DNA from: a virus | Reading direction: 5' to 3' (one strand) | Length of the DNA: 64,000 nt | IMG/VR virus record: IMGVR_UViG_3300027836_000011 | Location: 1,952-65,951 of that record | Shown here: positions 1-64,000 of the stretch, piece by piece | Numbering within the stretch: position 1 is the stretch's first letter | How the letters are laid out: every line of letters begins with the position of its first letter | Position numbers and translations under genes: made by a program | Notes under the pieces: model-generated | Seen by the model: the letters and a program-made list of their open reading frames with translations, nothing else | The model's database searches: none | What the model was told of the DNA's origin: nothing

Positions 1-2
1 TT

Positions 3-1427
3 AACTTTGGTAAACAAAAAGGTTTACCTATTAGTTGTTATGGTTCTAATGTAGATGATTCATTAGATAGTATCCTGAATGGTGGGCGTGAAATAGGTTT
101 AATGTCAAAGTATGGCGGAGGGACCAGTGTATATTTGGGTAACATCAGACCAAGAGGTGCTGTCATTTCAACCGGGGGCCATGCAGATGGACCAATACAT
201 TATGCTAAATTATATGATACCACAGTAGATGTGTGTAAACAATCAGAAGCAAGAAGAGGAGCATGCGCGGTATGGTTACCGTTAGAGCATGCAGATGCTT
301 TAGAGTTCTTGGATATTGGTACTGAGGGAAACCCAATACAAAATTTACAATATGGTGTTACAGTAACTGACAAGTGGCTTGAAGAAATGAAAGCTGGTGA
401 TGGGGACAAACGTAAAATCTGGGCCAAGGTAATCCAAAGACGTAATGAATTTGGTTTTCCATACATCATGTTCAAAGACAATTCAAATAACAATACTCCT
501 TATAAAGAGTTGGGTCTAGAAATTACTGCTAGCAATTTATGTTCTGAAATTCAGTTACCAACTGATTCATTTAATTCATTTGTTTGTTGTTTAGGATCTA
601 TCAATCTACTACACTGGGATGAGATACAAAATACAGACGCTATTGAAACTTACACATTATTCTTAAATGCTGTAATGGATGAGTTCATTAAGAAGGCTGC
701 TGTAATGCCTGGTATGAAAAGAGCATATAGATTTGCAAGTCAACACAGAGCAATTGGTTTAGGTGTGCTAGGATATCATTCCCTATTCCAATCTAAATTA
801 ATTGAGTTTGATTCCTTGGAAGCTAAGATGTTAAACTCTCAGATCTTTAAAACACTTAAAGATAAAAGTGAGGCGGCCTCTAAATGGTTACATGATTCTA
901 AAGGTGTTGAGTCAATTAGAAAAGGTTATGCCAATTCAACATTGATTGCAATTGCTCCAACTAAATCAAGCTCATTCATCTTGGGACAAGTGAGTATGGG
1001 AATTGAACCAATCAAGTCTAATTACTTTATTAAAGATCTGGCCAAGTCTAAGACTATCTATAAGAATCCTTTATTAGAGCGTGAGTTAGATAAGTATGAT
1101 ATGAATACCCCGGAAGTATGGAAAAGCATCTTGAAAAAGGATGGCTCAGTTCAACACTTAGATTTCCCTACAAAAGCAGTATTCAAGTCATTCATTGAGA
1201 TCACTCCTAAAGAGTTAATCTTGCAGGCAGCTCAAAGACAAAAGTTTATTGATCAGTCTCAGTCACTTAACTTAATGATTCACCCGTCTGTTCCAGCTAA
1301 AGATATTAATCAATTGTATTTATATGCACACGAAGAAGGAGTAAAAACTTTATACTACCAATTTAGTCAAAGTTCAGCTCAAGAATTTGCCAGAAATATT
1401 TTAGATTGTGCAAGTTGTGAAGGATAA
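3..1427 (+). CDS. nrdA: Ribonucleoside-diphosphate reductase class Ia, large subunit (5'-truncated by the window edge)
   Basis: The frame is open from base 3 (NFGKQKGLPISCYG...), upstream of the tracked ATG at 102. It has the PISC cysteine, the ASNLCSEI catalytic motif, CCLGSINL, IAPTKSSS, the LYY tyrosine pair and a C-terminal CASCEG CxxC. Confidence 0.95.
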   Translation, partial: NFGKQKGLPISCYGSNVDDSLDSILNGGREIGLMSKYGGGTSVYLGNIRPRGAVISTGGHADGPIHYAKLYDTTVDVCKQSEARRGACAVWLPLEHADALEFLDIGTEGNPIQNLQYGVTVTDKWLEEMKAGDGDKRKIWAKVIQRRNEFGFPYIMFKDNSNNNTPYKELGLEITASNLCSEIQLPTDSFNSFVCCLGSINLLHWDEIQNTDAIETYTLFLNAVMDEFIKKAAVMPGMKRAYRFASQHRAIGLGVLGYHSLFQSKLIEFDSLEAKMLNSQIFKTLKDKSEAASKWLHDSKGVESIRKGYANSTLIAIAPTKSSSFILGQVSMGIEPIKSNYFIKDLAKSKTIYKNPLLERELDKYDMNTPEVWKSILKKDGSVQHLDFPTKAVFKSFIEITPKELILQAAQRQKFIDQSQSLNLMIHPSVPAKDINQLYLYAHEEGVKTLYYQFSQSSAQEFARNILDCASCEG

Positions 1428-1458
1428 AATCAACCTGTAGGTTTATTTAATGTATGTT

Positions 1459-1504
1459 AAAGCCATCACTAAGTCCTTTTTTAGGGTTTAATGATGGCTT
1501 TTTC
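1459..1504 (+). terminator. Intrinsic terminator after nrdA, possibly bidirectional
   Basis: AAAGCCATCA (1459-1468) pairs perfectly with TGATGGCTTT (1492-1501), with an imperfect inner stem and a T-run at 1499-1503. It lies between convergent genes. Confidence 0.75.
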
Positions 1505-1537
1505 ATTCATTATATGTTTCTACATATAGTATTGGTA

Positions 1538-1568
1538 ATATTGCGTATTGCAATATGCAATTGCATAT
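1538..1568. repeat. Overlapping palindromes at the convergent junction
   Basis: ATATTGC-gtatt-GCAATAT (1538-1556) overlaps the perfect 16-bp palindrome ATATGCAATTGCATAT (1553-1568). Confidence 0.8.
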
Positions 1569-1570
1569 AA

Positions 1571-4500
1571 TTACTTAATGTAAAACTCTTGTTCTTTAAT
1601 CATATTATCCCATTTTTGTATTGAATATAAAAGAGGAACTACATCTGCCCAGTTTTTGTATACTTTTAATTTACCTTTATTAGGTTTGTTTTGATATACA
1701 TATTCTGAATCAGCATAAAATTCTTCATCACTCTTATACAAATATGCTAACGGTGTCATATAACTTAATGATATTGCTTCACCTAATTCACCTAATGTTC
1801 TTGTAGTTGCTATTGGTGATTTCATCAATGCATACTGTTGTTTTAAACCTTCTGGTGTTGGTGTAAATAAAAGCATCTCTTTATATGTTCTATCACCTTG
1901 TAATCTTATAAGGTTTTTTAATCTTGTTTCTAATTCAGAATCATCATCATCACCTGCAAGCACACTTGATAGCACTGAGTTTAATACAAAAACACTCAAC
2001 ATAATTCCTAGTTCACCTGTTGTTCTATAGAAACCTCTAAGTTTATCTTCAGCTCTTTGATCTAAATTTCCACCTTGACCTGTAAATCCATATGCTTCTT
2101 TGAAACTTTCAGCATAGTTTTTTGGGTTCATGCTAATATTACCTCTTACCATTTCACCTTTGACGTGGTTTAAAAATTTAAAGAAAGATCTGTATCTACC
2201 TTCTAACCAACCTAAATTTTGATCAAAGTATTCTCTTCTTAATCTAGATCTAATTGCAGGTGCAACCCACTTGTGAAATTGTGTTGCTAAGTTACCAAGA
2301 GTATGTCCTTGAATAACCATTCTATCTTCTTTAGCGTAGTTACCGTGGATTTGTTTATTAACCTCTCTAATCTCATTTCTTAAATCATATCTAAACTGAT
2401 CTGAATAAGGTTGTTCAGTTCCATTTTTAGAAATTACTGTATCATACCCATCAAGTAATTCATTTTTATGAGTATCTGCATTGTAATTAAATGCATCATA
2501 CAATGATAATGTTTCACCGGTCTTACTGTTTTTAATTGTAGTATCCATAAGTATAGCCATACCAACTTTACTCTGTACGTTATATTCAGCAGCATCTTGT
2601 ATAACATAACCCCATTCTTTAAACCTTGACCAGATAGATTTGCTATCAAACTCAGAAGCATTTTCACGTATATCTGTAGCTTTATCCATCATTCTAAACA
2701 TGTCAACAAAAGCTTCATATTTAGAATTAGGTTTATCTGCATCATAATCTGATTTTTTCAATCCTGTTTTCCCTAATGTAGCAATATCAGCAATATCAGT
2801 TATAGCAGCACTTGTTCGTGAAAGTAATCCAGGAATACCCTGAGTATTATATTCTCTTGTTGCTCTAGCATAATTCTTTTTACTAAAATATCTGCTACCC
2901 AGAACCTCAATACCATTATTGATTCTACCCATAACGTAGTTATTAAGGTTACCAAATGGGTTAAATGCTACATATGATAATGAAGATAGACCAATAAGTT
3001 CATCAAAGAATTTATCAGCCATTCCTTTACTAATAAGTTCATTGTCATAATAAATCATTGACATATACTTCTTAGCTCTTTTTAAGGCATTTGAATCGGG
3101 ACCTTTAATGACACCTGTCTTTTTAAATTTACCATTGATTGTGGTTCCCATATTAACCATAGGATCAGAAGAAGTATAAGTTCTATTTTCTATAACTTTT
3201 ACCATAGCAGTAAGAGTATCTTCAATTTCACCCATTACTTCATAGTGTTCTGCCATTGCACTAAACTTAATCAAAGCTGAAGTCATATCTTTATTAAGTT
3301 CACCCAATGATGGTTGACTTCTAAGTTGTGCGGCCTTACCATTAAGTAATGCTAATTCTGTTTTGTATGCTTCAGGATTAATCAATCCTTTTTTCTTTTT
3401 ATCTTGTAATGCTGTGATCTCTGTCTCAACATTTTTAAGTTCTTCATCAACTCTTATCTTACCTGTATAAAATATAGGAAGTGAATTTACAAAGTTACCT
3501 TGTTCATCAAGTAAAACATTTTTCTGTGTTGCTGTTTCTTGAGTAAAATTCTTAATAGATCTAACAGTACCAGCATACATTTTTGATACAATGTTTGGTT
3601 TATCTTTTAGACTATCTAAAATATTATTTTTAACAATAGGAACGCGGCCAGACATTTGATCTTTGATTCCTTGTGGTAATTTATTTAGTAATTCTGTTTC
3701 ATAGTATTTTACAAATAGATTGTAAAAGTTTCTTTGAGAAACACTTAGGGCATCTGTTTTAGTAGGATCCATTAGTGCTCTATATTTCTCACTACGCATA
3801 TCCTTACCAGATTCAGTTCTTTCTCTAGCTTCTCTAAATTGAACTTTTGGTGCGCGCAATACTTGCTCTTTAGCAATTACTCCAGTTGGTTCACCATTAA
3901 CTCTTAGTGCTTTAGTATATGTGCTGAAATTATAATATTTAGCTTCATATATAGCATAATCTCTATCTGATATTCTAGGCTTTCTATACCAAGTACCATA
4001 TTGTTTATTTTTAGAAGGCACCCAAAACTCATATCTTTTTCTGGCATTTATAAATTCATCAGTATATTTATGATATTCACCATCAGCTAATTCACCATTA
4101 GCATCTACTGATTCAGCTTGAAAAAACTTACTGAAAGCGGCTTTGTTTTTAGCTAATTCAATATTGTATTTGATATCTTCAGGTTTTGCTTTATCTAAAT
4201 TACTTACATCTTTATATTCATATGGCACACCATTATCATCATAAAGTTTACTTCTTAATGAGTCTTGTATATTGTAGTATTCTTGGCCAATCTTTTGAAT
4301 ATAAAAGCCTGTGAAGTCACCGTTCTTATCATATTCTAACATGAAATCATAAAGCTTTTGAGTATCAACATTGCCTGAAAGTTTTAACAACTCATTACCG
4401 GCATTTCTAATTAACCCTTCTCTTTCAGCTATCTTATCTAATAACTCTTGCTTTTTACTTTTATATATCTTGTCCATTACAGCAAGGATAGTATCCTTTT

Positions 4501-7348
4501 GAGTAGCCATATCTTGTACAAATAATTCATCCATTGATATATCAGTAGACATTTGCATAAGATCATCTAACATATCTTCTGTGAACATACTTCCTTGACC
4601 ACCCCAATCATTAGTTGATCTAGTTCTGATAACCTCTTTTACATAATCTGTGATAGCATCATTTATCAAACCTTCTTTACCATTAGTACCAATAAGTTTG
4701 TTTTGCTCAAGTTGCATCTGAAGAACCAATGTTCTTTGAGTTGCATTTAATTCTTTAGAATCTTTAATTGAGTATAAAGCTTCAAATGTATTTAAAAATC
4801 TATTGAAGTTTAAAGCATACGTAATATACTCAGGTTTATTTATATTAGCCGGATCTTGAACATATGATGTAAATTTTTGCATCTGATTCAAAGAACTTCT
4901 TAATAGATTTGTATATGTTTGAGATCTTGCTATTGGACCAGTATTCATATTGCTGGCAATGTAAGCTAACGTACTAGCAATATCATCACGCGTTTGTTCC
5001 TTAGTTCTATCTCTGAAAACATTATTCTTAAGTTTATCTAATGCTTTGTCTTGCTCTATTAAAGCAACACTATAATTTTGTAAGGCATCAAAAATAACAT
5101 TGTACTCAGGATATTGTTGGGCATCTATTGTATCTGCAATTTGTTCTAGTGCTTCTATATCTTGATCACCACGGTATATAGCATCTTCTGCAGTATTGAT
5201 TGCTCTATCAAGATTTTCCTTTTCAGTATTATTCATTACTGATGGGACAAGCATATCAACATAAAGTAAGTTTTGTGATATAGGGTGTTCAACTCTACCA
5301 TCTAATCTAAACTTATTATTAAATACTTGTTCTTTCCCTTTACCTGTTATATCTGCTTGTATATGAAATGTAATGGCACCACCGTCTCCTTCATAAACAG
5401 TATAGCCCATGTTTTCAAACATACGTCTATAAAGATTTACTTGAAGATTGTGTTGAGCCATGGTTGATAACTTATCAACTCCATGTATTTTTTTAAGATC
5501 ACTACCAAGATAAATCTTTGGTGTACCATCAGGATTTAAAATAGGTTTTCCTTCAGCATCTAATGCAGGAACATCTTCTTTTAACTCATATTCTTTTATT
5601 TCATAAGTTGAACCTTGTGTTCTACCTGGTATTTTGTTTTTAACTGCGTCAACAAAAGTTTTATCATAGATAGAATTTTTACTTGTCTTTAAATCAACAA
5701 TTCTTATTTTACCATTCTTATCTATAACAACTAAGTCTGCTGTACCAGCAAGTTTTGTTGCTTCATCAAATACAACTACTTGAGAAATACCAACAGCACC
5801 TTGTGGAATTAACTGAGTAAGTTGTTCTTCTAACATATCAAACATCTTACCTGCTAATTCTTTATCTAAAACTTTCATTTGAGGGAAAGCTTCATCAAAA
5901 GATTGCTCAGAAATTATAGCATCTAGTAAGGCATCTATATCATTTCCAATTGCCAGATTAAGTTGTACATCTTCTTCATTAGCAAGTTGACCTTTAATTG
6001 CTGTAGTAACTGATTTATAGATTTCACGGTTAGTAATATCTACATAGGTATGATCTTCTTTATTAAGGACCACAATTGTATTAGCAGAAGCTGTGTCACT
6101 TAAATTTGCAGACAAAGAATCTATCTCTTCTTTTGAACTAATGGCAACATGAAATAGTTTTTTGATTATTTCTTGTTGAATGCTGTTAGATTTATCTAAT
6201 GCTTTATTAACTATCTTTTGTTTTTCAGGAGACAGTGAATATCTTACCTTTCCATTAGCTCTGCTTTCAAGTTTAAAACGTATTCCTTCTGTATTTAAAA
6301 GTTTAGCAATATCACTAAATTTAGTTTTGCTATTAATGTCTTTTACAGATAAAGGATTACCTGTAATATATTCATTTAAATTATTGATAACATTTGCAAA
6401 CCAATCTAAAGCTTCCTTAATTCTATCCAAGAATTTTTTAGTTGGACTTTTCTCATACTCATTATTGAAATGTCTAGACAAAGCTTGAGTAACAATCTCA
6501 AGATCTCTTTCCAATTGGCTAAAGTTTTTATTATTGCCATATGCTTCTGCAATAGACTGAGCCATTTCAGGAAAGTTAGCTTTAGCTTCAGCAAGTAAAC
6601 CATTAAACAATTCAGGGTTGTCCATTTTAATTGCATCAATAAATGGATGAAGTATTTCTTCAATTGCTGTTTCATCTGTTACTCTTCCTCTAATTAAATA
6701 AGCAACACCATCAACGTAAAAAGAGTTTATGTTTTTAAATTTAACATCACCTTTTTGCCATTTTGGTAATGAATTATAAAGAGTCTCTGCCTCAGTAACA
6801 CTTAGCATTTTAACTCTTATCTGAGGAAACATTCTTAATAAATGAGTTACAACTGCTCTAGCTCTTGGTGTATCCCATGATCTAGAAGATTCCAACATAT
6901 CTTTTGGAGTAAATACATTTTGATTTACTTCTATCTTATATGTTTTATCAGTTGCTATAATTGAAACAGAATCCAAAGGAATATTATTTGCCTTTAAGTA
7001 TTCAATGATTTTATTTTTATTACTTTCTACAACTGTTTTATCATATACTCTATCAGTATAGAAAAGATTTGGGTTAGAAACATTGATCAAGTTTAACCCA
7101 AACTCAGTATGTATAAGTTTTTTATCTCTTAAATTAGACAGCAAACTATCAGCAAAACTTTTTTGTTTTATTGAAAAGGCAACTTTATTTAATTTTTCAA
7201 ATTGCTTTGCTTCAACTATAGTTGGAAAAACATCTGTATTATTAACACTTTGCCAAGCATTGATAATATTGTTTGTTGCAATTTCACTTTTATAAACTTC
7301 TTGTAAAGCTTTATATTCTTCCGTGTTTTTATTAGGACATTTTGCCAT
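1571..7348 (-). CDS. Large putative virion cargo protein (~1925 aa) with a degenerate zincin-like domain and a PD-(D/E)xK nuclease domain
   Basis: Long ORF; ATG at 7348 (MAKCPNK) preferred over the TTG at 7354. Motifs: TAIEEILHPF (6647-6661 core), HTY...SVTT, LAGTADLVVIDKNGKIRIVDLKTS (~5682-5752) and HNLQVNLY. It lies directly downstream of the RNAP gene. Confidence 0.7.
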   Translation of the reverse strand: MAKCPNKNTEEYKALQEVYKSEIATNNIINAWQSVNNTDVFPTIVEAKQFEKLNKVAFSIKQKSFADSLLSNLRDKKLIHTEFGLNLINVSNPNLFYTDRVYDKTVVESNKNKIIEYLKANNIPLDSVSIIATDKTYKIEVNQNVFTPKDMLESSRSWDTPRARAVVTHLLRMFPQIRVKMLSVTEAETLYNSLPKWQKGDVKFKNINSFYVDGVAYLIRGRVTDETAIEEILHPFIDAIKMDNPELFNGLLAEAKANFPEMAQSIAEAYGNNKNFSQLERDLEIVTQALSRHFNNEYEKSPTKKFLDRIKEALDWFANVINNLNEYITGNPLSVKDINSKTKFSDIAKLLNTEGIRFKLESRANGKVRYSLSPEKQKIVNKALDKSNSIQQEIIKKLFHVAISSKEEIDSLSANLSDTASANTIVVLNKEDHTYVDITNREIYKSVTTAIKGQLANEEDVQLNLAIGNDIDALLDAIISEQSFDEAFPQMKVLDKELAGKMFDMLEEQLTQLIPQGAVGISQVVVFDEATKLAGTADLVVIDKNGKIRIVDLKTSKNSIYDKTFVDAVKNKIPGRTQGSTYEIKEYELKEDVPALDAEGKPILNPDGTPKIYLGSDLKKIHGVDKLSTMAQHNLQVNLYRRMFENMGYTVYEGDGGAITFHIQADITGKGKEQVFNNKFRLDGRVEHPISQNLLYVDMLVPSVMNNTEKENLDRAINTAEDAIYRGDQDIEALEQIADTIDAQQYPEYNVIFDALQNYSVALIEQDKALDKLKNNVFRDRTKEQTRDDIASTLAYIASNMNTGPIARSQTYTNLLRSSLNQMQKFTSYVQDPANINKPEYITYALNFNRFLNTFEALYSIKDSKELNATQRTLVLQMQLEQNKLIGTNGKEGLINDAITDYVKEVIRTRSTNDWGGQGSMFTEDMLDDLMQMSTDISMDELFVQDMATQKDTILAVMDKIYKSKKQELLDKIAEREGLIRNAGNELLKLSGNVDTQKLYDFMLEYDKNGDFTGFYIQKIGQEYYNIQDSLRSKLYDDNGVPYEYKDVSNLDKAKPEDIKYNIELAKNKAAFSKFFQAESVDANGELADGEYHKYTDEFINARKRYEFWVPSKNKQYGTWYRKPRISDRDYAIYEAKYYNFSTYTKALRVNGEPTGVIAKEQVLRAPKVQFREARERTESGKDMRSEKYRALMDPTKTDALSVSQRNFYNLFVKYYETELLNKLPQGIKDQMSGRVPIVKNNILDSLKDKPNIVSKMYAGTVRSIKNFTQETATQKNVLLDEQGNFVNSLPIFYTGKIRVDEELKNVETEITALQDKKKKGLINPEAYKTELALLNGKAAQLRSQPSLGELNKDMTSALIKFSAMAEHYEVMGEIEDTLTAMVKVIENRTYTSSDPMVNMGTTINGKFKKTGVIKGPDSNALKRAKKYMSMIYYDNELISKGMADKFFDELIGLSSLSYVAFNPFGNLNNYVMGRINNGIEVLGSRYFSKKNYARATREYNTQGIPGLLSRTSAAITDIADIATLGKTGLKKSDYDADKPNSKYEAFVDMFRMMDKATDIRENASEFDSKSIWSRFKEWGYVIQDAAEYNVQSKVGMAILMDTTIKNSKTGETLSLYDAFNYNADTHKNELLDGYDTVISKNGTEQPYSDQFRYDLRNEIREVNKQIHGNYAKEDRMVIQGHTLGNLATQFHKWVAPAIRSRLRREYFDQNLGWLEGRYRSFFKFLNHVKGEMVRGNISMNPKNYAESFKEAYGFTGQGGNLDQRAEDKLRGFYRTTGELGIMLSVFVLNSVLSSVLAGDDDDSELETRLKNLIRLQGDRTYKEMLLFTPTPEGLKQQYALMKSPIATTRTLGELGEAISLSYMTPLAYLYKSDEEFYADSEYVYQNKPNKGKLKVYKNWADVVPLLYSIQKWDNMIKEQEFYIK

Positions 7349-7354
7349 AGTCAA

Positions 7355-10300
7355 TTATAGATTACATTTTTTTATTTGATCAATAAATTCTTCTTGGTCT
7401 TTATAGATACCTTTATCATACATTTCTATAAGATCTTCCAAAGATAATACATTATTATTTACTCTCAAGTTTTCTTTAGCTTCTGTATTCTTTTGAATAT
7501 TTTCATCCCAGAAATTCTCAATTGCAGAATAATCACTTTCTACTTCAGCTGCAAACTCTTCATACAACTCTCTTTCAAGATCACTCATAGAATCAAGTAA
7601 TGTAGTTTGTAAACCAGTCTCAACAATATCTGACTCAACTTCTTCTTCTACTTTTGTTTTTGGTTCAGCAGTAAGCATAGCCTCTAGCGCGCTGATGTTA
7701 GCAATGTTATTACCATTGACATTAACACCAAATTCAGTTGCATCAATAGTGGCATCTTCATCTTGTAAAGCTGCTGTTTGAACTCCTTGCGCAAAAGACA
7801 TCTCATCAAATTGAATACTATCAGTAAATGAATCTTGTTCAGCTCCTAAGTTTTTAGTTTTAAGAGATTGTCTTATAGCTTTGTATGTAGGTCTTTCACC
7901 AAACATAAACCCAATTGGATTTTGTTGATTAGAACCTTGCGTTTCTACTTCTTCATAAACTTTTGTTGTTGCTTCATCTTCAGTTGTAGACATATAAGTT
8001 TTATATGTAACAAACCCAGTAGCAATATCCTCAAGTTTCAGTCTTACAAAGCTTTTAGGATTTGCCCCATACATATCTTCCCACTTAATTGTGATTTTGT
8101 TTTCTTTAATACTTACACCTTTAGGTAAAGCACCTGTTTCACTTCTGTTAAGGGTATATAATAATGGACCATTAATATTTGATTGTAAATAATTATTAAC
8201 AAAATCAGATTCTAATTCTGCTTTATTTAAACCAAACACTTTTTTAATGTTTGCATCATCATCAGTTCTTAATGCTTTATTAGCAGTTTCAATTTGACTC
8301 AAATAAGAATCCATAGTAAATGGACTAACAGCTTCTAGTAAAGATGCATAACCTGTTTGCAAACCATCTTTAACCATTATATAATTGATTATAGATAAAG
8401 CATCATTCTTAGTCTCTAATGAACCATATAGTTTAGCAAATGAATTTTGTAAGTCAACTTTTTGACCAGCATTCAAACTTCTAAATGTATTAGCGTTAAG
8501 CAAATTCAAGCCAGATTGATTTTTAGCATCTGTTGCTTTAACACTTACCACAAAGTTATCTAAAAAGAAATTATTTTGACCTGCATCTGTAGTACGTAAT
8601 CTATCAACTATATCATTAATTGATTGATATCCGCCACCTGGATAAATTAAATTGTTATTTAATGTTGCTACAGATTGAGAATCATTATTTAATTTAGTTT
8701 GTTGATATGCTTTAATAGTCAAGTATGATAATAAATCTCTTGAAATTTTTGCTTTAATCTCCTCAGTAAATTCAATTGAATCAGAGTTTACATTTTCAAA
8801 TACTTTATTTAATATCAATTGAAAATTTTCACTTGCTGATAAAAAGGTAACCGGTAACAAATCATTTTTGATTTGGTTAAATATCTCAAGATATTTTGAT
8901 TGCCAAGTCTTGCTTTTGTATATAGGATTTAAATCCATCATAGCATCTTTATCAAATAGCTTATCTATTTGCTCAGACTTTTCATTAATTGAAGCAATAT
9001 CTTTACCCAAACCATTTGTCAAACCTGCAACTGCAGACATGTTACTTGTAAAGTCTTTAACTTTTACAGAGTTTGAAAATAAATTTAATATGGCAATTTT
9101 TTCTTTATCAGTAACTTCTTCAGGATTATTGAATGCATCTATTAAAAGATTATCATTAACCTTAATAAACTCTGTAGCTTTAGCATCATCTTTTTTACTT
9201 GCTTTAGTTTTTTCAACTAAACCTGATAACACTGCATTCAATATACCATTAACACCTGGATCTAATTTCTCTTTCTTATTAAATGCTTGAGAATATATAT
9301 CTTGTATCATTGGATTATTAATCAACAATAAAGATGTTTTAATAGGAACACCCAAAGCAGTTAAGTTAGCAACTACACCAAGAGCATGTTTATTCAAACC
9401 AAGTTTAGCAACAAGACGTTCTTTAGCATTATCAGTAGCCATTGTAATTAATGATGATATGATATCTTGCTTACGTAACCCTTCTATACCATTTGCTAAT
9501 TGCTCTCTAGTTACACCAAAGTCATCATAAGTAATACCATTGATACTAATTGCGGGTCCTTTTTCATTTATTGTAATACCATACTCAGTTAGTAAACTCA
9601 AGTATACATTAGGTAATACAATGGCCCCAATAGCAGCACCTTTGTTATTTGTAAATGCTTTTATTTTACCAATGATATTATTGATATCAATATTGTCTTC
9701 TCTAGAACGTTCAAGTAAACCTGGTAACACTTGCTCTAATGCTTTCAATTCATCAGTTAATATTTGTAAACTAGCAGATGTATATGAAATAGGTGTTTCA
9801 TTTTCATTTGTTGTTTCTGTAACACCAGTATTACCCATCAAAGCATACTTATAATCTAATATAGCATTGCTCATAGGTGCCTCATATGGCTCACGGAATT
9901 TCTTTTTGTATTCTAAGTATTGATCTTTTGTAATAGGTAAACCTAAAATTTGTAAAGCTTTAATACCATTTTCTGATAACCCAGCATCTGAAGCAACTTC
10001 TTGTTCTATATCAGTTACAGAATTTTGTACACTTGCTGCTTGAAAATCATTTTTATATAATTGTAATGCTTCAGCATAAACAGTTCCAGACTTGTTAACT
10101 TTTTCAGATACATATTTTAAGTAGTCAGTATACTTACCATTGTCTGTAGTTTGTTTACCATACTCATAGAATTTTCCTTTATCCTCATAGAACTCTTTAA
10201 TTTGCATGTAAACTTTATCAATATCAAAATCCGCTCCTGATATTTCAATAAGCTCTTGAGCAAACATTGCAGATGAACCATAGAACGCAGGTAAGAAGTC

Positions 10301-13300
10301 AACATGTTTAATGTTTATTGTTGAGTGATTATCTTGAGATGGAATACGTACACCAAACATTTTTGATAATACATCCGGGAATGCTGAATCAGTATTCTCA
10401 ACTAAATCCATTACAGATTTAAAGTGAGCTGGCATAAGCATCTCAGTATATCTTTCACCTGTAAAGTTTCCATCTTTATCATATTCTTTTACACCAGATC
10501 TTAAACGGTCAAGTATAACAACACCATTTTTATTATCTTTAAGTGTAACAGATAAAGTATCATACGCACCTAGTTCAGGTTTGTTGGCCATACTATTCCA
10601 AACATTCTCTCTAATGATTTCTGATCTATCAGGTACACCATTTTCATCTACACTAAATACTCTTCTATAAACTTTGGTACCAAAATCAGATACTAAAGCT
10701 ACAGCATGACCTGGTGCTTTTTCAGCAAGCGCGCCTTTACTTAAATAACTTAAGAACAACTGTTCAAATTTATTTAAAGTAATAGGATTATTTAAATCAT
10801 ATTTTTGTTCTCCATCTTGAGTTGAAAAGAACTCTAACAAGTTACTACTTGCTTGAGATGCTTTAAGACCCTCAGTAGCATATCTTAAAAATGCCATTAA
10901 GTTTGGAGTTACTTTATTATTTTGTTTAGAGATTGCAAGTTCTTGCATTCCTTTTTCAAAACTGAAAATTAAGTTTCTTTTATTCTTGTATTTTAATTCA
11001 ACTTTAGCTGAGGTAGCAAGATTATAAGCAGTTCTAATTTGACCTACAGTCATATTCAAAGCTTCAACAAAGACATCATCTTTTTGCTCAGAAGTAACAA
11101 TATTTTTTACTTGTGTTGGATCAATAACTTCTGTCTTATTTGACGGTGTTAAAACCTGAAGACCCATGTATTTTGCACTCAATGTACTATGACCATTTGT
11201 AAATGAATTAGTATTACCCAAGTCACTAAGTGGATTTACACGTTGCTTTAACATTTTAAGTGCAGTCAATGGTGCCGCTATACTAATTGTTTCTTTAGTT
11301 TTTTCAATAGCTTCAAGTTTAACTCTTAAGTTATGCAAGTCAACTTTATTTTCTTTAGGTACAAAAGTTACATTTCCATTTTCATCTACAATTTTATTAG
11401 ATGTAAGTTGTGGAGTTAAAACAAAAGCAGACATTTTGATAAATGTTTTACCATCACCATACACTAATTTCTTAGAGTTAAGCATACTATCCATATCTAC
11501 ATAACCATCTTGACCAAATATTTCTTCTGATGATATATCTTCACCAGCTTCAATTTTATCAATCAGTCTTGCTTGAGCAGGATTAAGTTTACCAAATCCA
11601 AACCACATATATCTAAATGCTTTTGTAGTCATCCACATTTGAGCATCTGATCTATCAATGTTACTACCAGTTAAAGCAGATACACCAATTGGTTCCTCTA
11701 AAGCAACTAAACTAATATCATCAACTGTATGCATTACACCCATATCTTCTGCAGATATAGAAGTATAAGCACTATAGTATGCAGCATTCTGCATCTTAGC
11801 TCTTTTAACAGCATCAACTCCATCTTTTAATGTAACAGCCTGGTCACCTAAAAGAACTTCGTTTATAGCTGATGTATTGATCCAGTCATTAAAGAATATT
11901 TGTTTTAAGTTATATTCTTTATCATAAGTAAGATTAAGCAATTCAGCTGACTCAACTAAATTTTGATTAGGTTTTGTTGTAGCTGCTAAACCTTCAGTTA
12001 TATTTTTACTTAATTGATCTTCTATTTGTAATTCTTTTATGCCTTCAGAAAATTTATTGTATTGACTTTCTAATTGTGCATTTACTATAGATTTAAATGC
12101 CTTATCAGTTATATTTAATTCTTTCAAAGCATCTGCTAAAGATGGAGCATTTTCACGTTTTGCAATTTCTTCTAAAGAAGCTTTTAATTCTGGAGTAAGT
12201 AATAATCCTGAATTAATTAATTTAAATGCTCTACCATTATTAGTATTGTATCCAAGTTGAATTTCTTGAGTTTTAGTTTCAGGATTTGATTCTCTTCTGA
12301 TTCTATCATACTCAGTTTCAATGTTGGTTGCAAAAGCATTTATTGTTTCATCAGTCAATACAACTTTGCCACCACCCGGTTTATCAAACTTAACAGCTTT
12401 AATTACAGGTAGATAAGTTAAATCCCCAGTATTAGATGCTTCCAATACTCTAAGTAATACAGGAGCCAATGCGGCTTTAACTGTTTTATTTAACACATTA
12501 TCAAAGTATTCAACTGAGTCAACCTTATTACTTTTGGTATTTAATAGAGCAGTGTATGTATTAAGTATACTTAATGCAAATTCTTGTGGTGTATAATTAC
12601 CATAAGATGCTTTATTAGAGACACCTGAAATCTTATCATTAAGTTCTTCTTCAGTACTATTAATTTTACCAACACTACTTCCAGCAATTCTTAATACTTT
12701 CTGTCTGTTTTCTGCAGACATTTGTATAAATGCTTCACTATTTAAAAGAAAGTTATTTCTTAAATATGGATCAGAATCTTTAAGACGCTCAAGTTCTGCT
12801 ACATCATTTAATTCTTGTATTCTTTTTAAATGGAATGTAGGAAGTTGATGTGCATATACCAAGTTACCTTCAGGGTTTTTGAATACAGATGCTCCAATTG
12901 TTTCATCAAATGGCGCATTTTGAATTGCTAATGTTCTAATTCTAGAACTAGCTCCTGTTTCTCCTTCACTAAAGATATCATTACCCTGTTGGATTAATTT
13001 ATTTATTTCAAGAATATCACTATAGCTTATAGGCGTTTGTTCAGAATTAGCATTTACTAATGCTGCCTGTGGAACTGTAGGATTATTTCTAGATGATGCA
13101 ATACTAAATGCAATAAATTGCTTGCTTAATTTAATACCAGTAAGTCTAAAAATATCTTGTGAATATTTAGAAGATAACTCAGATAATTTTGGATCTGAAA
13201 TTTCTGTATCACTAGGTTTTAAATAACTTGCAAAATCTTCCAATGTTCTAACAGTTTCATTCTTAACTTTTACATCAGATTTAATTTTCTTTTCAGCTTG

Positions 13301-16300
13301 TCCCCAAGCTTGAGACCATGATTCTAATTGTGAATTAATATCATCTCTTTGTGCTGCAGAATAAATTAATACTGCACCGGCATTATCTCTTTGTACAAAT
13401 AAGTAATCTACTCTAAATGTTGTGAATCCTTTTACAACAGATTGAAATAAAGCAGCATTCTTAATCTTAGTAGGTAATGGACCTGACTCTAATAATGTAT
13501 CTACAGATATACCAAAGTCTTGTAATAATCTTGTTACAACAGCACCAGTCTGTGGATTATCTAATCCAAAGAAGTACATATTCTGTAACATCTTTTTAGG
13601 ATCATCAATATTCTTAACAGCTTTTAATAATCCATTATAAGCAGATGTAAAGTTAATTGGAACAATTAGTTTTACTCCAGGCTTTAATTCTGTATTACCA
13701 AAGTAATCTGTTTCTTCTATAGTTGTTGTAGCCAAATAACTTCTTAGCCCTTCAGATAAGGAACCAAAACCACCAATCATAGACGCATCCATGTTGTATT
13801 GTTCTACATTTCTTAAACCAACTTGCTCTTCAAAATATTCATTATTATATTCTTCTTCTTGAGTTTGCTTAGTTATAATGTTTAATACTTTAAATACTTC
13901 AGATTTTAATTCATCAGAAAAATTATAAAATACCTCATTGATTTGTGGTAAAAATTTCTTTTGTTCATCTGAAAGTTTTTGATTTGATTCTGTTTCTTCA
14001 TCATATAAAGCAGCAAAATCATTCATCACGTTCTCAAGTATGTCCCCACGCTTAACATTAGGGTCTCTTACTTTTTGTATTTCTTGAATATACATAGCAG
14101 CTATACTTGAAACTAAAGGTTCAGCAATAGCACTATCTAAGAAATAGTATCCAATTTTGTTATTAGCATTTTGTTCAGTATCATATGGTAATAATGCATT
14201 AGCTTCTAATGATACACCAGTCATTAAACTGTTGACAAATTGATTTGAATTTATTGACGCATTTTTAAACTTGCCCGCATCAATGTTTTCATATAACGTA
14301 AGTAATTGATTCTTAGTAAAGGACTGGAATACAGACTTAATCCACTCCATAATTCTAGTGAATAAAGACTTAACAGAAGAATCTGTTTGAGTTGATTTTG
14401 CATTTGTTTTAAATTTTTCAAATTCATCAGCCAGGTATTCTTCATAATATTCTTGTTCTAATCTTTCACGGCTCATGTTAGAATAAGTATCTGCTGAATT
14501 TCTGAATCTTTCTAATTCAGCTTCAAAGCTTTTTCCTTCTGCTCTTAACTTAGCTCTTACTTCTTTTCTTGCAATTGCTAAATATTTTGTAATTTCTGCA
14601 TCAGTTAATAGCATTCTAAACACACCATGAAATGCTTCATGATATCTAAATGGAGATCTAGCTCCAGTAAACAATGTTCCATTAACAGTTAATCCTCCAC
14701 CAAGATCATTAAGGTTTAATACAAAAGCACCAACGCGTACACCAGCATTCTTAAGATTATTACCTAATGTTTCAATATCAGCTATAGATATAAAACTAGG
14801 AAGATTGTTTCCGGCCCACTCTGTAAATACATCAATGTCTTCAACATCAGCGGCAGCATCTTCAACAGAAACTATTTTGTTAGCTTCACTTTCTAATTTT
14901 TTTCTTTCAGCTAAAAGATCTTGATACTCTTTGCTTTCCTTAACAGCTTTAATTTTAGCAGCTCCAACTAACCCTTGAGTAAGTTGTGCTTTAAGAATTT
15001 CAAGTTGTTGTTTAACACCTTCTAGTTTATTTAATCTAACACCATTTCTTAAAGCATTAATATCATCTACATTAATGTCTTCAGGATTTATGCTATCAGT
15101 ATTTATTCTATCTGCTTTTTCTTCTGGAGTTACTACATTAGATACATCCGCTTTAGTAGAAACTAATACAGGTAACTTAATTATAACAGAACCATCTGCT
15201 TGGTTAAACAATAATTGTACACCAGGCATTAAAGATGTTACTTGTTCTTTAATTTTATTAAATTCATCTTGAGTAATACCTGTTTGTCTTTCATATAAAT
15301 CTTGAATCTCATCTTCTGTTTTTGCATTTTTAAGTTTCTCTAATGTTGCTTTATTTAATTCAACATTATTAGTTACTGGATTACCATTAACCGTAAGAAC
15401 CTCATAATCTCTTTTTAGATTATTTGCATAAACTCTTAGACCATCTAAAGATATATTTGTTTTCTCTGTATATTCATGACCAGCAGGTAATAGTTTTTGA
15501 ACCTCAGTCATCATACTTTTAAATGAAGCCTTATCACCTGATTTGTTTTCCATTTTGGATGTCCACCTATTTGAAGGAGTAATAACAACATTACCATTGA
15601 CAATAGATTTAGTATAGATTCTGATATAACCCACATAATCATTATCAGATTTACCTGTCATTATAACATCAACAAGACCATTTTCAGGATTAGTGTATTC
15701 AGCAATACCAACCCCATTAACTTCTTTATAAGAAGATATATTAGAATTTTTATTACTACCACCAACTACATCAGCAAATTCAGATTGATCAGGAAATAAA
15801 TCCTTACGTCTATCTTGCATAGGGTCAGCAGCTGTTCTTAATTCAGGTCCTTTAGGAATTGGATTTCCTTGCGCATCTGTAAACATTTCTGTTGGTGTAA
15901 ATACACCTTGTGTAACTACAGGAATATTTTTAGCAGCTTGAATAGCTCCAGAATCAGCAGATAATTGAATTGCACTAACTGATGAAACTTGAGGTGCTAC
16001 TTCAGTTGTAGTTTTTTCAATTATTTCTTGAACACCCGCTTCTCTAGAATATGAAGCTCTAAAGTTTGCAGCTGTAAGATTTACATCAGAAGCAACCACT
16101 GCTGGTAATTCATTAAACTGATCTAATAAAAGTTTAAGTTTTTGATCAACAGATAAATCTTTATTTAAAATATCAGCTTTGTTTAGTCTAACTATACCTA
16201 TTTGTTTATTATTTGAATCAGAAATTTCCAATTCAATTTTACCCCATGGACTTACTTGTAATGAAAGTCTGAATCCTGGTTTAGCACTAATAAATAATTC

Positions 16301-19300
16301 ACTTCTTAAAGCTTTATTGTAATCAACATTAAATCTTTTATCAAATTTCTCAACATTTTTTTCAGGATTTTCAGATAAAGTTAATTGAGCTCTATCCAAT
16401 AATTCAAGAAACTTAGTATTTAAATCAATTGATTTAGCTTTTAAATTTACTAAAGCATAACTACCATCTTGCAATAATACTGCAGCTACATAAGCATCTG
16501 TTAAACTTGTAATGCTATCAAGCATTCCTTGTTTAGTTAAACTTTCTTCAACTCTATCTATAAGCTCTCTTCTTTCTTCACCTTCAAGATTTGATATAGC
16601 AACTTTAGTTCTTGAACCTCCTTTGTTATTTTCTAATTGATAAATTAAATAATTACCATTTTCATCAGCAGATTTAAATTCTAAATCATTTAATGACTTA
16701 GGTGTTTTATCATAAACAGTTATACCTGGTTTAGAAATAAAAGATAAACCACTAGGTAATTTTGAAATTGATATAACTCCATCAGGATTATTTGCTATTA
16801 ACTCAGGTAGTGCAGAACTTAATAAATTATTTAAAGCAAAATTATTTTGAGCACGCTTTAAATCTTCTTCAGTATTTACACTCATTCCTGCAGGAACATA
16901 GATTAAATTTTTATAATCTTCTGCTGTCATAGTAGAAGGATTAATAACAGTACCTTGAGAATTGGTTATTACAAAATTTGTATTTTGCATAAAACCAAAA
17001 ACACCATTTGAGGAATTACTTTTATTTAATCCACTTGCTTCAATAGCAGCATCAATCTTAGCTTGAGTTTCTGGATTAGAAGTTCTTATTCCCACTGAAT
17101 ATTTTGCTCTTACAGTTTGAATGTAAGGGTTTGCTTCTTTAAAACCAGGAATAATTAAATTACCATTGTTTACTCCACCTTCAGGGTCTAATGTAACAAC
17201 TAATTCTAGTTGGCTTAGTTCTTCAGGACTTAGCACTGACATAACTAAGTTATATCTTGCAGTTGCTTGTTCAGGACTTTCTAACCATTGATTAGTTACA
17301 ACATCTTTGTTTCTATAAGCATATGGTTGAATAGGCTCATTTATATTAAGTCTGCTGACATTTTGTGGTAAGACTTTAAGATCTAAAGCTTGAACTGTAA
17401 AAGATGCTTTAAATTCACCCTGTGCAATTTTAAATGAAGCATTTGTTGTTTCATCTATTGATGGGCTAATATCATCAGATGCTATTAACATTAATTTACG
17501 TTCTGTACCTACTTGTTTAGGTTGACTTAATACAATAAACTCTTTACCTGATAAATCATAAACTAACTGTCCATAATTTAAAGTTACATCATCAAAAATA
17601 AATTGTGTTGAATCCGGTGCAGCATTGTCTAATGTTTTTTGCATAGACAAAGCTTTTGCTTTATCACCTTCAGCAAATATACCAAAGGTAGGAATACCAT
17701 ATCTAGTTAAAGTTTCCTCATCAATTGGTTGTTTAGATTGATCTACTAACTGATATGATATAACAGTATTACCTTCTGAGTCAAGAGTTTTTAATTCAAC
17801 TAATGAAACTGTGTTTCCTTTTTTAACTGTTGTTATATTTTTGTTTCCTTCTACAGCTTCTCCTTCATTAGGTAACAATTCTGTTTGACCAGTAACATCA
17901 TCAATAGTTAAACCCAATGCATTAACAACAGATTCTACCAAGTCATTTGTTTTACCTTCCTGACTTTGCAACCATGGGATTAATCCAGCTTCAGTTCTGA
18001 TTTCTTCTTCAGTTAATGGATTATTAGGATTTATTAATTTGTCATTACTAATCCATATTTTTTTAACTGCAATGAAAGCAGCTCTATGATTTTTACCAGA
18101 CTCACTATTAACCCACTTATCAAATGTTACAGGTTTTCTTCCTGCAGTAGTTTCTTTAACTGCATATTTAGCATAAGCTTTTTTCATTGTGTTTTCTAAC
18201 ACAACTGAATCTTTAACTGATACTTCAACATCAATAATTACATTATCCAATATATCATCTACTTCATCTCTGCTTTCTTCTGCTGTTTCCTCTTCAGTTT
18301 TAACTTCTTCTACTTTTTTATCAGGTCTTGTTTGTTCATAGTCAGATAATAATCCCTGAATATCTTCCAATGCTTCTTTGTCAAAAGAAGTTAATTGTTC
18401 TCCTTTTTGATTATAAAATGTTTTTAAATATTTACTGTCTCCAGTTTCCAAAAACATTTTCATTTCAACATTGTTTGGAATATATCCCAACTTTGCAATT
18501 TGATTTGCTAATTCATTTCTCTCAATTACATCAGTATAATCACGTACTTGTTGTTCAAATATTGCCTTTCTGTTTTTGTATTGTTCTTGTAATACTTCAG
18601 CAGTTCTTTGAAATACAAGGTCAAACTTTTGAGGATCATTTAAATACTCAATTGTTTTATCATATACTTTAGCTCTACCCTGTAATGCATTATAATCTAT
18701 AATTTGTTTTAACGCAGCATCAACAGCTTCTTTATTAACAAATGTACCAGATTGTTTAGCCATGTATTTTACATAGTTTTCAAACTCTTTTCTAAGTGCA
18801 CCAATTTTTCTTTTATCAAATGAACCATCTTTAGCTTGATTCTCTTCATTCATTAATATGTTTTTGAATGCAGATAGTCTTTCAACTTTTTCTGTCTTTT
18901 CTTTTACTCTAGCAGTATTAGTTGGATCACCTGATAATATAATAGCTTCTTCAGTTAACATTTGTATTTCTTTGTCAATAGAATTTTGATCTAACAATAC
19001 TGTTAAATCATTAGCTGCCATTTTATCAAACAATGGTTCAGATACTAAATTTTGATAAATATTATTTGATCTTTCCAATGCTCTGGTAAATCCATCTTGA
19101 GTAAACATATAAAGATATCTTGCATGTTCAAATGCAACTTTCTTTATTGTTTCTTCTGTCCATTGTCTAGAACCTTTTTCAAAAGACTCTGGCATAAATG
19201 GATTTTGATATCTATCTTTTGATTGCTCATATACAGTTTCAGTTCTATCAATTTGATTAACCAAACTCTGAAGACGCTCTCTAATTTTTCCATTTTTAAT

Positions 19301-21478
19301 ATCTTTTTTACTTGAAGGAAAAGCCGCAGCTAAATCTTCATCAGACATTTTCATATAATCTTTTAACTGATCTTCAAATAAATTAGCACCACCTGTAGTT
19401 AATACAGTATGTATTTGTTGAAATTTAGCAAAGTCAGTTTCATCAACAAAATCAAATTGATCATTAGCTATAGAAGCTAATGTCTTTCCTTGAGCTGCTG
19501 CTTTTTGTTGTAAAAAATTATATTTCTTAGGATCAAAAATTGCACCTGGATCTTCAGCTTGTGCATTCCAAACAGCATTGTATGTATCAACTACAGATTT
19601 TATGTAGTTCTCTTTATTTTGTTTATACTCAGCATACTTCTCAGGATTAGAAACTCTTTGGTATAGAGCAGGTACTCCTTGAAAGAATAATTTTTGTGGT
19701 CCGGAAACCACACCACCCATTAAAAATCCTGACATAAATGTATCAAAACCTTGAGCAGAGAATTGTTCTCCAATTCCAGCTTTAACTGAAGCATTAAATA
19801 ATTCAGGACCACCACTCATTGGATCCTTTAATAGAGCTGTATAATAATTCTTTGTTCCTACTGATATAGCTTCTTGAGAAATTTCTTGAATACCTTCACC
19901 AAAGTTAGCAGCAAAATATCTCAATGAACCTTGACCTACTTTTGTTAGATTACCTTTAACTCCTGCATTAGCAATTGTTGTAGCTAAACCTTTAAGTCCT
20001 GTACCAGCATCTTTAAATGGGCTCAATGCTTTTACACCATCTTTCCCAACTGTTCTTGCAGTTTTAATAATTCTACTACCAACACCTTTTGCTTCTTCAT
20101 TGAATATTCTACCCAATGATTTATTAAACCCTCCTAATGAATTGCCTAAAACTAATTTGTTTGTCAAAAATATAACAGGCATGTTTGTCATTGTAGTTGC
20201 AAATGCAGCTTTGTGTGCATTGTTTTGAATATCAGCAACTTGTTCTGTAGTAACGGGACTTCCATTATTTTCAGCAAACTTAATATCCATACCGTCTTTA
20301 ACCATTTGATTATAGACCATACCACCTTCAAGTTTACTTTCTGATAGTGCTAAATTTAAACCTCTTAAATCTCTATAAAATGAACCAGCATACTCTGATG
20401 CTTTGGCCATGTTAGTTAAATTTTGTGCAACTGATTCTGTAGTTTTTAATCTTCTAACGGCAGCCATTGTCTCAGGTGCAAAAATACCAGCTGTCATTTT
20501 AGCTCCAGCTTTACTTACTGCCCAAAAATCTTTTGCTGCATCAATACCTTTTAAGGTATTCATCATTGTTCTTCCGGCACCATACATTCTACCAACAGTA
20601 GTTGCTTGACCAATAGCTCTTCCTAATCTTACAGCATTAGCTCCAGTTCTTGCCGCTACTAAACCAGATGCACCACCTAATGTTACAACTTCTAAAGCAG
20701 CTAAAGCAACTTCCTCTAAGGCAATAGAACTAATAATACCCACCGTATATGCAGAGTTCAATAATAAATTATTAGTCCAAGCCATTGCACCACCTCTACT
20801 TGAATTACCAATTGCCATGGCATCTTCAAATTCATTGGCAGATTTTAAATCTGTTGTCATGGATTCACCTGTAAACATAGATCCAATTGATCTATAACCA
20901 CTAACAAAACCAGTTCCAGCTAGACTTCCAAATTGACCCCACATTCTACTCATGTCATCATAGATGGTAGAGTTTGCATTATAGTATGCTTCATTATCTG
21001 AAAAGGGTTTCCATCCTAATTCTTGAAATTTAGGATGCTCATAGTAACGTTTAAAATTAGTTTGAACCATTCCTGCAAAATCAGGAGAAGCTATACCAGT
21101 TCCGGGTTTTATATTTTTTTTAAAGTTTTGAACAGTAGATTGTAAACTTTGATCCATCATTCTTTCAAATCCACCAGGCTCTCTTAAATTTGGTGGATTT
21201 TGTTGAAGAACAGGATCAAATGTATTAGAAGACAACGTTGGTCTTCTTGCAGCAGCATTTCCATTTGATCTAATTCCAGTACTATCTATCAATGGTTTTA
21301 GTGCATCAAGCTGTTGTAATTGTGCCAAATCCATTCTACTCATAAGAGCATTATTTTCTGGAGTGTCAAACATATCCATTACAGGTTGGAAAGAATTATC
21401 TTTTGGGATAACACTTTCTGTAACTTGATTATTTAAAATTGTTTGATCTAAACTGTTATTTTCAATTTGATTTTCCAT
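7355..21478 (-). CDS. Giant virion-packaged RNA polymerase (crAss-like two-barrel RNAP, 4707 aa) fused to a zincin metalloprotease domain
   Basis: GVRIPSQ (RIP at 10340-10348) is followed by GADFDIDK (DFDID at 10217-10231), the catalytic loop known from crAss-like virion RNAPs such as phi14:2 gp66. YHEAFHG (14627-14641) has a downstream EEYLAD. The N-terminal region has Gly/Ala-rich hydrophobic segments. Confidence 0.88.
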   Translation of the reverse strand: MENQIENNSLDQTILNNQVTESVIPKDNSFQPVMDMFDTPENNALMSRMDLAQLQQLDALKPLIDSTGIRSNGNAAARRPTLSSNTFDPVLQQNPPNLREPGGFERMMDQSLQSTVQNFKKNIKPGTGIASPDFAGMVQTNFKRYYEHPKFQELGWKPFSDNEAYYNANSTIYDDMSRMWGQFGSLAGTGFVSGYRSIGSMFTGESMTTDLKSANEFEDAMAIGNSSRGGAMAWTNNLLLNSAYTVGIISSIALEEVALAALEVVTLGGASGLVAARTGANAVRLGRAIGQATTVGRMYGAGRTMMNTLKGIDAAKDFWAVSKAGAKMTAGIFAPETMAAVRRLKTTESVAQNLTNMAKASEYAGSFYRDLRGLNLALSESKLEGGMVYNQMVKDGMDIKFAENNGSPVTTEQVADIQNNAHKAAFATTMTNMPVIFLTNKLVLGNSLGGFNKSLGRIFNEEAKGVGSRIIKTARTVGKDGVKALSPFKDAGTGLKGLATTIANAGVKGNLTKVGQGSLRYFAANFGEGIQEISQEAISVGTKNYYTALLKDPMSGGPELFNASVKAGIGEQFSAQGFDTFMSGFLMGGVVSGPQKLFFQGVPALYQRVSNPEKYAEYKQNKENYIKSVVDTYNAVWNAQAEDPGAIFDPKKYNFLQQKAAAQGKTLASIANDQFDFVDETDFAKFQQIHTVLTTGGANLFEDQLKDYMKMSDEDLAAAFPSSKKDIKNGKIRERLQSLVNQIDRTETVYEQSKDRYQNPFMPESFEKGSRQWTEETIKKVAFEHARYLYMFTQDGFTRALERSNNIYQNLVSEPLFDKMAANDLTVLLDQNSIDKEIQMLTEEAIILSGDPTNTARVKEKTEKVERLSAFKNILMNEENQAKDGSFDKRKIGALRKEFENYVKYMAKQSGTFVNKEAVDAALKQIIDYNALQGRAKVYDKTIEYLNDPQKFDLVFQRTAEVLQEQYKNRKAIFEQQVRDYTDVIERNELANQIAKLGYIPNNVEMKMFLETGDSKYLKTFYNQKGEQLTSFDKEALEDIQGLLSDYEQTRPDKKVEEVKTEEETAEESRDEVDDILDNVIIDVEVSVKDSVVLENTMKKAYAKYAVKETTAGRKPVTFDKWVNSESGKNHRAAFIAVKKIWISNDKLINPNNPLTEEEIRTEAGLIPWLQSQEGKTNDLVESVVNALGLTIDDVTGQTELLPNEGEAVEGNKNITTVKKGNTVSLVELKTLDSEGNTVISYQLVDQSKQPIDEETLTRYGIPTFGIFAEGDKAKALSMQKTLDNAAPDSTQFIFDDVTLNYGQLVYDLSGKEFIVLSQPKQVGTERKLMLIASDDISPSIDETTNASFKIAQGEFKASFTVQALDLKVLPQNVSRLNINEPIQPYAYRNKDVVTNQWLESPEQATARYNLVMSVLSPEELSQLELVVTLDPEGGVNNGNLIIPGFKEANPYIQTVRAKYSVGIRTSNPETQAKIDAAIEASGLNKSNSSNGVFGFMQNTNFVITNSQGTVINPSTMTAEDYKNLIYVPAGMSVNTEEDLKRAQNNFALNNLLSSALPELIANNPDGVISISKLPSGLSFISKPGITVYDKTPKSLNDLEFKSADENGNYLIYQLENNKGGSRTKVAISNLEGEERRELIDRVEESLTKQGMLDSITSLTDAYVAAVLLQDGSYALVNLKAKSIDLNTKFLELLDRAQLTLSENPEKNVEKFDKRFNVDYNKALRSELFISAKPGFRLSLQVSPWGKIELEISDSNNKQIGIVRLNKADILNKDLSVDQKLKLLLDQFNELPAVVASDVNLTAANFRASYSREAGVQEIIEKTTTEVAPQVSSVSAIQLSADSGAIQAAKNIPVVTQGVFTPTEMFTDAQGNPIPKGPELRTAADPMQDRRKDLFPDQSEFADVVGGSNKNSNISSYKEVNGVGIAEYTNPENGLVDVIMTGKSDNDYVGYIRIYTKSIVNGNVVITPSNRWTSKMENKSGDKASFKSMMTEVQKLLPAGHEYTEKTNISLDGLRVYANNLKRDYEVLTVNGNPVTNNVELNKATLEKLKNAKTEDEIQDLYERQTGITQDEFNKIKEQVTSLMPGVQLLFNQADGSVIIKLPVLVSTKADVSNVVTPEEKADRINTDSINPEDINVDDINALRNGVRLNKLEGVKQQLEILKAQLTQGLVGAAKIKAVKESKEYQDLLAERKKLESEANKIVSVEDAAADVEDIDVFTEWAGNNLPSFISIADIETLGNNLKNAGVRVGAFVLNLNDLGGGLTVNGTLFTGARSPFRYHEAFHGVFRMLLTDAEITKYLAIARKEVRAKLRAEGKSFEAELERFRNSADTYSNMSRERLEQEYYEEYLADEFEKFKTNAKSTQTDSSVKSLFTRIMEWIKSVFQSFTKNQLLTLYENIDAGKFKNASINSNQFVNSLMTGVSLEANALLPYDTEQNANNKIGYYFLDSAIAEPLVSSIAAMYIQEIQKVRDPNVKRGDILENVMNDFAALYDEETESNQKLSDEQKKFLPQINEVFYNFSDELKSEVFKVLNIITKQTQEEEYNNEYFEEQVGLRNVEQYNMDASMIGGFGSLSEGLRSYLATTTIEETDYFGNTELKPGVKLIVPINFTSAYNGLLKAVKNIDDPKKMLQNMYFFGLDNPQTGAVVTRLLQDFGISVDTLLESGPLPTKIKNAALFQSVVKGFTTFRVDYLFVQRDNAGAVLIYSAAQRDDINSQLESWSQAWGQAEKKIKSDVKVKNETVRTLEDFASYLKPSDTEISDPKLSELSSKYSQDIFRLTGIKLSKQFIAFSIASSRNNPTVPQAALVNANSEQTPISYSDILEINKLIQQGNDIFSEGETGASSRIRTLAIQNAPFDETIGASVFKNPEGNLVYAHQLPTFHLKRIQELNDVAELERLKDSDPYLRNNFLLNSEAFIQMSAENRQKVLRIAGSSVGKINSTEEELNDKISGVSNKASYGNYTPQEFALSILNTYTALLNTKSNKVDSVEYFDNVLNKTVKAALAPVLLRVLEASNTGDLTYLPVIKAVKFDKPGGGKVVLTDETINAFATNIETEYDRIRRESNPETKTQEIQLGYNTNNGRAFKLINSGLLLTPELKASLEEIAKRENAPSLADALKELNITDKAFKSIVNAQLESQYNKFSEGIKELQIEDQLSKNITEGLAATTKPNQNLVESAELLNLTYDKEYNLKQIFFNDWINTSAINEVLLGDQAVTLKDGVDAVKRAKMQNAAYYSAYTSISAEDMGVMHTVDDISLVALEEPIGVSALTGSNIDRSDAQMWMTTKAFRYMWFGFGKLNPAQARLIDKIEAGEDISSEEIFGQDGYVDMDSMLNSKKLVYGDGKTFIKMSAFVLTPQLTSNKIVDENGNVTFVPKENKVDLHNLRVKLEAIEKTKETISIAAPLTALKMLKQRVNPLSDLGNTNSFTNGHSTLSAKYMGLQVLTPSNKTEVIDPTQVKNIVTSEQKDDVFVEALNMTVGQIRTAYNLATSAKVELKYKNKRNLIFSFEKGMQELAISKQNNKVTPNLMAFLRYATEGLKASQASSNLLEFFSTQDGEQKYDLNNPITLNKFEQLFLSYLSKGALAEKAPGHAVALVSDFGTKVYRRVFSVDENGVPDRSEIIRENVWNSMANKPELGAYDTLSVTLKDNKNGVVILDRLRSGVKEYDKDGNFTGERYTEMLMPAHFKSVMDLVENTDSAFPDVLSKMFGVRIPSQDNHSTINIKHVDFLPAFYGSSAMFAQELIEISGADFDIDKVYMQIKEFYEDKGKFYEYGKQTTDNGKYTDYLKYVSEKVNKSGTVYAEALQLYKNDFQAASVQNSVTDIEQEVASDAGLSENGIKALQILGLPITKDQYLEYKKKFREPYEAPMSNAILDYKYALMGNTGVTETTNENETPISYTSASLQILTDELKALEQVLPGLLERSREDNIDINNIIGKIKAFTNNKGAAIGAIVLPNVYLSLLTEYGITINEKGPAISINGITYDDFGVTREQLANGIEGLRKQDIISSLITMATDNAKERLVAKLGLNKHALGVVANLTALGVPIKTSLLLINNPMIQDIYSQAFNKKEKLDPGVNGILNAVLSGLVEKTKASKKDDAKATEFIKVNDNLLIDAFNNPEEVTDKEKIAILNLFSNSVKVKDFTSNMSAVAGLTNGLGKDIASINEKSEQIDKLFDKDAMMDLNPIYKSKTWQSKYLEIFNQIKNDLLPVTFLSASENFQLILNKVFENVNSDSIEFTEEIKAKISRDLLSYLTIKAYQQTKLNNDSQSVATLNNNLIYPGGGYQSINDIVDRLRTTDAGQNNFFLDNFVVSVKATDAKNQSGLNLLNANTFRSLNAGQKVDLQNSFAKLYGSLETKNDALSIINYIMVKDGLQTGYASLLEAVSPFTMDSYLSQIETANKALRTDDDANIKKVFGLNKAELESDFVNNYLQSNINGPLLYTLNRSETGALPKGVSIKENKITIKWEDMYGANPKSFVRLKLEDIATGFVTYKTYMSTTEDEATTKVYEEVETQGSNQQNPIGFMFGERPTYKAIRQSLKTKNLGAEQDSFTDSIQFDEMSFAQGVQTAALQDEDATIDATEFGVNVNGNNIANISALEAMLTAEPKTKVEEEVESDIVETGLQTTLLDSMSDLERELYEEFAAEVESDYSAIENFWDENIQKNTEAKENLRVNNNVLSLEDLIEMYDKGIYKDQEEFIDQIKKCNL

Positions 21479-21502
21479 GTATAAGTACCTGAATTATTTT
21501 TT

Positions 21503-21511
21503 GTAAATGTA
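21503..21511 (-). promoter_or_regulatory. Putative promoter element TACATTTAC upstream of the RNAP gene
   Basis: It resembles the Bacteroidota -7 consensus TAnnTTTG (TAnnTTTA variant). The identical 9-mer lies at 42555-42563, and both are 24 nt from the next start codon. Confidence 0.35.
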
Positions 21512-21519
21512 GTGATTTT

Positions 21520-24500
21520 TTATTTTTTCTTTCCGTTAGTAGCAGAGTTTTTATTATAATCTTCCAAGTTTAACTGCCTTTGACTTTCAAAATTTGCTTT
21601 CATTCTTTTAACTTGAGCATCAATTAATTCACCACTATTAAAAGATCCTACTTCTATTGGAGATTGTTGCCAATCACTTGTTCTATAGGTTCCATCAGGT
21701 TGATAAGTATTATATTTGTATGTAGCATAATATTGATCTGTTCCTGTTTTAACAATTCTATATGTTGCAGTAGGTGTCATACCATCTACTCCCGGATAAT
21801 CATATTGTACAAATTTATCAGGACTAGCTTCAATAGCAGATAATGTTCTTGAGTAATATTGATTACGGCTAGATCTTGGATTAATATCTTTTGCTTTATC
21901 AAATACCATACTAATACCATCTTTTAATGCTATTACTTCTTTTGTGGAGAATAACCCATATTCACCGGAGCCATCATCTTTTGCACTACCCGCAGTTTTA
22001 CTAGATAACCATTCATTAAATCCATCAATAGTATAACCAGCTGTAGTTTTTTTACCTTCCCCTGCTGCCCCAAATGTTTCACTATAAGTGATTGTTCCCC
22101 TTGGTGCAATACCTGCTGTATTACTACGTTTAGGATTACCCAACCATGTTGTCATATCAGCTATATAAGCATTGTATGCTTTAAGAGCTAATGCATCATT
22201 ACTTATAGATTTAGTATCTTTTTTATCAGATAAATTACCAAGTACCATTGTATAACTACCGCCTTGTCCATCTAACATATTTTTTTGAGTCATCATTTGA
22301 GCTAAAGTAGTTTGACCTTCCATTGTATTAGATAAGGGATCTACAGGAGCTTTATATACTTTGGCTATATCCATCTCAGTTACACCGGTTTTTCCATACA
22401 ATGTACCTTTAAAAGTTCCTGTTTCAAATTTACCATATTTACCATCAATATGACCTGTCAAAGCACTATTAGTTTTTTGTTTGATCTTATCATATACTAA
22501 ACCAGCTTCAGCTTCAATAGCTTCCATATCTAAAACTTTTTTGCCAGTTTTTACTGTAGTACCTGCATCATATGGACCACCATATGTTGTAGTTATTTCT
22601 TCATCTTTTAAATATTTTGAATCATTGGTACCTGTATCTATAGTCCAAGATAAATTAACATTCTTTACTTTTCCTTTTTTAACAAGTTCAGCAACATACT
22701 TAATATATGCGGGCTTAGACATTTGTTGAGATACCCCAGATGGTAAAGTTTGATATATACCTGGCATACCACCATTTTCCATTAAATCTTTTACATCTGA
22801 GTCTTCACCTTTAACAAGTGCAACTGCAGCATCATGTGTCTTTTTATAAGTATTACTTAAAGTTTTGAACGTTTGTTTTTGCACCTGAACTTGCGTATTA
22901 ATTCCTTGATCAGAATATACTTGTTGGTATAAATCATTATACGTTTTTTGTTTAGCTTTACCCGGATACTTAGCCATTTGTTTTGGATCATTCAATATTT
23001 TAGATTGTTGATCATATAAAGCATCTATATCATTCTGATATGTATAAGCTCCAGTTTTATCTTTTGTACCAAGTTTATTTTTTATTTGCTCAATACTTCC
23101 TGTAAAATTTTGACCAGCAACTTTAACTGTATATTTTTGAGTTGGTTTACCAGCATTGTCTATTTCACCAGCAGGTTGTAAAAATGTTAATATACCAGTA
23201 GCAACACTAAGTTGTTTGTCTCCAGTTTCAGTTCTTGCTGCAGTATAATCAGTATATAACTTAGCATACATATTTGTATTTTCATCAGGTCTTCCTTCTT
23301 CATCAACAGGATATTCAGCATTTACAGCAGTTCCTGCAGCAGCAGCAGCCGCTTGAGCAACTGTCAATACAGGACTAACAGGTACAATTTCTCCTTTTGC
23401 TTTAGCTAAGTCATAATCAATTTGACCCTTAACATTAGCTAACTCAATTGCATTTTCATGTTGTTGGCCAATTTTAGCCATATCAAATTGAAATTGTTTT
23501 TGTTGTTTAGCATACTCATTAACTTTCATTGTATACTCCATATCTCTGGCACCATATGCTTGAGCAGCAGCTTGCATATCTTTAGATATGTTATTCTGCA
23601 TTAAAAGATTATATGCTTTATTCAATGTACCATCAAAATCTTTTACAGGTGCACTAGATGTTTTTTGAACATTTAGTTTTGCATCTAGTGCAGCTTTAGT
23701 TGCTTCATAAGATGAACGTTCTCCAAGCATTGCTTTCTCATCATCTGAACCAGGAACAATTCCATTATCAGCTTGATAATTATCCCATCTAACATTTGCG
23801 TCTTTAGCTAATGCTAAAGCTTTAATATCTTTTTTTAGATAGTATTCATTTTGTTGAGTTATTCTATTGATTGTTTCAGATGCCCAAGCTGCTTGACCTT
23901 CTTCTTTAGTTGTAAACATTCCATTGGCCATACCTTCTGCAGCAAAATCTCTACCTCTTACAAAAGCTTGATTCTGATAATGTCTCACAACTCTTGGATC
24001 ATCAAGCAAAGCTTTTTGAATATATTGTAATGCAGGACCAGTAACTAGATTACCATTTTGTTCTGTAATAATCCAATCAGTATTTACTGAACCATCTGGA
24101 TTTGTACCATAGTGATCAACCTTCATTTTCAAAGGTGGCTTCATTGCACCTAAAGTCTCTTGTGCTAATTCAATTAAATCAGCATCTTCAACAAATTTAG
24201 GTAACCCCATCTTCATTGCTTTATTAGGGTCAGCATTTATAAAGTCTTCCATATGGTATTGTAAACCTTTTACACCATCTTGAGAATACTTTTCTCTTTG
24301 CTTTTGATCTGGAGAATCTATAAGTCTATTAGCATAATCCATTTCTTTTCTATAGTTAGAAGTATGCATTATATCACTAACTATTAAATCATCTTCAAAG
24401 AATGGAGCAAACACTGCTTTAGCAGAGTCTGCATTTTGTACCATTGATAAATCCATCCCTGAGATTTTCTCTAAAGATGGAGCTATTTGATTTATATATT

Positions 24501-24696
24501 GGTCTCTTTGTTCTTTGGTATCTTTTCTAGACAAATCTGCATAGACAACTTTATTGTAAAGGTCATTAGTTGCCTTCCAATTTGTATTGTATTTATCCGT
24601 TCTTACATCAAGAACAGCAGACAAAAATTTATAGTCTGGTGTAAATGGTTTGATATCCGGTAAATATGTTTCTGCTCCTGGTACGTATGTTGCCAT
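21520..24696 (-). CDS. Putative virion cargo/ejection protein (1058 aa)
   Basis: Long ORF between the tail muzzle gene and the RNAP gene, where crAss-like cargo genes sit. It has a helical N-terminal region and an Ala-rich segment (VAQAAAAAAGTAV). No enzyme motif was recognised. Confidence 0.55.
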   Translation of the reverse strand: MATYVPGAETYLPDIKPFTPDYKFLSAVLDVRTDKYNTNWKATNDLYNKVVYADLSRKDTKEQRDQYINQIAPSLEKISGMDLSMVQNADSAKAVFAPFFEDDLIVSDIMHTSNYRKEMDYANRLIDSPDQKQREKYSQDGVKGLQYHMEDFINADPNKAMKMGLPKFVEDADLIELAQETLGAMKPPLKMKVDHYGTNPDGSVNTDWIITEQNGNLVTGPALQYIQKALLDDPRVVRHYQNQAFVRGRDFAAEGMANGMFTTKEEGQAAWASETINRITQQNEYYLKKDIKALALAKDANVRWDNYQADNGIVPGSDDEKAMLGERSSYEATKAALDAKLNVQKTSSAPVKDFDGTLNKAYNLLMQNNISKDMQAAAQAYGARDMEYTMKVNEYAKQQKQFQFDMAKIGQQHENAIELANVKGQIDYDLAKAKGEIVPVSPVLTVAQAAAAAAGTAVNAEYPVDEEGRPDENTNMYAKLYTDYTAARTETGDKQLSVATGILTFLQPAGEIDNAGKPTQKYTVKVAGQNFTGSIEQIKNKLGTKDKTGAYTYQNDIDALYDQQSKILNDPKQMAKYPGKAKQKTYNDLYQQVYSDQGINTQVQVQKQTFKTLSNTYKKTHDAAVALVKGEDSDVKDLMENGGMPGIYQTLPSGVSQQMSKPAYIKYVAELVKKGKVKNVNLSWTIDTGTNDSKYLKDEEITTTYGGPYDAGTTVKTGKKVLDMEAIEAEAGLVYDKIKQKTNSALTGHIDGKYGKFETGTFKGTLYGKTGVTEMDIAKVYKAPVDPLSNTMEGQTTLAQMMTQKNMLDGQGGSYTMVLGNLSDKKDTKSISNDALALKAYNAYIADMTTWLGNPKRSNTAGIAPRGTITYSETFGAAGEGKKTTAGYTIDGFNEWLSSKTAGSAKDDGSGEYGLFSTKEVIALKDGISMVFDKAKDINPRSSRNQYYSRTLSAIEASPDKFVQYDYPGVDGMTPTATYRIVKTGTDQYYATYKYNTYQPDGTYRTSDWQQSPIEVGSFNSGELIDAQVKRMKANFESQRQLNLEDYNKNSATNGKKK

Positions 24697-24755
24697 AATT
24701 GTAAATTACTAAAATTTATTAAGTTTAACAAGATAAATCATAAAACTTTTAAAGT

Positions 24756-27266
24756 TTATGCACCCATCTTTCCTGTATAGAATGGTACTATCATTCTTTT
24801 TATTTCTTTTCCTGATTTACTCTGAGTCTGTGGATAACCTTGTGGTGCACCTCTTCTCTGCATTTCTAATTGAGCATTGCTTATATCAGGAGTTGCTGAA
24901 GGACTCATACCCATATATAATTTTAAGAAATCCATATCAACCTTTTGATCTGGTCCTAAATTTTTCTTTAGTTCAGCATATGAATCTAATATCATTTTTT
25001 GTCTATCAGGTTCTTTTCCAACTTTTTGTAAAGCTTTACCACCTTTAAATCCAATAGGCCCACCTGTTGTAGGATCTATAGCATAGTAATCATAAATTGA
25101 ATTTAGATTATAGGTATTAGCTCTATTAGTAAGAGCAGTATTAAACAGTTCAGCTTCTTTACCTATCTTCCAATTTTGGAAATTATCAGCAGCTTGCAAT
25201 GTTTTTTGTGTATCATCATATACTTTAATGTTTCTACCTTGATTAATTGCATCAGTCTGCATATTCAATTGTGCTTGCATTGGAGCTACCTGATTCATTA
25301 TACCAACATTATTCATATTAGTTCTATTGATAGCTTGTGCATTTGCATCTATTGTTTGACCTTGAATATTTGAAGTAGCCACAGCTTGTGGTCCACCAAC
25401 AGCCCCTAAAGCTTGAGCCATAGTATTTGCAGCTGCTGAATTTGCATTAGCAGCTCCTCTCCAATCATCTAGTACATAATCTATTTTAGCTGGTCCAGCA
25501 TCTGGTGCCCATGGTAAATACAAATTATCATCAACTAAACTTAATGCATTCAAGTTATTTCTATCTTGTGCCCACCATTCAGGTTGAGGTGCAATATATT
25601 CTTCAACTGGAGGAATTTCCAAAGGAGGTCTTGGTTCTGGCGGTACATCAACAGTAAATGTTGCATCAGCTGGTTCAGCAGGAGTAAGTTTAAAACGTGG
25701 AGCATTATAAGTATGCAATCCTAATTTACTATCAAATCCTTGTCCCTTAACATAACCTTTAGTTCCTTTTTCTTTCCAATATGGTACATATTCTTTATCA
25801 TCACCAAATGCGGCAATGTGTTCTTTTCTTCTTGTATCTTCAGCCTTTCTTTGAAACTGTGCCCATTGAGGATCATCAGGTGCTTTGTCATAATCAAATC
25901 CAGGAATAGTTGCCGCAACATCTCCCCATCTAGCTTCAAAATCAGCTCTTGATTCTGCACTTTTAATATCTTCAGAACCATATGCACCACCTGCAGTATT
26001 TTGAAATTCAGGTCTAGTACCTTGTGATAATCTACCAAATTGATAAACACCAATTGGACTTTCATTTATTGCTTTTTCTTGACCTGCAATGTCTTCACCA
26101 TAAATAGATACAGAACCCTGACCTTTTTGATTTTGACCAGCAATTTTTTCTTTAGCTAATTGTGCTTCTTTTTCTGCTTTAAATTTTGGATCTTCAGCTG
26201 CAATCTTTTTAAAGTTATAAGTTTGTTTCCCGTCTACAACAGAACCTTTCACAACTTCAAATTTACCAGAGTCAATCATTTTTTGAGCTTCTGCATATTT
26301 AGGATGATCTTTAGGAAGTGGGTTGACAGGTTTTTCTTTACCATCTTGATACATTGCTATTTCTCTACCATATCTTGCCATGCCTTCATTACCCATAGCC
26401 ATAACATCTTCATCAGCCATAGCCAATTGTTGTTCTTGCATTGAAGGATCTTCAAATGATTGTTCTTGTTGTTGAGGTTGTTGTCCATCAACTTGAGCCA
26501 TCATCTCTTGCAATTGTAATAACTGTTGTTGTTGTTCAGGAGATAATGCATTAAACGCTTTCATCTGAGCTTGCTTCTTAGTGATGTTTTCTACTTTAGC
26601 AGTAAACTCAATTGGATCTTCTCCAATAGAAACTAAGTATGGATGAGCAGCTAATGGCACACCATCTTCAAATTTCTTTTTAAGTTCTTGACCAAATGCT
26701 AATTTAGATAATCCCATCATATTTTTCTTCAACATCATTTCAGAACTACGTGCTGTTATCTCATCTGCAAATTGATCTTTCATTGCACCATAGTACTTAT
26801 TAAGATCATATTTTTTAGATACTTGTGCAGGAGTCATTCTTGATTTAGTTTCTATACCATACTCAGCTAATTCTTCTTGATTAAATCTCATTTTATCTGT
26901 ATCAGAATAAATAAAAGATTGTTCTGGTAAAAACATTGGCACACCACCTTTAGAGTGTCTTGGTCCATTTATATTATATAAACCAAATTGATTGTCATTG
27001 TTTAAATCAGTTAATACAGTTTCACCACCTTCAGCTTCAATGTTTGCTTTGTCCCTAGGTACACCAGATAAACTGTATCTAACAGATTCATCTCTTGTAG
27101 TATTCATGCTAGCATTATTGTAATAGTCTTGAGGTAAAGTAACTAAACCATAACCAGCTTGATCACCAGTCACATAGCCACCCTCTCTCATCATTTGATC
27201 TTCTTCTATTTTACCATTAACTAATTTGAAGCCTGCAGGTAAACTATTTATTTTAATTTTTGCCAT
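24756..27266 (-). CDS. Putative virion cargo protein (836 aa)
   Basis: Contains EAEGGE...GPRHSKGGVP, recalled from crAss-like cargo proteins, plus a Gln/Met-rich low-complexity stretch (~26400-26570) and GG linkers. Confidence 0.55.
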   Translation of the reverse strand: MAKIKINSLPAGFKLVNGKIEEDQMMREGGYVTGDQAGYGLVTLPQDYYNNASMNTTRDESVRYSLSGVPRDKANIEAEGGETVLTDLNNDNQFGLYNINGPRHSKGGVPMFLPEQSFIYSDTDKMRFNQEELAEYGIETKSRMTPAQVSKKYDLNKYYGAMKDQFADEITARSSEMMLKKNMMGLSKLAFGQELKKKFEDGVPLAAHPYLVSIGEDPIEFTAKVENITKKQAQMKAFNALSPEQQQQLLQLQEMMAQVDGQQPQQQEQSFEDPSMQEQQLAMADEDVMAMGNEGMARYGREIAMYQDGKEKPVNPLPKDHPKYAEAQKMIDSGKFEVVKGSVVDGKQTYNFKKIAAEDPKFKAEKEAQLAKEKIAGQNQKGQGSVSIYGEDIAGQEKAINESPIGVYQFGRLSQGTRPEFQNTAGGAYGSEDIKSAESRADFEARWGDVAATIPGFDYDKAPDDPQWAQFQRKAEDTRRKEHIAAFGDDKEYVPYWKEKGTKGYVKGQGFDSKLGLHTYNAPRFKLTPAEPADATFTVDVPPEPRPPLEIPPVEEYIAPQPEWWAQDRNNLNALSLVDDNLYLPWAPDAGPAKIDYVLDDWRGAANANSAAANTMAQALGAVGGPQAVATSNIQGQTIDANAQAINRTNMNNVGIMNQVAPMQAQLNMQTDAINQGRNIKVYDDTQKTLQAADNFQNWKIGKEAELFNTALTNRANTYNLNSIYDYYAIDPTTGGPIGFKGGKALQKVGKEPDRQKMILDSYAELKKNLGPDQKVDMDFLKLYMGMSPSATPDISNAQLEMQRRGAPQGYPQTQSKSGKEIKRMIVPFYTGKMGA

Positions 27267-27268
27267 AG

Positions 27269-29383
27269 TTATAATATTTCAATGTCAGCTCCCGCTGCAA
27301 TTAATTTTGCTAATAAATTTGAATCAACATTTATGGTATTGTTTTCACCACCATATTTGCTCATATATAAACCGGTTGTTCTATCACCTTCACTACCAGC
27401 CGTACCAGTATTAACATCCCACATTCCTCTTTTGTTAAAAGGATCTTCAGCAGTAGCATATTGATAATCTGCGCCTAACTTATTAAAGTTATCTTCTCTT
27501 GCTTGATTAATGTTCTTATCTCTAAACCAATCATTAACAACATCTGCACCTTTGACTGCAAAGTTAGACAATTTTGCATAACCTTGTACACCAGGACTAT
27601 CCATAAATCTATTTAAGTTACCTTCAGCTTTATTTGTTATGTCAACAGTTGGCTGTTGAAATGCAGGTGCAGCGGGAACAGCCGGTTGTACTGGAGTACT
27701 AAATGTAGTTACATCTGGTTGTTTAGTATATCCTGCTGTATCAGCATAATTAGCAGTCTGTCCAAATCTTGGATCATTCATACCAAAAGGATCATTGAAA
27801 TTAAAATTTGGAGGAAGTCCAAATTGAGCTTTATCTAAGTCACCACCGTATTTAAATCCTTGTTTAAGATAAGCGTCATATTCAGATTTAAGTTGTTCTT
27901 CATTTTTACCTTGATTTCTTACTGCATCTCCTGTAGCATACCAATCTTTAAATGATTTTTGTGGAGTATCAGTAACTTTATTATCCATCATTGATGACAT
28001 TACCGGTGGAGTTTTAAACATACCAGGTAAAGGTTGACCTGTATTTCCTGTAGGTATCATTGCATTTTGATTAACACCTAATTTATTATTACCCATATAA
28101 GTATCATATTCATAAGGATTATCAGCACCAGGTCTATAAGATGAAGCTTGACCATATCTATCAATACCAAGTCTGGTTCCCGTAGGATCATCCTTAGTAT
28201 CCATTATCATAGCCTTAGTATCTTTATCCATATTACTTAAGTAATTATAATCTTGACCAGCTATTGCATTTTTTTGAGCATCTGAATTATAAACTCTTTC
28301 ATCTATTGGTCTACTGCTAGTAATAAAATTATAATCATTTGAAGCAGTATCATAATTAAATCTAGAGTTTGCCGCTACATCTTTACCATATTGATCAACA
28401 GTTCTTAAGTTACCTTTACCTTTTGCAGTATTGTATAGATCTGTATTATCAGCCATGTATTTATTTGGGTCATTTACATCTTGAGTTATTTTGTAATTAT
28501 AATAATCACCTTTAGTTGCATCTCTTATTCCTGCTTTCTTAGAACCATCTCTAAAGAAACCATCTTTAACACCATCTTTATCAGCATCATCACCACTTAA
28601 AAATTCTTTATAACCACCATAAGCTACAGCAGCTGCTTTACCCAAACTAAAATTATCATTGGTATATTCAAATTCCATTGGATTAATATACAAAGGAGCT
28701 CTTTGCCAATTGGTTTGTTTTTTTACATAAGCATTATTGACTGCCCCTACTTTACCTTGAGGAGTGCCACCCATATCATATTTCTCACCACCATCTTCTT
28801 TTTTCCAACCAGCAGCATTTTTAGCAAAGTTTGCCATCTTAACTACAGATGTAGGATATTCATCAGTATTAGCCATAACCTTACTTGCAGCTTCTTGTAC
28901 AGACATACCCCGTGCTTCAGCCCATCTAGTAAACTTACCTTCATTCTCAGGTTTAATTTCTATACCTGATTTACCCATAGACATTCCTGGTTCTTGAGTT
29001 TCTTCTTCTGACATATCATCAGAATGCATACTCTCATCTTCAGTTAATTGTTGTGAGGTTTGATCTAATTGATCAACAGGCATTGGTTCACCACCAACTT
29101 GTTCTTCTGGTTGTTGACCTTCACTCATTTGTTCAAACAATGACATAATATCATTTTCCTCAAAACCATTCATCATTAGAGCTTGACCAATAGTCTGTTG
29201 ATCAACTTGTTGTTCAATCAAAGACATAACTACTTCTGCAGCATTTTGTCCTTGACCTATTGCTTGAGAAATAAAATCTGAAATTTGTTGTACAGCAGGA
29301 TCTACTGCTTGTTGTGGTTGTGCCTCAACTTGTTCAGTAGTTTGTCCTCCTTCTTGCTTTAAACTTATTTTGTTTACTTTCAC
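27269..29383 (-). CDS. Putative virion cargo protein (704 aa, GTG start)
   Basis: Q/E-rich N-terminus; internal module IEIKPENEGKFT...ANFAKNAAGWKKEDGG; C-terminal LLAKLIAAGADIEIL; several (K/R)xxGG linkers. Confidence 0.55.
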   Translation of the reverse strand: MKVNKISLKQEGGQTTEQVEAQPQQAVDPAVQQISDFISQAIGQGQNAAEVVMSLIEQQVDQQTIGQALMMNGFEENDIMSLFEQMSEGQQPEEQVGGEPMPVDQLDQTSQQLTEDESMHSDDMSEEETQEPGMSMGKSGIEIKPENEGKFTRWAEARGMSVQEAASKVMANTDEYPTSVVKMANFAKNAAGWKKEDGGEKYDMGGTPQGKVGAVNNAYVKKQTNWQRAPLYINPMEFEYTNDNFSLGKAAAVAYGGYKEFLSGDDADKDGVKDGFFRDGSKKAGIRDATKGDYYNYKITQDVNDPNKYMADNTDLYNTAKGKGNLRTVDQYGKDVAANSRFNYDTASNDYNFITSSRPIDERVYNSDAQKNAIAGQDYNYLSNMDKDTKAMIMDTKDDPTGTRLGIDRYGQASSYRPGADNPYEYDTYMGNNKLGVNQNAMIPTGNTGQPLPGMFKTPPVMSSMMDNKVTDTPQKSFKDWYATGDAVRNQGKNEEQLKSEYDAYLKQGFKYGGDLDKAQFGLPPNFNFNDPFGMNDPRFGQTANYADTAGYTKQPDVTTFSTPVQPAVPAAPAFQQPTVDITNKAEGNLNRFMDSPGVQGYAKLSNFAVKGADVVNDWFRDKNINQAREDNFNKLGADYQYATAEDPFNKRGMWDVNTGTAGSEGDRTTGLYMSKYGGENNTINVDSNLLAKLIAAGADIEIL

Positions 29384-29400
29384 GGTGTCTACATTATATT

Positions 29401-29429
29401 ATTAATATACAAATAAATCTATAGATTTA
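29401..29429 (-). promoter_or_regulatory. Putative late promoter motif GTATATTAAT preceded by a perfect 16-bp palindrome
   Basis: Motif at 29401-29410, 17 nt upstream of the GTG start. TAAATCTATAGATTTA at 29414-29429. Confidence 0.45.
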
Positions 29430-29443
29430 CTAATTTTTAAGGT

Positions 29444-32400
29444 TTAAGAATTGCCTACAATATAAGTCATTATATAATTTGCAGTAGTCATTCCTAACTC
29501 TTTTGCTTTACTATAGTAAATTCTATTTAATTTATCATAGTTTTTTATTGCTAGTTCTTCATTACCAATATTACCTTTTATGTAATCTTTATACATAGTA
29601 ATATTAGTAGAATTTAATTGCCCACCAAATTGTTTTTTATTTAAAGATTCAAGTATACGTGGATCTAAATTAGCCTTTGGTATTGAATCAGCAACTCTTG
29701 TTCTTGATCTTGCATCTACCAATTCTCTTGAAAAATTATAATCTGGTGATTTAGCTTGATAATATCTTGGGCCATTTGGTGTATCAACTTTTTTTGTAGT
29801 TACAACCACTTTACCATTTTGTTCTGAATATTTATTTTCACCACCTTGTTGTTTCATATACTCAACAGATCCTCCCATTTTCTTTTCTGCTGGTAGTCTA
29901 TTGTATGCTTGCATTAATGGTCCCGGTTTTGATTCACCACCATCTCTAAAACCATATAATGTTTTTATTGGTTTATTTTTTTGATTACCTAATGCTTTAG
30001 AAAAATCAGTGTTAAAGGTAGTGTTTTTTTGTAATAAAATATCATTTATATAATCTCTTGGTTCTTTGGGTAATTTACTTATCCAATCTAAATTATTATA
30101 AATGTCAACACCTTCTTCTTTTAAATCATTCAATAAGTTCATAACATTACCACGGCCCCAATTATAAGAAGCTAATGTTTTAGCTAATCTTACATCTTCT
30201 GATTGACCGGGTTTATTAATAAAACTTGAATTATATAATTCATTCATTGAATATTTTTGGACATCTGCATTTTGTTTCATATTAAAAGGATCAACATTAC
30301 CTTTAATATTGTTTGCCTTTTTATAATCTTTAATCACAGCATCTCCAATTTGACCCAAACCTTTATATCCTGCAGGTGAAACTGCTTTAGGATTAAATGC
30401 AGATTCTCTATATGCTTGTCTTACTAAAAGCTCTGGAGTTATTCCTTTAGGTTTAGCAGATGTTTTTGCTGGTTCAGCTTTTAATTCAGTAGAATACCTT
30501 TCCCCTTTCCATAAGAAATCAGAATCACCCTCATTGCGCGCTGCCCTAAAAGCTTCTTTAAATGTAGATTTATCATCATATCTAGAAGTACCCCAATTTG
30601 CTGGATTTAAATATGCAGTCCAAGAAGTATCTTCTTTCTCACCACCATCTTGCCTTCTAGTTAATTTATTTGTATACTTGTTTATATGAGCGCGTGAAGT
30701 ATTTTCCCAAGCTTCAGGATTTACTTTAATTGATTTTAAAGTTTCTAAAACTTTTTCACCTTCTTGTCCTTTAATTGCATAATGTGAAAAAGGATCTAAT
30801 TCACCAAAAAGATTTTTACCAAAAGCTTTCCATACATCAGAATCACCATAAACACCTTTTGCTATATCTTTTAAAGGTAAAACATCATAATACTTTTGTG
30901 TTAAATCTTTTTTATTTTCTAAATACTTTAACTGCATTTTATCAAAAAAGTTAGGAGCATCCCTTACAAAAGGATCATCACTTATTATATTATTTCTGTA
31001 GTTTGCATCAGTTCTATATTTTAAATCACTAATTAAATTATTATGTTTTCTCCAAGAGTCCTCTGCTAACTGATTATATAAAGCTTCTTTTTCTTTTACT
31101 GCAACTTGTAATTCTGTCATTTTATTAGGATCTCCTGTAATAGCAAGAGTTTCTCTAACATTTGTTGGAAATCTTTTTATGTAATCATTTTTAACAATAC
31201 CTTCTCCAAAAGGTGAACCTTTAAAACCAAAACTTGGATCAAAGTCATTAGTTGTCAACCAGTCTTGTCTATTTCCTGATGAAAAATCTGTTGGTCTTTT
31301 TGCTTTAACAATATATCCATTTCCATATGTATATCCTTCTGCAGTTGGAACTGAGTTTGATAAATATAATGCATTCTCACCTTCCTTTAAACCAAACCTA
31401 CCATAACCCGTATTCATAGGTATATGTGTTGACATATATTCTGCTGCTGCTTTAGAACCTTCTTCCGTTGTAAGATTAAACCCTTGACCTTCAAGATACT
31501 TTATTATTTCTGGATTTTTTTGACCAAGAATATCCCAATTAGTACTTACACCTCTAACAAAAGTATTGTGTCTATCAGCTAATCCTCTTATAGTTCTATT
31601 GGTAAGTTCATCAGATTGTGCGATTCTTTCTAAATTTTCTGGTAATTTATATCCATATTTTTTTGCCCAATCTTTTGCATAAGTTAAATCATTTAAATTA
31701 TTTGATACAATACCAGTTTTATTTACAGAAGAACCAAAAGATGGTCCTGCTGTTTTTAAGCCTTGTCTTAACTCAGGAGCTATACTTGTATTAATATTTT
31801 TTAATGAGCTGTAACCTTCCCCAATAGTTTTTGTAGCAGGACCAAGTACAGGTAGACTTTCAGCTACGTCCATTGCTACATTAAAAGCATTTTCCCAAGA
31901 TGGATTTTTATACATTTCTGCAGTATCAGGTCCAATATGAGTTAAACCATGTCCTGCAAATCCTGCAGTAATAGCATTACCAACAGTAGCTCCAGGAACA
32001 GTTGCCATACCAGGTAGTTGAGTAGCTAATGCAGTTGAAACATATGGCGCAGCTGCGGTACCTACTGCTGTTAAACCAGCAGCAGCAATTGGAGCAAGAG
32101 CAATTGCACCGGGTGCATAGAATAAAGGATTCTTTACAGCATCTTGCATGTTATTATAAACCACTCTTTTTCTACGCTTTGTGTTCTCTGCATTAAGCAT
32201 ATCCTGTTGCCATTCAGGTAACTTTTCAATTTGTGCTTGTTGAGATTCACTTGTAAATCCTTCAGGTGCTCTTAAATCATGATACTGTTTAGTTGCCATG
32301 AACTGATCTTCTTTACTCAATCCCTTTACAGGTTTCTTTAAAGGAAATGTAGCATTTGTTTTAGGATCAAAACCAAACTTACCAGTATCAATTTGTTTAT

Positions 32401-32947
32401 TGATCCACTCATCTGATCTTTGGTTACCTGTAAAAGAAATATAGTTTCCACCTTTAGTTGTAGATGTTACCCATCCTTCAGGAGTTAATGTATTACCTAA
32501 CCATTTTGTTTCTTTCCCTTTCTGAGCTTTCATTAAACCTTTACCACCACACTTATGACAATCCATAACATCAGATCCACCATCAGCAGCTTTCCATTTC
32601 CAACCGCAGTTACCACACTCAATAGTTTTATCTAATAGAGCACCTCCCATTTTGGCTATTAATGTTTCTGTTACTTCTGTACCTGGAAATTCATAATCAT
32701 ATCCTGGATACATTACTTGCTCATTACCTAAGTTATCTACACCGTGGATTGGTCCCTTTCTCAAAGGGCTACCATCTTTTTCTTTCATAGTAATAGAACC
32801 AGATGGAATAATGTTTTGATAATTATTTACATCTGGGCTATCCATTCTAAATCCTTCTGTAGAGAATACTCCTGTAGTATAACTAAACATTTCATTTGGG
32901 CCACCCGGTAATCCTCTACGTTCTGTATGTTGTATCTTTTTCTCCAT
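29444..32947 (-). CDS. Modular virion protein (1167 aa): Zn-ribbon, hydrophobic segment, ART-like domain, lytic transglycosylase (SLT) domain
   Basis: CGNCG...CHKCG (~32546-32618); Ala/Gly-rich hydrophobic stretch (~31850-32130); FVRGVS...ALYLSNSVPTAEGYTYGNGYIV (~31300-31570); SLT motifs LLVRQAYRESAFNPKAVSPAGYKGLGQI and LASYNWGRGNV (~30140-30430). Confidence 0.7.
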   Translation of the reverse strand: MEKKIQHTERRGLPGGPNEMFSYTTGVFSTEGFRMDSPDVNNYQNIIPSGSITMKEKDGSPLRKGPIHGVDNLGNEQVMYPGYDYEFPGTEVTETLIAKMGGALLDKTIECGNCGWKWKAADGGSDVMDCHKCGGKGLMKAQKGKETKWLGNTLTPEGWVTSTTKGGNYISFTGNQRSDEWINKQIDTGKFGFDPKTNATFPLKKPVKGLSKEDQFMATKQYHDLRAPEGFTSESQQAQIEKLPEWQQDMLNAENTKRRKRVVYNNMQDAVKNPLFYAPGAIALAPIAAAGLTAVGTAAAPYVSTALATQLPGMATVPGATVGNAITAGFAGHGLTHIGPDTAEMYKNPSWENAFNVAMDVAESLPVLGPATKTIGEGYSSLKNINTSIAPELRQGLKTAGPSFGSSVNKTGIVSNNLNDLTYAKDWAKKYGYKLPENLERIAQSDELTNRTIRGLADRHNTFVRGVSTNWDILGQKNPEIIKYLEGQGFNLTTEEGSKAAAEYMSTHIPMNTGYGRFGLKEGENALYLSNSVPTAEGYTYGNGYIVKAKRPTDFSSGNRQDWLTTNDFDPSFGFKGSPFGEGIVKNDYIKRFPTNVRETLAITGDPNKMTELQVAVKEKEALYNQLAEDSWRKHNNLISDLKYRTDANYRNNIISDDPFVRDAPNFFDKMQLKYLENKKDLTQKYYDVLPLKDIAKGVYGDSDVWKAFGKNLFGELDPFSHYAIKGQEGEKVLETLKSIKVNPEAWENTSRAHINKYTNKLTRRQDGGEKEDTSWTAYLNPANWGTSRYDDKSTFKEAFRAARNEGDSDFLWKGERYSTELKAEPAKTSAKPKGITPELLVRQAYRESAFNPKAVSPAGYKGLGQIGDAVIKDYKKANNIKGNVDPFNMKQNADVQKYSMNELYNSSFINKPGQSEDVRLAKTLASYNWGRGNVMNLLNDLKEEGVDIYNNLDWISKLPKEPRDYINDILLQKNTTFNTDFSKALGNQKNKPIKTLYGFRDGGESKPGPLMQAYNRLPAEKKMGGSVEYMKQQGGENKYSEQNGKVVVTTKKVDTPNGPRYYQAKSPDYNFSRELVDARSRTRVADSIPKANLDPRILESLNKKQFGGQLNSTNITMYKDYIKGNIGNEELAIKNYDKLNRIYYSKAKELGMTTANYIMTYIVGNS

Positions 32948-35900
32948 TATCTCATTGATAAAAGTAATTTAGTGTTATTCAATCTCAATAACATCTTTCT
33001 ATTTTCTGATTTAACTCTTCTTAAAATAACATTGTTATAATAATGTCTAAACTTTTTATGTTGTAACGGAGCCTTATTATAATTTAAATTTGTAGTATTT
33101 AAAACTTTAATGTATCCATTAGGTTGAGTATCCCATATTGATTGTTCAACGTTTGTAAATTCACCTCTATCATTAGTGATATCATAAAACTGATTGAACC
33201 TATACTTCTGTTCAACTTTAGAACATAATATGTTTATGTTATTCAAATTGACTATTGGATAACTTAACTCTAAGATAGGATTGTTATATGGTGTTGGAGT
33301 CAATTGTAATAACCCAGACACTTGCTCATTATTATAAATAATAGATTGGTCAAAGTTAAAGTTTAAATCTTCCCATCTATCATCATTACAAGCATAACCC
33401 ATATCACCTTTGTATACATAAGTCTCTAATTGATATTCCATACTTCTAACAGTATTAACCATCTGTCCAGTATTAGAAACTAATTCTACTTCCCAAGGAT
33501 AATCAACACCATAGAAATTAGCAAAACTATCACATCTAACATTATGTCTCCAAAATGAACCAACTTTGTAATTAGCTGGTGTAGACTCATATTTATAAAA
33601 ATTACAAATTTGAGGATTTGGATTTACATATGTTGGATCTCCTAGTAAATAAACATCATCACAATTTCCTGTTGTTGTTGTAACACTTCCTGGAGGAGAT
33701 GTTGGACATGCGCAACTTACTTTTCTACATACAGGTGGAGTAATGTTATTACATGTACCTGTTGGTGATGTATAAAGACTTGTTGCTGTATTAAAAAATA
33801 CTTTTGTATAACCTGGAGCACAAGTACAAACAAATGGAACTGAACAAACAGATCCTGCAATAGCTGTTGCTACAGCAGCAAATGTTGCAGGCACAGCCGC
33901 ATTAATTCCAAATTGGAATCCATCAACATTTACAGGACCTGGCGTACAAGATATATTACCTAATACATTACCACTTGGTATAGCAGTATTTGCACCACAA
34001 AATAATGCATATACTCTTTGGTTTGTTGGACCACTTGCACTTGGTGAAACACCAGTACCTTGAAATGGACAACCTATATTTCCCGGATCACTTGTTGTAT
34101 CTGTAACTAATATTATTATTTGTCTAAAAAATGGTTGTGTACTTCTATTACCTAATTGACTAGCTGCTTTATTATTTAACAATGTTTGACCAGAAGTCAT
34201 TCCTAAAGAAACATTTGTACCACCACCAATCCAGTTACCATTATACCATGCAGCAGCTTGAGCTGGAGTAACAGTATTACTCATAGACCAAGTACCCCCT
34301 GCAGGATTTGGTATATTATAATTTATATTATTACCACTCCATGAAGTAAAACCTATCTGCATTGTACCTGCAGCCATTGGTGTTGTTATATTAGAATCAC
34401 TTAAAAATGCATTTAACCATGCTAATTGTGCTTGTCTGCGTCCTCCTGAATTAGTTGATCCAGATGTATCCATTGCAATAACAATATCTATTAAACAATT
34501 AACTGGTCCACCATTAACAACAGAGTTAATTTGATCTACTGTAACAAAAGCAGGTTCATTAATATTAATAGATCTTTCACATAATCCATTAGTAGAATTA
34601 AAATTATATCCCGGAGGGCATTGCGGTATAGTAGTAGCCATAGTCTTAGTAGTAAAGAAATGGTTAATACTTGGCAATGCAAATTCCGGATGCCAGTCAT
34701 GGAATGATATCCAAGCTTTAGCTTTAGGATCATAACTTACAGTCCAAGAACAATCATCAAAATACACTGGATCACCTAATGTAATAGGGCTCTCTAATAA
34801 TGCAAAGCCTCTTTTTTCACTATATGTTACATTTGCAATATACTGAGCTTTTACTCTGTAATCTTTTTTCATAAAGTAAACTACATCATCATTAGGATCA
34901 TAGATTGTTTGACAACCAACACCAACTACAGGATTATCTGATAATGGTGAATCTTCTAATTGAGGAAACTGTTTAACAAGTTGAGATGGTAAATATTTAT
35001 TAAACCACCATTTCATTCCTGCATTAGATATTGGATCTAGTGTTTGACCAGTAAAATGAAATATTTTCCCTTGAGCTTGAGATATAAAAAATAAACCTAC
35101 AGGTGTATTCATAACACTTCTCAAACTTTCACATGAACCATATTCATTTGATATGTCTGAGTTAACAATATTTTGAAATGGTTGACTAAACAATCCTCCA
35201 TCACCAATAGTAAGTTTAGTATCTAGTTGTGTTTGCAAAGTATCTAAACCTTGAAACATCTGAGGAGATAAATAAGGAAAGAATATAATAGCACCGCTTT
35301 TATTAATTGGTTTTATAACACTCACTTCATTTATAAAATCCTTATAGTTTAATGGTAAGAATACTCTCCAAAAATCTTTTTTAGATTCTTCTTGAGCTTG
35401 TAATGAATAGATTAATCTTTTTGGATAACTGACATAACAATTTTCTGCAACATACGGATCATAGTATCTTGGTTGTATTTCACCAAAACTACTCAACTGA
35501 GTTACAAACTTAGATGGACTTAATGATTCATCATATTTATAAAAGTTATCTTTCTTTTCTATTTGAGCATGGAACAATTCATCAATATCATTATAACCAT
35601 ATACATCATATATTCTTGCATCAGCTCTATCTTCCCAATCTCTATTAGCTAAGTTAACTTCAGACTCAACAAAGAAATCTAATATACCATTAACATGCGT
35701 ATACATATAAGCATATCTCATGGCAAATTTAGGATTAGGATCACCACTAGCACCAAAGATTGCACTTAAACCAGTAGCACAACTATTTGATCCTCTATCT
35801 AAATAAAACAAATCACTAGGAAAAACAGCATCTAATTGACTAGAACTTGTAAGACTTAAACTAGCAATTTCCCCAGCCAAAGTACTCATATCAAATTTTT

Positions 35901-38900
35901 GAGAATTTAACCAAAATCTTGGATAAGGTATATTGACATGCTGAGAATAATCATATGTAAATTCATCTGGTTGACCTAATAAGTATTGTGCAAATATAGG
36001 CATGATAACTTTTTCAGTATATCTAGTAATAAATATATCACCATTAAATATAGCTGAACTAGAATACTTAAATGCCATTGGTTTAGTTGGATCTAAATAT
36101 TCTACGCAACCTCTCATTTGAATTTGCTTAATACCATCTAATTGACCATACTGATTATCAAAATTAAACTTAAGTGCACCATAGTAAGCAGATATAGTTC
36201 TTTTTTGTTTTGTTGATGGATTAGTTAAATAATCATCACTATAAACATTAACTGTACCATTAGCATTTACATCACCCCCTATGGTAAATCTAGACACATC
36301 AATTACAGTAGGTTCTGTTATAGGTTTATCTAATGAAACAGCTACGGTAGATGGTCTAAATAAATTATTAATTTTATAACTTCCATTATCAAATGATTGA
36401 AATGATTGACCTAAGTAATTTGAATCTGTATTCTTGATTCTAAATAACCCTGTATTAATTTTAGTAAATGAATTAAAAAATCCATAAGAATTATATTTAA
36501 ATGCAAAATCAGATTTATTAATTAAGTTATAAATCAATTCTAATATTTCATTTCCACCAATTGCTATATTAGTTCTAGACATTGTAAAAGAAACAAAAGC
36601 TCTTACAATTAAAGGTAAAGATGATTCTGATGAATCATTTGATTGTGCATTATTTATTGTACCACCTAACATACCAGGTGCATTACCAGCATTGGTTTGA
36701 ATAACAGCATTTGCCATATCTAATGCATATGTTGCAGCACCACCAACATAAAGATCTGCTAAACCTGCAGCATTATTTAATAATGTATTTAAAGCTATTT
36801 GACCAACAGTACCTACATTTGCAGCAGCAGCAACAGCAACTGAATAAGCTGCTTGTGCTACACCCGGTGAATTTAAATAACCTGAAGATTTTCCAAGCCA
36901 TGCACCAGTTGCACTTGCAGAAGTCATATTTGCTTTAGCACCATCTACAGTTTTAGTTCTTGTACCTAACATTTTATGTATAGCATATCCCACACCAATA
37001 ATAGAAGCTATAATAGCTGCACCATTTCTTAGTAATTTAAATTGAGGATGATCTTCAGATGCTTTAAAATAACCACTTGAATTACCACTTACTTGTCCAT
37101 AAAGTCTTGTCTCATAAGCATTTAAAAAAGGTTTAGTAAACATTAAATCTGGTGAAGAAAACGTAAATACATTTCTAGAATAACCTGAAGGTTCACCTGC
37201 TATTGCAGGAGCAGAACCTAAAGGTCTATAACTACCAATTGATATACTATAATTATCACAACCTTCAGTTCTATGAATAGAGTTTGCATTACCATCATGA
37301 AAGTAAACATCAGGTCTTAAATCATTGTATGGATAGTTTGGATATAAACCTTGAACAGAACCACCAATTAAATTTTCAGCATTAGGAATAGTATACTTAC
37401 GCATATTTCTAAACAATCCTTTTGCTAAAATAGATTTGGCACCAGCTCTAGTTCCTCTTAATATTTCATAACCAACTATATTTGTTATATATGTTCCATC
37501 ATTATTTTTTGGTCTACCAATATTAGTAAATTCAACACCAAGAATATTAATTAAATCTCCTTGTGTTGTACTTATATGCAAAGGTGAATTTGCACCCCCT
37601 ACTTCTTCAGTAGGAAACTTATGGTGTCTAATTGGTTTACCACAAAGGTCTCCCCAAATATCAGGTCTATTAGCAGGATATCTTTCTGTTGATTCCCAAT
37701 ATCCCATTTTACCTCTAGCAATAACTAATGATCCATCTGCTTGCACTTCAGTTAAATTCTGAGCTGTAATGTTTCCTGTATTATAAACCTTAAATAAAGG
37801 ATCTCCTGCAACATCTAATACATTATCACCATAGATAACATCATTTTCTAAATAAGTCCCTGAAGGGGTTGTAAATGGCTCAGGAGCTCTTCCTGGTATA
37901 TGATATGAAGAAGATCTTTCTCCTGTGTTATAAATCCATCTAATAAAAAAAGCATATTGCTCATCTCTCATGAAACCCATTTTATTACCACCTAAATGAT
38001 AATAAGTAGAATCTATTTGATTTGCTACCCAGTTAACTTTAATATCATTTGCTATTGGTTGATAATTAAAATCAAATTGACTAACAGGTCCTTGTCTAAT
38101 TAACCAATCATTTACAACATACATTGCATTTGATTTTTCATAAGCAGGACTTCTTTGAGGTATAGTTTTTAAACTTATAGCTACTAGAGCATCATCAATA
38201 TAGTCAATGTTTATATCTTCCTGTTGCGTACTATAAAGACCTATGCGTTTTGCATATACTTGACCTTGATTTCTTACAAGTAAAACCAATTCATAATAAT
38301 CAAAATCTTTATCTAAATTAGTAACTTTAACATTTAATGATCCTCCTGTACCGGCATGTGACCATAATGTTTGAATGTTAGATACACCAATATAATCAGT
38401 AACCTTTTGCTCATTTTCAGTATATGCAATAAATGCTTGATAAGCACCATTTTGTAACATACCACCATCTATTGATTTACTTAAATCAACACAAGGAGTA
38501 TCAAGTAAAGGAGCTAATCTTATCTTTTCACAATTTAATTGTGTTGTATCAGCATATGTAATACATGGATCACCAACTGCAGATGTTACAGTTTGAATCC
38601 ACGGTACCTTATCAATGTTTAATGAACGGGATGGATTGTTTCCATCATCCCAATATGTTTGCCATGTACAATCAAAATTTTCTTTTGCTGCACCAGTTAT
38701 TAAATACTTTCTATTAAAGTTTAAGCAAGGATCATTTACAATAACTTCATACTTACATTGGCTATCATCAAATCTTCCAATTTCTGAATTTACATCATCT
38801 GTAGAAAATACAACCCATTGATCACCATATCTATGTATAGCTCCAATAATTGTATAAGGAATTACACCACATTGTAAATTAGATGGTTCATTACCAATTA

Positions 38901-39057
38901 CACCTAGATCTCCATCAGTAGAATTATTTGCAGCATTACGCGCATGCCACCAACTTTCTTTTGGTTCCATTGACTGCGTAATATCTTTATTCATTCCTTT
39001 TATGAATGAATTAGTATTTACAGAAGATGTTCCTGGATTTTCATTTTGCTGTGCCAT
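32947..39057 (-). CDS. Tail stabilisation/muzzle protein (P22 gp10-like, crAss-type; 2036 aa) with an inserted VWA domain
   Basis: N-terminus NSFIKGMNKD...ARNA...GNEPSN and C-terminal WSYDPKAKAWISFHDW are typical of this family as recalled. It follows the ring genes. VWA MIDAS motif DIVIAMDTSGS at 34456-34470. TAATG stop/start overlap with the next gene. Confidence 0.72.
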   Translation of the reverse strand: MAQQNENPGTSSVNTNSFIKGMNKDITQSMEPKESWWHARNAANNSTDGDLGVIGNEPSNLQCGVIPYTIIGAIHRYGDQWVVFSTDDVNSEIGRFDDSQCKYEVIVNDPCLNFNRKYLITGAAKENFDCTWQTYWDDGNNPSRSLNIDKVPWIQTVTSAVGDPCITYADTTQLNCEKIRLAPLLDTPCVDLSKSIDGGMLQNGAYQAFIAYTENEQKVTDYIGVSNIQTLWSHAGTGGSLNVKVTNLDKDFDYYELVLLVRNQGQVYAKRIGLYSTQQEDINIDYIDDALVAISLKTIPQRSPAYEKSNAMYVVNDWLIRQGPVSQFDFNYQPIANDIKVNWVANQIDSTYYHLGGNKMGFMRDEQYAFFIRWIYNTGERSSSYHIPGRAPEPFTTPSGTYLENDVIYGDNVLDVAGDPLFKVYNTGNITAQNLTEVQADGSLVIARGKMGYWESTERYPANRPDIWGDLCGKPIRHHKFPTEEVGGANSPLHISTTQGDLINILGVEFTNIGRPKNNDGTYITNIVGYEILRGTRAGAKSILAKGLFRNMRKYTIPNAENLIGGSVQGLYPNYPYNDLRPDVYFHDGNANSIHRTEGCDNYSISIGSYRPLGSAPAIAGEPSGYSRNVFTFSSPDLMFTKPFLNAYETRLYGQVSGNSSGYFKASEDHPQFKLLRNGAAIIASIIGVGYAIHKMLGTRTKTVDGAKANMTSASATGAWLGKSSGYLNSPGVAQAAYSVAVAAAANVGTVGQIALNTLLNNAAGLADLYVGGAATYALDMANAVIQTNAGNAPGMLGGTINNAQSNDSSESSLPLIVRAFVSFTMSRTNIAIGGNEILELIYNLINKSDFAFKYNSYGFFNSFTKINTGLFRIKNTDSNYLGQSFQSFDNGSYKINNLFRPSTVAVSLDKPITEPTVIDVSRFTIGGDVNANGTVNVYSDDYLTNPSTKQKRTISAYYGALKFNFDNQYGQLDGIKQIQMRGCVEYLDPTKPMAFKYSSSAIFNGDIFITRYTEKVIMPIFAQYLLGQPDEFTYDYSQHVNIPYPRFWLNSQKFDMSTLAGEIASLSLTSSSQLDAVFPSDLFYLDRGSNSCATGLSAIFGASGDPNPKFAMRYAYMYTHVNGILDFFVESEVNLANRDWEDRADARIYDVYGYNDIDELFHAQIEKKDNFYKYDESLSPSKFVTQLSSFGEIQPRYYDPYVAENCYVSYPKRLIYSLQAQEESKKDFWRVFLPLNYKDFINEVSVIKPINKSGAIIFFPYLSPQMFQGLDTLQTQLDTKLTIGDGGLFSQPFQNIVNSDISNEYGSCESLRSVMNTPVGLFFISQAQGKIFHFTGQTLDPISNAGMKWWFNKYLPSQLVKQFPQLEDSPLSDNPVVGVGCQTIYDPNDDVVYFMKKDYRVKAQYIANVTYSEKRGFALLESPITLGDPVYFDDCSWTVSYDPKAKAWISFHDWHPEFALPSINHFFTTKTMATTIPQCPPGYNFNSTNGLCERSININEPAFVTVDQINSVVNGGPVNCLIDIVIAMDTSGSTNSGGRRQAQLAWLNAFLSDSNITTPMAAGTMQIGFTSWSGNNINYNIPNPAGGTWSMSNTVTPAQAAAWYNGNWIGGGTNVSLGMTSGQTLLNNKAASQLGNRSTQPFFRQIIILVTDTTSDPGNIGCPFQGTGVSPSASGPTNQRVYALFCGANTAIPSGNVLGNISCTPGPVNVDGFQFGINAAVPATFAAVATAIAGSVCSVPFVCTCAPGYTKVFFNTATSLYTSPTGTCNNITPPVCRKVSCACPTSPPGSVTTTTGNCDDVYLLGDPTYVNPNPQICNFYKYESTPANYKVGSFWRHNVRCDSFANFYGVDYPWEVELVSNTGQMVNTVRSMEYQLETYVYKGDMGYACNDDRWEDLNFNFDQSIIYNNEQVSGLLQLTPTPYNNPILELSYPIVNLNNINILCSKVEQKYRFNQFYDITNDRGEFTNVEQSIWDTQPNGYIKVLNTTNLNYNKAPLQHKKFRHYYNNVILRRVKSENRKMLLRLNNTKLLLSMR

Positions 39058-39075
39058 AGTTATTTAATTCTTTTA

Positions 39076-40017
39076 TTAATGTGTAGGATTGTTAATACTA
39101 CTGGATGTATTAATTCCTTTATGAAGTCTTGGATTATAAGGAGCATGACTCATGAACATATTATAATAATTATGATATTGAGCTCTTCTATTCATAACAA
39201 AGACTTTTTGCATTTCAGCAAAATCTGGTGTATTTACAAATGACAATGCATTATTTCTTGCAGGTCTTAAACGTGCTTCAACCAATTGCAATTGAGGAGA
39301 CATTTGTTCACCTTGCCAAATCATATTCTCTAATATTCTTTGTTTCAATGCATATTCATAATACTCATTACAAAGAGGTTGATCAAGAACTAATAAATCT
39401 CCATCAGGTGATTCCATGGCTCCTTGATAACTTATATAAACTCTACCACTAGTAAAATTAGTAATTAAAAAACCATCAACTATTTGTGCAATGTCTGGAG
39501 CTTGTGCTGCCAAATCAGGACAAAAACAACTCTTCTGATTTATATCTTGAATTTTTAATTCAGTCCAAGTACTATAAGTTCTATATTGATTTGGAGAAAT
39601 CCTTTGAACTAACTGATAGCTATTTTTATCTTCACATGTTTTAACTACACATACATCAGCACACCCTTCTCCTGTACTACATGCTGCAACTTCTCCAGGT
39701 GCTGGTACATAAGGTACATCATTGAATGTTTCAACATGTGTACCAGAAGGCATTGTTGCATTAACATGATATTCACCACAAAGAAATGCATAATTAATAT
39801 ATGCAAAATCTCTAGGTAATTGAGCTCTACCATGCTCTACATCAATTATAGTTTCTTTAGTTCTATGTATTTTTAAACCAAGTTCATAATTAATTCTAGT
39901 AGCAACTTTAATTAATTGCTGTGGTTCAATCATTCCTTCTAATGAATAGGTTGTAAAGTCAACCGCAACATCTTCATATAATTGACTGAATGTTCTATAT
40001 TTATGTGATACGCTCAT
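39076..40017 (-). CDS. Tail ring/tubular protein (P22 gp4-like, crAss-type; 313 aa)
   Basis: Directly upstream of the muzzle gene. C-terminal GRVYISYQG...DGDLLVLDQP...YYEYALKQRILEN pattern recalled from crAss-like ring proteins. Confidence 0.6.
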   Translation of the reverse strand: MSVSHKYRTFSQLYEDVAVDFTTYSLEGMIEPQQLIKVATRINYELGLKIHRTKETIIDVEHGRAQLPRDFAYINYAFLCGEYHVNATMPSGTHVETFNDVPYVPAPGEVAACSTGEGCADVCVVKTCEDKNSYQLVQRISPNQYRTYSTWTELKIQDINQKSCFCPDLAAQAPDIAQIVDGFLITNFTSGRVYISYQGAMESPDGDLLVLDQPLCNEYYEYALKQRILENMIWQGEQMSPQLQLVEARLRPARNNALSFVNTPDFAEMQKVFVMNRRAQYHNYYNMFMSHAPYNPRLHKGINTSSSINNPTH

Positions 40018-40694
40018 TATCTATTTATGTTTTGTTTATTATCAGAATCTTCACTTGGTACCTTCATTGTATTCATCATAATATTTATGATTTGAGATTC
40101 AATTTCTGCAAACATTGCTTCAGGTATATACATTGGTTGTTTATATCTAGGAGTACAATCATCTTTTTCATCACAATTCCATTTTGTAATATCATCATTA
40201 TATACACCTTCAACTTTAATGGCATCCCATTCAATATTAGGTGAATAAATATATCCATCCAACCACCAAAAATATTTTGTTCTGTTGTATTTAAAAGATG
40301 TTGTTTTAGTCATGGATGTATATGTTCCAGGATATGTTGCTTGAAGTTCTTGTGAACCATCTATTGAAGTTACAGTACGTATAAGTGGACCCCAATAACC
40401 TTCAATCATAGAAGGTAATCTTAGTTTTGTACGTTTGATTGTACATCCACTAGTTATTCCAGAACAGCCTGCTTCTACTTTATCAACATCAATTAATTCT
40501 ACATATGGAAGTGCTTTCCATACTGAATTAAATTTCATCAATTTATTTAATGAGTCTTGTCTTCTCATTAAAACTTGAGCAAACTTTTCTATTAAACTGT
40601 AGATGTATCTGTCTGTTACAAAAGAATCTTGGACTTCAGCTTTAACCTGTCCTCTTATTCTTGATATTGCCTCTCCTATTATTATCTGTGACAT
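40017..40694 (-). CDS. Putative tail ring/adaptor protein (225 aa)
   Basis: Sits between the HU-like gene and the 313-aa ring gene, with a TAATG overlap. Ends KYNRTKYFWWLDGYIY...VEGVY...IPEAMFAEI...VPSEDSDN, a ring-protein-like pattern. Confidence 0.55.
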   Translation of the reverse strand: MSQIIIGEAISRIRGQVKAEVQDSFVTDRYIYSLIEKFAQVLMRRQDSLNKLMKFNSVWKALPYVELIDVDKVEAGCSGITSGCTIKRTKLRLPSMIEGYWGPLIRTVTSIDGSQELQATYPGTYTSMTKTTSFKYNRTKYFWWLDGYIYSPNIEWDAIKVEGVYNDDITKWNCDEKDDCTPRYKQPMYIPEAMFAEIESQIINIMMNTMKVPSEDSDNKQNINR

Positions 40695-40699
40695 TTTCT

Positions 40700-41266
40700 T
40701 TATGTTTCAAATTCATTATAAAATTCTAATTCTTTTTTGGTTTCTTCTGTATTTACATCATATAAATGAGCAACTCTATATTTGTTTTTCATAACCACAT
40801 ACTTAGTCCAATTCTCAGGATAAGTTTTAGCTACTGCTCTTTTAAATTCTCTGCATGCTACAAATCCCCATAACTCTCTATTTTTAAATCTATACTTTGT
40901 TGACCAGTTGGTATAAAATATCTTTCCTAAATTACCATCAGTTTCCCAATTTTTGTTTTGCAAGACTTTACCATATTGTTGAGATAATGCATAATTTGTA
41001 TTTACCGTTTTAGAAGAAGGACATGTTCCAATAAACAAGTATCCTAATGAATCAGGTAATTCTACACCATCTCTATTTTTTATTACTGCTTGCCATAAAT
41101 TTATATTATAAAGCTTTATTATCTTTTTTAATTTATCATTATCTATACTAGAATATAAAGGTTTTTTTTCTTTAAACTCTTTTATTGTTTCCTCATTTAA
41201 TATGCCCAATCTTTTTTCTCTGTATCTTGCTGCTTTTAAATCTGGTTTTTTAAAATTATTAATCAT
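40700..41266 (-). CDS. HU/IHF-like DNA-binding protein (crAss-like tail-module gene)
   Basis: Basic 188-aa protein with helix-helix then GVELPDSLGYLFIG and F..CREFKRAVAK. Its position matches the IHF-like gene of crAss-like phages. Confidence 0.55.
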   Translation of the reverse strand: MINNFKKPDLKAARYREKRLGILNEETIKEFKEKKPLYSSIDNDKLKKIIKLYNINLWQAVIKNRDGVELPDSLGYLFIGTCPSSKTVNTNYALSQQYGKVLQNKNWETDGNLGKIFYTNWSTKYRFKNRELWGFVACREFKRAVAKTYPENWTKYVVMKNKYRVAHLYDVNTEETKKELEFYNEFET

Positions 41267-41277
41267 ATGGTTATATT

Positions 41278-41287
41278 TATAATTTAC
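41278..41287 (-). promoter_or_regulatory. Putative late promoter motif GTAAATTATA
   Basis: Variant of the recurring KTATATTATA motif. It follows the terminator U-tract directly and lies 11 nt upstream of the HU-like ATG. Confidence 0.35.
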
Positions 41288-41323
41288 AAAAAAAAGACCA
41301 CTTAATGAAATTTAAGTTGCCTC
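41288..41323 (-). terminator. Intrinsic terminator after the phosphoesterase gene
   Basis: The minus strand reads GAGGCAACTTAA-ATTTCA-TTAAGTGGTC-TTTTTTTT: an imperfect stem followed by 8 T. Confidence 0.7.
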
Positions 41324-41324
41324 T

Positions 41325-42530
41325 TTATATTGATTGATGAGTTAATTCACATATATTCCCTAAAAGTGGATCCTGTAGTTCAAGTTTTCCTGATCTTCTG
41401 TTGCCAACATACTTATTACTATAATGATAGTAATCTGTTTTTCCTAAACTAGGAAGTGTCTTTTCTATAAATCCTGCTGTCTCATTAGATGTCATATATT
41501 CCACTTTTCTATCAGTATGGATATGACCCTTATACAAAGTTCTATTTGTAGTAACACCCCATTCTTTTGGATATTCTGATGCATATATTAATGGATTGTT
41601 CTTACTGGTTTTATCACCGTGTTCAAATGCATTAAAGTTATTATGCCATACATGCACTTTTCTTTCTTCATACTTTATATCCCATACTATATCTCCTTCA
41701 TTATAAATAGATTTAGATAAGGCATGTACCAAATGGTGTGAGGATAATCTATCATGATTACCGGGTACATACACAACTACAAGTTTTTCACAGTATTGTT
41801 TGATATAACCTATAGCCCAATGCATTGCATCAAAGGCTTGCATGTAAGCATCTGTTGCAGACATACAATTATCAACAGGCGTTCCACTTGTTGTTGTGCC
41901 AGCAAAAGTATCCATATTGATTAAGTCTCCTCCAACAACAAAATATAATACTTTAATATTATGTGAGGCAGAACCTTTAGCTAATAAGTTTTTAATGGTA
42001 TCTTCAAAATCTTTATCAATAGTTTCATTTCCTTGTTTTCCAAAATGTATGTCTTGTAAAGATATTATTCCACATACATCTTCTTTATCAGAACTATAGA
42101 ATTTATTTGTAGTAGGTATTTTGTAAACCTTTGGTTTCCAATTGTTTAACAAATGTAATAGTAAATCTTCCTTTGTATTTTCTTTAATTTTAGATATTAA
42201 AGCTGAAACTCTCCAATGGTCTCCCATTTGTTTATTCCAATATTGTGATAGCTTCCAAACTTTTGTATCAATTTTCAAAAGTTTAATTATCTCTTCTGCA
42301 GTTTTTGGTTCATAGGTAAAAGAACCTGAAATTGTTGATTGACCTTTTTCTAAATCTACTGATTCTGTTATCTTTGAATCCTGTTTTGTATTAACTTTTT
42401 TAAATTTATTTAGAATTTGACCTTTAACTTTTATGTATTCTTCTTCTGATATACCTAATCTTGACGCGCAATAAGCTGGTGATTTTTTCCATTTTAATGA
42501 CTCAAGTATTTTATTTTTTAAATAACTCAT
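41325..42530 (-). CDS. Calcineurin-like metallophosphoesterase (401 aa) with a possible N-terminal HTH
   Basis: Ordered motifs QDIHFG, VGGDL, VPGNHD, FEHGD and KGHIH. The N-terminus KKSPAYCASRLGISEE looks HTH-like. Confidence 0.8.
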   Translation of the reverse strand: MSYLKNKILESLKWKKSPAYCASRLGISEEEYIKVKGQILNKFKKVNTKQDSKITESVDLEKGQSTISGSFTYEPKTAEEIIKLLKIDTKVWKLSQYWNKQMGDHWRVSALISKIKENTKEDLLLHLLNNWKPKVYKIPTTNKFYSSDKEDVCGIISLQDIHFGKQGNETIDKDFEDTIKNLLAKGSASHNIKVLYFVVGGDLINMDTFAGTTTSGTPVDNCMSATDAYMQAFDAMHWAIGYIKQYCEKLVVVYVPGNHDRLSSHHLVHALSKSIYNEGDIVWDIKYEERKVHVWHNNFNAFEHGDKTSKNNPLIYASEYPKEWGVTTNRTLYKGHIHTDRKVEYMTSNETAGFIEKTLPSLGKTDYYHYSNKYVGNRRSGKLELQDPLLGNICELTHQSI

Positions 42531-42554
42531 AGAATCTTTTTTAAAATTAATTAT

Positions 42555-42563
42555 GTAAATGTA
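42555..42563 (-). promoter_or_regulatory. Putative promoter element TACATTTAC for the phosphoesterase gene
   Basis: Lies between the upstream terminator and the ATG. Identical to the 9-mer at 21503-21511. Confidence 0.35.
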
Positions 42564-42594
42564 AAATTTTTTTTATAATATTAGAGGTTTATTT

Positions 42595-42626
42595 AAAAAA
42601 AAAAGAGACTGAGTTACCCCAGCCTC
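42595..42626 (-). terminator. Strong intrinsic terminator
   Basis: Minus strand GAGGCTGGG-GTAA-CTCAGTCTC followed by 10 T: a 9-bp stem with two G-U pairs and a GNRA loop. Confidence 0.85.
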
Positions 42627-42682
42627 TTTCAACTCCTGTGACAGAAAACCAACAAACTATCACTCTTGTTGTTTTTTTAATC

Positions 42683-43243
42683 TTATACTGCTAGTGTAGA
42701 AAATAAAATTTCTATTGGCTCACATGATCCTGAATTACCAGCATCAACCACTTTTACTTTATATGCTGTACTAGCTAAAAGGTTTGTTATTGTATAATTA
42801 AATATTGTTGTTACTATAGGTGTTGGATTAGCTAAAATCCATGCACCAGGAGCAATCTGTGTATTATAATAAATGTTAACTCCGGTGCTTCCGCTCCAAG
42901 TACCATTCCATAATACTGATGCTGTACTGCTTGTGATAATACCTGCATATACATTGAATGGATCATGTTGTACATCATTAGAAGTACATGCACCCAAACC
43001 ATTTGATAATATCATAGCAAATTTTTGTATAATAGAATCAAGTCTTTCACCTTTAGATATTTGCAATAATGATCCTGGGTTACCTATTTGAAAAGAAGTT
43101 CCACAATAGCTAACACATTCTGCACATTGTACATCATCACATCTTTCACTACCAACACTACAGTCAGTATATGTACATGGGTTTGTTAATGCTGTATCAG
43201 CACAACCACATTTACTACTACATTTTGAACAATTACATGCCAT
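42683..43243 (-). CDS. Cys-rich putative structural protein with a C-terminal fibronectin type III-like domain (186 aa)
   Basis: 11 Cys in the first 47 aa. C-terminal ITSSTASVLW...YTITNLLASTAYKVKV fits an FN3 pattern. Confidence 0.5.
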   Translation of the reverse strand: MACNCSKCSSKCGCADTALTNPCTYTDCSVGSERCDDVQCAECVSYCGTSFQIGNPGSLLQISKGERLDSIIQKFAMILSNGLGACTSNDVQHDPFNVYAGIITSSTASVLWNGTWSGSTGVNIYYNTQIAPGAWILANPTPIVTTIFNYTITNLLASTAYKVKVVDAGNSGSCEPIEILFSTLAV

Positions 43244-43255
43244 CTTTATATTTTA

Positions 43256-45514
43256 TTAAGGTTGAGCACAACCATTAGTAATTAATGAATTTACAGTTGC
43301 TGTTGAATAAGATGCATTCCATGCACCATTAGTTGTTGTTGCAAATGTTCTCCAAGGATAAACCACATTTCCAGCAGAAACTGTATAAGTAGCATTAACA
43401 CCTGCACCTAATACAAAACATTTGATACCTTCTAATAAACAAGTTTGAGCTAAAGAGTTTAATCTTGTTATATCAGTAGCCGTAAAGTTATCATCATCTC
43501 CACTAGGTAAAACATCTGTGTAAATCAATAAATATCTTGCAACATTAGCTCTAAATGCTCCAGCAAATTGTAATGATTCTACAACAAATCCAATTGCCAT
43601 ATCTGTAGGTTCTGGTGTACCACCACCTTCACCTAATGGCCAATATACAGGAGCAGGTCCACCGGCAGCATCTGGACCATTATCAATTTTATTTAATTGA
43701 GCTGTAAATGATGTATTATTATTTGTTGCAAATTTCTCTACTGCAGTAATATATTGCCATCTACTAGCCCCTGTATTTATAACTCTTTGATCAGCAGGTA
43801 ATGCTACATAATCATTTGAAGTAAGATACGTAGGTGTAGCATCATAACCTTCATCTGCTAAAACTAAAGCTAATCTATAATCATTAGCTCCAGATGCTGA
43901 TTGTATTGTAGTTATTGTAGATGGTATACCGGCTTTGATTGTATCAATTGTTCCACTCATACTACCTGTAAAGTCTACTAAAAATACAACATCTAATCCA
44001 TTACTACATGGAGCAGCTGCTGTTTCTGTATCAAATGCTACTGTTGCTGTACATACTTTAGTTACTCCACCTACTTGAATAGTTATTCTAGTAGTATAAT
44101 TTGTACCTGCAACTAAACCTGTAAAGGCATGTGTAACTGTAGGTCCAGGAGAATTTTGTGTAAATGTACCCGCAACAACACTTGTTGTTGTATTAAGAAT
44201 ATCTATAATATAAACTGGTGTTACACCCAACATATTTGAAAATGTAACTGTAGCTCCTGTAGTTGTAATTGAACTTATCACTGGTAATGGGCATGGTATA
44301 ACTCCGTCAACTGATTTAACTATTGTATCATTACAAGTATCTCTGCCATCTGTAACACAGAAGGCAACACTTGTAGTTAATCCACCATATGTATTTAAAC
44401 CTGGTAAAGATATAGTAACTCCTGATGCTGAATTTTGTAAAGATGAAACACTTACGGTACTTGTTACTGAAACGTTTAAACTATCTGTAATAGTAATAAT
44501 TGTACTACCAGCACAATCATTAAATGTTGCAGGTATAACAGAACCATTTCCTGTTGTATTTTGAAAATTAAAATTAAGACCTGCTATAGTACCTTCACCA
44601 CTTAATACATTTGATGTATTATATCCAAAGGTTACGTTTTCACAACCTGAAGGACAGCAGTTAGTTTGAATACTTGAAACAGCTTCATACATATCACATA
44701 ACACAGCCCATATATTTTGTGTGCTTTGTGCTAAATTTATTGGAGTATTATTCCATCCTGGTATTGAACCATATGATACTGAAGGATCAGCTAATGTAGT
44801 TGTAGTTGATAATATGCAAGAACCTTGACTAATAGCAGCATTAATTGCAGCAGGTAAACCTACTGCTGTTTCTAAAGCGCAAAATCTTGCTTCTAAAGCA
44901 AGTAGTAAAACAGACACATCTGTTAATTGACCAACATTAATTATACATGTTGGAACAACTTGTGTTTCTGCTGCAGCACCTGAACATGGTAATACACATG
45001 CTTCTAGTACTGATATTCTAGTATTATAATTAGTTAATGTTGTTTCAATATAAACTATTGCAACAAGTATATCACAAACTTTATTTGCTATTAAAAGAGT
45101 AAAGTCATCTAAACGTAATTGTGTAACTGGATTTCCTGATGGGTCATTATAAACCAAACATGCAGGTAAAGTCATTACGGGAAGATTCTGTTTAATGTAT
45201 GTTGCACTAGGATCTGATGGTCCATTATCTGCACATATTGCATTAATCATTTCCTGTAAAACAGGAACTAACGTAGTAGGTGTAGTACCTGGTATATTAA
45301 GACAAGTCATGTCTAATCCAGTTAAATTAGGATTAGCGGTTACACCTTCCTCAATTAATGAACATACCAGTTCAGCTAACTTAGCAGTTACATCACTAAT
45401 TGTATCTCCATTACAAAGATTTATACAACTGATATCTGGACCCTGCCAAATGACACAATTGGATGAAATGCTATCACAGCCGTTTGTAGTATTGCTTGAA
45501 TTTGTTGGTATCAT
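43256..45514 (-). CDS. Cys-rich putative structural protein with coiled coil, FN3-like and C-terminal VWA domains (752 aa)
   Basis: N-terminal CDSISSNCVIWQG...C repeats; FN3-like ITTTGATVTF...FTGLVAGTNYTTRI (~44060-44290); VWA DVVFLVDFTGSM (43961-43975) and LIYTD. Confidence 0.6.
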   Translation of the reverse strand: MIPTNSSNTTNGCDSISSNCVIWQGPDISCINLCNGDTISDVTAKLAELVCSLIEEGVTANPNLTGLDMTCLNIPGTTPTTLVPVLQEMINAICADNGPSDPSATYIKQNLPVMTLPACLVYNDPSGNPVTQLRLDDFTLLIANKVCDILVAIVYIETTLTNYNTRISVLEACVLPCSGAAAETQVVPTCIINVGQLTDVSVLLLALEARFCALETAVGLPAAINAAISQGSCILSTTTTLADPSVSYGSIPGWNNTPINLAQSTQNIWAVLCDMYEAVSSIQTNCCPSGCENVTFGYNTSNVLSGEGTIAGLNFNFQNTTGNGSVIPATFNDCAGSTIITITDSLNVSVTSTVSVSSLQNSASGVTISLPGLNTYGGLTTSVAFCVTDGRDTCNDTIVKSVDGVIPCPLPVISSITTTGATVTFSNMLGVTPVYIIDILNTTTSVVAGTFTQNSPGPTVTHAFTGLVAGTNYTTRITIQVGGVTKVCTATVAFDTETAAAPCSNGLDVVFLVDFTGSMSGTIDTIKAGIPSTITTIQSASGANDYRLALVLADEGYDATPTYLTSNDYVALPADQRVINTGASRWQYITAVEKFATNNNTSFTAQLNKIDNGPDAAGGPAPVYWPLGEGGGTPEPTDMAIGFVVESLQFAGAFRANVARYLLIYTDVLPSGDDDNFTATDITRLNSLAQTCLLEGIKCFVLGAGVNATYTVSAGNVVYPWRTFATTTNGAWNASYSTATVNSLITNGCAQP

Positions 45515-45562
45515 AAATATTTTTTTTACTATAATGTAATAGTTTGTTGTGCTCTATACAAT

Positions 45563-45619
45563 TATAATATACAAAAAATTTTATAACCAAACAAGAAAAG
45601 TTCAGTTATAAAATTTTTT
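45563..45619 (-). promoter_or_regulatory. Putative late promoter GTATATTATA abutting a 15-bp perfect inverted repeat
   Basis: Motif at 45563-45572. Arms AAAAAATTTTATAAC (45573-45587) and GTTATAAAATTTTTT (45605-45619), with a 17-nt spacer. Confidence 0.5.
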
Positions 45620-45643
45620 ATAAAATATTTATGTATATAGGAC

Positions 45644-45928
45644 TTATCCTAATGGATTAGCAGAAGGATCAATTGGAGAAATAGTTCCGTCAGCTAAATT
45701 TACATTTACTTGACCATACTTATCTTCCAATGATTTTGCAATAACATCCCATTCTGCTTTTACTTGAGAGTAATGAGCAATCATAGATTGTTTTGCTAAT
45801 TCAGCATTACCTAAGTTTAAAGTAACATTGTTAATTCTTTGCTGAACATCAACTAGGTTTTCTAGTTCTTCTACTGTAAGCTTAATTACTTCAGTATTTT
45901 CTGCTTGTGGTAATTTTGTCTTTGCCAT
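45644..45928 (-). CDS. Small coiled-coil protein, probable tail-fibre assembly chaperone (94 aa)
   Basis: Helical heptad pattern ending SLEDKYGQVNVNLADGTI, in the tail-fibre cassette. Confidence 0.45.
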   Translation of the reverse strand: MAKTKLPQAENTEVIKLTVEELENLVDVQQRINNVTLNLGNAELAKQSMIAHYSQVKAEWDVIAKSLEDKYGQVNVNLADGTISPIDPSANPLG

Positions 45929-45954
45929 TTTTATTGGTTTTTTAAATTGTTTTA

Positions 45955-45984
45955 CAAATATATAACTTATTTACTATTTCCAAA
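45955..45984 (-). promoter_or_regulatory. Bacteroidota-type sigma70 promoter (-33 TTTG / -7 TATATTTG)
   Basis: Minus strand TTTG (45981-45984), an 18-nt spacer, then TATATTTG (45955-45962), upstream of the 94-aa gene. Confidence 0.5.
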
Positions 45985-46423
45985 ATGATTTATCAATTAT
46001 TTTATTTCCATTAAAATTTTGAATAACCATATTTTTCATTACATCAATATGTCTTTGAGATACTTTGCTTATAATATAATCTATAATATCTTGTTTTGTT
46101 AAAGTGTTATAGTCACTTGTTTCTACTTTATTAGGAGTATCTGGAGTTTTAGATATTAGTACTGTACCACTTACACTATGTGTTTGATCAATAAGAGCAC
46201 CTGTAAATTCATAGGTTATTTGAGAAATAACATTAGTTAGGTTATTGATTTCAATACTTTCAATATCCCAGCTATAATTAATCTCAATAATTGGTTCCTC
46301 TATAAATACAGGTTTCACAATCTTACTTATTGTTTTAACTTTCTTAACGGGAGTTTTAACAACAGGTTTCTTTTCTAACACTTCTTTTTTTACAGAAGTT
46401 TTCTTAACAGTTGATTTTCTCAT
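45974..46423 (-). CDS. Tail-fibre-associated small protein (149 aa), probable paralog of 47005-47325
   Basis: Lys-rich N-terminus, then YSWDIESI...V.S.I.YEFTG...DYNTLTKQDIIDYI, parallel to YTWFIASL...VVYKVNWKYSA...PYDQLTKEQIISWL. Ends TAG then an in-frame TAA. Confidence 0.45.
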   Translation of the reverse strand: MRKSTVKKTSVKKEVLEKKPVVKTPVKKVKTISKIVKPVFIEEPIIEINYSWDIESIEINNLTNVISQITYEFTGALIDQTHSVSGTVLISKTPDTPNKVETSDYNTLTKQDIIDYIISKVSQRHIDVMKNMVIQNFNGNKIIDKSFWK

Positions 46424-46438
46424 AATTTTATTATTTTA

Positions 46439-46996
46439 TTAAAAAAAGCAATTACCTAAATCAGTTACTACACCAGGATTTTTTCCATCTAAGAAAAACC
46501 AATTTTCTGCCGCTCCACATTCTATATTTGACATACCATAAAAACCACCAACAAAAGGTTGTAAAGGATCTGTACCTGCAGCATCATTATATACTGTATC
46601 TCCAAATGTAGGTAAAGGGTCAAAACCAGTATGCCATGCTGGTATACAACATTCAATACCACATGTTTTTAATTCTCTATTAGTTTCATTATTTCTAAAG
46701 AACAAAGTTAAGTTTGATCCGCAACCACAATTAGGTGAGTTATAATTAACAATTTCCGTATACTCTCCACAACTACCATTAGCATAATGATAAATCTCTT
46801 CACATCCATTACATGATGAATATAAAAATGTTCCATATGGTGGACAAGAAGGACCATAACCATAAAAATCAGATACACTATCTGGTGTATTAAATCCGGC
46901 ATTACTTGACATGTTACGTAATGAAAAAGGTGTACCTACACCTAATTCAGCACCTATCATTGAAAGACTTAATGGTCCGCTAGTTGGTAATGCCAT
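46439..46996 (-). CDS. Putative fibre-tip/adhesin protein (185 aa, Cys-rich)
   Basis: N-terminus MALPTSGPLSLSMIGAELG...SDFYG is a pattern recalled from small proteins that cap phage tail fibres. 11 Cys in the remainder. Confidence 0.45.
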   Translation of the reverse strand: MALPTSGPLSLSMIGAELGVGTPFSLRNMSSNAGFNTPDSVSDFYGYGPSCPPYGTFLYSSCNGCEEIYHYANGSCGEYTEIVNYNSPNCGCGSNLTLFFRNNETNRELKTCGIECCIPAWHTGFDPLPTFGDTVYNDAAGTDPLQPFVGGFYGMSNIECGAAENWFFLDGKNPGVVTDLGNCFF

Positions 46997-47004
46997 GTTT
47001 TATA

Positions 47005-47325
47005 TTAATTTTCAAATGGTAAAGGTGGTGTAACGTCTACAGGATTTACAATCAAGTTTATTTGATTATCCAAATCAGCAGTTAATGCTGGAACATCTAA
47101 ACCAGCCTCTAACCAACTAATTATTTGTTCTTTAGTTAATTGATCATAAGGTGTAAAATCTTCTAAACTTGGTAGTGCTACAAGTAAACCACCATAAGTT
47201 AAAGCCATTACCCCATCTTCATTAACAGCACTGTATTTCCAATTTACTTTGTATACAACATCTTGTAAGTTGTCTTCATTTATTTTGCAATCTAATGATG
47301 CAATAAACCAAGTATATGTGTTCAT
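47005..47325 (-). CDS. Tail-fibre-associated small protein (106 aa)
   Basis: Directly downstream of the chaperone-bearing fibre gene; small acidic protein. Confidence 0.45.
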   Translation of the reverse strand: MNTYTWFIASLDCKINEDNLQDVVYKVNWKYSAVNEDGVMALTYGGLLVALPSLEDFTPYDQLTKEQIISWLEAGLDVPALTADLDNQINLIVNPVDVTPPLPFEN

Positions 47326-47326
47326 A

Positions 47327-49981
47327 TTATTTTATTAATTTAGTTATTAATTCTTTTAGCTCATCTATTTGTTTTTGCTGTTCTTTGATAGCTTCAAACA
47401 TTACAGCTACAGCATTTTGATATTTAACGGCTTTAGTTCCATCTTGATTAGTAACAACTAATTCAGGAAAAGCAACTTCTAATTCTTGTGCAATAAATCC
47501 AATATTATCTTTACTTCCACTATCAGTTCTATCATACAATACACCTCTTGATTTTTGTACTCTTTCAATTACATTTTCAATTGGTCTAATATTTTCTTTT
47601 ACAGATTGATCTGAGTATGCTACAATATCATAATCAGCATAAATAGATATACTACCTACTTGTGTAGTAATTCTTAATGGATAGGATGATGTATTACTTG
47701 CACCAATGGTAATATAACCATTATTATCAATCCACATTCTAGGTAAAGGGTTTGTACCATAACCTGTAGAAGAAGTCATTAGTTTTAATATACCACCACC
47801 ATTTGAACCACTACTAGTACTACCTGCTGAAATAGCTTCAATAGCTGCACTTGTATATCCAACAGTTGAATCATCTTTTCCAGTAAATTGTATTCTACCC
47901 AATGATGTACCAGATACAACATTTGTGTTAAGACTTCTTATATCTAAAACACCACCAGAAGCATTTGCTACTGTTAATTGTGGAAGAAGTCCATAATTAG
48001 GTGTACCAACATCTGTTGTACCAATTGTTACTTGACCTGCATTACTAAAAAACACATGACCAGCACTACTAACTATAAGATTTTTTGTACTTACTGTATC
48101 ATCAATAACTAAATCTGAAGTACCATTTAATGACATAGTCCATTCAGGTACTGTTGATCCAGCTAATACTCCAAAATATACTGCATTTCTAACAAATACA
48201 TTACCTTGTACATCTAATTTTGCACCTACACTAGTTCCTCCAATTGATATTTGTGTACCGTTTTGATATATCTGACTACTTGCAAGAGTTGTTGCAGCTG
48301 AAAAAACTGGAATATAATTAGTTGCACCAGATCCACCAATACCTCCACCACCAGAACCATTTGAAGCTGCTGTAATTCTACCTTGAGCATCTACAGTAAT
48401 ATTAGTATTAGTATAAGATCCTGCAGTAACTGCTGTATTAGCTAAAGCAATAGTTCCTGAAGATGTTATTGTTCCACCGCTTAACCCTGTACCCGCTACA
48501 ATACTTGTAACTGTTCCTGCATTTCCTGTTAGTAAAACACCATTAGCTGTAATAGAACCTGCAGTTCTAAAAGAAGAGGAATTGAAAGCTACCCATGCGC
48601 CACTCATTACTCCTGCAAAACCTGATGTTGCAGTACCAAACCAAAATGAATTTGCACCAAGGCTTAATGCTCCATTGGTTCCTGTTATTCCAAATCCTGC
48701 TCCTATGTTTCCTGCTCTAGTTAAACCATAATAACTATAGTTCAAAGCACTAGCTGGTTCAGTAACAGCTACTGTTCCATATGGATCCGCACCTGAACCG
48801 TTACCTGCTATATTAAGAATATTTCCTGTAAAACCATTTGCAGTCATATTTCCATTAGAAGGATTTATTTTTACAGAACCTATAGTATAAAGAAATTCAG
48901 ATGTTGGAGATCCATTATTAGAATCCACAAAAGTTAAATAATAATCAGCATTAGTAGAAACAAAAGTTGTATTAACAGAAGATGCATTACCTGTTATGTT
49001 AATACCCCAAGTACCACTTGCATTACCACCTGTTAAAGTTGGAGAATAAGAATTATAGTTACTTGAAGAAAGCATTGTTTGCCAACTATTCCATGTAGTA
49101 TCAATACCATTTCTTAATAATAACTGAGCCGGACCTGATGCATTTACACCACTTTGGTTAGCAAAAGCTAATTGATAAGATGAGTCACCAGTACTTGCAC
49201 TAGTGCCATCCCACGGTCTATAAGTCATTACACCTGCATAATTACCCGTAGCTCCTGTAATTGATCCTGCACCAGCAAAATCAAATTGTACAGCACGTGG
49301 TGGATTACCATTAGGTAATTTATTACCCGCAATTCTATCACCATCAGGTGAAGATACATATAAAGAAATATTTGAACTACCCGAACTTCCTGTAACACTA
49401 ATTGGCCATGTACCTGTTGCACCTGAACCATTATTTTCAGGATATCTTCCATCTAAATCTACAGTTAAAGAAGATAATCCATTTCTACCTAAAGTTAAAA
49501 TACCTGTTGCAGTATCCCAACCTAAACTTGTTGGGTAATTATTACTATCAACATAACTTGATGCTATGGTAATTGTATCTGTAGTTGCATTTGTTGTAAT
49601 GGTTACGTTTGAACCAGCAACCAAAGTAAGTGTATCATTATTAGTATCAGCAACAACTGTTGACTGACCAGATACAGCAAAGTTTTTAAATATAGCTTGA
49701 GAGGATCCTAAGTCAGTATTTGTAATTGTAATGTTTGGTGTTGTAGTAGCATTGGCAACTGATGCAGAAATACCAGTACCATTGGTTACCGCAACACTAG
49801 TTACTGTGCCACTACCTGTGCCTGCTCCAATATCAGAACGCACTTGAGCGGCAGTTCTATATTTAACTAAACCTCCATCTGAAACTAAAAATGTGTTTGA
49901 TGCTGTGGCTAAATTAGCTATAGTTGATACAGTTAATGTACCCGCTTGTATATTTTGACTGGTTAAAAATCTTATTGCCAT
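47327..49981 (-). CDS. Tail fibre with C-terminal intramolecular chaperone (peptidase S74-like), 884 aa
   Basis: Gly/Thr/Ser-rich repeats. C-terminal YSDQSVKENIRPI...GFIAQELEVAFPELV...AVKYQ...EAIKEQQKQIDELK is the canonical ICA/S74 signature. Confidence 0.85.
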   Translation of the reverse strand: MAIRFLTSQNIQAGTLTVSTIANLATASNTFLVSDGGLVKYRTAAQVRSDIGAGTGSGTVTSVAVTNGTGISASVANATTTPNITITNTDLGSSQAIFKNFAVSGQSTVVADTNNDTLTLVAGSNVTITTNATTDTITIASSYVDSNNYPTSLGWDTATGILTLGRNGLSSLTVDLDGRYPENNGSGATGTWPISVTGSSGSSNISLYVSSPDGDRIAGNKLPNGNPPRAVQFDFAGAGSITGATGNYAGVMTYRPWDGTSASTGDSSYQLAFANQSGVNASGPAQLLLRNGIDTTWNSWQTMLSSSNYNSYSPTLTGGNASGTWGINITGNASSVNTTFVSTNADYYLTFVDSNNGSPTSEFLYTIGSVKINPSNGNMTANGFTGNILNIAGNGSGADPYGTVAVTEPASALNYSYYGLTRAGNIGAGFGITGTNGALSLGANSFWFGTATSGFAGVMSGAWVAFNSSSFRTAGSITANGVLLTGNAGTVTSIVAGTGLSGGTITSSGTIALANTAVTAGSYTNTNITVDAQGRITAASNGSGGGGIGGSGATNYIPVFSAATTLASSQIYQNGTQISIGGTSVGAKLDVQGNVFVRNAVYFGVLAGSTVPEWTMSLNGTSDLVIDDTVSTKNLIVSSAGHVFFSNAGQVTIGTTDVGTPNYGLLPQLTVANASGGVLDIRSLNTNVVSGTSLGRIQFTGKDDSTVGYTSAAIEAISAGSTSSGSNGGGILKLMTSSTGYGTNPLPRMWIDNNGYITIGASNTSSYPLRITTQVGSISIYADYDIVAYSDQSVKENIRPIENVIERVQKSRGVLYDRTDSGSKDNIGFIAQELEVAFPELVVTNQDGTKAVKYQNAVAVMFEAIKEQQKQIDELKELITKLIK

Positions 49982-50006
49982 CTATAATTTTATTTTATAT
50001 TGGTAC

Positions 50007-50014
50007 CAAAAGTA
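50007..50014 (-). promoter_or_regulatory. Bacteroidota-type -7 element TACTTTTG upstream of the S74 fibre gene
   Basis: Exact TAnnTTTG match between the terminator and the ATG at 49981. No clear -33 box. Confidence 0.4.
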
Positions 50015-50029
50015 CAATTTTTAATTTAT

Positions 50030-50068
50030 AAAAAAGGGGGAAACCATGACTTTATGAAATCCCCCTTT
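50030..50068 (-). terminator. Intrinsic terminator after the 745-aa fibre gene
   Basis: GGGGGA (50036-50041) and TCCCCC (50060-50065) arms with inner pairing; 6-T tract on the minus strand. Confidence 0.75.
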
Positions 50069-50084
50069 CATATAAACTTATTGT

Positions 50085-52322
50085 TTATCCTATTTTTGTA
50101 ATCAATACTCTAATAGGGTTTGTAGGAACTGCTCCAAATGTAACAGTTACGGCATTCACACTTGTTCTTACTACATCAGCAAAAACAGTATCAAAAGTTA
50201 CTGTATCATATAATTGAACTATAACATCCAATGAATTTAAGTTATGTGTTACAGCACCTGTTGCACTAATAGTTGCTGCGCGTTCTCTATTTGTTATAGT
50301 ATTAGTAATGTTAGTAATCAACTGTGCTGGAGTAACAGCTTTAGTAGTTACAGTACCTGCACTAGCTTCAAGGTCAGTTGCAATTAAAATTACCCCAGGA
50401 GTACCTGTACTTGATGCTTGAATATTCTCAGTGGTAAATGCTGTAATAACACCATTTGTTAATGAAACAGTATTAAATATTGCAACACCAGATGTATTAT
50501 TATTTCCAATATCAATAGTTTGTGTTAAACCAACAGTAGGGTTATAAGATCCTGTAGTTTCAGTACCTAATATAATACCACCATCTTTAACGGTTACTTG
50601 ACCTGCAGCACTTACTGCAAAATTATCAGAACTAAATGATGCAATACCTACTGTAGTAGTAGAAGCTAAATCAATATTATTTTGAACTCTTGTCCAATCT
50701 GCTAATGTAGTTGGAGTATTAATATTTGCAATAAGCAAATCACCTACTCTAACTTGTTCTGTAAAGAACAAACCTTCAACTGTAACAGTATATGTAAATC
50801 CTTTATTAATAGTACCTGTAGGTGGGACATCTAAATCCGGTGTATTAGTTGCAGCATCATATCCTCCTTGGTAAATTAAAGCACCTGAACCAGCAAATGT
50901 ACTATCTACATAAGCTTTAGTAGCAGCATCTTGAGCTAATGTTGGATTAACAACATTTTGTAATTTAAAAGTACCAATATTTAAGTCTGCGGTAGGTAAG
51001 CCTAATTGACTTAATGAAATACTTGAAATTAATGCTTTAGCTGCATTACCAGATGAAAAATCATGAATTAAAATTGAATCACCACCTAATGCAGTTACAG
51101 ATGTAGGTGCAGAATTTACAATGTTGGATGCTCCAGTATAGTTAACAGCAATAGTACCAGTAGAAGTAATTGTACCACCTGTTAAACCAGTTCCTGCAGT
51201 AACACTTGTTACGGTACCTGCATTTGTAGCATTAATAGTTACAGTAGTTCCCGATACTGAAGTTGTGATTCCAGTACCTCCGGTAAATGTAAATGTACCA
51301 CTTGATGTAATTGCAGTACCAGTTCCTGATCCAGCAGCTAATGTAATAGATGTAACTGTACCTTGATATTGGTCAGTTGAATTAATAGTTAAATTTGAAT
51401 TAGTACCTGTGATAGAAATATTAGTACCTGCAGTAAGTGCAAGAACTCCTGTATTTACAATACTTAAATATGCTACACCTAATGATGTAGAAGCTGTAGT
51501 AGTAATACCTGCACCAGCATTAAAATTAACAGCTACACCATTTGTAATGGTTTGAGGTGTTCCAGCAGTTCCTTGCAATGTCCAACTATATATACCTGAT
51601 ATTGGTGACCATGTATTATCACCTCTTAAATATGTTGTTGAACTTGGTGTACCCGTTGCACTCAAACTAACTGTAATTGCAGGAGTTGTTGATCCAGTAG
51701 CTACAGAAGTTGAAACAAATGTAGAGTTAACACCAGTAACGTTTGTTACAGTACCATCTGCACCAAATCCAGGAAATGAAGAAAGCAATGCTTTTTTAAT
51801 TGTGCTATCTGTAGCATCACTAAACCATAATGTATCAGCACCAACCGGAGTAGCTGCTGTTGCAGCTAAAATTGCATTTGAAGCACCAGCATAAAGAATA
51901 CTTACAGTAGGATTTATTGTTGCTGTACCTGTAACTGATATACCTGTTCCTGCTGATACTGATGTTACTGTACCTGCAGCAGAATCAGTCCCTGTAATAG
52001 TTAATGTATTAGCACTTGTTCTTGTAACAACAACTGTACCCGCACCAGTTAAAGTAACATCATTAGTAGTAGAATCACTACCTGTTAATCTAATTGCAGT
52101 TCCTGTTGGAGCTGTAGCTAATGTATACGTTGTATTAGCATCTGGTCCTGATTGAATTGGTACCCAACCAGCAGCTGTTTTTAATTGTAATTTGTCCGTT
52201 ACTGTATCATAATAGATTTGACCTTCCGTGGACGTAGAAGGAACAGTACCTAAATTCTGAATAACTGCATATTGCAATTCATTCTGATTCAGGTTAATAC
52301 TATTTAAATATTTAATTGCCAT
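50085..52322 (-). CDS. Tail fibre/collar fibre protein (745 aa)
   Basis: Thr/Gly-rich with repeated GTVTS(V/I) units, a YQGGYDAATNTPDL module and a C-terminal THNLNSLDVIVQLYD domain. Confidence 0.7.
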   Translation of the reverse strand: MAIKYLNSINLNQNELQYAVIQNLGTVPSTSTEGQIYYDTVTDKLQLKTAAGWVPIQSGPDANTTYTLATAPTGTAIRLTGSDSTTNDVTLTGAGTVVVTRTSANTLTITGTDSAAGTVTSVSAGTGISVTGTATINPTVSILYAGASNAILAATAATPVGADTLWFSDATDSTIKKALLSSFPGFGADGTVTNVTGVNSTFVSTSVATGSTTPAITVSLSATGTPSSTTYLRGDNTWSPISGIYSWTLQGTAGTPQTITNGVAVNFNAGAGITTTASTSLGVAYLSIVNTGVLALTAGTNISITGTNSNLTINSTDQYQGTVTSITLAAGSGTGTAITSSGTFTFTGGTGITTSVSGTTVTINATNAGTVTSVTAGTGLTGGTITSTGTIAVNYTGASNIVNSAPTSVTALGGDSILIHDFSSGNAAKALISSISLSQLGLPTADLNIGTFKLQNVVNPTLAQDAATKAYVDSTFAGSGALIYQGGYDAATNTPDLDVPPTGTINKGFTYTVTVEGLFFTEQVRVGDLLIANINTPTTLADWTRVQNNIDLASTTTVGIASFSSDNFAVSAAGQVTVKDGGIILGTETTGSYNPTVGLTQTIDIGNNNTSGVAIFNTVSLTNGVITAFTTENIQASSTGTPGVILIATDLEASAGTVTTKAVTPAQLITNITNTITNRERAATISATGAVTHNLNSLDVIVQLYDTVTFDTVFADVVRTSVNAVTVTFGAVPTNPIRVLITKIG

Positions 52323-52353
52323 GATTTTCTATTTTTGTTTTTAGTTATTGTTT

Positions 52354-52854
52354 TTAATTTAAATATGCATACCCTGCAAATGCAGAAGTAAATGTTATTG
52401 TTAATGTATTTGAATTATTGTATGATATATCACCAACAACAACGTGATTTAAATCATCAACCACTGTCACTGAAGGATAACTCCCTAGATTATGTGTTAT
52501 AACCCAAACTGCTAATGGCACATCTTGAGTATGTATGTATGTTCCTGTATTGCATAAAATAGATTCTAAATCTATTATTGTACAAACATTAGTTGGTATA
52601 ACTGGGCAAGACATACTTGCTTCCGTATTGATAGTTGCTAATGGTTCAATAAAGACACCTGTTTGACCACTATCAATAATTATTTTGTTAGAAGCACTGT
52701 TTTGCCAGTCACACAAATACTTATTTAAAGTTGCTGTTTCAAAATCAACATAACAACAAGGTTCTATACCAAATTTAATTTCTTTAAAATTTGTATATGC
52801 CTGTGTTGCAAAAGTTTGCTCAGTCTTAATTCTTTTAATAAGTGTTTGTTCCAT
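52354..52854 (-). CDS. Putative fibre-anchoring/adaptor protein (166 aa)
   Basis: C-terminal YIHTQ...WVITHNLGSYPSVTVVD...LTITFTSAFAGYAYLN domain, similar to the C-terminus of the 745-aa protein. N-terminal half is Cys-containing. Confidence 0.45.
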   Translation of the reverse strand: MEQTLIKRIKTEQTFATQAYTNFKEIKFGIEPCCYVDFETATLNKYLCDWQNSASNKIIIDSGQTGVFIEPLATINTEASMSCPVIPTNVCTIIDLESILCNTGTYIHTQDVPLAVWVITHNLGSYPSVTVVDDLNHVVVGDISYNNSNTLTITFTSAFAGYAYLN

Positions 52855-52856
52855 AG

Positions 52857-53060
52857 TTATTTATTTCTGAAATCTCTAATTTGTTGAGCAGCTAATTCTA
52901 AATTTAAATCTCTTGTAGGTAGCACTTGTGTAGGTGCTTCACCACTTAATCTTTTATTAGCCCATTCATTTACACATGTTTTACATATGGCTGTTCCTTG
53001 ATCATCAAATGCTTTTTGACAACCACAGGTAAACGTCTTATTACAATTTGCACAATTCAT
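52857..53060 (-). CDS. Small Cys-rich protein (67 aa)
   Basis: CxxC-x5-CxC-x11-CxxC; tightly packed in the operon with an A-rich leader. Confidence 0.6.
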   Translation of the reverse strand: MNCANCNKTFTCGCQKAFDDQGTAICKTCVNEWANKRLSGEAPTQVLPTRDLNLELAAQQIRDFRNK

Positions 53061-53102
53061 ATTAATTTATTTTTGGTTTATAAAATCTGTATTGTTATTT
53101 CA

Positions 53103-53675
53103 TTAGTATAAGTATGTTTTTCCACCACAATTTCCTGATGGACAAATTACTTTATCTAATCTATCTTTTGCATAATTATATAGCTGCATTCCTTGAGCTG
53201 GAGATTGACAATATTCAACATTAGCTACAGCAGCATCAATCATAATTTTAATATACCCCATTTCATCTAACAATTGTTGTTTATATGTTTGAGGTTGGCA
53301 TGCTTGAATATCTAGATCGCATAATACTTGATAGTATTTTGTCATTAATCTAGTAACCCTTAAGTGGTTATATTCAACATAAACTTTTGAATTAGGAGAT
53401 ACACTATATCTAATAACATAAATTCCATCAGGAATTTCTTGTTGTATAGTCCCACAATTAACTTTTTGTATTGCAAGAGCACATGCAGTTAAGCACATGT
53501 CAAAACCTTTTGTTACTTTAAGTAATACAGGAACAGTAAATCCTGGAAGTGTGATTAATAATTCTTCACAATCAACAGCAAGTTCTGAAGAATACTGACT
53601 AGTATCTTTAATACATAAAAGATTACAGTTAGATACTGTTGGTATTTCTAAGCTTAATATATGTTTGTCAGCCAT
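53103..53675 (-). CDS. Putative tail hub/collar structural protein (190 aa)
   Basis: IPDGIYVIRYSVSP motif and its position between the capsid-accessory and fibre genes; Cys-rich. Confidence 0.4.
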   Translation of the reverse strand: MADKHILSLEIPTVSNCNLLCIKDTSQYSSELAVDCEELLITLPGFTVPVLLKVTKGFDMCLTACALAIQKVNCGTIQQEIPDGIYVIRYSVSPNSKVYVEYNHLRVTRLMTKYYQVLCDLDIQACQPQTYKQQLLDEMGYIKIMIDAAVANVEYCQSPAQGMQLYNYAKDRLDKVICPSGNCGGKTYLY

Positions 53676-53703
53676 TTTGATATTTATTTTAATACACTAT
53701 ATA

Positions 53704-53713
53704 TACAATATAC
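53704..53713 (-). promoter_or_regulatory. Putative late promoter motif GTATATTGTA
   Basis: Preceded by a T-run, downstream of a terminator, and 28 nt upstream of the ATG at 53675. Confidence 0.4.
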
Positions 53714-53731
53714 AAAAAAATTAGAATAAAG

Positions 53732-53767
53732 AAAAAAAAAAGAGTAGGAGTTTTTGGCCCCTACTCT
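53732..53767 (-). terminator. Strong intrinsic terminator after the 487-aa gene
   Basis: Minus strand AGAGTAGGGG-CCAAAAA-CTCCTACTCT followed by a 9-T run. Confidence 0.85.
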
Positions 53768-53802
53768 AAATTTTAAAAAATCAACCTCTTAAGGTATATT
53801 GA

Positions 53803-55266
53803 TTACCAGTAAAGATTAGTTTCTAATGCAATGTTATTACCAGCAGCATTTGCTAATGCAACTACTTTGTTAACCAATGCTAATACAGCAGTGTTAGCAG
53901 CAGTGTCAGAACATTTAACATATACTTGGTAAACATATTGATCATTATCAAACACACCACTTGGATTGTTAAATCTTGGAACAGTATGTTGGATATAGTA
54001 TGCTTTATAAGTAGCAGCTCTATCAACAGCACCTAAGATTTCATCTGACATTTCAATTTGTCTGATTCTTGCACTGTCAGCATTCCCTTGGTTGAAAGGA
54101 GATTGTCTGTATCTTTCAGATAAGATTAAATCTCTAACTACTTGTTCACCTTGAGTTTGTTGCATTTGACCTGGAGTGCTAGTAGCAACACCACAATCAT
54201 TACAAGGATTTCCAGTTTCATCTAGAATAGAAGCAATGATAACAACTGGTTCAGCGTTATAATGATCTCTAGTATCAAAAGAACAGTTACCAAATTGAGT
54301 ATCTACATAAGCACCAACAAAATTAACTGTAGCAGTTACTTTAGTTGTACCATTAGGATCAAGTGAAGGAGTATAGTTTCCAGCAGAAGCAGTACCTAAA
54401 GCTTGTTCAATAGTGTAAACAGATTGTACAGCTACAGCACCAGTAGTTGCAGTAACTACAACACCACCTGCAGTAAGAGCAGTAACTGTTAAAGTTCCAG
54501 CAGTACCACCAGCAACAGCCAATACATCACCTACAGTATAACCAGCACCAACAGAAGCAACGCTATAAGTAGCAATAGCACCAGAAGATACAGTTAAAAT
54601 ATTAATTTTAAATCCTGAACCAGTACCACCAGTTGTAGCAACAGCGTTAGCAACAGAATATCCAGAACCACCAACTAATGTAGCAGTTTGAACACCGTTA
54701 ACATCACCTTCAGCAACAAATGGTTTAATTAATGGATCACCAAGAACCATTTGAGCCATAGCAGCAGAAACCAAAGTTGGATCTAAAAATTCTTGATCAC
54801 CTACACAACAAATGTTAGCTGAATCACCAATTGCATAAGCATTGTGATTTAAGAAACGTAATGTTGGAGAACCTTTAACATCAATTCTCATGAATTGAGT
54901 TTTTCCACATGGTGCACAATCAGAACCTAAAGACAAAGAAGCTGTAGCTTGTTGAGCTGATAAACAGTTAGTTACCCAAGCTCTTGAGATAAATTTAGGG
55001 TTGATACCTTTTGATTTAACTGATTCTTTGTAACCACCATTACCAGGATTGTTTCCAATGGTATCTTTAGTGTAATAACTTCCTTGTACAAGGTAAGCTA
55101 ATGAGTTAGCTGGTAAAGCACCTCCAGACACAGCAATAGTTTGCCATGTTGCATCAGTAACTAAACCTAGCTGTCCAGCAGTCAATGCTGAAGTTGCAGT
55201 ACCTGCAGCCGCTTGGGTTGAAGTAGCAACAAACGTTTTGTAAAACGCATGATTAAAATAAGCCAT
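53803..55266 (-). CDS. Probable auxiliary/minor capsid protein (487 aa) with a Gly-rich beta insertion
   Basis: Has its own promoter-like motif and terminator, suggesting high expression. Its position matches the conserved gene after the MCP and ring genes in crAss-like phages. Insertion GGSGY...GGTGSG...GAGY at ~54480-54700. Confidence 0.5.
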   Translation of the reverse strand: MAYFNHAFYKTFVATSTQAAAGTATSALTAGQLGLVTDATWQTIAVSGGALPANSLAYLVQGSYYTKDTIGNNPGNGGYKESVKSKGINPKFISRAWVTNCLSAQQATASLSLGSDCAPCGKTQFMRIDVKGSPTLRFLNHNAYAIGDSANICCVGDQEFLDPTLVSAAMAQMVLGDPLIKPFVAEGDVNGVQTATLVGGSGYSVANAVATTGGTGSGFKINILTVSSGAIATYSVASVGAGYTVGDVLAVAGGTAGTLTVTALTAGGVVVTATTGAVAVQSVYTIEQALGTASAGNYTPSLDPNGTTKVTATVNFVGAYVDTQFGNCSFDTRDHYNAEPVVIIASILDETGNPCNDCGVATSTPGQMQQTQGEQVVRDLILSERYRQSPFNQGNADSARIRQIEMSDEILGAVDRAATYKAYYIQHTVPRFNNPSGVFDNDQYVYQVYVKCSDTAANTAVLALVNKVVALANAAGNNIALETNLYW

Positions 55267-55319
55267 AATTTTTGTTTTTTGTTGTTAATAAATATATATA
55301 GTTGTACTACGTGTACAGA

Positions 55320-55340
55320 TATAATATAAGAAAAATTTTT
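55320..55340 (-). promoter_or_regulatory. Putative late promoter motif TTATATTATA next to the palindrome AAAAATTTTT
   Basis: Motif at 55320-55329; 10-bp palindrome at 55331-55340. Confidence 0.4.
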
Positions 55341-55350
55341 TAATTTCCAA

Positions 55351-55872
55351 TTATGATAGGAAAATTAATTTATATTTTGTTGCATTAATAGAATCTTTTA
55401 CAAGATCTAGATTATTTACAATTTCTGAGTAAGGCATCATACCTTGTAATTTATTAACAGTATTGTATAAATCTCTTAAATATCCTACTGCATCAGCTAC
55501 AGTATCTAATGTTCTAATTGGTGAATCTTTATATGATAAAAGTTTTTCAGATACACCTTGATATCCTTCAACTAGAGTATCAGCATGATCATGTAAACCT
55601 TCATAAAAACCACCCAAAGCTATATGTGCTGAATAAGAACCTTCTCCATTTATTTTTAAATGAAGTCTATGAAAACTAATTGCAGCATTCATCATTTCAG
55701 TTGCTAAATTAGCAGTCATTGTATCTAATGAGCTTCCACCTACCCCAGTATCTGGTACAGGTTTGGCTATATTATATTCTTCCTTTTCTTCCTTTTCTTC
55801 AACTTTTGCAGATGGTCTACTAATTGTTTTAGCTGGTTGAGAGATTGTTTTTAATGTTCTTAATTTTTCCAT
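55351..55872 (-). CDS. Dps/ferritin-like four-helix protein (DUF5856-like, 173 aa)
   Basis: FHRLHLKINGEGSYSAHIALGGFYEGLHDHADTLVEGYQG matches the Dps H-x5-G...H...Y...D-x3-E spacing. Charged, probably disordered N-terminal tail. Confidence 0.7.
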   Translation of the reverse strand: MEKLRTLKTISQPAKTISRPSAKVEEKEEKEEYNIAKPVPDTGVGGSSLDTMTANLATEMMNAAISFHRLHLKINGEGSYSAHIALGGFYEGLHDHADTLVEGYQGVSEKLLSYKDSPIRTLDTVADAVGYLRDLYNTVNKLQGMMPYSEIVNNLDLVKDSINATKYKLIFLS

Positions 55873-55874
55873 GA

Positions 55875-56582
55875 TTAATTATTTCTTTCAGCAGAACCTT
55901 GGCCCCTTTGTTGTTGATAAATGTTTTCTATATCTCCTGCAATAAGTGAAGCTGTATCATCTAATAATACTTCTACAACATCATCTTTAAATTGACATGG
56001 TACATTAATCGGACTAACCACACCTGTATATGGATCAACACATCCTTGTATTTGAATATAAACTGGTTTTTGGTAGTAAGTCAATACAGGATTTACAATA
56101 TTAAAATCTGGTTTTCTATAGATTCTAATCTTGTTACCTAACATTGTACAAAAAGTTTCACCCCATTCAAAGTTTGGATCCTTTAATGGATCTCTTAATA
56201 ATAGAGATACATTAGCTTCTTCAGCTAAATAAACTGTCATTGATCTAGGATCAGGACAACATTCACTAGTAGCATCAGTACTTACTCTTTTATACTCTAA
56301 ATAAGTATTTACAGGAAAGTTATTTGTTTCAAAATATTGATCAGTTACAACCCCTGTTAAAGAGAGTTCTCTCAGCAAAGGTTGTAAATCATCAATTCTT
56401 CTTTTAGATAGTTCATCACCTTCTTTATACATATTTCCCCCATGCAAATTTCTTCTGCACCAGTCAACTTGTACTTTATTAAATGCCTCAACAAACTGCC
56501 AACATTCTATATTATCATAGTCTTGGCTATCTAGTTTATTCAGTCTTTGTTTTAATTTAATTAAGAGTGTGTTATTATCCAT
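55875..56582 (-). CDS. Head-tail ring/connector protein (crAss gene-74-like, 235 aa)
   Basis: KLKQRLNKLDSQDYDNI...AFNKVQ...ELSKRRIDDLQPL pattern recalled from crAss-like ring proteins; conserved position after the MCP. Confidence 0.6.
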   Translation of the reverse strand: MDNNTLLIKLKQRLNKLDSQDYDNIECWQFVEAFNKVQVDWCRRNLHGGNMYKEGDELSKRRIDDLQPLLRELSLTGVVTDQYFETNNFPVNTYLEYKRVSTDATSECCPDPRSMTVYLAEEANVSLLLRDPLKDPNFEWGETFCTMLGNKIRIYRKPDFNIVNPVLTYYQKPVYIQIQGCVDPYTGVVSPINVPCQFKDDVVEVLLDDTASLIAGDIENIYQQQRGQGSAERNN

Positions 56583-56592
56583 TTTTTAAATT

Positions 56593-57609
56593 TTATGAGT
56601 TCCAGTATGGCTCTACTTTATTAAGTAATGACATCAACGTTTCTTCATTTTCAGGATTCTTTAAAAATTCCAAACATTCAGATGGTGACTTACCTAATCT
56701 AATTCCACTATCAATTGGTTCAATCCAACCTCCAGCTTTAGTAGTAATAAATCTATAATATAAAGAGTCTTTAATTAAAGCTCTAATTTTCAATTCTTCC
56801 ATTGTCAACCCTGATACTTCTATGAATTGTGAAGCTGCTCTTTTCTTAGAAGACTCAGCACCATTACCATTAATGTAATCATCCATATTTTCATAAAGAA
56901 TATCATTAGGTGTATTTTTCACATACTGTACACTATCAGCATCACAAATCTTAGCAACATACATTAATTTTGAAGCATTTGAATCATACATTTTTTGTAG
57001 TTCAACTAATGCTTTATTTTTCAATTTGCTAAGTTCTGTTCTAGTACTTAATGTTTCTTCCATTGTATCAAGATAAAACTTAGGTGGATTACCTGCTTCT
57101 CTTGCCTCTCTTAATGATTTTGCTACAATAGAAAATCCACCAGCATGAATAGCATATAACTTAATTAAGTCATAAGGATCTTTTTGTGGATCTAAAAATA
57201 CAGGATCATTCCCACATCTTAAACTAATTTTATCCCAAAACTTTGAATTATCTGGTCTCATTACTGTAAGCTTGTTCCAGAACTCTTTGTCATCAACAGC
57301 AACAACATTAGATGCTAATTCAGCTTCTAATTGAGCAACAACTTTTCTAATCTCTTTTACCTTTGCTTCTTTTTCTTTAGTAGGTAACATTTTTACATCA
57401 GGTGCAAATTCATTTAAACCTGTAACATAACGTTTAACCCCATTCATTTCTAAACAAGCTAATGTTTCTTCATGAAATACTCCATCATGCAAAGCTAATC
57501 CGTAATGTTCTAAACCCATATTCTCTTTTGAAGAATTAAAATAAGGGCGTATAGCAATACTTTGATTTTTTGTTTGCTGATACTTTTCTACAATTGTGTA
57601 ATCATTCAT
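56593..57609 (-). CDS. Conserved crAss-like protein downstream of the MCP (gene-75-like, 338 aa)
   Basis: C-terminal RLGKSPSECLEFLKNPENEE motif, plus synteny. Confidence 0.5.
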   Translation of the reverse strand: MNDYTIVEKYQQTKNQSIAIRPYFNSSKENMGLEHYGLALHDGVFHEETLACLEMNGVKRYVTGLNEFAPDVKMLPTKEKEAKVKEIRKVVAQLEAELASNVVAVDDKEFWNKLTVMRPDNSKFWDKISLRCGNDPVFLDPQKDPYDLIKLYAIHAGGFSIVAKSLREAREAGNPPKFYLDTMEETLSTRTELSKLKNKALVELQKMYDSNASKLMYVAKICDADSVQYVKNTPNDILYENMDDYINGNGAESSKKRAASQFIEVSGLTMEELKIRALIKDSLYYRFITTKAGGWIEPIDSGIRLGKSPSECLEFLKNPENEETLMSLLNKVEPYWNS

Positions 57610-57652
57610 AATTTGGTTTTGTGTTAAAATTTAATAATTGTTTTCTCATTGT

Positions 57653-57673
57653 CAAAAGTACATAATTATGTAC
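57653..57673 (-). promoter_or_regulatory. Bacteroidota-type -7 element TACTTTTG overlapped by a perfect 16-bp palindrome (possible operator)
   Basis: CAAAAGTA at 57653-57660; GTACATAATTATGTAC at 57658-57673. Confidence 0.45.
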
Positions 57674-57733
57674 AATTTATTATTATTAATATTTCTAAAG
57701 TAAGGTTTTTATTCTTACTCTAGTTTATTTGAC

Positions 57734-57934
57734 TTAAGCCGGTAAAACAATTTTTAATGCTCCTGCTGTATGATACAAATCTCCATTACCTAATCCTGCT
57801 GCTTTTGCCGCAGCATTATCAGCATAATTTCTATCTAATATATCTTTACCTACAGCTTTTGAAGCAATAATTTCAGAAACATTTAAGTTTGAAAACTCAT
57901 ATGTTTTATTTGCTTTTTTTATATCTAATGCCAT
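57734..57934 (-). CDS. Small putative head decoration/fibre protein (66 aa)
   Basis: C-terminal YADNAAAKAAGLGNGDLYHTAGALKIV, a motif recalled from phage head-fibre/decoration proteins; directly after the MCP. Confidence 0.5.
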   Translation of the reverse strand: MALDIKKANKTYEFSNLNVSEIIASKAVGKDILDRNYADNAAAKAAGLGNGDLYHTAGALKIVLPA

Positions 57935-57955
57935 TTTATTTATGTTTTAAAGATT

Positions 57956-57988
57956 AAAAAAAAGGGAGGAGCTTTTACCCTGCCTCCC
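57956..57988 (-). terminator. Intrinsic terminator after the major capsid gene
   Basis: Minus strand GGGAGG-(13 nt)-CCTCCC followed by 8 T. Confidence 0.75.
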
Positions 57989-58005
57989 ATTTTAATTATT
58001 GATTA

Positions 58006-59622
58006 TTAGAATGAACCACCAGTGATTGGGTTTCTCATTACAATTTTCAAGACTTTAGTTGGATCTTTAACCCAAATAGCAGGCATAGTTTGTGACATCA
58101 TTACACGGTATCCGTTGAAGTTACCTGTAGATGCAAAACCTTGAGTTCTTCCCATGTAATCCATAGTTCCATTTTGGTAGAACCATTTCAATTGATTATC
58201 CCAAGATAATTTCAATAAATGGATGTTATCATTTCCTTCATCTGTTACGTCAAAGATAATGAAACTGTAAGAACTTAATGGACGGCCATCAATTAATGGA
58301 TTCTCAATATCATTAGTATTCAAGTTATCAAACGCAGGGTTCAATACAAACTTAACGTTAGCTAAGAAAGGAATAGTAAATGAAGTGTAAGCAAATCCAT
58401 AATCTAGATCCATTCCAGAACCTTTAACAGCTCCAATGTCACTAGCGTTTTGTACTAGACCAGAACCATATACTTCATCAGCAATAGCTTTGTTGATCAA
58501 TTGCATACCACCAATACCTGTTTGAACAACAAGTGATCTTTGTGGATCTGGACCTTTGAACTCAACTTTACCTTGGTAGAAGTTATATAATTCAGATTTA
58601 AACATATCAAGTGTGAAAGAAGACTTGTTGTAAACTCTTTTGAATGAGTTATCCAACTGTGCCCATAATCCCACAGATAATCTAATATCATCTGGACCAT
58701 CTTGTTTAATTCTACCACCTTTACCCCACATCAAGTAAGTTTCAATATCTGAAGCAATTTTTGATAAGTGAGCAGCTTCCATGTTAGTGATAAATGTTCT
58801 AGTAAGTTGACCATTTTCAAATGCTTCTCTTGCACCAGCTTTACCCATGTTAGCAATCAATCCTTCAATAGAAGGTACAGCTGGATCATTGTTAGCTCCA
58901 AAGTTTCTCCAGATTTCAGTTACTGGTACAGTACCATCAGCATTCAAACCACCTTTGATCATTAAATCAGCACGGCTAGAAATAGAATAGTGTACGTGTG
59001 CTTCAGCTCCTCCTACGAAATTGTAGAACTCACGGAAACCAGAACCTGTTTCAATGTCAGAGAATCTTTCTCCATACTCACCTCTTGCAGAACCTTTTCT
59101 GAAGAATTTAGTACCTTTAGCTAAATACTTATTATCTAAGCTAGCTACGTTGTTGTTGTTTACCAATTGAACAGTATAGATAAAACCGTCACCAGCAGGG
59201 ATGATATCATCAGCTGTGATGTAAAGCTCTAATCCATTGTATTTGTCATAAGTGATAATATCACCATGTCCAAATGTTCTTTTAGAAATTTTAATTTTGA
59301 ATGTTGTTCCATCAACACCTTTACCTGTGTTACCTGGTTCAATGTCTGCCACAATGTATGGAAGATCTTGTGCAATAGGAGTTTGCCATTTGTACTCACC
59401 ACGAGCATTGTCTACCATGATAGTATTCTTTCCACCAAATGAAGCCATTTGATAAAGAGGCATTTCAACTTTTTGAGTCATTGCCCACAAATCAATTGGT
59501 CCCATATCCATAGGTTCTGCTGAACCTAGCATCTGAGTCAAGTGATAAGAATCAACATGAGAACTTGCTTTGTAGCTTGTATCTCTTAGGAAAATCCCAT
59601 TATTTAATACTGGAGTTGCCAT
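58006..59622 (-). CDS. Major capsid protein (crAss-like HK97 fold, 538 aa)
   Basis: Follows the portal and scaffold genes and is followed by a strong terminator. Sequence pattern (YLMWGKGG...VGLWAQL; FVLNPAFD...HPLSSYSFIIFD-like; IWVKDPTK) recalled from crAss-like MCPs. Confidence 0.85.
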   Translation of the reverse strand: MATPVLNNGIFLRDTSYKASSHVDSYHLTQMLGSAEPMDMGPIDLWAMTQKVEMPLYQMASFGGKNTIMVDNARGEYKWQTPIAQDLPYIVADIEPGNTGKGVDGTTFKIKISKRTFGHGDIITYDKYNGLELYITADDIIPAGDGFIYTVQLVNNNNVASLDNKYLAKGTKFFRKGSARGEYGERFSDIETGSGFREFYNFVGGAEAHVHYSISSRADLMIKGGLNADGTVPVTEIWRNFGANNDPAVPSIEGLIANMGKAGAREAFENGQLTRTFITNMEAAHLSKIASDIETYLMWGKGGRIKQDGPDDIRLSVGLWAQLDNSFKRVYNKSSFTLDMFKSELYNFYQGKVEFKGPDPQRSLVVQTGIGGMQLINKAIADEVYGSGLVQNASDIGAVKGSGMDLDYGFAYTSFTIPFLANVKFVLNPAFDNLNTNDIENPLIDGRPLSSYSFIIFDVTDEGNDNIHLLKLSWDNQLKWFYQNGTMDYMGRTQGFASTGNFNGYRVMMSQTMPAIWVKDPTKVLKIVMRNPITGGSF

Positions 59623-59667
59623 AATTTTTACTTGTTTTTAGTTATTAATTGTTTATATATTTGATTG

Positions 59668-60978
59668 TTAAATCCTTTTGAAAATGTTATTGGTTCTTGG
59701 TAACTTTTTAGTTGGCTGTCTTCTTGTTTCTTCATCTTTATCTTGAATCCCAAGAGAACTTGAACTATGATTACCTTGTTCTGTTTTTAGTTTTCTTACT
59801 GTTTGCTCAATACTTTGTTGAGCACCTTTGTCCATTATCTTTGCTTTATATCCTTGTGGATCTTGTAATAACCATAATGCTTCTGAAATCAATGCATAAT
59901 TTGGTTCTACAAACTGATACTTTTCTAATAGGTGTCCTAATAGATTTGTATTTCTTCCACTTACTGAAGGATAACTAGGTTGAACTAAACCATTGTACAA
60001 CATTGCTTGAGTTTTTCTATCAACTTTAATGTCTCCTAAACTACCATCTTTTAAAGTATCATATACATTTTGCATATATGCTTTAGAAGCTTGTTCTTGT
60101 TGTTTCTGTTTTAGTTGTTGCTCTTGCACTTTTTTGATAACAATTTGTTCTGCCATCTTATCCAACTTTGGTTTGAACTTAGCTGCTTGTTGTTCAAGTT
60201 TACCTAAGTCTTTCCAAATTTCAATTTCTTCTGCAATTTCTTCAGAAGTACCATAACCAGTAGCGTTTAAATATTCTTTAATAATTAACTCCTGATCTCT
60301 TTCAGATTTAATATCTAAATCTTTAGTTTCTTCTACCTGACCTAATGTTGAAAACAATCCTTTTAAATCAGTACCACCATCTGCTACATATCTTGCGGCA
60401 ATTTGTAATTCTTCAGGTAAGCTAGCAAAAAACTGTTTAGGGGTTTCACGTCTTACTTGATTAGCTTTTTCTTCTAAGTTAGCTTCAATTAATTCTTCCC
60501 AATCTTTTGCAGTATATTCATCTAATGATTTTTCATCATCAAATGGAACTAACTTATCTTCTTTAATCATTTTTGAAAAAACATCTGAAATTCCAGAAAT
60601 AGCTTTTCTACCTCTAGTTTCTTTTTTTTCATCTTCATCTTCATCACCTAAACTATCAAGGATGCTTTTACCATCTTCTTTAGTTGCTTTAGGTGTAATG
60701 TCATCATCTTCTTCATCTTCATCATCTGCAAGAAGATCTGCATTTGATTTTGCAGCTTTACCTCTTTCAGTTAAATCATCTGCATCATCTGCATCTGGAT
60801 CAGCAAATGAAAAATCTGCTTTCTTATTTATACCTGAAAAAATGTTGTTTGTAGCTTTAGTATCTTTTCCAGATGGCAAAGTCATATCATCACCGCTAGG
60901 TGCTGCATTGAATATTGTATCTAAATCAATATCTAAAGTCTCTACGTTACTACTCATTGTGTTGTTTTTGGTACTCAT
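59668..60978 (-). CDS. Putative capsid scaffolding protein (436 aa)
   Basis: Very acidic, low-complexity N-terminal half and helical C-terminal half; lies between portal and MCP. Confidence 0.55.
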   Translation of the reverse strand: MSTKNNTMSSNVETLDIDLDTIFNAAPSGDDMTLPSGKDTKATNNIFSGINKKADFSFADPDADDADDLTERGKAAKSNADLLADDEDEEDDDITPKATKEDGKSILDSLGDEDEDEKKETRGRKAISGISDVFSKMIKEDKLVPFDDEKSLDEYTAKDWEELIEANLEEKANQVRRETPKQFFASLPEELQIAARYVADGGTDLKGLFSTLGQVEETKDLDIKSERDQELIIKEYLNATGYGTSEEIAEEIEIWKDLGKLEQQAAKFKPKLDKMAEQIVIKKVQEQQLKQKQQEQASKAYMQNVYDTLKDGSLGDIKVDRKTQAMLYNGLVQPSYPSVSGRNTNLLGHLLEKYQFVEPNYALISEALWLLQDPQGYKAKIMDKGAQQSIEQTVRKLKTEQGNHSSSSLGIQDKDEETRRQPTKKLPRTNNIFKRI

Positions 60979-61012
60979 CTTATTGTTGGTTTAATAATTA
61001 ATACTTTATATA

Positions 61013-61034
61013 TATAATATAATAAATCTTTATT
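61013..61034 (-). promoter_or_regulatory. Putative late promoter motif TTATATTATA abutting the hairpin AATAAA-GA-TTTATT
   Basis: Motif at 61013-61022, inverted repeat at 61021-61034, 34 nt upstream of the scaffold ATG. Confidence 0.4.
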
Positions 61035-61107
61035 TGGTTTGCACTATAATAAACTTATTATATTTGATAATATTGCAAAGTTTATTGCAGTATATAGCTA
61101 ACGCAAA

Positions 61108-63855
61108 TTATTTATTTTCTGATTTTTTTTGATCATACTTATTTTTGTTTTGTTTTGCTATATCTAACTGTGTATTTGCTATCTGTGTTTGTGCTGCAAT
61201 TCTTTCTCTTTCAACCTGAAGCTTCTGGCTTTCCATAGATGATTTGGTCATCATTTCCTCACGTTTAATATTCATTTGCTCTCTATACTTAGTAGTTTCT
61301 TGAATATCTTTTAATGCATCTTGATAATCATTTACCTGGTTTTGATTTATATCAACACCCGCTCCATAACCTGCAGCTCTGATTTCAGCAATAGTAATAT
61401 CATTCTGTCTATCTTTCTCTGCTTCTTGTTGTTCTAACTGAGCTTTCATTTGAGCTTCTTGCGCCTGTGCTTGTAACTGTTGTTCTTGCATTTGACGTTG
61501 TTGTTGCATATCTTCTTGTCTTTGTGCTGTTACTCTAGCTTCAGCATCTCTTAAGATATCAGTTACTTCAGAAATAGAATCTGCTTTAACAATATTACCA
61601 AGTTCAAATATACTAGCACCTGTAGTATTATTAGTTAATGCCATTTGTTTCAACTGTTCAAGAATAGCTCTATGATTTGTTTTAGTTGTGGCAAATACGT
61701 TGAAGTCTCTTAATAAAAGATCTGTACCATTAATAGTAAAGTTTACCTTTTCTGCTTCAGTAGAGATGTAACTCAATCTTACGCTAGGATTTGTACTATA
61801 ATAGTATTGAGCCAAGTCTGTTCTCATCTGATGTATTCTTGGCATCAATTGATCTGAGTGCTGTACAAAGTAAATTTCTGTTTGAGCATATGATTGTTGC
61901 ATAGCATTAACAACTCCGGTAGCTGTTTCTGCTGATACAGCACCACCTAATCTTTGAGGATTAATACCTATTGCATCAAAACATTGTTGTTTAAAGTAAT
62001 TAGCTAATTGTATTCTACTCATCAATCTACTAGTCTGCTCCATGTTTAGAGTCTGGTAGTGTTGGAAGTTTACAGCATTTTCAGTATTGGTAATTGAAGT
62101 ATCAAGAGGAAGCATTTGGAAATCCTTCATTGCTACATATGCTTTAGCATAATTGTTTTTACCCCAATCTTCTCCCATAGAGTGACGTGGTAATGCATTC
62201 TGGTCAAACATAATTACTGTACCTAATTCATCAATTAAGATATCAGCAATCTGATTATTAACCATATTGTATCCAACTTGATAAGCTTTCATTAAATCCA
62301 CTAAAGAAGTAGATCTAGTATTTCTATCAGAAAATACTCTTCCTTCAACCGGTAATTTACAACCATATAAAGAATTGTTTCCTTTAAATTGGAATGGTAA
62401 TCTACCAGGTTTAGTTCTATTAATACCTAAGTATATAGGATTTATTTCACTGCTTGTTGAACTTTTCCACATAGCAGGTACATTTGGTCCAACTTTAACA
62501 CCACCCCAAATTTCATTAATCCAAATCCAATCTATATGTTCACCTTGTAGTAAAGTGTCTTTTGTTTTATTTTTAAATATTGATGTATCATATACAGCTT
62601 TTTCAGTTACCTTAAATGTTTCATCAACTATCTCTTGAGTAACTTCACCATCAGCCTCTATTTTAACTAGGTGCCCAATTTTTCTTTGAGTCTTCCAATA
62701 GATTGTAGAAACCCTCATTAAATTGCTATCACCAAAATAAGCTAAGTCTTCACTTTGACTTAAGATCTGTGTTAAAATATCACCACCTCTAGCAGGATCT
62801 GCCATATAGTTACTTGTATATTGTCTGTAGGCTAAACCTGGTGAATCAGTATTCCACGCATGAGATCTTGTAGCATCATAATAAGAACCATCATTTTGAT
62901 AACCATTAACTTGGTATTGAGCAGATCTTGCAGGATAAATTCTTTGTAATGATTCCAACTGTTGTTGACTCATCAAATATCCATATTTATCTACAACATC
63001 AGCTACTGTCATCAAATCAATTTTACCAACATAAGCTGAATCAGAAATATATCTTTGATCTGGAGATTTTTGATAGAATGTTAATACAGGATTCCATAGT
63101 TCAATATCATAATCATCTTCCAACATACGGAAATGCCAGAACTCTCTATCAGCAATAAGCATATCTCTGAATCCTCTTTCCTCAAGTTCTTGCATTTTAA
63201 ATCTTTCCTCATCAACATTTAATTGATGTGAAGCCCATTCTTCAACAGAACTTCTATAAGACTTACTAAAGAAGTCTTCTATTTCAGGTAATGTCTTAAT
63301 ATTTTCAGGAGCAAGTTGTTGTTTAGCTTCATCAGAAGCTGGATCCATTCCCATCTGAATCATTTTTTCTACAAGTTTTCTTTCAGCATCTGCAAGCAAA
63401 GCTTCTTCAACTTGCATTCTTTTTGCTTCAAGCATTTCATTGTATGACTTATCATCAACAGCTCTGAATTGTACTTTATTGTATCTCTTGGAAAACTCTC
63501 CACTCAATACATTAATTACATTTGGGATGATGGGATAAAATTTAAGTTCTAAAGCAGAATCATTCTCTTTAGTTAAAACATCCATTAGATCTTTATAGTC
63601 ATTATCAGGTTCAACTATATAATCTGTTTTATCTATAATTCCTTTAGCTAATTTATAATTTTTTAAAAGCCTTCTAGCATTAAGTTTTAAAAACTGAATA
63701 CCTTGGAGTTCTAACCAATCTAAGTTCCATGCCGCCCAATCATCTGTTTTTTCACTGTAAGGTAAAAATTGAATAGGTTGCGTCAAACTAGAAAAGGTAG
63801 GTCCTTCTGTTTTTTTTGCACCGGCTTTTAACTGCATTGCATTAAGTACTTTCAT
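61108..63855 (-). CDS. Portal protein (crAss-like, 915 aa)
   Basis: Lies between terminase and scaffold/MCP. Motifs YPIIPNVINVLSGE, FRDMLIADREFW and GINPQRLG...TATGV; long Gln/Glu-rich C-terminal coiled coil. Confidence 0.85.
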   Translation of the reverse strand: MKVLNAMQLKAGAKKTEGPTFSSLTQPIQFLPYSEKTDDWAAWNLDWLELQGIQFLKLNARRLLKNYKLAKGIIDKTDYIVEPDNDYKDLMDVLTKENDSALELKFYPIIPNVINVLSGEFSKRYNKVQFRAVDDKSYNEMLEAKRMQVEEALLADAERKLVEKMIQMGMDPASDEAKQQLAPENIKTLPEIEDFFSKSYRSSVEEWASHQLNVDEERFKMQELEERGFRDMLIADREFWHFRMLEDDYDIELWNPVLTFYQKSPDQRYISDSAYVGKIDLMTVADVVDKYGYLMSQQQLESLQRIYPARSAQYQVNGYQNDGSYYDATRSHAWNTDSPGLAYRQYTSNYMADPARGGDILTQILSQSEDLAYFGDSNLMRVSTIYWKTQRKIGHLVKIEADGEVTQEIVDETFKVTEKAVYDTSIFKNKTKDTLLQGEHIDWIWINEIWGGVKVGPNVPAMWKSSTSSEINPIYLGINRTKPGRLPFQFKGNNSLYGCKLPVEGRVFSDRNTRSTSLVDLMKAYQVGYNMVNNQIADILIDELGTVIMFDQNALPRHSMGEDWGKNNYAKAYVAMKDFQMLPLDTSITNTENAVNFQHYQTLNMEQTSRLMSRIQLANYFKQQCFDAIGINPQRLGGAVSAETATGVVNAMQQSYAQTEIYFVQHSDQLMPRIHQMRTDLAQYYYSTNPSVRLSYISTEAEKVNFTINGTDLLLRDFNVFATTKTNHRAILEQLKQMALTNNTTGASIFELGNIVKADSISEVTDILRDAEARVTAQRQEDMQQQRQMQEQQLQAQAQEAQMKAQLEQQEAEKDRQNDITIAEIRAAGYGAGVDINQNQVNDYQDALKDIQETTKYREQMNIKREEMMTKSSMESQKLQVERERIAAQTQIANTQLDIAKQNKNKYDQKKSENK

Positions 63856-63876
63856 TCTAAATTTAATTTAGTTAAT

Positions 63877-63999
63877 TTATTTATAATTTTTGAAGCCTGA
63901 TCTTTTAATTGTATTTCCAGTGTTGTTTCCACTACGTCCAATATTTTTAAACGGACTATACTTTAATTTATACAAATTTTCTGAATTTACCAAAGATTT
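63877..63999 (-). CDS. terL: 3' end of a gene entering from beyond the window, probably terminase large subunit
   Basis: Open frame from the window edge (KSLVNSENLYKLKYSPFKNIGRSG...RSGFKNYK-stop; TAA at 63877-63879), missed by the ORF track. Identity inferred from its position upstream of the portal. Confidence 0.45.
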   Translation of the reverse strand, partial: KSLVNSENLYKLKYSPFKNIGRSGNNTGNTIKRSGFKNYK

Positions 64000-64000
64000 T

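Follow-up and report, generated by a model that had tools for sequence, protein, structure and literature searches.

In polymorphic toxins, e.g. CdiA with its VENN motif and Rhs proteins with DPxGL, conserved ends are combined with a variable payload, and a short conserved peptide marks the precise point of exchange; in the Rhs proteins, this junction motif doubles as a cleavage site. MARTX toxins carry effector arrays, which a cysteine protease within the toxin itself cleaves between the domains. In the eukaryotic viruses adenovirus and African swine fever virus (ASFV), Gly-Gly is found at segment boundaries of virion proteins, which are processed by adenain (consensus (M/I/L)-x-G-G-x) and pS273R, respectively. 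In the giant phages phiKZ and SPN3US, packaged and ejected proteins, including those of the inner body, have a short motif in common and are cut at this motif by a T4 gp21-like protease (PMC10052503, PMC5694885). Modules of giant-phage proteins are not known to be swapped at this motif. The polyvalent proteins of phages and conjugative elements are large mosaic multi-domain proteins that are delivered along with the DNA, and their processing by a zincin was predicted (Iyer, Burroughs, Anand, de Souza, Aravind 2017, PMC5512222); a conserved peptide at the junctions is not part of their account, in which the words "linker" and "glycine" occur zero times. Lastly, gp45 is cargo protein C1 of Bacteroides phage crAss001, which is packaged and ejected, and N-to-C threading with partial unfolding has been proposed (Bayfield et al. 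2023, PMC10172136; PDB 7QOG and related entries).

The locus described here is part of a window of 64,000 nt (positions 1,952 to 65,951 of the IMG/VR record IMGVR_UViG_3300027836_000011), the source of which is a crAss-like phage from environmental, probably marine, metagenomes. Three genes downstream of the muzzle gene encode proteins of 1167, 704, and 836 aa (Table). The 1167-aa protein consists of an N-terminal module, a Zn ribbon, a variable middle, an SLT domain (PF01464, aa 829-941), short modules, and a conserved C-terminal module, and a comparison with 284 homologs revealed that it is mosaic. Its variable middle is composed of a hydrophobic part and a possible ART domain, the ART-PolyVal assignment being a language-model lead only (score 0.80). 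The GTG start codon of the 704-aa gene corresponds to an ATG in relatives. The domain vocabulary is shared with the polyvalent proteins, i.e. ART-PolyVal (in the homolog P0034), SLT, and other peptidoglycan enzymes. The gp45 gene is also located immediately after the muzzle gene, but here the cargo is distributed over three genes and, unlike gp45, includes enzyme cassettes (SLT here; LysM, YkuD, SET, and ART in homologs). As in MARTX toxins, exchangeable effector modules are present on one polypeptide with similar short linkers between them. In contrast to polymorphic toxins, there are several cassettes and junctions per protein and not just a variable tip at the C-terminus, immunity genes were not seen beside the cargo genes, and delivery would be by phage ejection instead of secretion.

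The comparisons support the view that the 1167-aa protein and the 704-aa protein consist of autonomous modules in series, each with a seam tag at its end. The consensus of the tag is K-x-[Q/K]-x-G-G-[E/Q/D], and variants are K-A-Q-x-G, K-[YF]-G-G, and the composite form G-G-x-L-x-K-A-Q-x-G. No publication describing it was found in the literature. The initial annotation had listed 12 GG sites preceded by basic residues, and the coordinates of all 12 turned out to be exact: 32642-47, 30641-46, 29936-41, 29870-75, 29840-45, 29621-26, 29345-50, 28787-92, 28766-71, 27842-47, 27347-52, and 27177-82. It had also named KAQKG, KAQFG, and YQDG as related forms; these are genuine variants, as MYQDGKE alternates with MYQDGGE and MYKEGGE among orthologs.

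Table. Tags, joints, and genes discussed in the text, with positions in the window; homolog counts, here and in the text, do not represent independent events.
Feature	Position	Strand	Observation
Mosaic cargo protein, 1167 aa (P0001)	29444..32947	-	ORF list
Joint IAKMGG, aa 97-102, N-terminal module / Zn ribbon	32642..32659	-	39 homolog breakpoints at aa 99-110
Composite tag GGKGLMKAQKGKE, aa 134-146, left border of variable middle	32510..32548	-	71 breakpoints, aa 136-179
Joint RRQDGGE, aa 764-770, variable middle / SLT start	30638..30658	-	57 breakpoints, aa 761-786
Cluster FRDGGE (aa 1000-1005), EKKMGG (1021-1026), MKQQGGE (1031-1037)	29837..29950	-	40 + 25 breakpoints
Joint KKQFGGQ, aa 1104-1110, before conserved 58-aa C-terminal module	29618..29638	-	57 breakpoints
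Cargo protein, 704 aa (P0002), GTG start	27269..29383	-	ORF list; 631 homologs
N-terminal tag LKQEGGQ, aa 8-14	29342..29362	-	GG 85% conserved
Three-helix module, ~65 aa (aa 136-199, ending W-K-K-E-D-G-G), then slot EKYDMGG (aa 200-206)	28766..28978	-	
Composite tag FKYGGDLDKAQFG, aa 510-522, cassette slot 2	27818..27856	-	G513, G514 invariant
Tag SKYGGE, aa 675-680, before invariant 25-aa C-terminal tail	27344..27361	-	G 98%, G 94%, E 98%
Conserved cargo protein, 836 aa (P0003)	24756..27266	-	ORF list
MMREGG, aa 25-30, conserved N-terminal GG site	27177..27194	-	G 94%, G 94%
Joint MYQDGKE, aa 305-311, sole insertion slot of 836-aa family	26334..26354	-	29 homologs, inserts of 28-101 aa
C-terminus TGKMGA, natural tag-like protein end	24759..24776	-	121/121 family members [TS]-G-K-M-G-x
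HEAFH zincin motif region, ~aa 2275-2285 of 4707-aa RNA polymerase cargo protein	14623..14655	-	HEAFH at aa 2280

The frequency of the tags was compared with chance expectation by 5000 shuffles per protein within the window. The number of GG dipeptides was at composition level in the 1167-, 704-, and 836-aa proteins (observed/expected 10/9.6, 7/5.9, and 7/5.6, respectively). A K or R at positions -2 to -4 preceded nine of the ten GGs of the 1167-aa protein (expected 3.4, P 0.008) and five GGs of the 704-aa protein (expected 1.6, P 0.02), which also contains five GG[EDQ] (expected 1.3, P 0.006). The pattern of basic-preceded GGs that had been noted in three proteins was thus enriched in two of them, but not in the 836-aa protein (2 versus 1.7 expected). 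It was also not found in the 1058-, 4707-, 1927-, and 2036-aa neighbours, which agrees with the earlier remark that the pattern is missing in adjacent proteins. At the level of protein families, the tag patterns were 4- to 30-fold more frequent than in shuffles in the 1167-aa and 704-aa families, with no enrichment in control ORFs or in the 836-aa family. Of the 1167-aa family, 50 of 120 members contain the composite tag, as do 98 of 121 members of the 704-aa family. The GGs are 90–99% conserved while the overall identity in the 704-aa family is only 37–45%. Tag copies have at most about 8 nt in common and differ in their codons; GGT is the common Gly codon (66%), and there is no tag signal at the DNA level. 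These comparisons show that the tags are under purifying selection at the protein level.

The case becomes much stronger with comparative data. For the 1167-aa protein, 452 internal breakpoints of BLASTP alignments with homologs were collected, and 42% of them were at most 6 aa away from a GG, versus 9.8% for random positions, while about 58% were away from any GG; the observed proximity was reached by 0 of 5000 permutations. In an all-versus-all breakpoint comparison, the respective values were 24% and 10%. The location of GG sites at domain borders, which had been noted initially, is borne out by the homologs. Close relatives, in which the flanking genes are 75–88% identical, have orthologs of 539 to 1403 aa that have gained or lost whole blocks at the tags, and the length of a more distant ortholog is 2184 aa. 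In L003 and P0075, cassettes of about 100 aa and 190 aa are inserted exactly at the IAKMGG joint, and in the orthologs of L007 and L003, KAQxGKE directly abuts the EDTSW block. In one homolog alignment (A2), G768, G769, and Y875 are the only near-invariant columns. At the cluster of three joints, the alignments of homologs overlap within the tag, and therefore the tag is the shared junction; in L003, the distance from KKMGG to the last joint is within 10 aa. The C-terminal module forms the C-terminus of most homologs, regardless of the upstream content.

The 704-aa protein contains two cassette slots. EKYDMGG represents an empty slot, which follows GG 198/199 (97/90% conserved). Inserts of 28–240 aa are found in this slot 1 (aa 196-206) in 41 of 121 homologs, and they are of at least seven unrelated kinds, every one with its own terminal x-x-G-G. 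The preceding three-helix module was found in 1948 cluster representatives, where the GG past its W is present at 80/91% and the sequence beyond is unrelated. For 137 representatives, from clusters formed at 50% identity, the end of the module reads F-A-[KR]-N-A-x-x-W, with x-x-x-x-G(80%)-G(91%) behind it and then unrelated sequence. In slot 2 (aa 509-513), 24 homologs carry inserts of 43–161 aa, placed at aa 509-511. No indels were seen among homologs at the SKYGGE tag, and 64 sequences are identical in their final 14 residues. One cassette, with 72% identity, occupies slot 1 of the 704-type protein P0186 and the AKMGG joint of the 1167-type protein P0075. As had been inferred, modules are swapped at the motifs, and the homologs show that the tags are points at which modules were inserted, lost, or moved, also between the 1167-aa and 704-aa genes.

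The third protein differs from the other two. It is mostly conserved and non-mosaic, as judged from homologs, most of which align over the full length (among the 120 listed), and it has a single cassette slot. The proposed segmentation of all three proteins into modules was thus upheld for the 1167-aa and 704-aa proteins, but the 836-aa protein has only one verified joint. The position of this joint, MYQDGKE, reads LSKAQFG in distant members. No indel was observed at MMREGG in the 836-aa family. KMGG is the protein end in 9 of 121 members. Two of the other GGs of this protein, in IEAEGGE and HSKGGV, are not linkers but belong to a folded domain, in which they are invariant.

The best explanation, to which we assign a probability of roughly 0.5, is that a crAss-like phage ejects the three proteins as cargo and that the tag is a module-end cap and hinge at which modules are exchangeable and which stays uncut in the assembled virion. 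The cap would usually follow the last helix of a module, and the hinge would allow the modules to fold, unfold, and thread sequentially through portal and tail. Because all modules end alike, in-frame recombination from tag to tag would give a viable chimera, and therefore the payload (SLT, LysM, YkuD, PG-binding, SET, ART, and many unknown blocks) would stay exchangeable. In gp45, aa 369-446 are homologous to aa 136-213 of the 704-aa protein (hhalign E 2.8e-5; BLASTP 1e-4), a region that includes both GG pairs. The tag is present in gut crassvirus cargo proteins, including gp45, whose resolved segments are bordered by A-[YF]-G-G at four sites; the 836-aa family and gp45 share no detectable similarity. 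The twin-GG joint of gp45 (aa 427-435) is part of an uninterrupted stretch, residues 425-552, that was resolved on the portal (PMC10172136), which argues for an uncut tag in the virion on the basis of one joint of one distant phage, taken from the text of the paper rather than from coordinates. A tag, module exchange, and cleavage are not described in that paper, and the words are absent from its text. In structure models, tags were located in low-pLDDT stretches, 1–10 residues after helices, but as both models are poor (mean pLDDT 42–44), this placement behind helices is a weak claim.

The initial annotation had proposed that the linkers are recombination joints and/or protease sites. The homologs speak for joints of interchangeable modules; protease sites are a less probable reading, and no GG-type or prohead protease model gave a match. 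Cutting after ejection into the host, the most plausible time for it, is a separate and tentative possibility. The enzyme could be a host enzyme or the co-injected HEAFH zincin of the 4707-aa protein, and SLT, LysM, and YkuD in the periplasm and ART and SET in the cytoplasm could be freed from one precursor, as has been proposed for polyvalent proteins and demonstrated for MARTX toxins. It would fit that cell-wall enzyme modules and an ADP-ribosyltransferase-like module occur in a single polypeptide family, that unrelated cassettes all retain the C-terminal x-x-G-G, and that conserved residues are mainly N-terminal of the junction. In addition, natural termini resemble tags: 836-type proteins end with G-K-M-G-x, and many 704-type proteins start at or just before the N-terminal tag with MGGQ or MQEGGQ. 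The zincin motif is intact, and HEAFH with the downstream EEYLADEFE is conserved in four relatives at 87–89% identity; zincin processing was predicted for the polyvalent proteins, and cleavage of ejection proteins at a short motif is described for giant phages. However, the zincin, which is the only protease-like candidate nearby, does not match the MPTase-PolyVal model PF18818, is not known to be specific for GG, and shows no connection with the GG sites; unlike in the polyvalent proteins, it is on a different protein. Models for C5 and C48 (clan CE), C39, C80, S77, and S78 had no match in the genome or in four relatives, one of them complete (118 kb), and thus the protease types of MARTX toxins, giant phages, and adenovirus were not found. 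The analogy with adenovirus and ASFV that had been drawn does not extend beyond the dipeptide, as the flanking consensus differs and that of adenain misfits most sites. The 4707-aa giant protein, the most obvious polyprotein candidate, has no tags, and the virion bands listed in the crAss001 paper (85, 100, 150, 270, and >300 kDa) would be compatible with cargo proteins that are not cut.

It is not obvious why a passive hinge should need conserved K, Q, L, and E next to its glycines. The composite tag of 11–13 aa resembles a recognition element, and this speaks for a partner, e.g. a protease or a docking site. Accordingly, the tag might be an address, i.e. a short linear motif bound by the portal, a ring or muzzle protein, or an assembly factor, that loads or positions each module in the cargo zones of capsid or tail. 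We regard this as unlikely, since covalently tethered modules do not seem to need a tag each in order to be loaded, and tags are also found beside remnants of 7–10 aa with nothing to load. Nevertheless, the L, K, A, Q, and G positions of the composite tag are conserved, and in gp45 the ordered portal-bound stretch starts exactly at A425-F-G-G428, the tail-barrel-bound helix 214-245 starts four residues past A-Y-G-G 207-210, and [AK]-[YF]-G-G occurs four times versus 0.18 expected.

It is even less probable that the tags have no role as peptides and were merely copied with cassette flanks by microhomology-mediated recombination. Junctions between near relatives could be explained by 6–9 nt of common sequence, e.g. 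AAAGAA or GGTGGTGA, and the short remnants between tags resemble scars, but the limited nucleotide identity between tag copies, the conservation of GG and its neighbours like core residues at 37–45% identity and across the 137 clusters, and the recurrence of the tag in distant gut crassviruses argue against a by-product. That K-, Q-, E-, and G-rich linkers of an AT-rich genome yield such strings by chance is very improbable: although the GG number equals the composition expectation and the motif was defined after inspection of the sequence, this is contradicted by the breakpoint permutation (P < 2e-4), the absence from neighbours and control ORFs, the cassette slots, and the column conservation of 90–99%.

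Two of the three cargo proteins encoded downstream of the muzzle gene are built from modules that end in a short Gly-Gly peptide with the pattern K-x-[Q/K]-x-G-G-[E], called the tag here. The tag is a protein-level seam, which ends modules and marks the points at which they are exchanged. The window contains the virion module of a crAss-like phage (IMG/VR source record of 74.9 kb, estimated to be 65% complete), and its features are compiled in the table. P0001 (a mosaic cargo protein), P0002, P0003 and then the giant proteins of the RNA polymerase type follow directly downstream of the muzzle gene on the same strand, separated in the case of the three cargo genes by gaps of 2–60 nt. In the Bacteroides phage crAss001, the order is gp44 (muzzle), gp45/gp46 (cargo proteins C1/C2), and then gp47, gp49, and gp50 (RNA polymerase proteins; PMC10172136), and thus, the gene order in the window is that of crAss001 gp44–gp50. 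This synteny, together with an SLT domain, a typical component of internal proteins of virions, suggests that P0001–P0003 are present in the virion and are ejected into the host. Tara matches among the homologs of all three proteins point to marine relatives.

Features of the virion module and the cargo block in the window
Feature	Position (nt)	Strand	Basis
Major capsid (PF23898), portal, ring proteins 1 and 2	window	minus	Pfam scans
Muzzle protein	32947-39057	minus	PF25731
Muzzle block, aa 1523-1725	33885-34493		
P0001, 1167 aa	29444-32947	minus	ORF
P0001 middle module, aa 400-769	30641-31750		
P0002, 704 aa	27269-29383	minus	ORF
Three-helix module, P0002 aa 136-199	28787-28978		
P0002 last 14 residues, aa 691-704	27272-27313		
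P0003, 836 aa	24756-27266	minus	ORF
P0003 C-terminus	24759-24785		
Proteins of 1058, 4707 and 1927 aa, beyond P0003	window	minus	ORFs
4707-aa protein	7355-21478		
1927-aa protein, end of cargo block	1571-7354		PD-(D/E)XK nuclease domain (PF12705, E 1.5e-6)
884-aa Gly-rich protein	47327-49981		Peptidase_S74
Two small neighbouring proteins	45974-46423; 47005-47325		DUF7936

The initial annotation had described GG linkers preceded by basic residues in all three cargo proteins, and their lack in neighbours of 1058, 4707 and 1925 aa. All of its GG coordinates were exact. The number of GG dipeptides equalled the expectation from composition in P0001, P0002, and P0003. K or R preceded GG at 9 of 10 sites in P0001 (P 0.008) and was also enriched in P0002 (P 0.02), where GG followed by E, D or Q was likewise enriched (P 0.006). 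No such enrichment was found in P0003 or in four large neighbours, which for the neighbours agrees with the initial annotation. The enrichment within the window is modest on its own and with a motif defined post hoc; the comparative evidence is decisive.

For P0001, 284 homologs were found that are 80–90% identical across just 12–35% of its length and have many differing architectures. The internal ends of the BLASTP alignments clustered at aa 99-110 (AKMGG), 136-179 (KAQKG), 761-786 (RQDGG), 990-1013 (FRDGG), 1033-1037 (KQQGG), and 1097-1118 (KQFGG). Of 452 breakpoints, 42% were located no more than 6 aa from a GG, compared to 9.8% at random positions, and none of 5000 permutations reached 42%. 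In an all-against-all comparison, the excess at GG was 24% versus 10%. Breakpoints also occur away from tags, e.g., at aa 346-417 and 815-836. Adjacent homolog alignments overlap within the tag, and therefore, the tag is a shared junction.

The same exchange is visible between close relatives. In eight related phage contigs the flanking genes are 75–88% identical to those of the window, and the P0001 orthologs have lengths of 539, 575, 857, 1326, and 1403 aa, with a more distant one of 2184 aa. In two of these contigs (L007 and L003), KAQxGKE is fused directly to the EDTSW block, which is found 620 residues later in the window, after RRQDGGEKE. L003 also contains an additional block of about 100 aa at the position of AKMGG, between LLAQTG and KMKLGG, and is missing the block that separates KKMGG from the last joint. 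Homologs pair SLT, LysM, YkuD, PG_binding_1, SET, ART-PolyVal, DUF5754, and DUF5872 domains with N- and C-terminal modules that stay the same. The proposal that the linkers are recombination joints between interchangeable modules was thus supported, as relatives differ by blocks gained or lost at tags. The alignment of this mosaic family comprised 32 sequences. Against the phage collection, P0001 gave matches to short pieces only. Two proteins with matches in several stretches (P0381 and P0487) were set aside as TPR and cadherin-like repeat proteins. The middle module of P0001 had no Pfam match; ART-PolyVal clusters were nearest in a protein-atlas feature search (score 0.80), which is a lead only. 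A true PF18760 domain is present in the homolog P0034, elsewhere in its chain.

The P0002 family (121 sequences, identity down to 37%) has defined cassette slots. The GG pairs are highly conserved at residues 198/199 (97/90%), 513/514 (99/99%), and 678/679 (98/94%). Slot 1 (aa 196-206) contains inserts of 28–240 aa in 41 members, and slot 2 (aa 509-513) contains inserts in 24 members. At least seven unrelated kinds of cassettes were found in slot 1, each of which starts behind an x-x-G-G and carries an x-x-G-G of its own at the end; in the window, this slot is empty (KKEDGG-EKYDMGG). A third insertion hotspot, a Pro/Gln-rich stretch at aa 569, lacks the tag.

Slot 1 is preceded by a three-helix module of about 65 aa (I-x-I-K-x-x-N-x-G-K-F-T ... 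F-A-K-N-A-x-x-W), which had no Pfam match. Among 1.84 billion proteins, it matched 1948 cluster representatives (E<=1e-3). The module end F-A-[KR]-N-A-x-x-W was recognisable in 137 of the 146 best representatives; in these 137, [KN]-[KH]-x-x-G(80%)-G(91%) comes next, with unrelated sequence behind it. The module is also present in the gut crassviruses cr127_1, cr128_1, cr108_1, cr118_1, and 'Rudgehvirus jaberico', and it is shared with crAss001 gp45 (aa 375-424), just ahead of the portal-bound domain. Judged from these matches, it looks like an undescribed and very widespread crassvirus cargo domain. The AlphaFold2 models (mean pLDDT 43.7 for P0002 and 42.1 for P0001) did not suffice for fold searches and were used, with caution, only for the tag position relative to predicted helices. 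The last 14 residues of P0002 are invariant across 64 aligned homologs, and AGADIEIL is the C-terminal end in 119 of the 121 family members. This end could be an anchoring helix; in crAss001, an unassigned helix of 14 residues is bound to the muzzle (Bayfield et al., PMC10172136).

The P0003 family is conserved and full-length, and it has a single slot at MYQDGKE, with inserts in 29 members. At this site, orthologs have MYQDGGE or MYKEGGE, and distant members have LSKAQFG. Because these forms are interchanged at one site, the patterns Q-x-G-K-E, x-x-G-G-E, and K-A-Q-x-G represent a single tag in different dialects. IEAEGGE and HSKGGV of P0003 were ruled out as linkers, as they are invariant parts of a domain. 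The C-terminus reads P-F-Y-[TS]-G-K-M-G plus one residue in 121 of 121 homologs, and is thus conserved to the degree of a catalytic site. A tblastn search with P0003 against 50,697 phage records had no match.

Cassettes also move between genes. A cassette of 190 aa that occupies slot 1 in the 704-type homolog P0186 shares 72% identity with a block which, in the 1167-type homolog P0075, is inserted at the AKMGG joint; both copies terminate with K-K-x-x-G-G. A second block common to both families starts with G-G-x-x-P-K-A-Q-x-G in both. The composite form G-G-x(1-4)-[LIVM]-x-K-A-Q-x-G is present in 50 of 120 P0001, 98 of 121 P0002, and 16 of 121 P0003 family members; its two copies in the window (P0001 aa 134-146 and P0002 aa 513-522) are among the strongest exchange points.

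In polymorphic toxin systems, too, a conserved junction motif borders the exchangeable payload, as in the cargo proteins of the window, and a cognate immunity gene lies directly downstream of each toxin tip. No ORF of at least 100 aa was found between the three cargo genes. MARTX effector arrays are self-processing by a built-in C80 cysteine protease domain, whereas no C80 match was found here. The polyvalent proteins (Iyer et al. 2017) are similar in that they combine many unrelated effector or enzyme domains per chain and are mosaic among relatives, but their zincin-like MPTase hub is in the same protein, whereas HEAFH belongs to another protein, that of 4707 aa. Three known themes come together in the system: crassvirus cargo protein C1, polyvalent proteins as described by Iyer et al. 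(2017), and the junction motifs known from polymorphic toxins. The tag is not described in PMC10172136 and PMC5512222, and no description was found in the literature searched, with many subscription papers outside its reach.

We favour the reading, with a probability of about 0.5, that the tag is a module-end cap and hinge. It would insulate the modules from one another as they fold and are threaded through the tail, and it would make tag-to-tag recombinants viable.

Processing at the tags after ejection is a less likely alternative. A recognition site would be in line with the retention of the tag by each of the unrelated cassettes, with the location of the conserved residues mostly N-terminal of the junction, and with the ends of the proteins, as all P0003-type proteins end with G-K-M-G-x and many P0002-type proteins begin with MGGQ. 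As to the protease part of the initial proposal, no GG-type protease was matched, and no evidence of cutting at tags was found. The searches covered this record and four relatives, one of which is 100% complete (118 kb, terminal repeats). Clan-CE cysteine proteases (Peptidase_C5, C48) had no match at E<=1 in the record (65% complete) or the four relatives. The S77 and S78 prohead protease models, the C39 model of double-glycine leader systems, and the C80 model also had no match in these records. Pfam scans of the window ORFs revealed no protease except the self-cleaving Peptidase_S74 chaperone of the tail fibre. The 4707-aa protein combines a crass RNA polymerase region with one HEAFH motif (aa 2280) in a single chain that lacks tags. 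MPTase-PolyVal (PF18818) had no match in the genome, including the HEAFH zincin. The signature HEAFH...EEYLADEFE is intact and 87–89% conserved in four relatives, and therefore, the zincin stays a candidate protease.

In the comparison of P0002 and the P0003 family with crAss001 gp45, only P0002 aa 136-213 had a match, to gp45 369-446 and with both GG pairs aligned (hhalign probability 74%, E 2.8e-5; BLASTP 1e-4); the P0003 family had no hhalign match, and phmmer searches with P0002 and P0003 against the PDB had no match. The first cargo proteins of gut crassviruses contain GG above composition, and gp45 has four A-[YF]-G-G sites versus 0.18 expected; the tags of gp45 end at aa 210, 333, 428/435, and 563. 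Models of gp45 with the portal are deposited under 7QOG, 7QOI, 7QOJ, 7QOL, and 8CKB. Residues 425-552 of gp45 were resolved as one domain on the portal, and the text does not mention cleavage (Bayfield et al., PMC10172136). This stretch begins with A425-F-G-G428 and runs through G434-G435; going by the text of PMC10172136, the chain is thus unbroken across the joint at 427-435 in the virion. Bands of 85, 100, 150, 270, and >300 kDa are given for the gel of crAss001 virions. The continuity of gp45 and the gel bands argue against cutting in the assembled crAss001 virion, with a bearing limited to the virion and not to events after ejection. A role of the tag as a docking label is unlikely.

A further, tentative scenario is that the tags are recognition sites at which the co-injected zincin or another enzyme would cut the cargo at K-x-Q-x-G-G and K-A-Q-x-G after ejection. 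A small number of genes would then deliver free effectors in a variable assortment; this would be a MARTX-like system, carried by phages, for the injection of multiple effectors, and it would be conserved from marine Crassvirales to those of the human gut.

For the P0001 family, the position-specific counts around GG revealed K at −4/−3, Q (5.4 times background) or K at −2, and E at +1. Copies of the tag use differing codons and have at most about 8 nt in common, and GGT is simply the usual Gly codon (66%). A comparison of codon usage and nucleotide sharing revealed no DNA-level signal in the tags. Hence, the constraint is on the peptide, and it is very unlikely that the tag is a mere by-product of recombination. 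Tag patterns were 4–30 times above shuffles in the P0001 and P0002 families, and not above shuffles in the P0003 family and in control ORFs of related loci; chance is hardly credible. Pup-like GGQ/GGE ends, the sortase-like LPxTG resemblance of L-P-K-A-Q-x-G, transglutaminase K/Q cross-linking, and internal translation starts at an ATG before GG were dropped, as no gene or feature supported them.

No phages of the human gut are more abundant than Crassvirales, which are also common in the sea; to our knowledge, their protein delivery into the host is known from one structure only. With the shared seam tag, their large and unannotated cargo proteins can be divided into modules automatically. 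The tag also shows that the injected payload consists of cassettes and evolves as modules are exchanged between genes and between phages. With the four A-[YF]-G-G sites of gp45, cultured crAss001 allows one to ask directly whether the joints are cut, docked or hinged. Cut tags would amount to a new processing system in which no protease can be recognised; uncut tags would be a clear case, found in nature, of standard connectors through which proteins become recombinable.

Outside of the cargo genes, the muzzle protein contains a VWA-like block of about 200 aa that starts with LIDIVIAMDTSGS and is missing from the orthologs in L003, L005, and L006. Its junction comes after V-N-G-G-P-V-N-C and not after a K/Q tag. 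The Peptidase_S74 intramolecular chaperone is C-terminal in the 884-aa protein and is typical of self-cleaving tail fibres or spikes.

What the first reader, a model, noticed from the sequence alone, without database searches (positions are those of the whole stretch)
33600..34640. VWA (MIDAS) domain flanked by EGF-like Cys motifs inserted into the tail muzzle protein
Seen: QCPPGYNF...GLCER, then DIVIAMDTSGS...IGFTSW...GGTNVSLG...IILVTD (a complete Rossmann VWA with MIDAS), then CTCAPGY...C...C...CAC...C...C, after which the conserved muzzle C-terminus resumes (FWRHN). C-x-P-G-Y units beside a VWA domain recall eukaryotic matrix/adhesion proteins. Inference: a metal-dependent adhesion module at the tail tip, an unusual place for a receptor-binding domain.
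Basis: partly seen in the sequence, partly recalled or inferred. Interest (0 to 1): 0.65.

Follow-up and report, generated by a model that had tools for sequence, protein, structure and literature searches.

The report
Swappable metal-binding adhesion domain on phage muzzle
The tail-end "muzzle" protein of this uncultured crAss-like phage carries a genuine integrin-type, metal-dependent adhesion (VWA) domain on a cysteine-rich stalk, at a site where related phages carry nothing or other binding-type modules, so it is probably an exchangeable accessory host-attachment device.

Summary
Observation confirmed. The 2036-aa ORF at 32947-39057 (-) is a crAss muzzle protein (Pfam PF25731). Its residues 1521-1743 fold as a VWA domain (VIA Z 18.7). 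All five MIDAS residues are present and invariant in 110 of 110 VWA-bearing homologues.

The interpretation needs correcting on three points:
- The Cys-rich CPPGY / CxCxPGY segments are not part of the VWA cassette. Relatives about 85-88% identical lack exactly the 223-aa VWA and keep both Cys segments. "EGF-like" is not supported; all Pfam hits are sub-threshold.
- The VWA-less forms are nested at four or more places among the closest VWA-bearing relatives. Two deletion junctions compared at DNA level differ, so they look like repeated in-frame losses.
- The site lies in the C-terminal beta-propeller part of the muzzle, not in the distal "crass" domain.

Across 72 complete IMG/VR relatives this site holds:
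- a MIDAS-intact VWA in 60;
- a MIDAS-degenerate VWA in 3;
- other modules in 4 (PA14/CBM-like and ConA-like, leads only);
- nothing in 5.

The insert evolves faster than its flanks (dN/dS 0.18-0.49 against 0.04-0.19) but stays under purifying selection.

Best reading: an exposed, dispensable, metal-dependent accessory adhesin. The scan had already noted VWA-in-muzzle insertions in several other genomes. I found no paper describing it.

The parts
32947..39057 (-). Muzzle protein gene (2036 aa, P0001).
   Evidence: Pfam crAss_MUZ PF25731 at 105 bits against a cut-off of 27. The C-terminal part of a close relative folds like the crAss001 muzzle 7QOK_A (Z 15.7, 312 residues aligned) and matches 7QOL_P/7QOK_A by Foldseek at E 6e-8. 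Ring 1 and Ring 2 genes lie directly upstream.
34687..34713 (-). Conserved propeller strand WISFHDWHP (residues 1449-1457), the upstream anchor of the variable site.
   Evidence: W, S, F, H, D, W and P are invariant in the 56-sequence alignment A2. The segment lies within the model range matched by beta-propellers.
34498..34623 (-). N-terminal Cys-rich stalk segment (residues 1479-1520): a CPPGY...C hairpin followed by a beta-hairpin.
   Evidence: C1480 and C1493 are at least 95% conserved. The segment is retained in VWA-less relatives. It is predicted as beta-hairpins with pLDDT 86-92. The only Pfam hits are sub-threshold CBM_14 matches on the equivalent CP(P)G-type hairpin of four relatives.
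33829..34497 (-). VWA domain (residues 1521-1743), the dispensable cassette.
   Evidence: Exactly this block is missing in 1812-1815-aa relatives that are 84-88% identical in their best local alignment to the C-terminal 637 residues of the query. pLDDT is above 90. Z is 18.7 to the Mfa5 vWF domain, 18.2 to CMG2 and 18.1 to collagen VI. The bracketing C1521 and C1738 are at least 95% conserved.
34456..34470 (-). MIDAS motif D-x-S-x-S (D1530, S1532, S1534).
   Evidence: Invariant in 110 of 110 VWA-bearing homologues. Aligned to the integrin alpha1 D-G-S-N-S motif in the profile search.
34216..34218 (-). MIDAS Thr (T1614, in the GGGT motif).
   Evidence: Invariant in 110 of 110 VWA-bearing homologues.
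34099..34101 (-). MIDAS Asp (D1653, in LVTD).
   Evidence: Invariant in 110 of 110 VWA-bearing homologues.
33556..33828 (-). C-terminal Cys-rich stalk segment (residues 1744-1834), with eight conserved Cys, starting CxCxPGY.
   Evidence: All eight Cys are at least 95% conserved. The segment is retained in VWA-less forms and absent only in L066. EGF and TSP1 Pfam hits are all below threshold.
33541..33555 (-). FWRHN (residues 1835-1839), where the conserved propeller resumes.
   Evidence: H, N and the following R are invariant in A2.

Best explanation
Six copies of a MIDAS-intact VWA domain, one per muzzle subunit, are displayed on a disulfide-rich beta-hairpin stalk. The stalk grows out of a loop in the C-terminal beta-propeller part of the muzzle. 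The copy number assumes the hexamer seen in crAss001.

The domain most likely works like pilus-tip and integrin-type VWA adhesins. A divalent cation, abundant in seawater, is held by D1530, S1532, S1534, T1614 and D1653, and an acidic group of a host-surface ligand completes its coordination. This would give metal-dependent, accessory or secondary attachment close to the tail channel, in addition to the tail fibres.

The stalk is a display site. Related phages carry a VWA, other binding-type beta-sandwich modules, or nothing there.

Shown here: the fold, the MIDAS conservation, dispensability, module replacement at the same site, faster but still purifying evolution, and the position within the propeller region. 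Inferred: surface exposure, metal binding, that the ligand is on the host, and the effect on host range.
For: - Fold: VIA Z 18.7-16 to VWA adhesins (Mfa5, CMG2, collagen VI, integrin I-domains, SpaC). Foldseek top hits are SpaC, CMG2 and C2a. The profile search against PDB sequences gives E 1e-5.
- MIDAS: all five residues are invariant in 110 of 110 homologues down to about 50% identity.
- Dispensable and peripheral: relatives lack exactly residues 1523-1745 in frame, with different junctions in different lineages. They are nested at four or more places in the closest clade.
- Module hotspot: of 72 complete IMG/VR relatives, 60 have an intact VWA, 3 a degenerate one, 4 other modules and 5 nothing. 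The alternatives give PA14/CBM-type and ConA-like leads.
- Evolution typical of host-contact parts: VWA identity is 47% against 75% in the flanks. dN/dS is 0.18-0.49 against 0.04-0.19.
- The flanks belong to the muzzle propeller: 7QOK_A Z 15.7, with podophage nozzles and generic propellers covering the same range.
- The crAss001 muzzle was proposed to contact the cell surface, and its tail is disulfide-stabilised (PMC10172136).
Against: - No binding or metal data exist.
- Exposure in the hexamer was not modelled.
- VWA folds also serve intracellular and structural protein-protein contacts. TFIIH p44 and Rpn10 score Z 16-17 in the same list, so fold alone does not prove adhesion to a host.
- Three relatives keep the fold but have lost MIDAS residues, so metal dependence is not universal.
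- Phages without the domain evidently persist, so it is not essential.
- The identities of the alternative modules are sub-threshold leads only.
Confidence: 0.6

Rival explanations
1. The VWA is a structural protein-protein connector within the virion. Its MIDAS would clasp an acidic residue of a fibre, a hub protein or a neighbouring muzzle subunit, rather than a host molecule.
For: VWA domains commonly mediate complex assembly; TFIIH, the proteasome subunit Rpn10 and NorD are in the hit list at Z 15-17. In T7-like nozzles, from general knowledge, the propeller region docks fibres. The window also encodes a separate Cys-rich FN3/VWA-like 752-aa protein.
Against: The domain has been cleanly lost several times in near-identical phages. 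The fibre's N-terminal anchor (about 200 aa, 80% identical) is present in one VWA-less relative (G002) and in VWA-bearing relatives (G003, G007). The same site carries unrelated beta-sandwich modules elsewhere. The domain evolves faster than its flanks, which is unusual for a fixed intra-virion interface.
Confidence: 0.15
2. The VWA adheres to non-host material such as marine gels, particles, algal polysaccharide or matrix proteins. This would concentrate virions where particle-attached Bacteroidota live, analogous to Ig-like capsid domains that bind mucus.
For: Relatives come from ocean data sets, including TARA records. The best sequence match in the PDB is the mussel byssus matrix protein PTMP1. 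The alternative modules look carbohydrate-binding.
Against: The position at the tail end beside the DNA exit favours a role in infection. The variation pattern matches that of the tail fibre, which is a host-range determinant. There is no direct evidence either way.
Confidence: 0.15
3. The VWA acts as a cation-dependent conformational switch. Open and closed MIDAS states would couple ligand or ion sensing to opening of the propeller gate, rather than serving mainly as an anchor.
For: The insertion sits in the propeller, the domain that carries the gate loop in crAss001. From established knowledge, integrin I-domains transmit MIDAS occupancy to their C-terminal helix. Conserved Cys residues bracket the domain.
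Against: VWA-less and other-module variants must gate without it. Three variants have lost MIDAS. Which blade carries the insertion was not determined.
Confidence: 0.1

Closest known systems
VWA (vWF-A / integrin I-type) adhesin domains of bacterial pilus tips and of metazoan receptors: P. gingivalis Mfa5 (6TNJ), L. rhamnosus SpaC (6M48), CMG2/ANTXR2, collagen VI N-domains, integrin alpha1 I-domain.
   Same: The same alpha/beta fold (Z 18.7-16.4, rmsd 2.7-3.2, 170-184 residues aligned). A complete DxSxS...T...D MIDAS aligned to the integrin motif. Displayed at the end of an attachment organelle. Conserved Cys at both domain ends, as I recall for vWF A1 and A3.
   Different: Sequence identity is only 12-19%. 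The window's own sequence is below the Pfam thresholds. The single-sequence search of 1.84 billion representatives returned 49 hits, of which I read the long ones as muzzle-type proteins and the short ones as their fragments, but I did not check them individually. The domain is embedded in a phage tail-channel protein rather than a pilin or receptor. Ligand and metal are unknown.
Muzzle protein gp44 of Bacteroides phage crAss001 (PDB 7QOK/7QOL; Bayfield et al. 2023, PMC10172136).
   Same: The Pfam crAss_MUZ N-terminus matches, and hhalign aligns residues 19-393 to gp44 8-396. The C-terminal propeller region matches structurally (Z 15.7). The gene order ring-ring-muzzle-cargo is the same.
   Different: The protein is 2036 aa against 1371 aa. 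gp44 has no VWA and, as far as sequence shows, no Cys-rich stalk. The paper places length variation in the crass and IG2 regions, whereas this variable site is in the C-terminal propeller part. No C-terminal sequence alignment to gp44 could be obtained.
Modular receptor-binding tips of phage fibres and tailspikes, with a conserved anchor and exchangeable distal domains.
   Same: Conserved flanks with a swappable, fast-evolving, binding-type module. This phage's own fibre shows the same pattern.
   Different: Here the exchange happens inside a loop of the tail-channel (nozzle or muzzle) protein, between Cys-rich connector hairpins. It is not at the C-terminus of a trimeric fibre.

Membership tests
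VWA / vWA-like superfamily | Rossmann-like alpha/beta fold with a central beta-sheet flanked by helices. | tested here: met
   The AF2 model has pLDDT above 90 over residues 1519-1742. VIA Z is 18.7 with 179 residues aligned at rmsd 2.9 to 6TNJ, and about 50 VWA chains score Z above 14. Foldseek gives E 2e-8 to 1e-5.
VWA / vWA-like superfamily | MIDAS residues DxSxS, Thr and Asp at the C-terminal ends of the strands. | tested here: met
   D1530, S1532, S1534, T1614 and D1653 are present. They are invariant in 110 of 110 homologues. The DxSxS aligns to the integrin alpha1 motif.
VWA / vWA-like superfamily | Sequence-level match above the curated Pfam threshold (PF00092 / PF13519). | tested here: inconclusive
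   The window's own sequence scores VWA_2 17.0 bits against 27 and VWA 13.5 against 23.8, both below the cut-off. Homologues P0116 and P0117 carry a precomputed PF00092 annotation. The family profile hits PDB VWA chains at E 1e-5.
VWA / vWA-like superfamily | Divalent-cation binding and cation-dependent ligand binding. | not testable with these tools
   This needs biochemistry or a solved structure.
Crassvirales muzzle protein (PF25731, crAss001 gp44-like) | Family profile match together with the nozzle-type beta-propeller fold. | tested here: met
   105.1 bits against a cut-off of 27. 7QOK_A Z 15.7 and 7QOL_P at E 6e-8 for the C-terminal region of a close relative.
Crassvirales muzzle protein (PF25731, crAss001 gp44-like) | Genomic position after the ring-protein genes and before the cargo and RNAP genes. 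| tested here: met
   CrAss_Ring_1 at 39079-40017 and CrAss_Ring_2 at 40020-40694 lie upstream. An SLT-domain 1167-aa protein lies downstream.
   cEGF 11.7 bits against 26.6; the EGF_DL_JAG, JAG1-like_EGF2 and TSP1 hits are all below their cut-offs, and the same holds for relatives. By direct reading the spacing after CxCxxGY is about 20 residues, not the 4-8 I recall for the PROSITE EGF pattern (not looked up here).
PA14 / CBM-type beta-sandwich (alternative module in L045, L063, L068) | Profile or fold match above threshold. | tested here: inconclusive
   Pfam PA14 at E 0.0045 and 17.2 bits against 24. The three-sequence profile against the PDB gives a CBM at E 0.037 and PA14 proteins at 0.25-0.83. 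The Atlas feature score is 0.90 to a cluster in which 13% of members carry PA14. No fold was predicted.

The most novel reading that the evidence does not exclude
The Cys-rich stalk in the muzzle propeller of marine crAss-like phages is a dedicated display socket. Binding modules (MIDAS VWA, PA14/CBM-like, ConA-like) are exchanged or dropped there. This would give these podophages a second, tail-channel-proximal host-recognition system that is independent of the fibres, with a cation-dependent VWA as its default state.
Probability: 0.45. Interest if true: 0.7.

Novelty: new variant of a known kind. Interest (0 to 1): 0.55.

Why it matters
Hosts and receptors of crAss-like phages are largely unknown, and the muzzle is their least understood virion part. 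A conserved socket that displays a metal-dependent adhesin, or alternative binding modules, in most ocean relatives gives a concrete way to test how these phages recognise cells. The isolated domain could be expressed and used as bait for host ligands. Natural VWA-bearing and VWA-less sister genomes could be compared for host links. The finding also extends the idea of exchangeable receptor-binding modules from fibres to the nozzle or muzzle protein itself.

Tried and rejected
- phmmer of the whole protein and of the insert against PDB sequences gave no hits. A family profile was needed.
- hhalign of the family alignment against crAss001 gp44 aligned only the N-terminus. The residue-level position of the insertion in gp44, and the blade number, could not be set. 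Model coordinates are not exposed to scripts, so burial and distances, including the proposed C1521-C1738 disulfide, were not measured.
A VWA-less relative was obtained through the search for related loci instead.
- A diversity-generating retroelement targeting the insert is rejected: no template/variable-type repeat in the window, only chance-level families.
- A link between the VWA and a particular fibre type is unresolved: the fibre's distal parts differ in VWA-bearing and VWA-less relatives alike, and there are too few complete genomes.
- Pfam on the alternative modules gave only sub-threshold hits. phmmer of the L045 and L047 modules against the PDB gave nothing useful.
- The second VWA-like region, in the 752-aa protein, is not the donor of the muzzle VWA. 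The muzzle-VWA HMM does not detect it.
- Literature: no paper holds both "muzzle protein" and "von Willebrand". The VWA/MIDAS/phage-tail search returned mainly CobT-type or unrelated VWA papers.

Full report
**What is there**

The finding lies in one minus-strand ORF, 32947-39057, encoding 2036 aa. The protein matches Pfam crAss_MUZ (PF25731, 105 bits against a cut-off of 27) and two PHROG virion-protein families. Directly upstream are CrAss_Ring_1 and CrAss_Ring_2 genes. Downstream is an SLT-domain 1167-aa protein. A fibre gene with an S74 chaperone lies at 47330-49981.

The window is part of a 74,940-bp virus record. The nearest cultured relatives are only about 25% identical; they are phages of Leptolyngbya, Cellulophaga and Flavobacterium, plus one gut crAss-like phage. 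Many close relatives come from ocean data sets such as TARA. This is therefore an uncultured, probably marine, crAss-like phage.

All quoted motifs are at the stated positions. On the window's own sequence Pfam VWA and VWA_2 are sub-threshold, and phmmer against the PDB finds nothing. Three stronger lines settle the matter:
- A 55-sequence family profile hits solved VWA domains by sequence: PTMP1 at 1e-5 and integrin alpha1 I-domain at 5e-5. The DxSxS aligns to the integrin motif.
- An AlphaFold2 model of residues 1400-2036 has pLDDT above 90 across residues about 1519-1742, with alternating strands and helices.
- That model matches VWA domains at Z 18.7 (Mfa5), 18.2 (CMG2), 18.1 (collagen VI), 17.6 (integrin alpha1) and about 50 more above Z 14. 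Foldseek agrees.

D1530, S1532, S1534, T1614 and D1653 are invariant in all 110 VWA-bearing homologues examined, down to about 50% identity.

**What is inserted, and what is not**

The homologue search returned ten proteins of 1812-1815 aa. They are 84-88% identical to the query in their best local alignment but cover only about half of the query region. Alignment shows that they lack exactly the VWA block. Both Cys-rich segments, QCPPGY...C...hairpin and CxCxPGY...eight Cys, remain.

At DNA level L005 joins ...AAT TGT TTA directly to TGC GCA CCT, removing codons 1523-1745 in frame. L003 and L020 have a different junction that keeps ...P-F-I-C.

On a tree built from the flanks only, nine scorable VWA-less proteins fall at four or more separate places inside the 31-leaf clade closest to the window. 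All deeper branches carry the VWA. In this clade the VWA is therefore the older state, and it has been deleted, or recombined away, repeatedly. One relative, L066, lacks the C-terminal Cys segment as well.

The Cys-rich segments are thus a resident stalk, and the VWA is a cassette nested in it. The "EGF-like" label is not supported: every EGF, TSP1 or CBM14 hit is below threshold.

**A module hotspot**

I scanned 75 IMG/VR loci obtained with a VWA-less query. Of these, 72 have a complete C-terminus. Using an HMM of the VWA block, they divide as follows:
- 60 carry a VWA with DxSxS.
- 3 carry a VWA-like block with lost MIDAS residues (L026, L042, L068).
- 4 carry other modules and no VWA.
- 5 carry nothing.

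The other modules sit between extra copies of the CP(P)GY/F...C hairpin. L045, L063 and part of L068 share a block with weak but concordant PA14/CBM signals:
- Pfam PA14 at E 0.0045.
- A profile against the PDB giving a CBM at 0.037 and PA14 proteins at 0.25-0.83.
- An Atlas feature score of 0.90.

L047 and L061 carry a block of about 450 aa whose Atlas neighbours are ConA-like or glycoside-hydrolase accessory domains, all below 0.9. These identities are leads, not findings.

**Evolutionary rate**

At intermediate divergence the propeller flanks are 74-76% identical to the window. The VWA is 47% identical and the Cys segments 52-53%.

Pairwise dN/dS against eight relatives is 0.18-0.49 for the VWA and 0.04-0.19 for the flanking propeller. 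The domain is functional, being under purifying selection with invariant MIDAS and Cys residues, but it changes several-fold faster than its scaffold. No DGR-type repeat explains this.

**Where on the muzzle**

I folded the last 714 aa of the VWA-less relative (L005; pLDDT 72.6). Its best PDB matches are the crAss001 muzzle, at Foldseek E 6e-8 and VIA Z 15.7 with 312 residues aligned. Next come podophage nozzle proteins (Pa223, GP4, SU10, Pam1, VP1). Generic beta-propellers cover model residues about 124-528.

The variable site (model residues about 368-506) and its invariant anchors (WISFHDWHP and FWRHN) lie inside that range. The insertion is therefore in the C-terminal propeller portion. 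Bayfield et al. place length variation in the crass and IG2 regions, and name the crass domain as the likely cell-contact surface.

Sequence alignment to gp44 failed in this region, so the blade is undetermined. Exposure is inferred from three things: dispensability, tolerance of inserts of 0 to more than 800 aa, and the disulfide-rich nature of the stalk.

**Mechanism**

Most likely (0.6): an exposed, metal-dependent accessory adhesin that binds a host-surface ligand near the DNA exit, exchangeable with other binding modules.

Rivals:
- An intra-virion connector (0.15). This is weakened by repeated clean loss and by a conserved fibre N-terminal anchor found both in a VWA-less relative (G002) and in VWA-bearing relatives.
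- Adhesion to marine particles or polymers (0.15).
- A cation-dependent trigger for gate opening (0.1).

Fold similarity alone cannot separate these, because intracellular VWA proteins score nearly as high.

**Novelty**

The scan had already noted VWA-in-muzzle insertions in several other genomes, and one follow-up reached a similar reading. My tests here independently agree that most ocean relatives have the domain and that it is the fastest-changing part.

I found no paper that mentions both the muzzle protein and von Willebrand domains. BFVD lists structurally similar "stabilization protein" entries from uncultured podoviruses and an uncharacterised protein of Virus NIOZ-UU157.

I rate this a new variant of known kinds: a VWA adhesin, a crAss muzzle, and modular receptor-binding parts. 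The added points are the nested stalk-and-cassette anatomy, the repeated loss, and the module-swap socket in the propeller.

**Limits**

- There is no experimental evidence.
- No multimer model was made.

Noticed in passing
window 43259-45514 (-), with neighbour 42686-43243 (-): A separate 752-aa Cys-rich protein has a second VWA-like region at residues about 505-710 (LDVVFLVDFTGS, GGGT, YTD). Pfam VWA is sub-threshold at E 0.007, and there is an fn3-like part. It is unrelated in sequence to the muzzle VWA. The 186-aa neighbour has an fn3 hit at E 0.0011. The virion may therefore carry two different MIDAS-type modules.
   Followed up: partly
window about 36500-37020 (-), muzzle residues about 680-850: An Ala/Gly-rich, hydrophobic, poorly conserved stretch inside the muzzle protein includes a transmembrane-like run (AAIIASIIGVGYAI). 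It could be a membrane-active or flexible segment of the crass-domain region.
   Followed up: no
window 47330-49981 (-): The tail-fibre gene carries a C-terminal S74 intramolecular chaperone. Its first 200 aa or so are conserved at 80% in close relatives. The distal part is replaced, with ORFs of 1154, 1207 and 1807 aa in the relatives, which is classic receptor-binding-domain swapping.
   Followed up: partly
window 7358-21478 (-) and 1574-7354 (-): A 4707-aa ORF has no Pfam hit at E 0.001. From its position it is presumably the virion RNA polymerase polyprotein. A 1927-aa ORF has a PD-(D/E)XK nuclease domain at E 1.5e-6.
   Followed up: no
L068:6582-9080 (+); L042:6546-8201 (+); L026: These relatives keep the VWA-like block at the muzzle site but have lost MIDAS residues: QADDS or DASTA in place of DxSxS, and HVTG, HVTS or HLSR in place of xxTD. 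L068 combines this block with a PA14-like module and 36 Cys in an 833-aa insert.
   Followed up: partly
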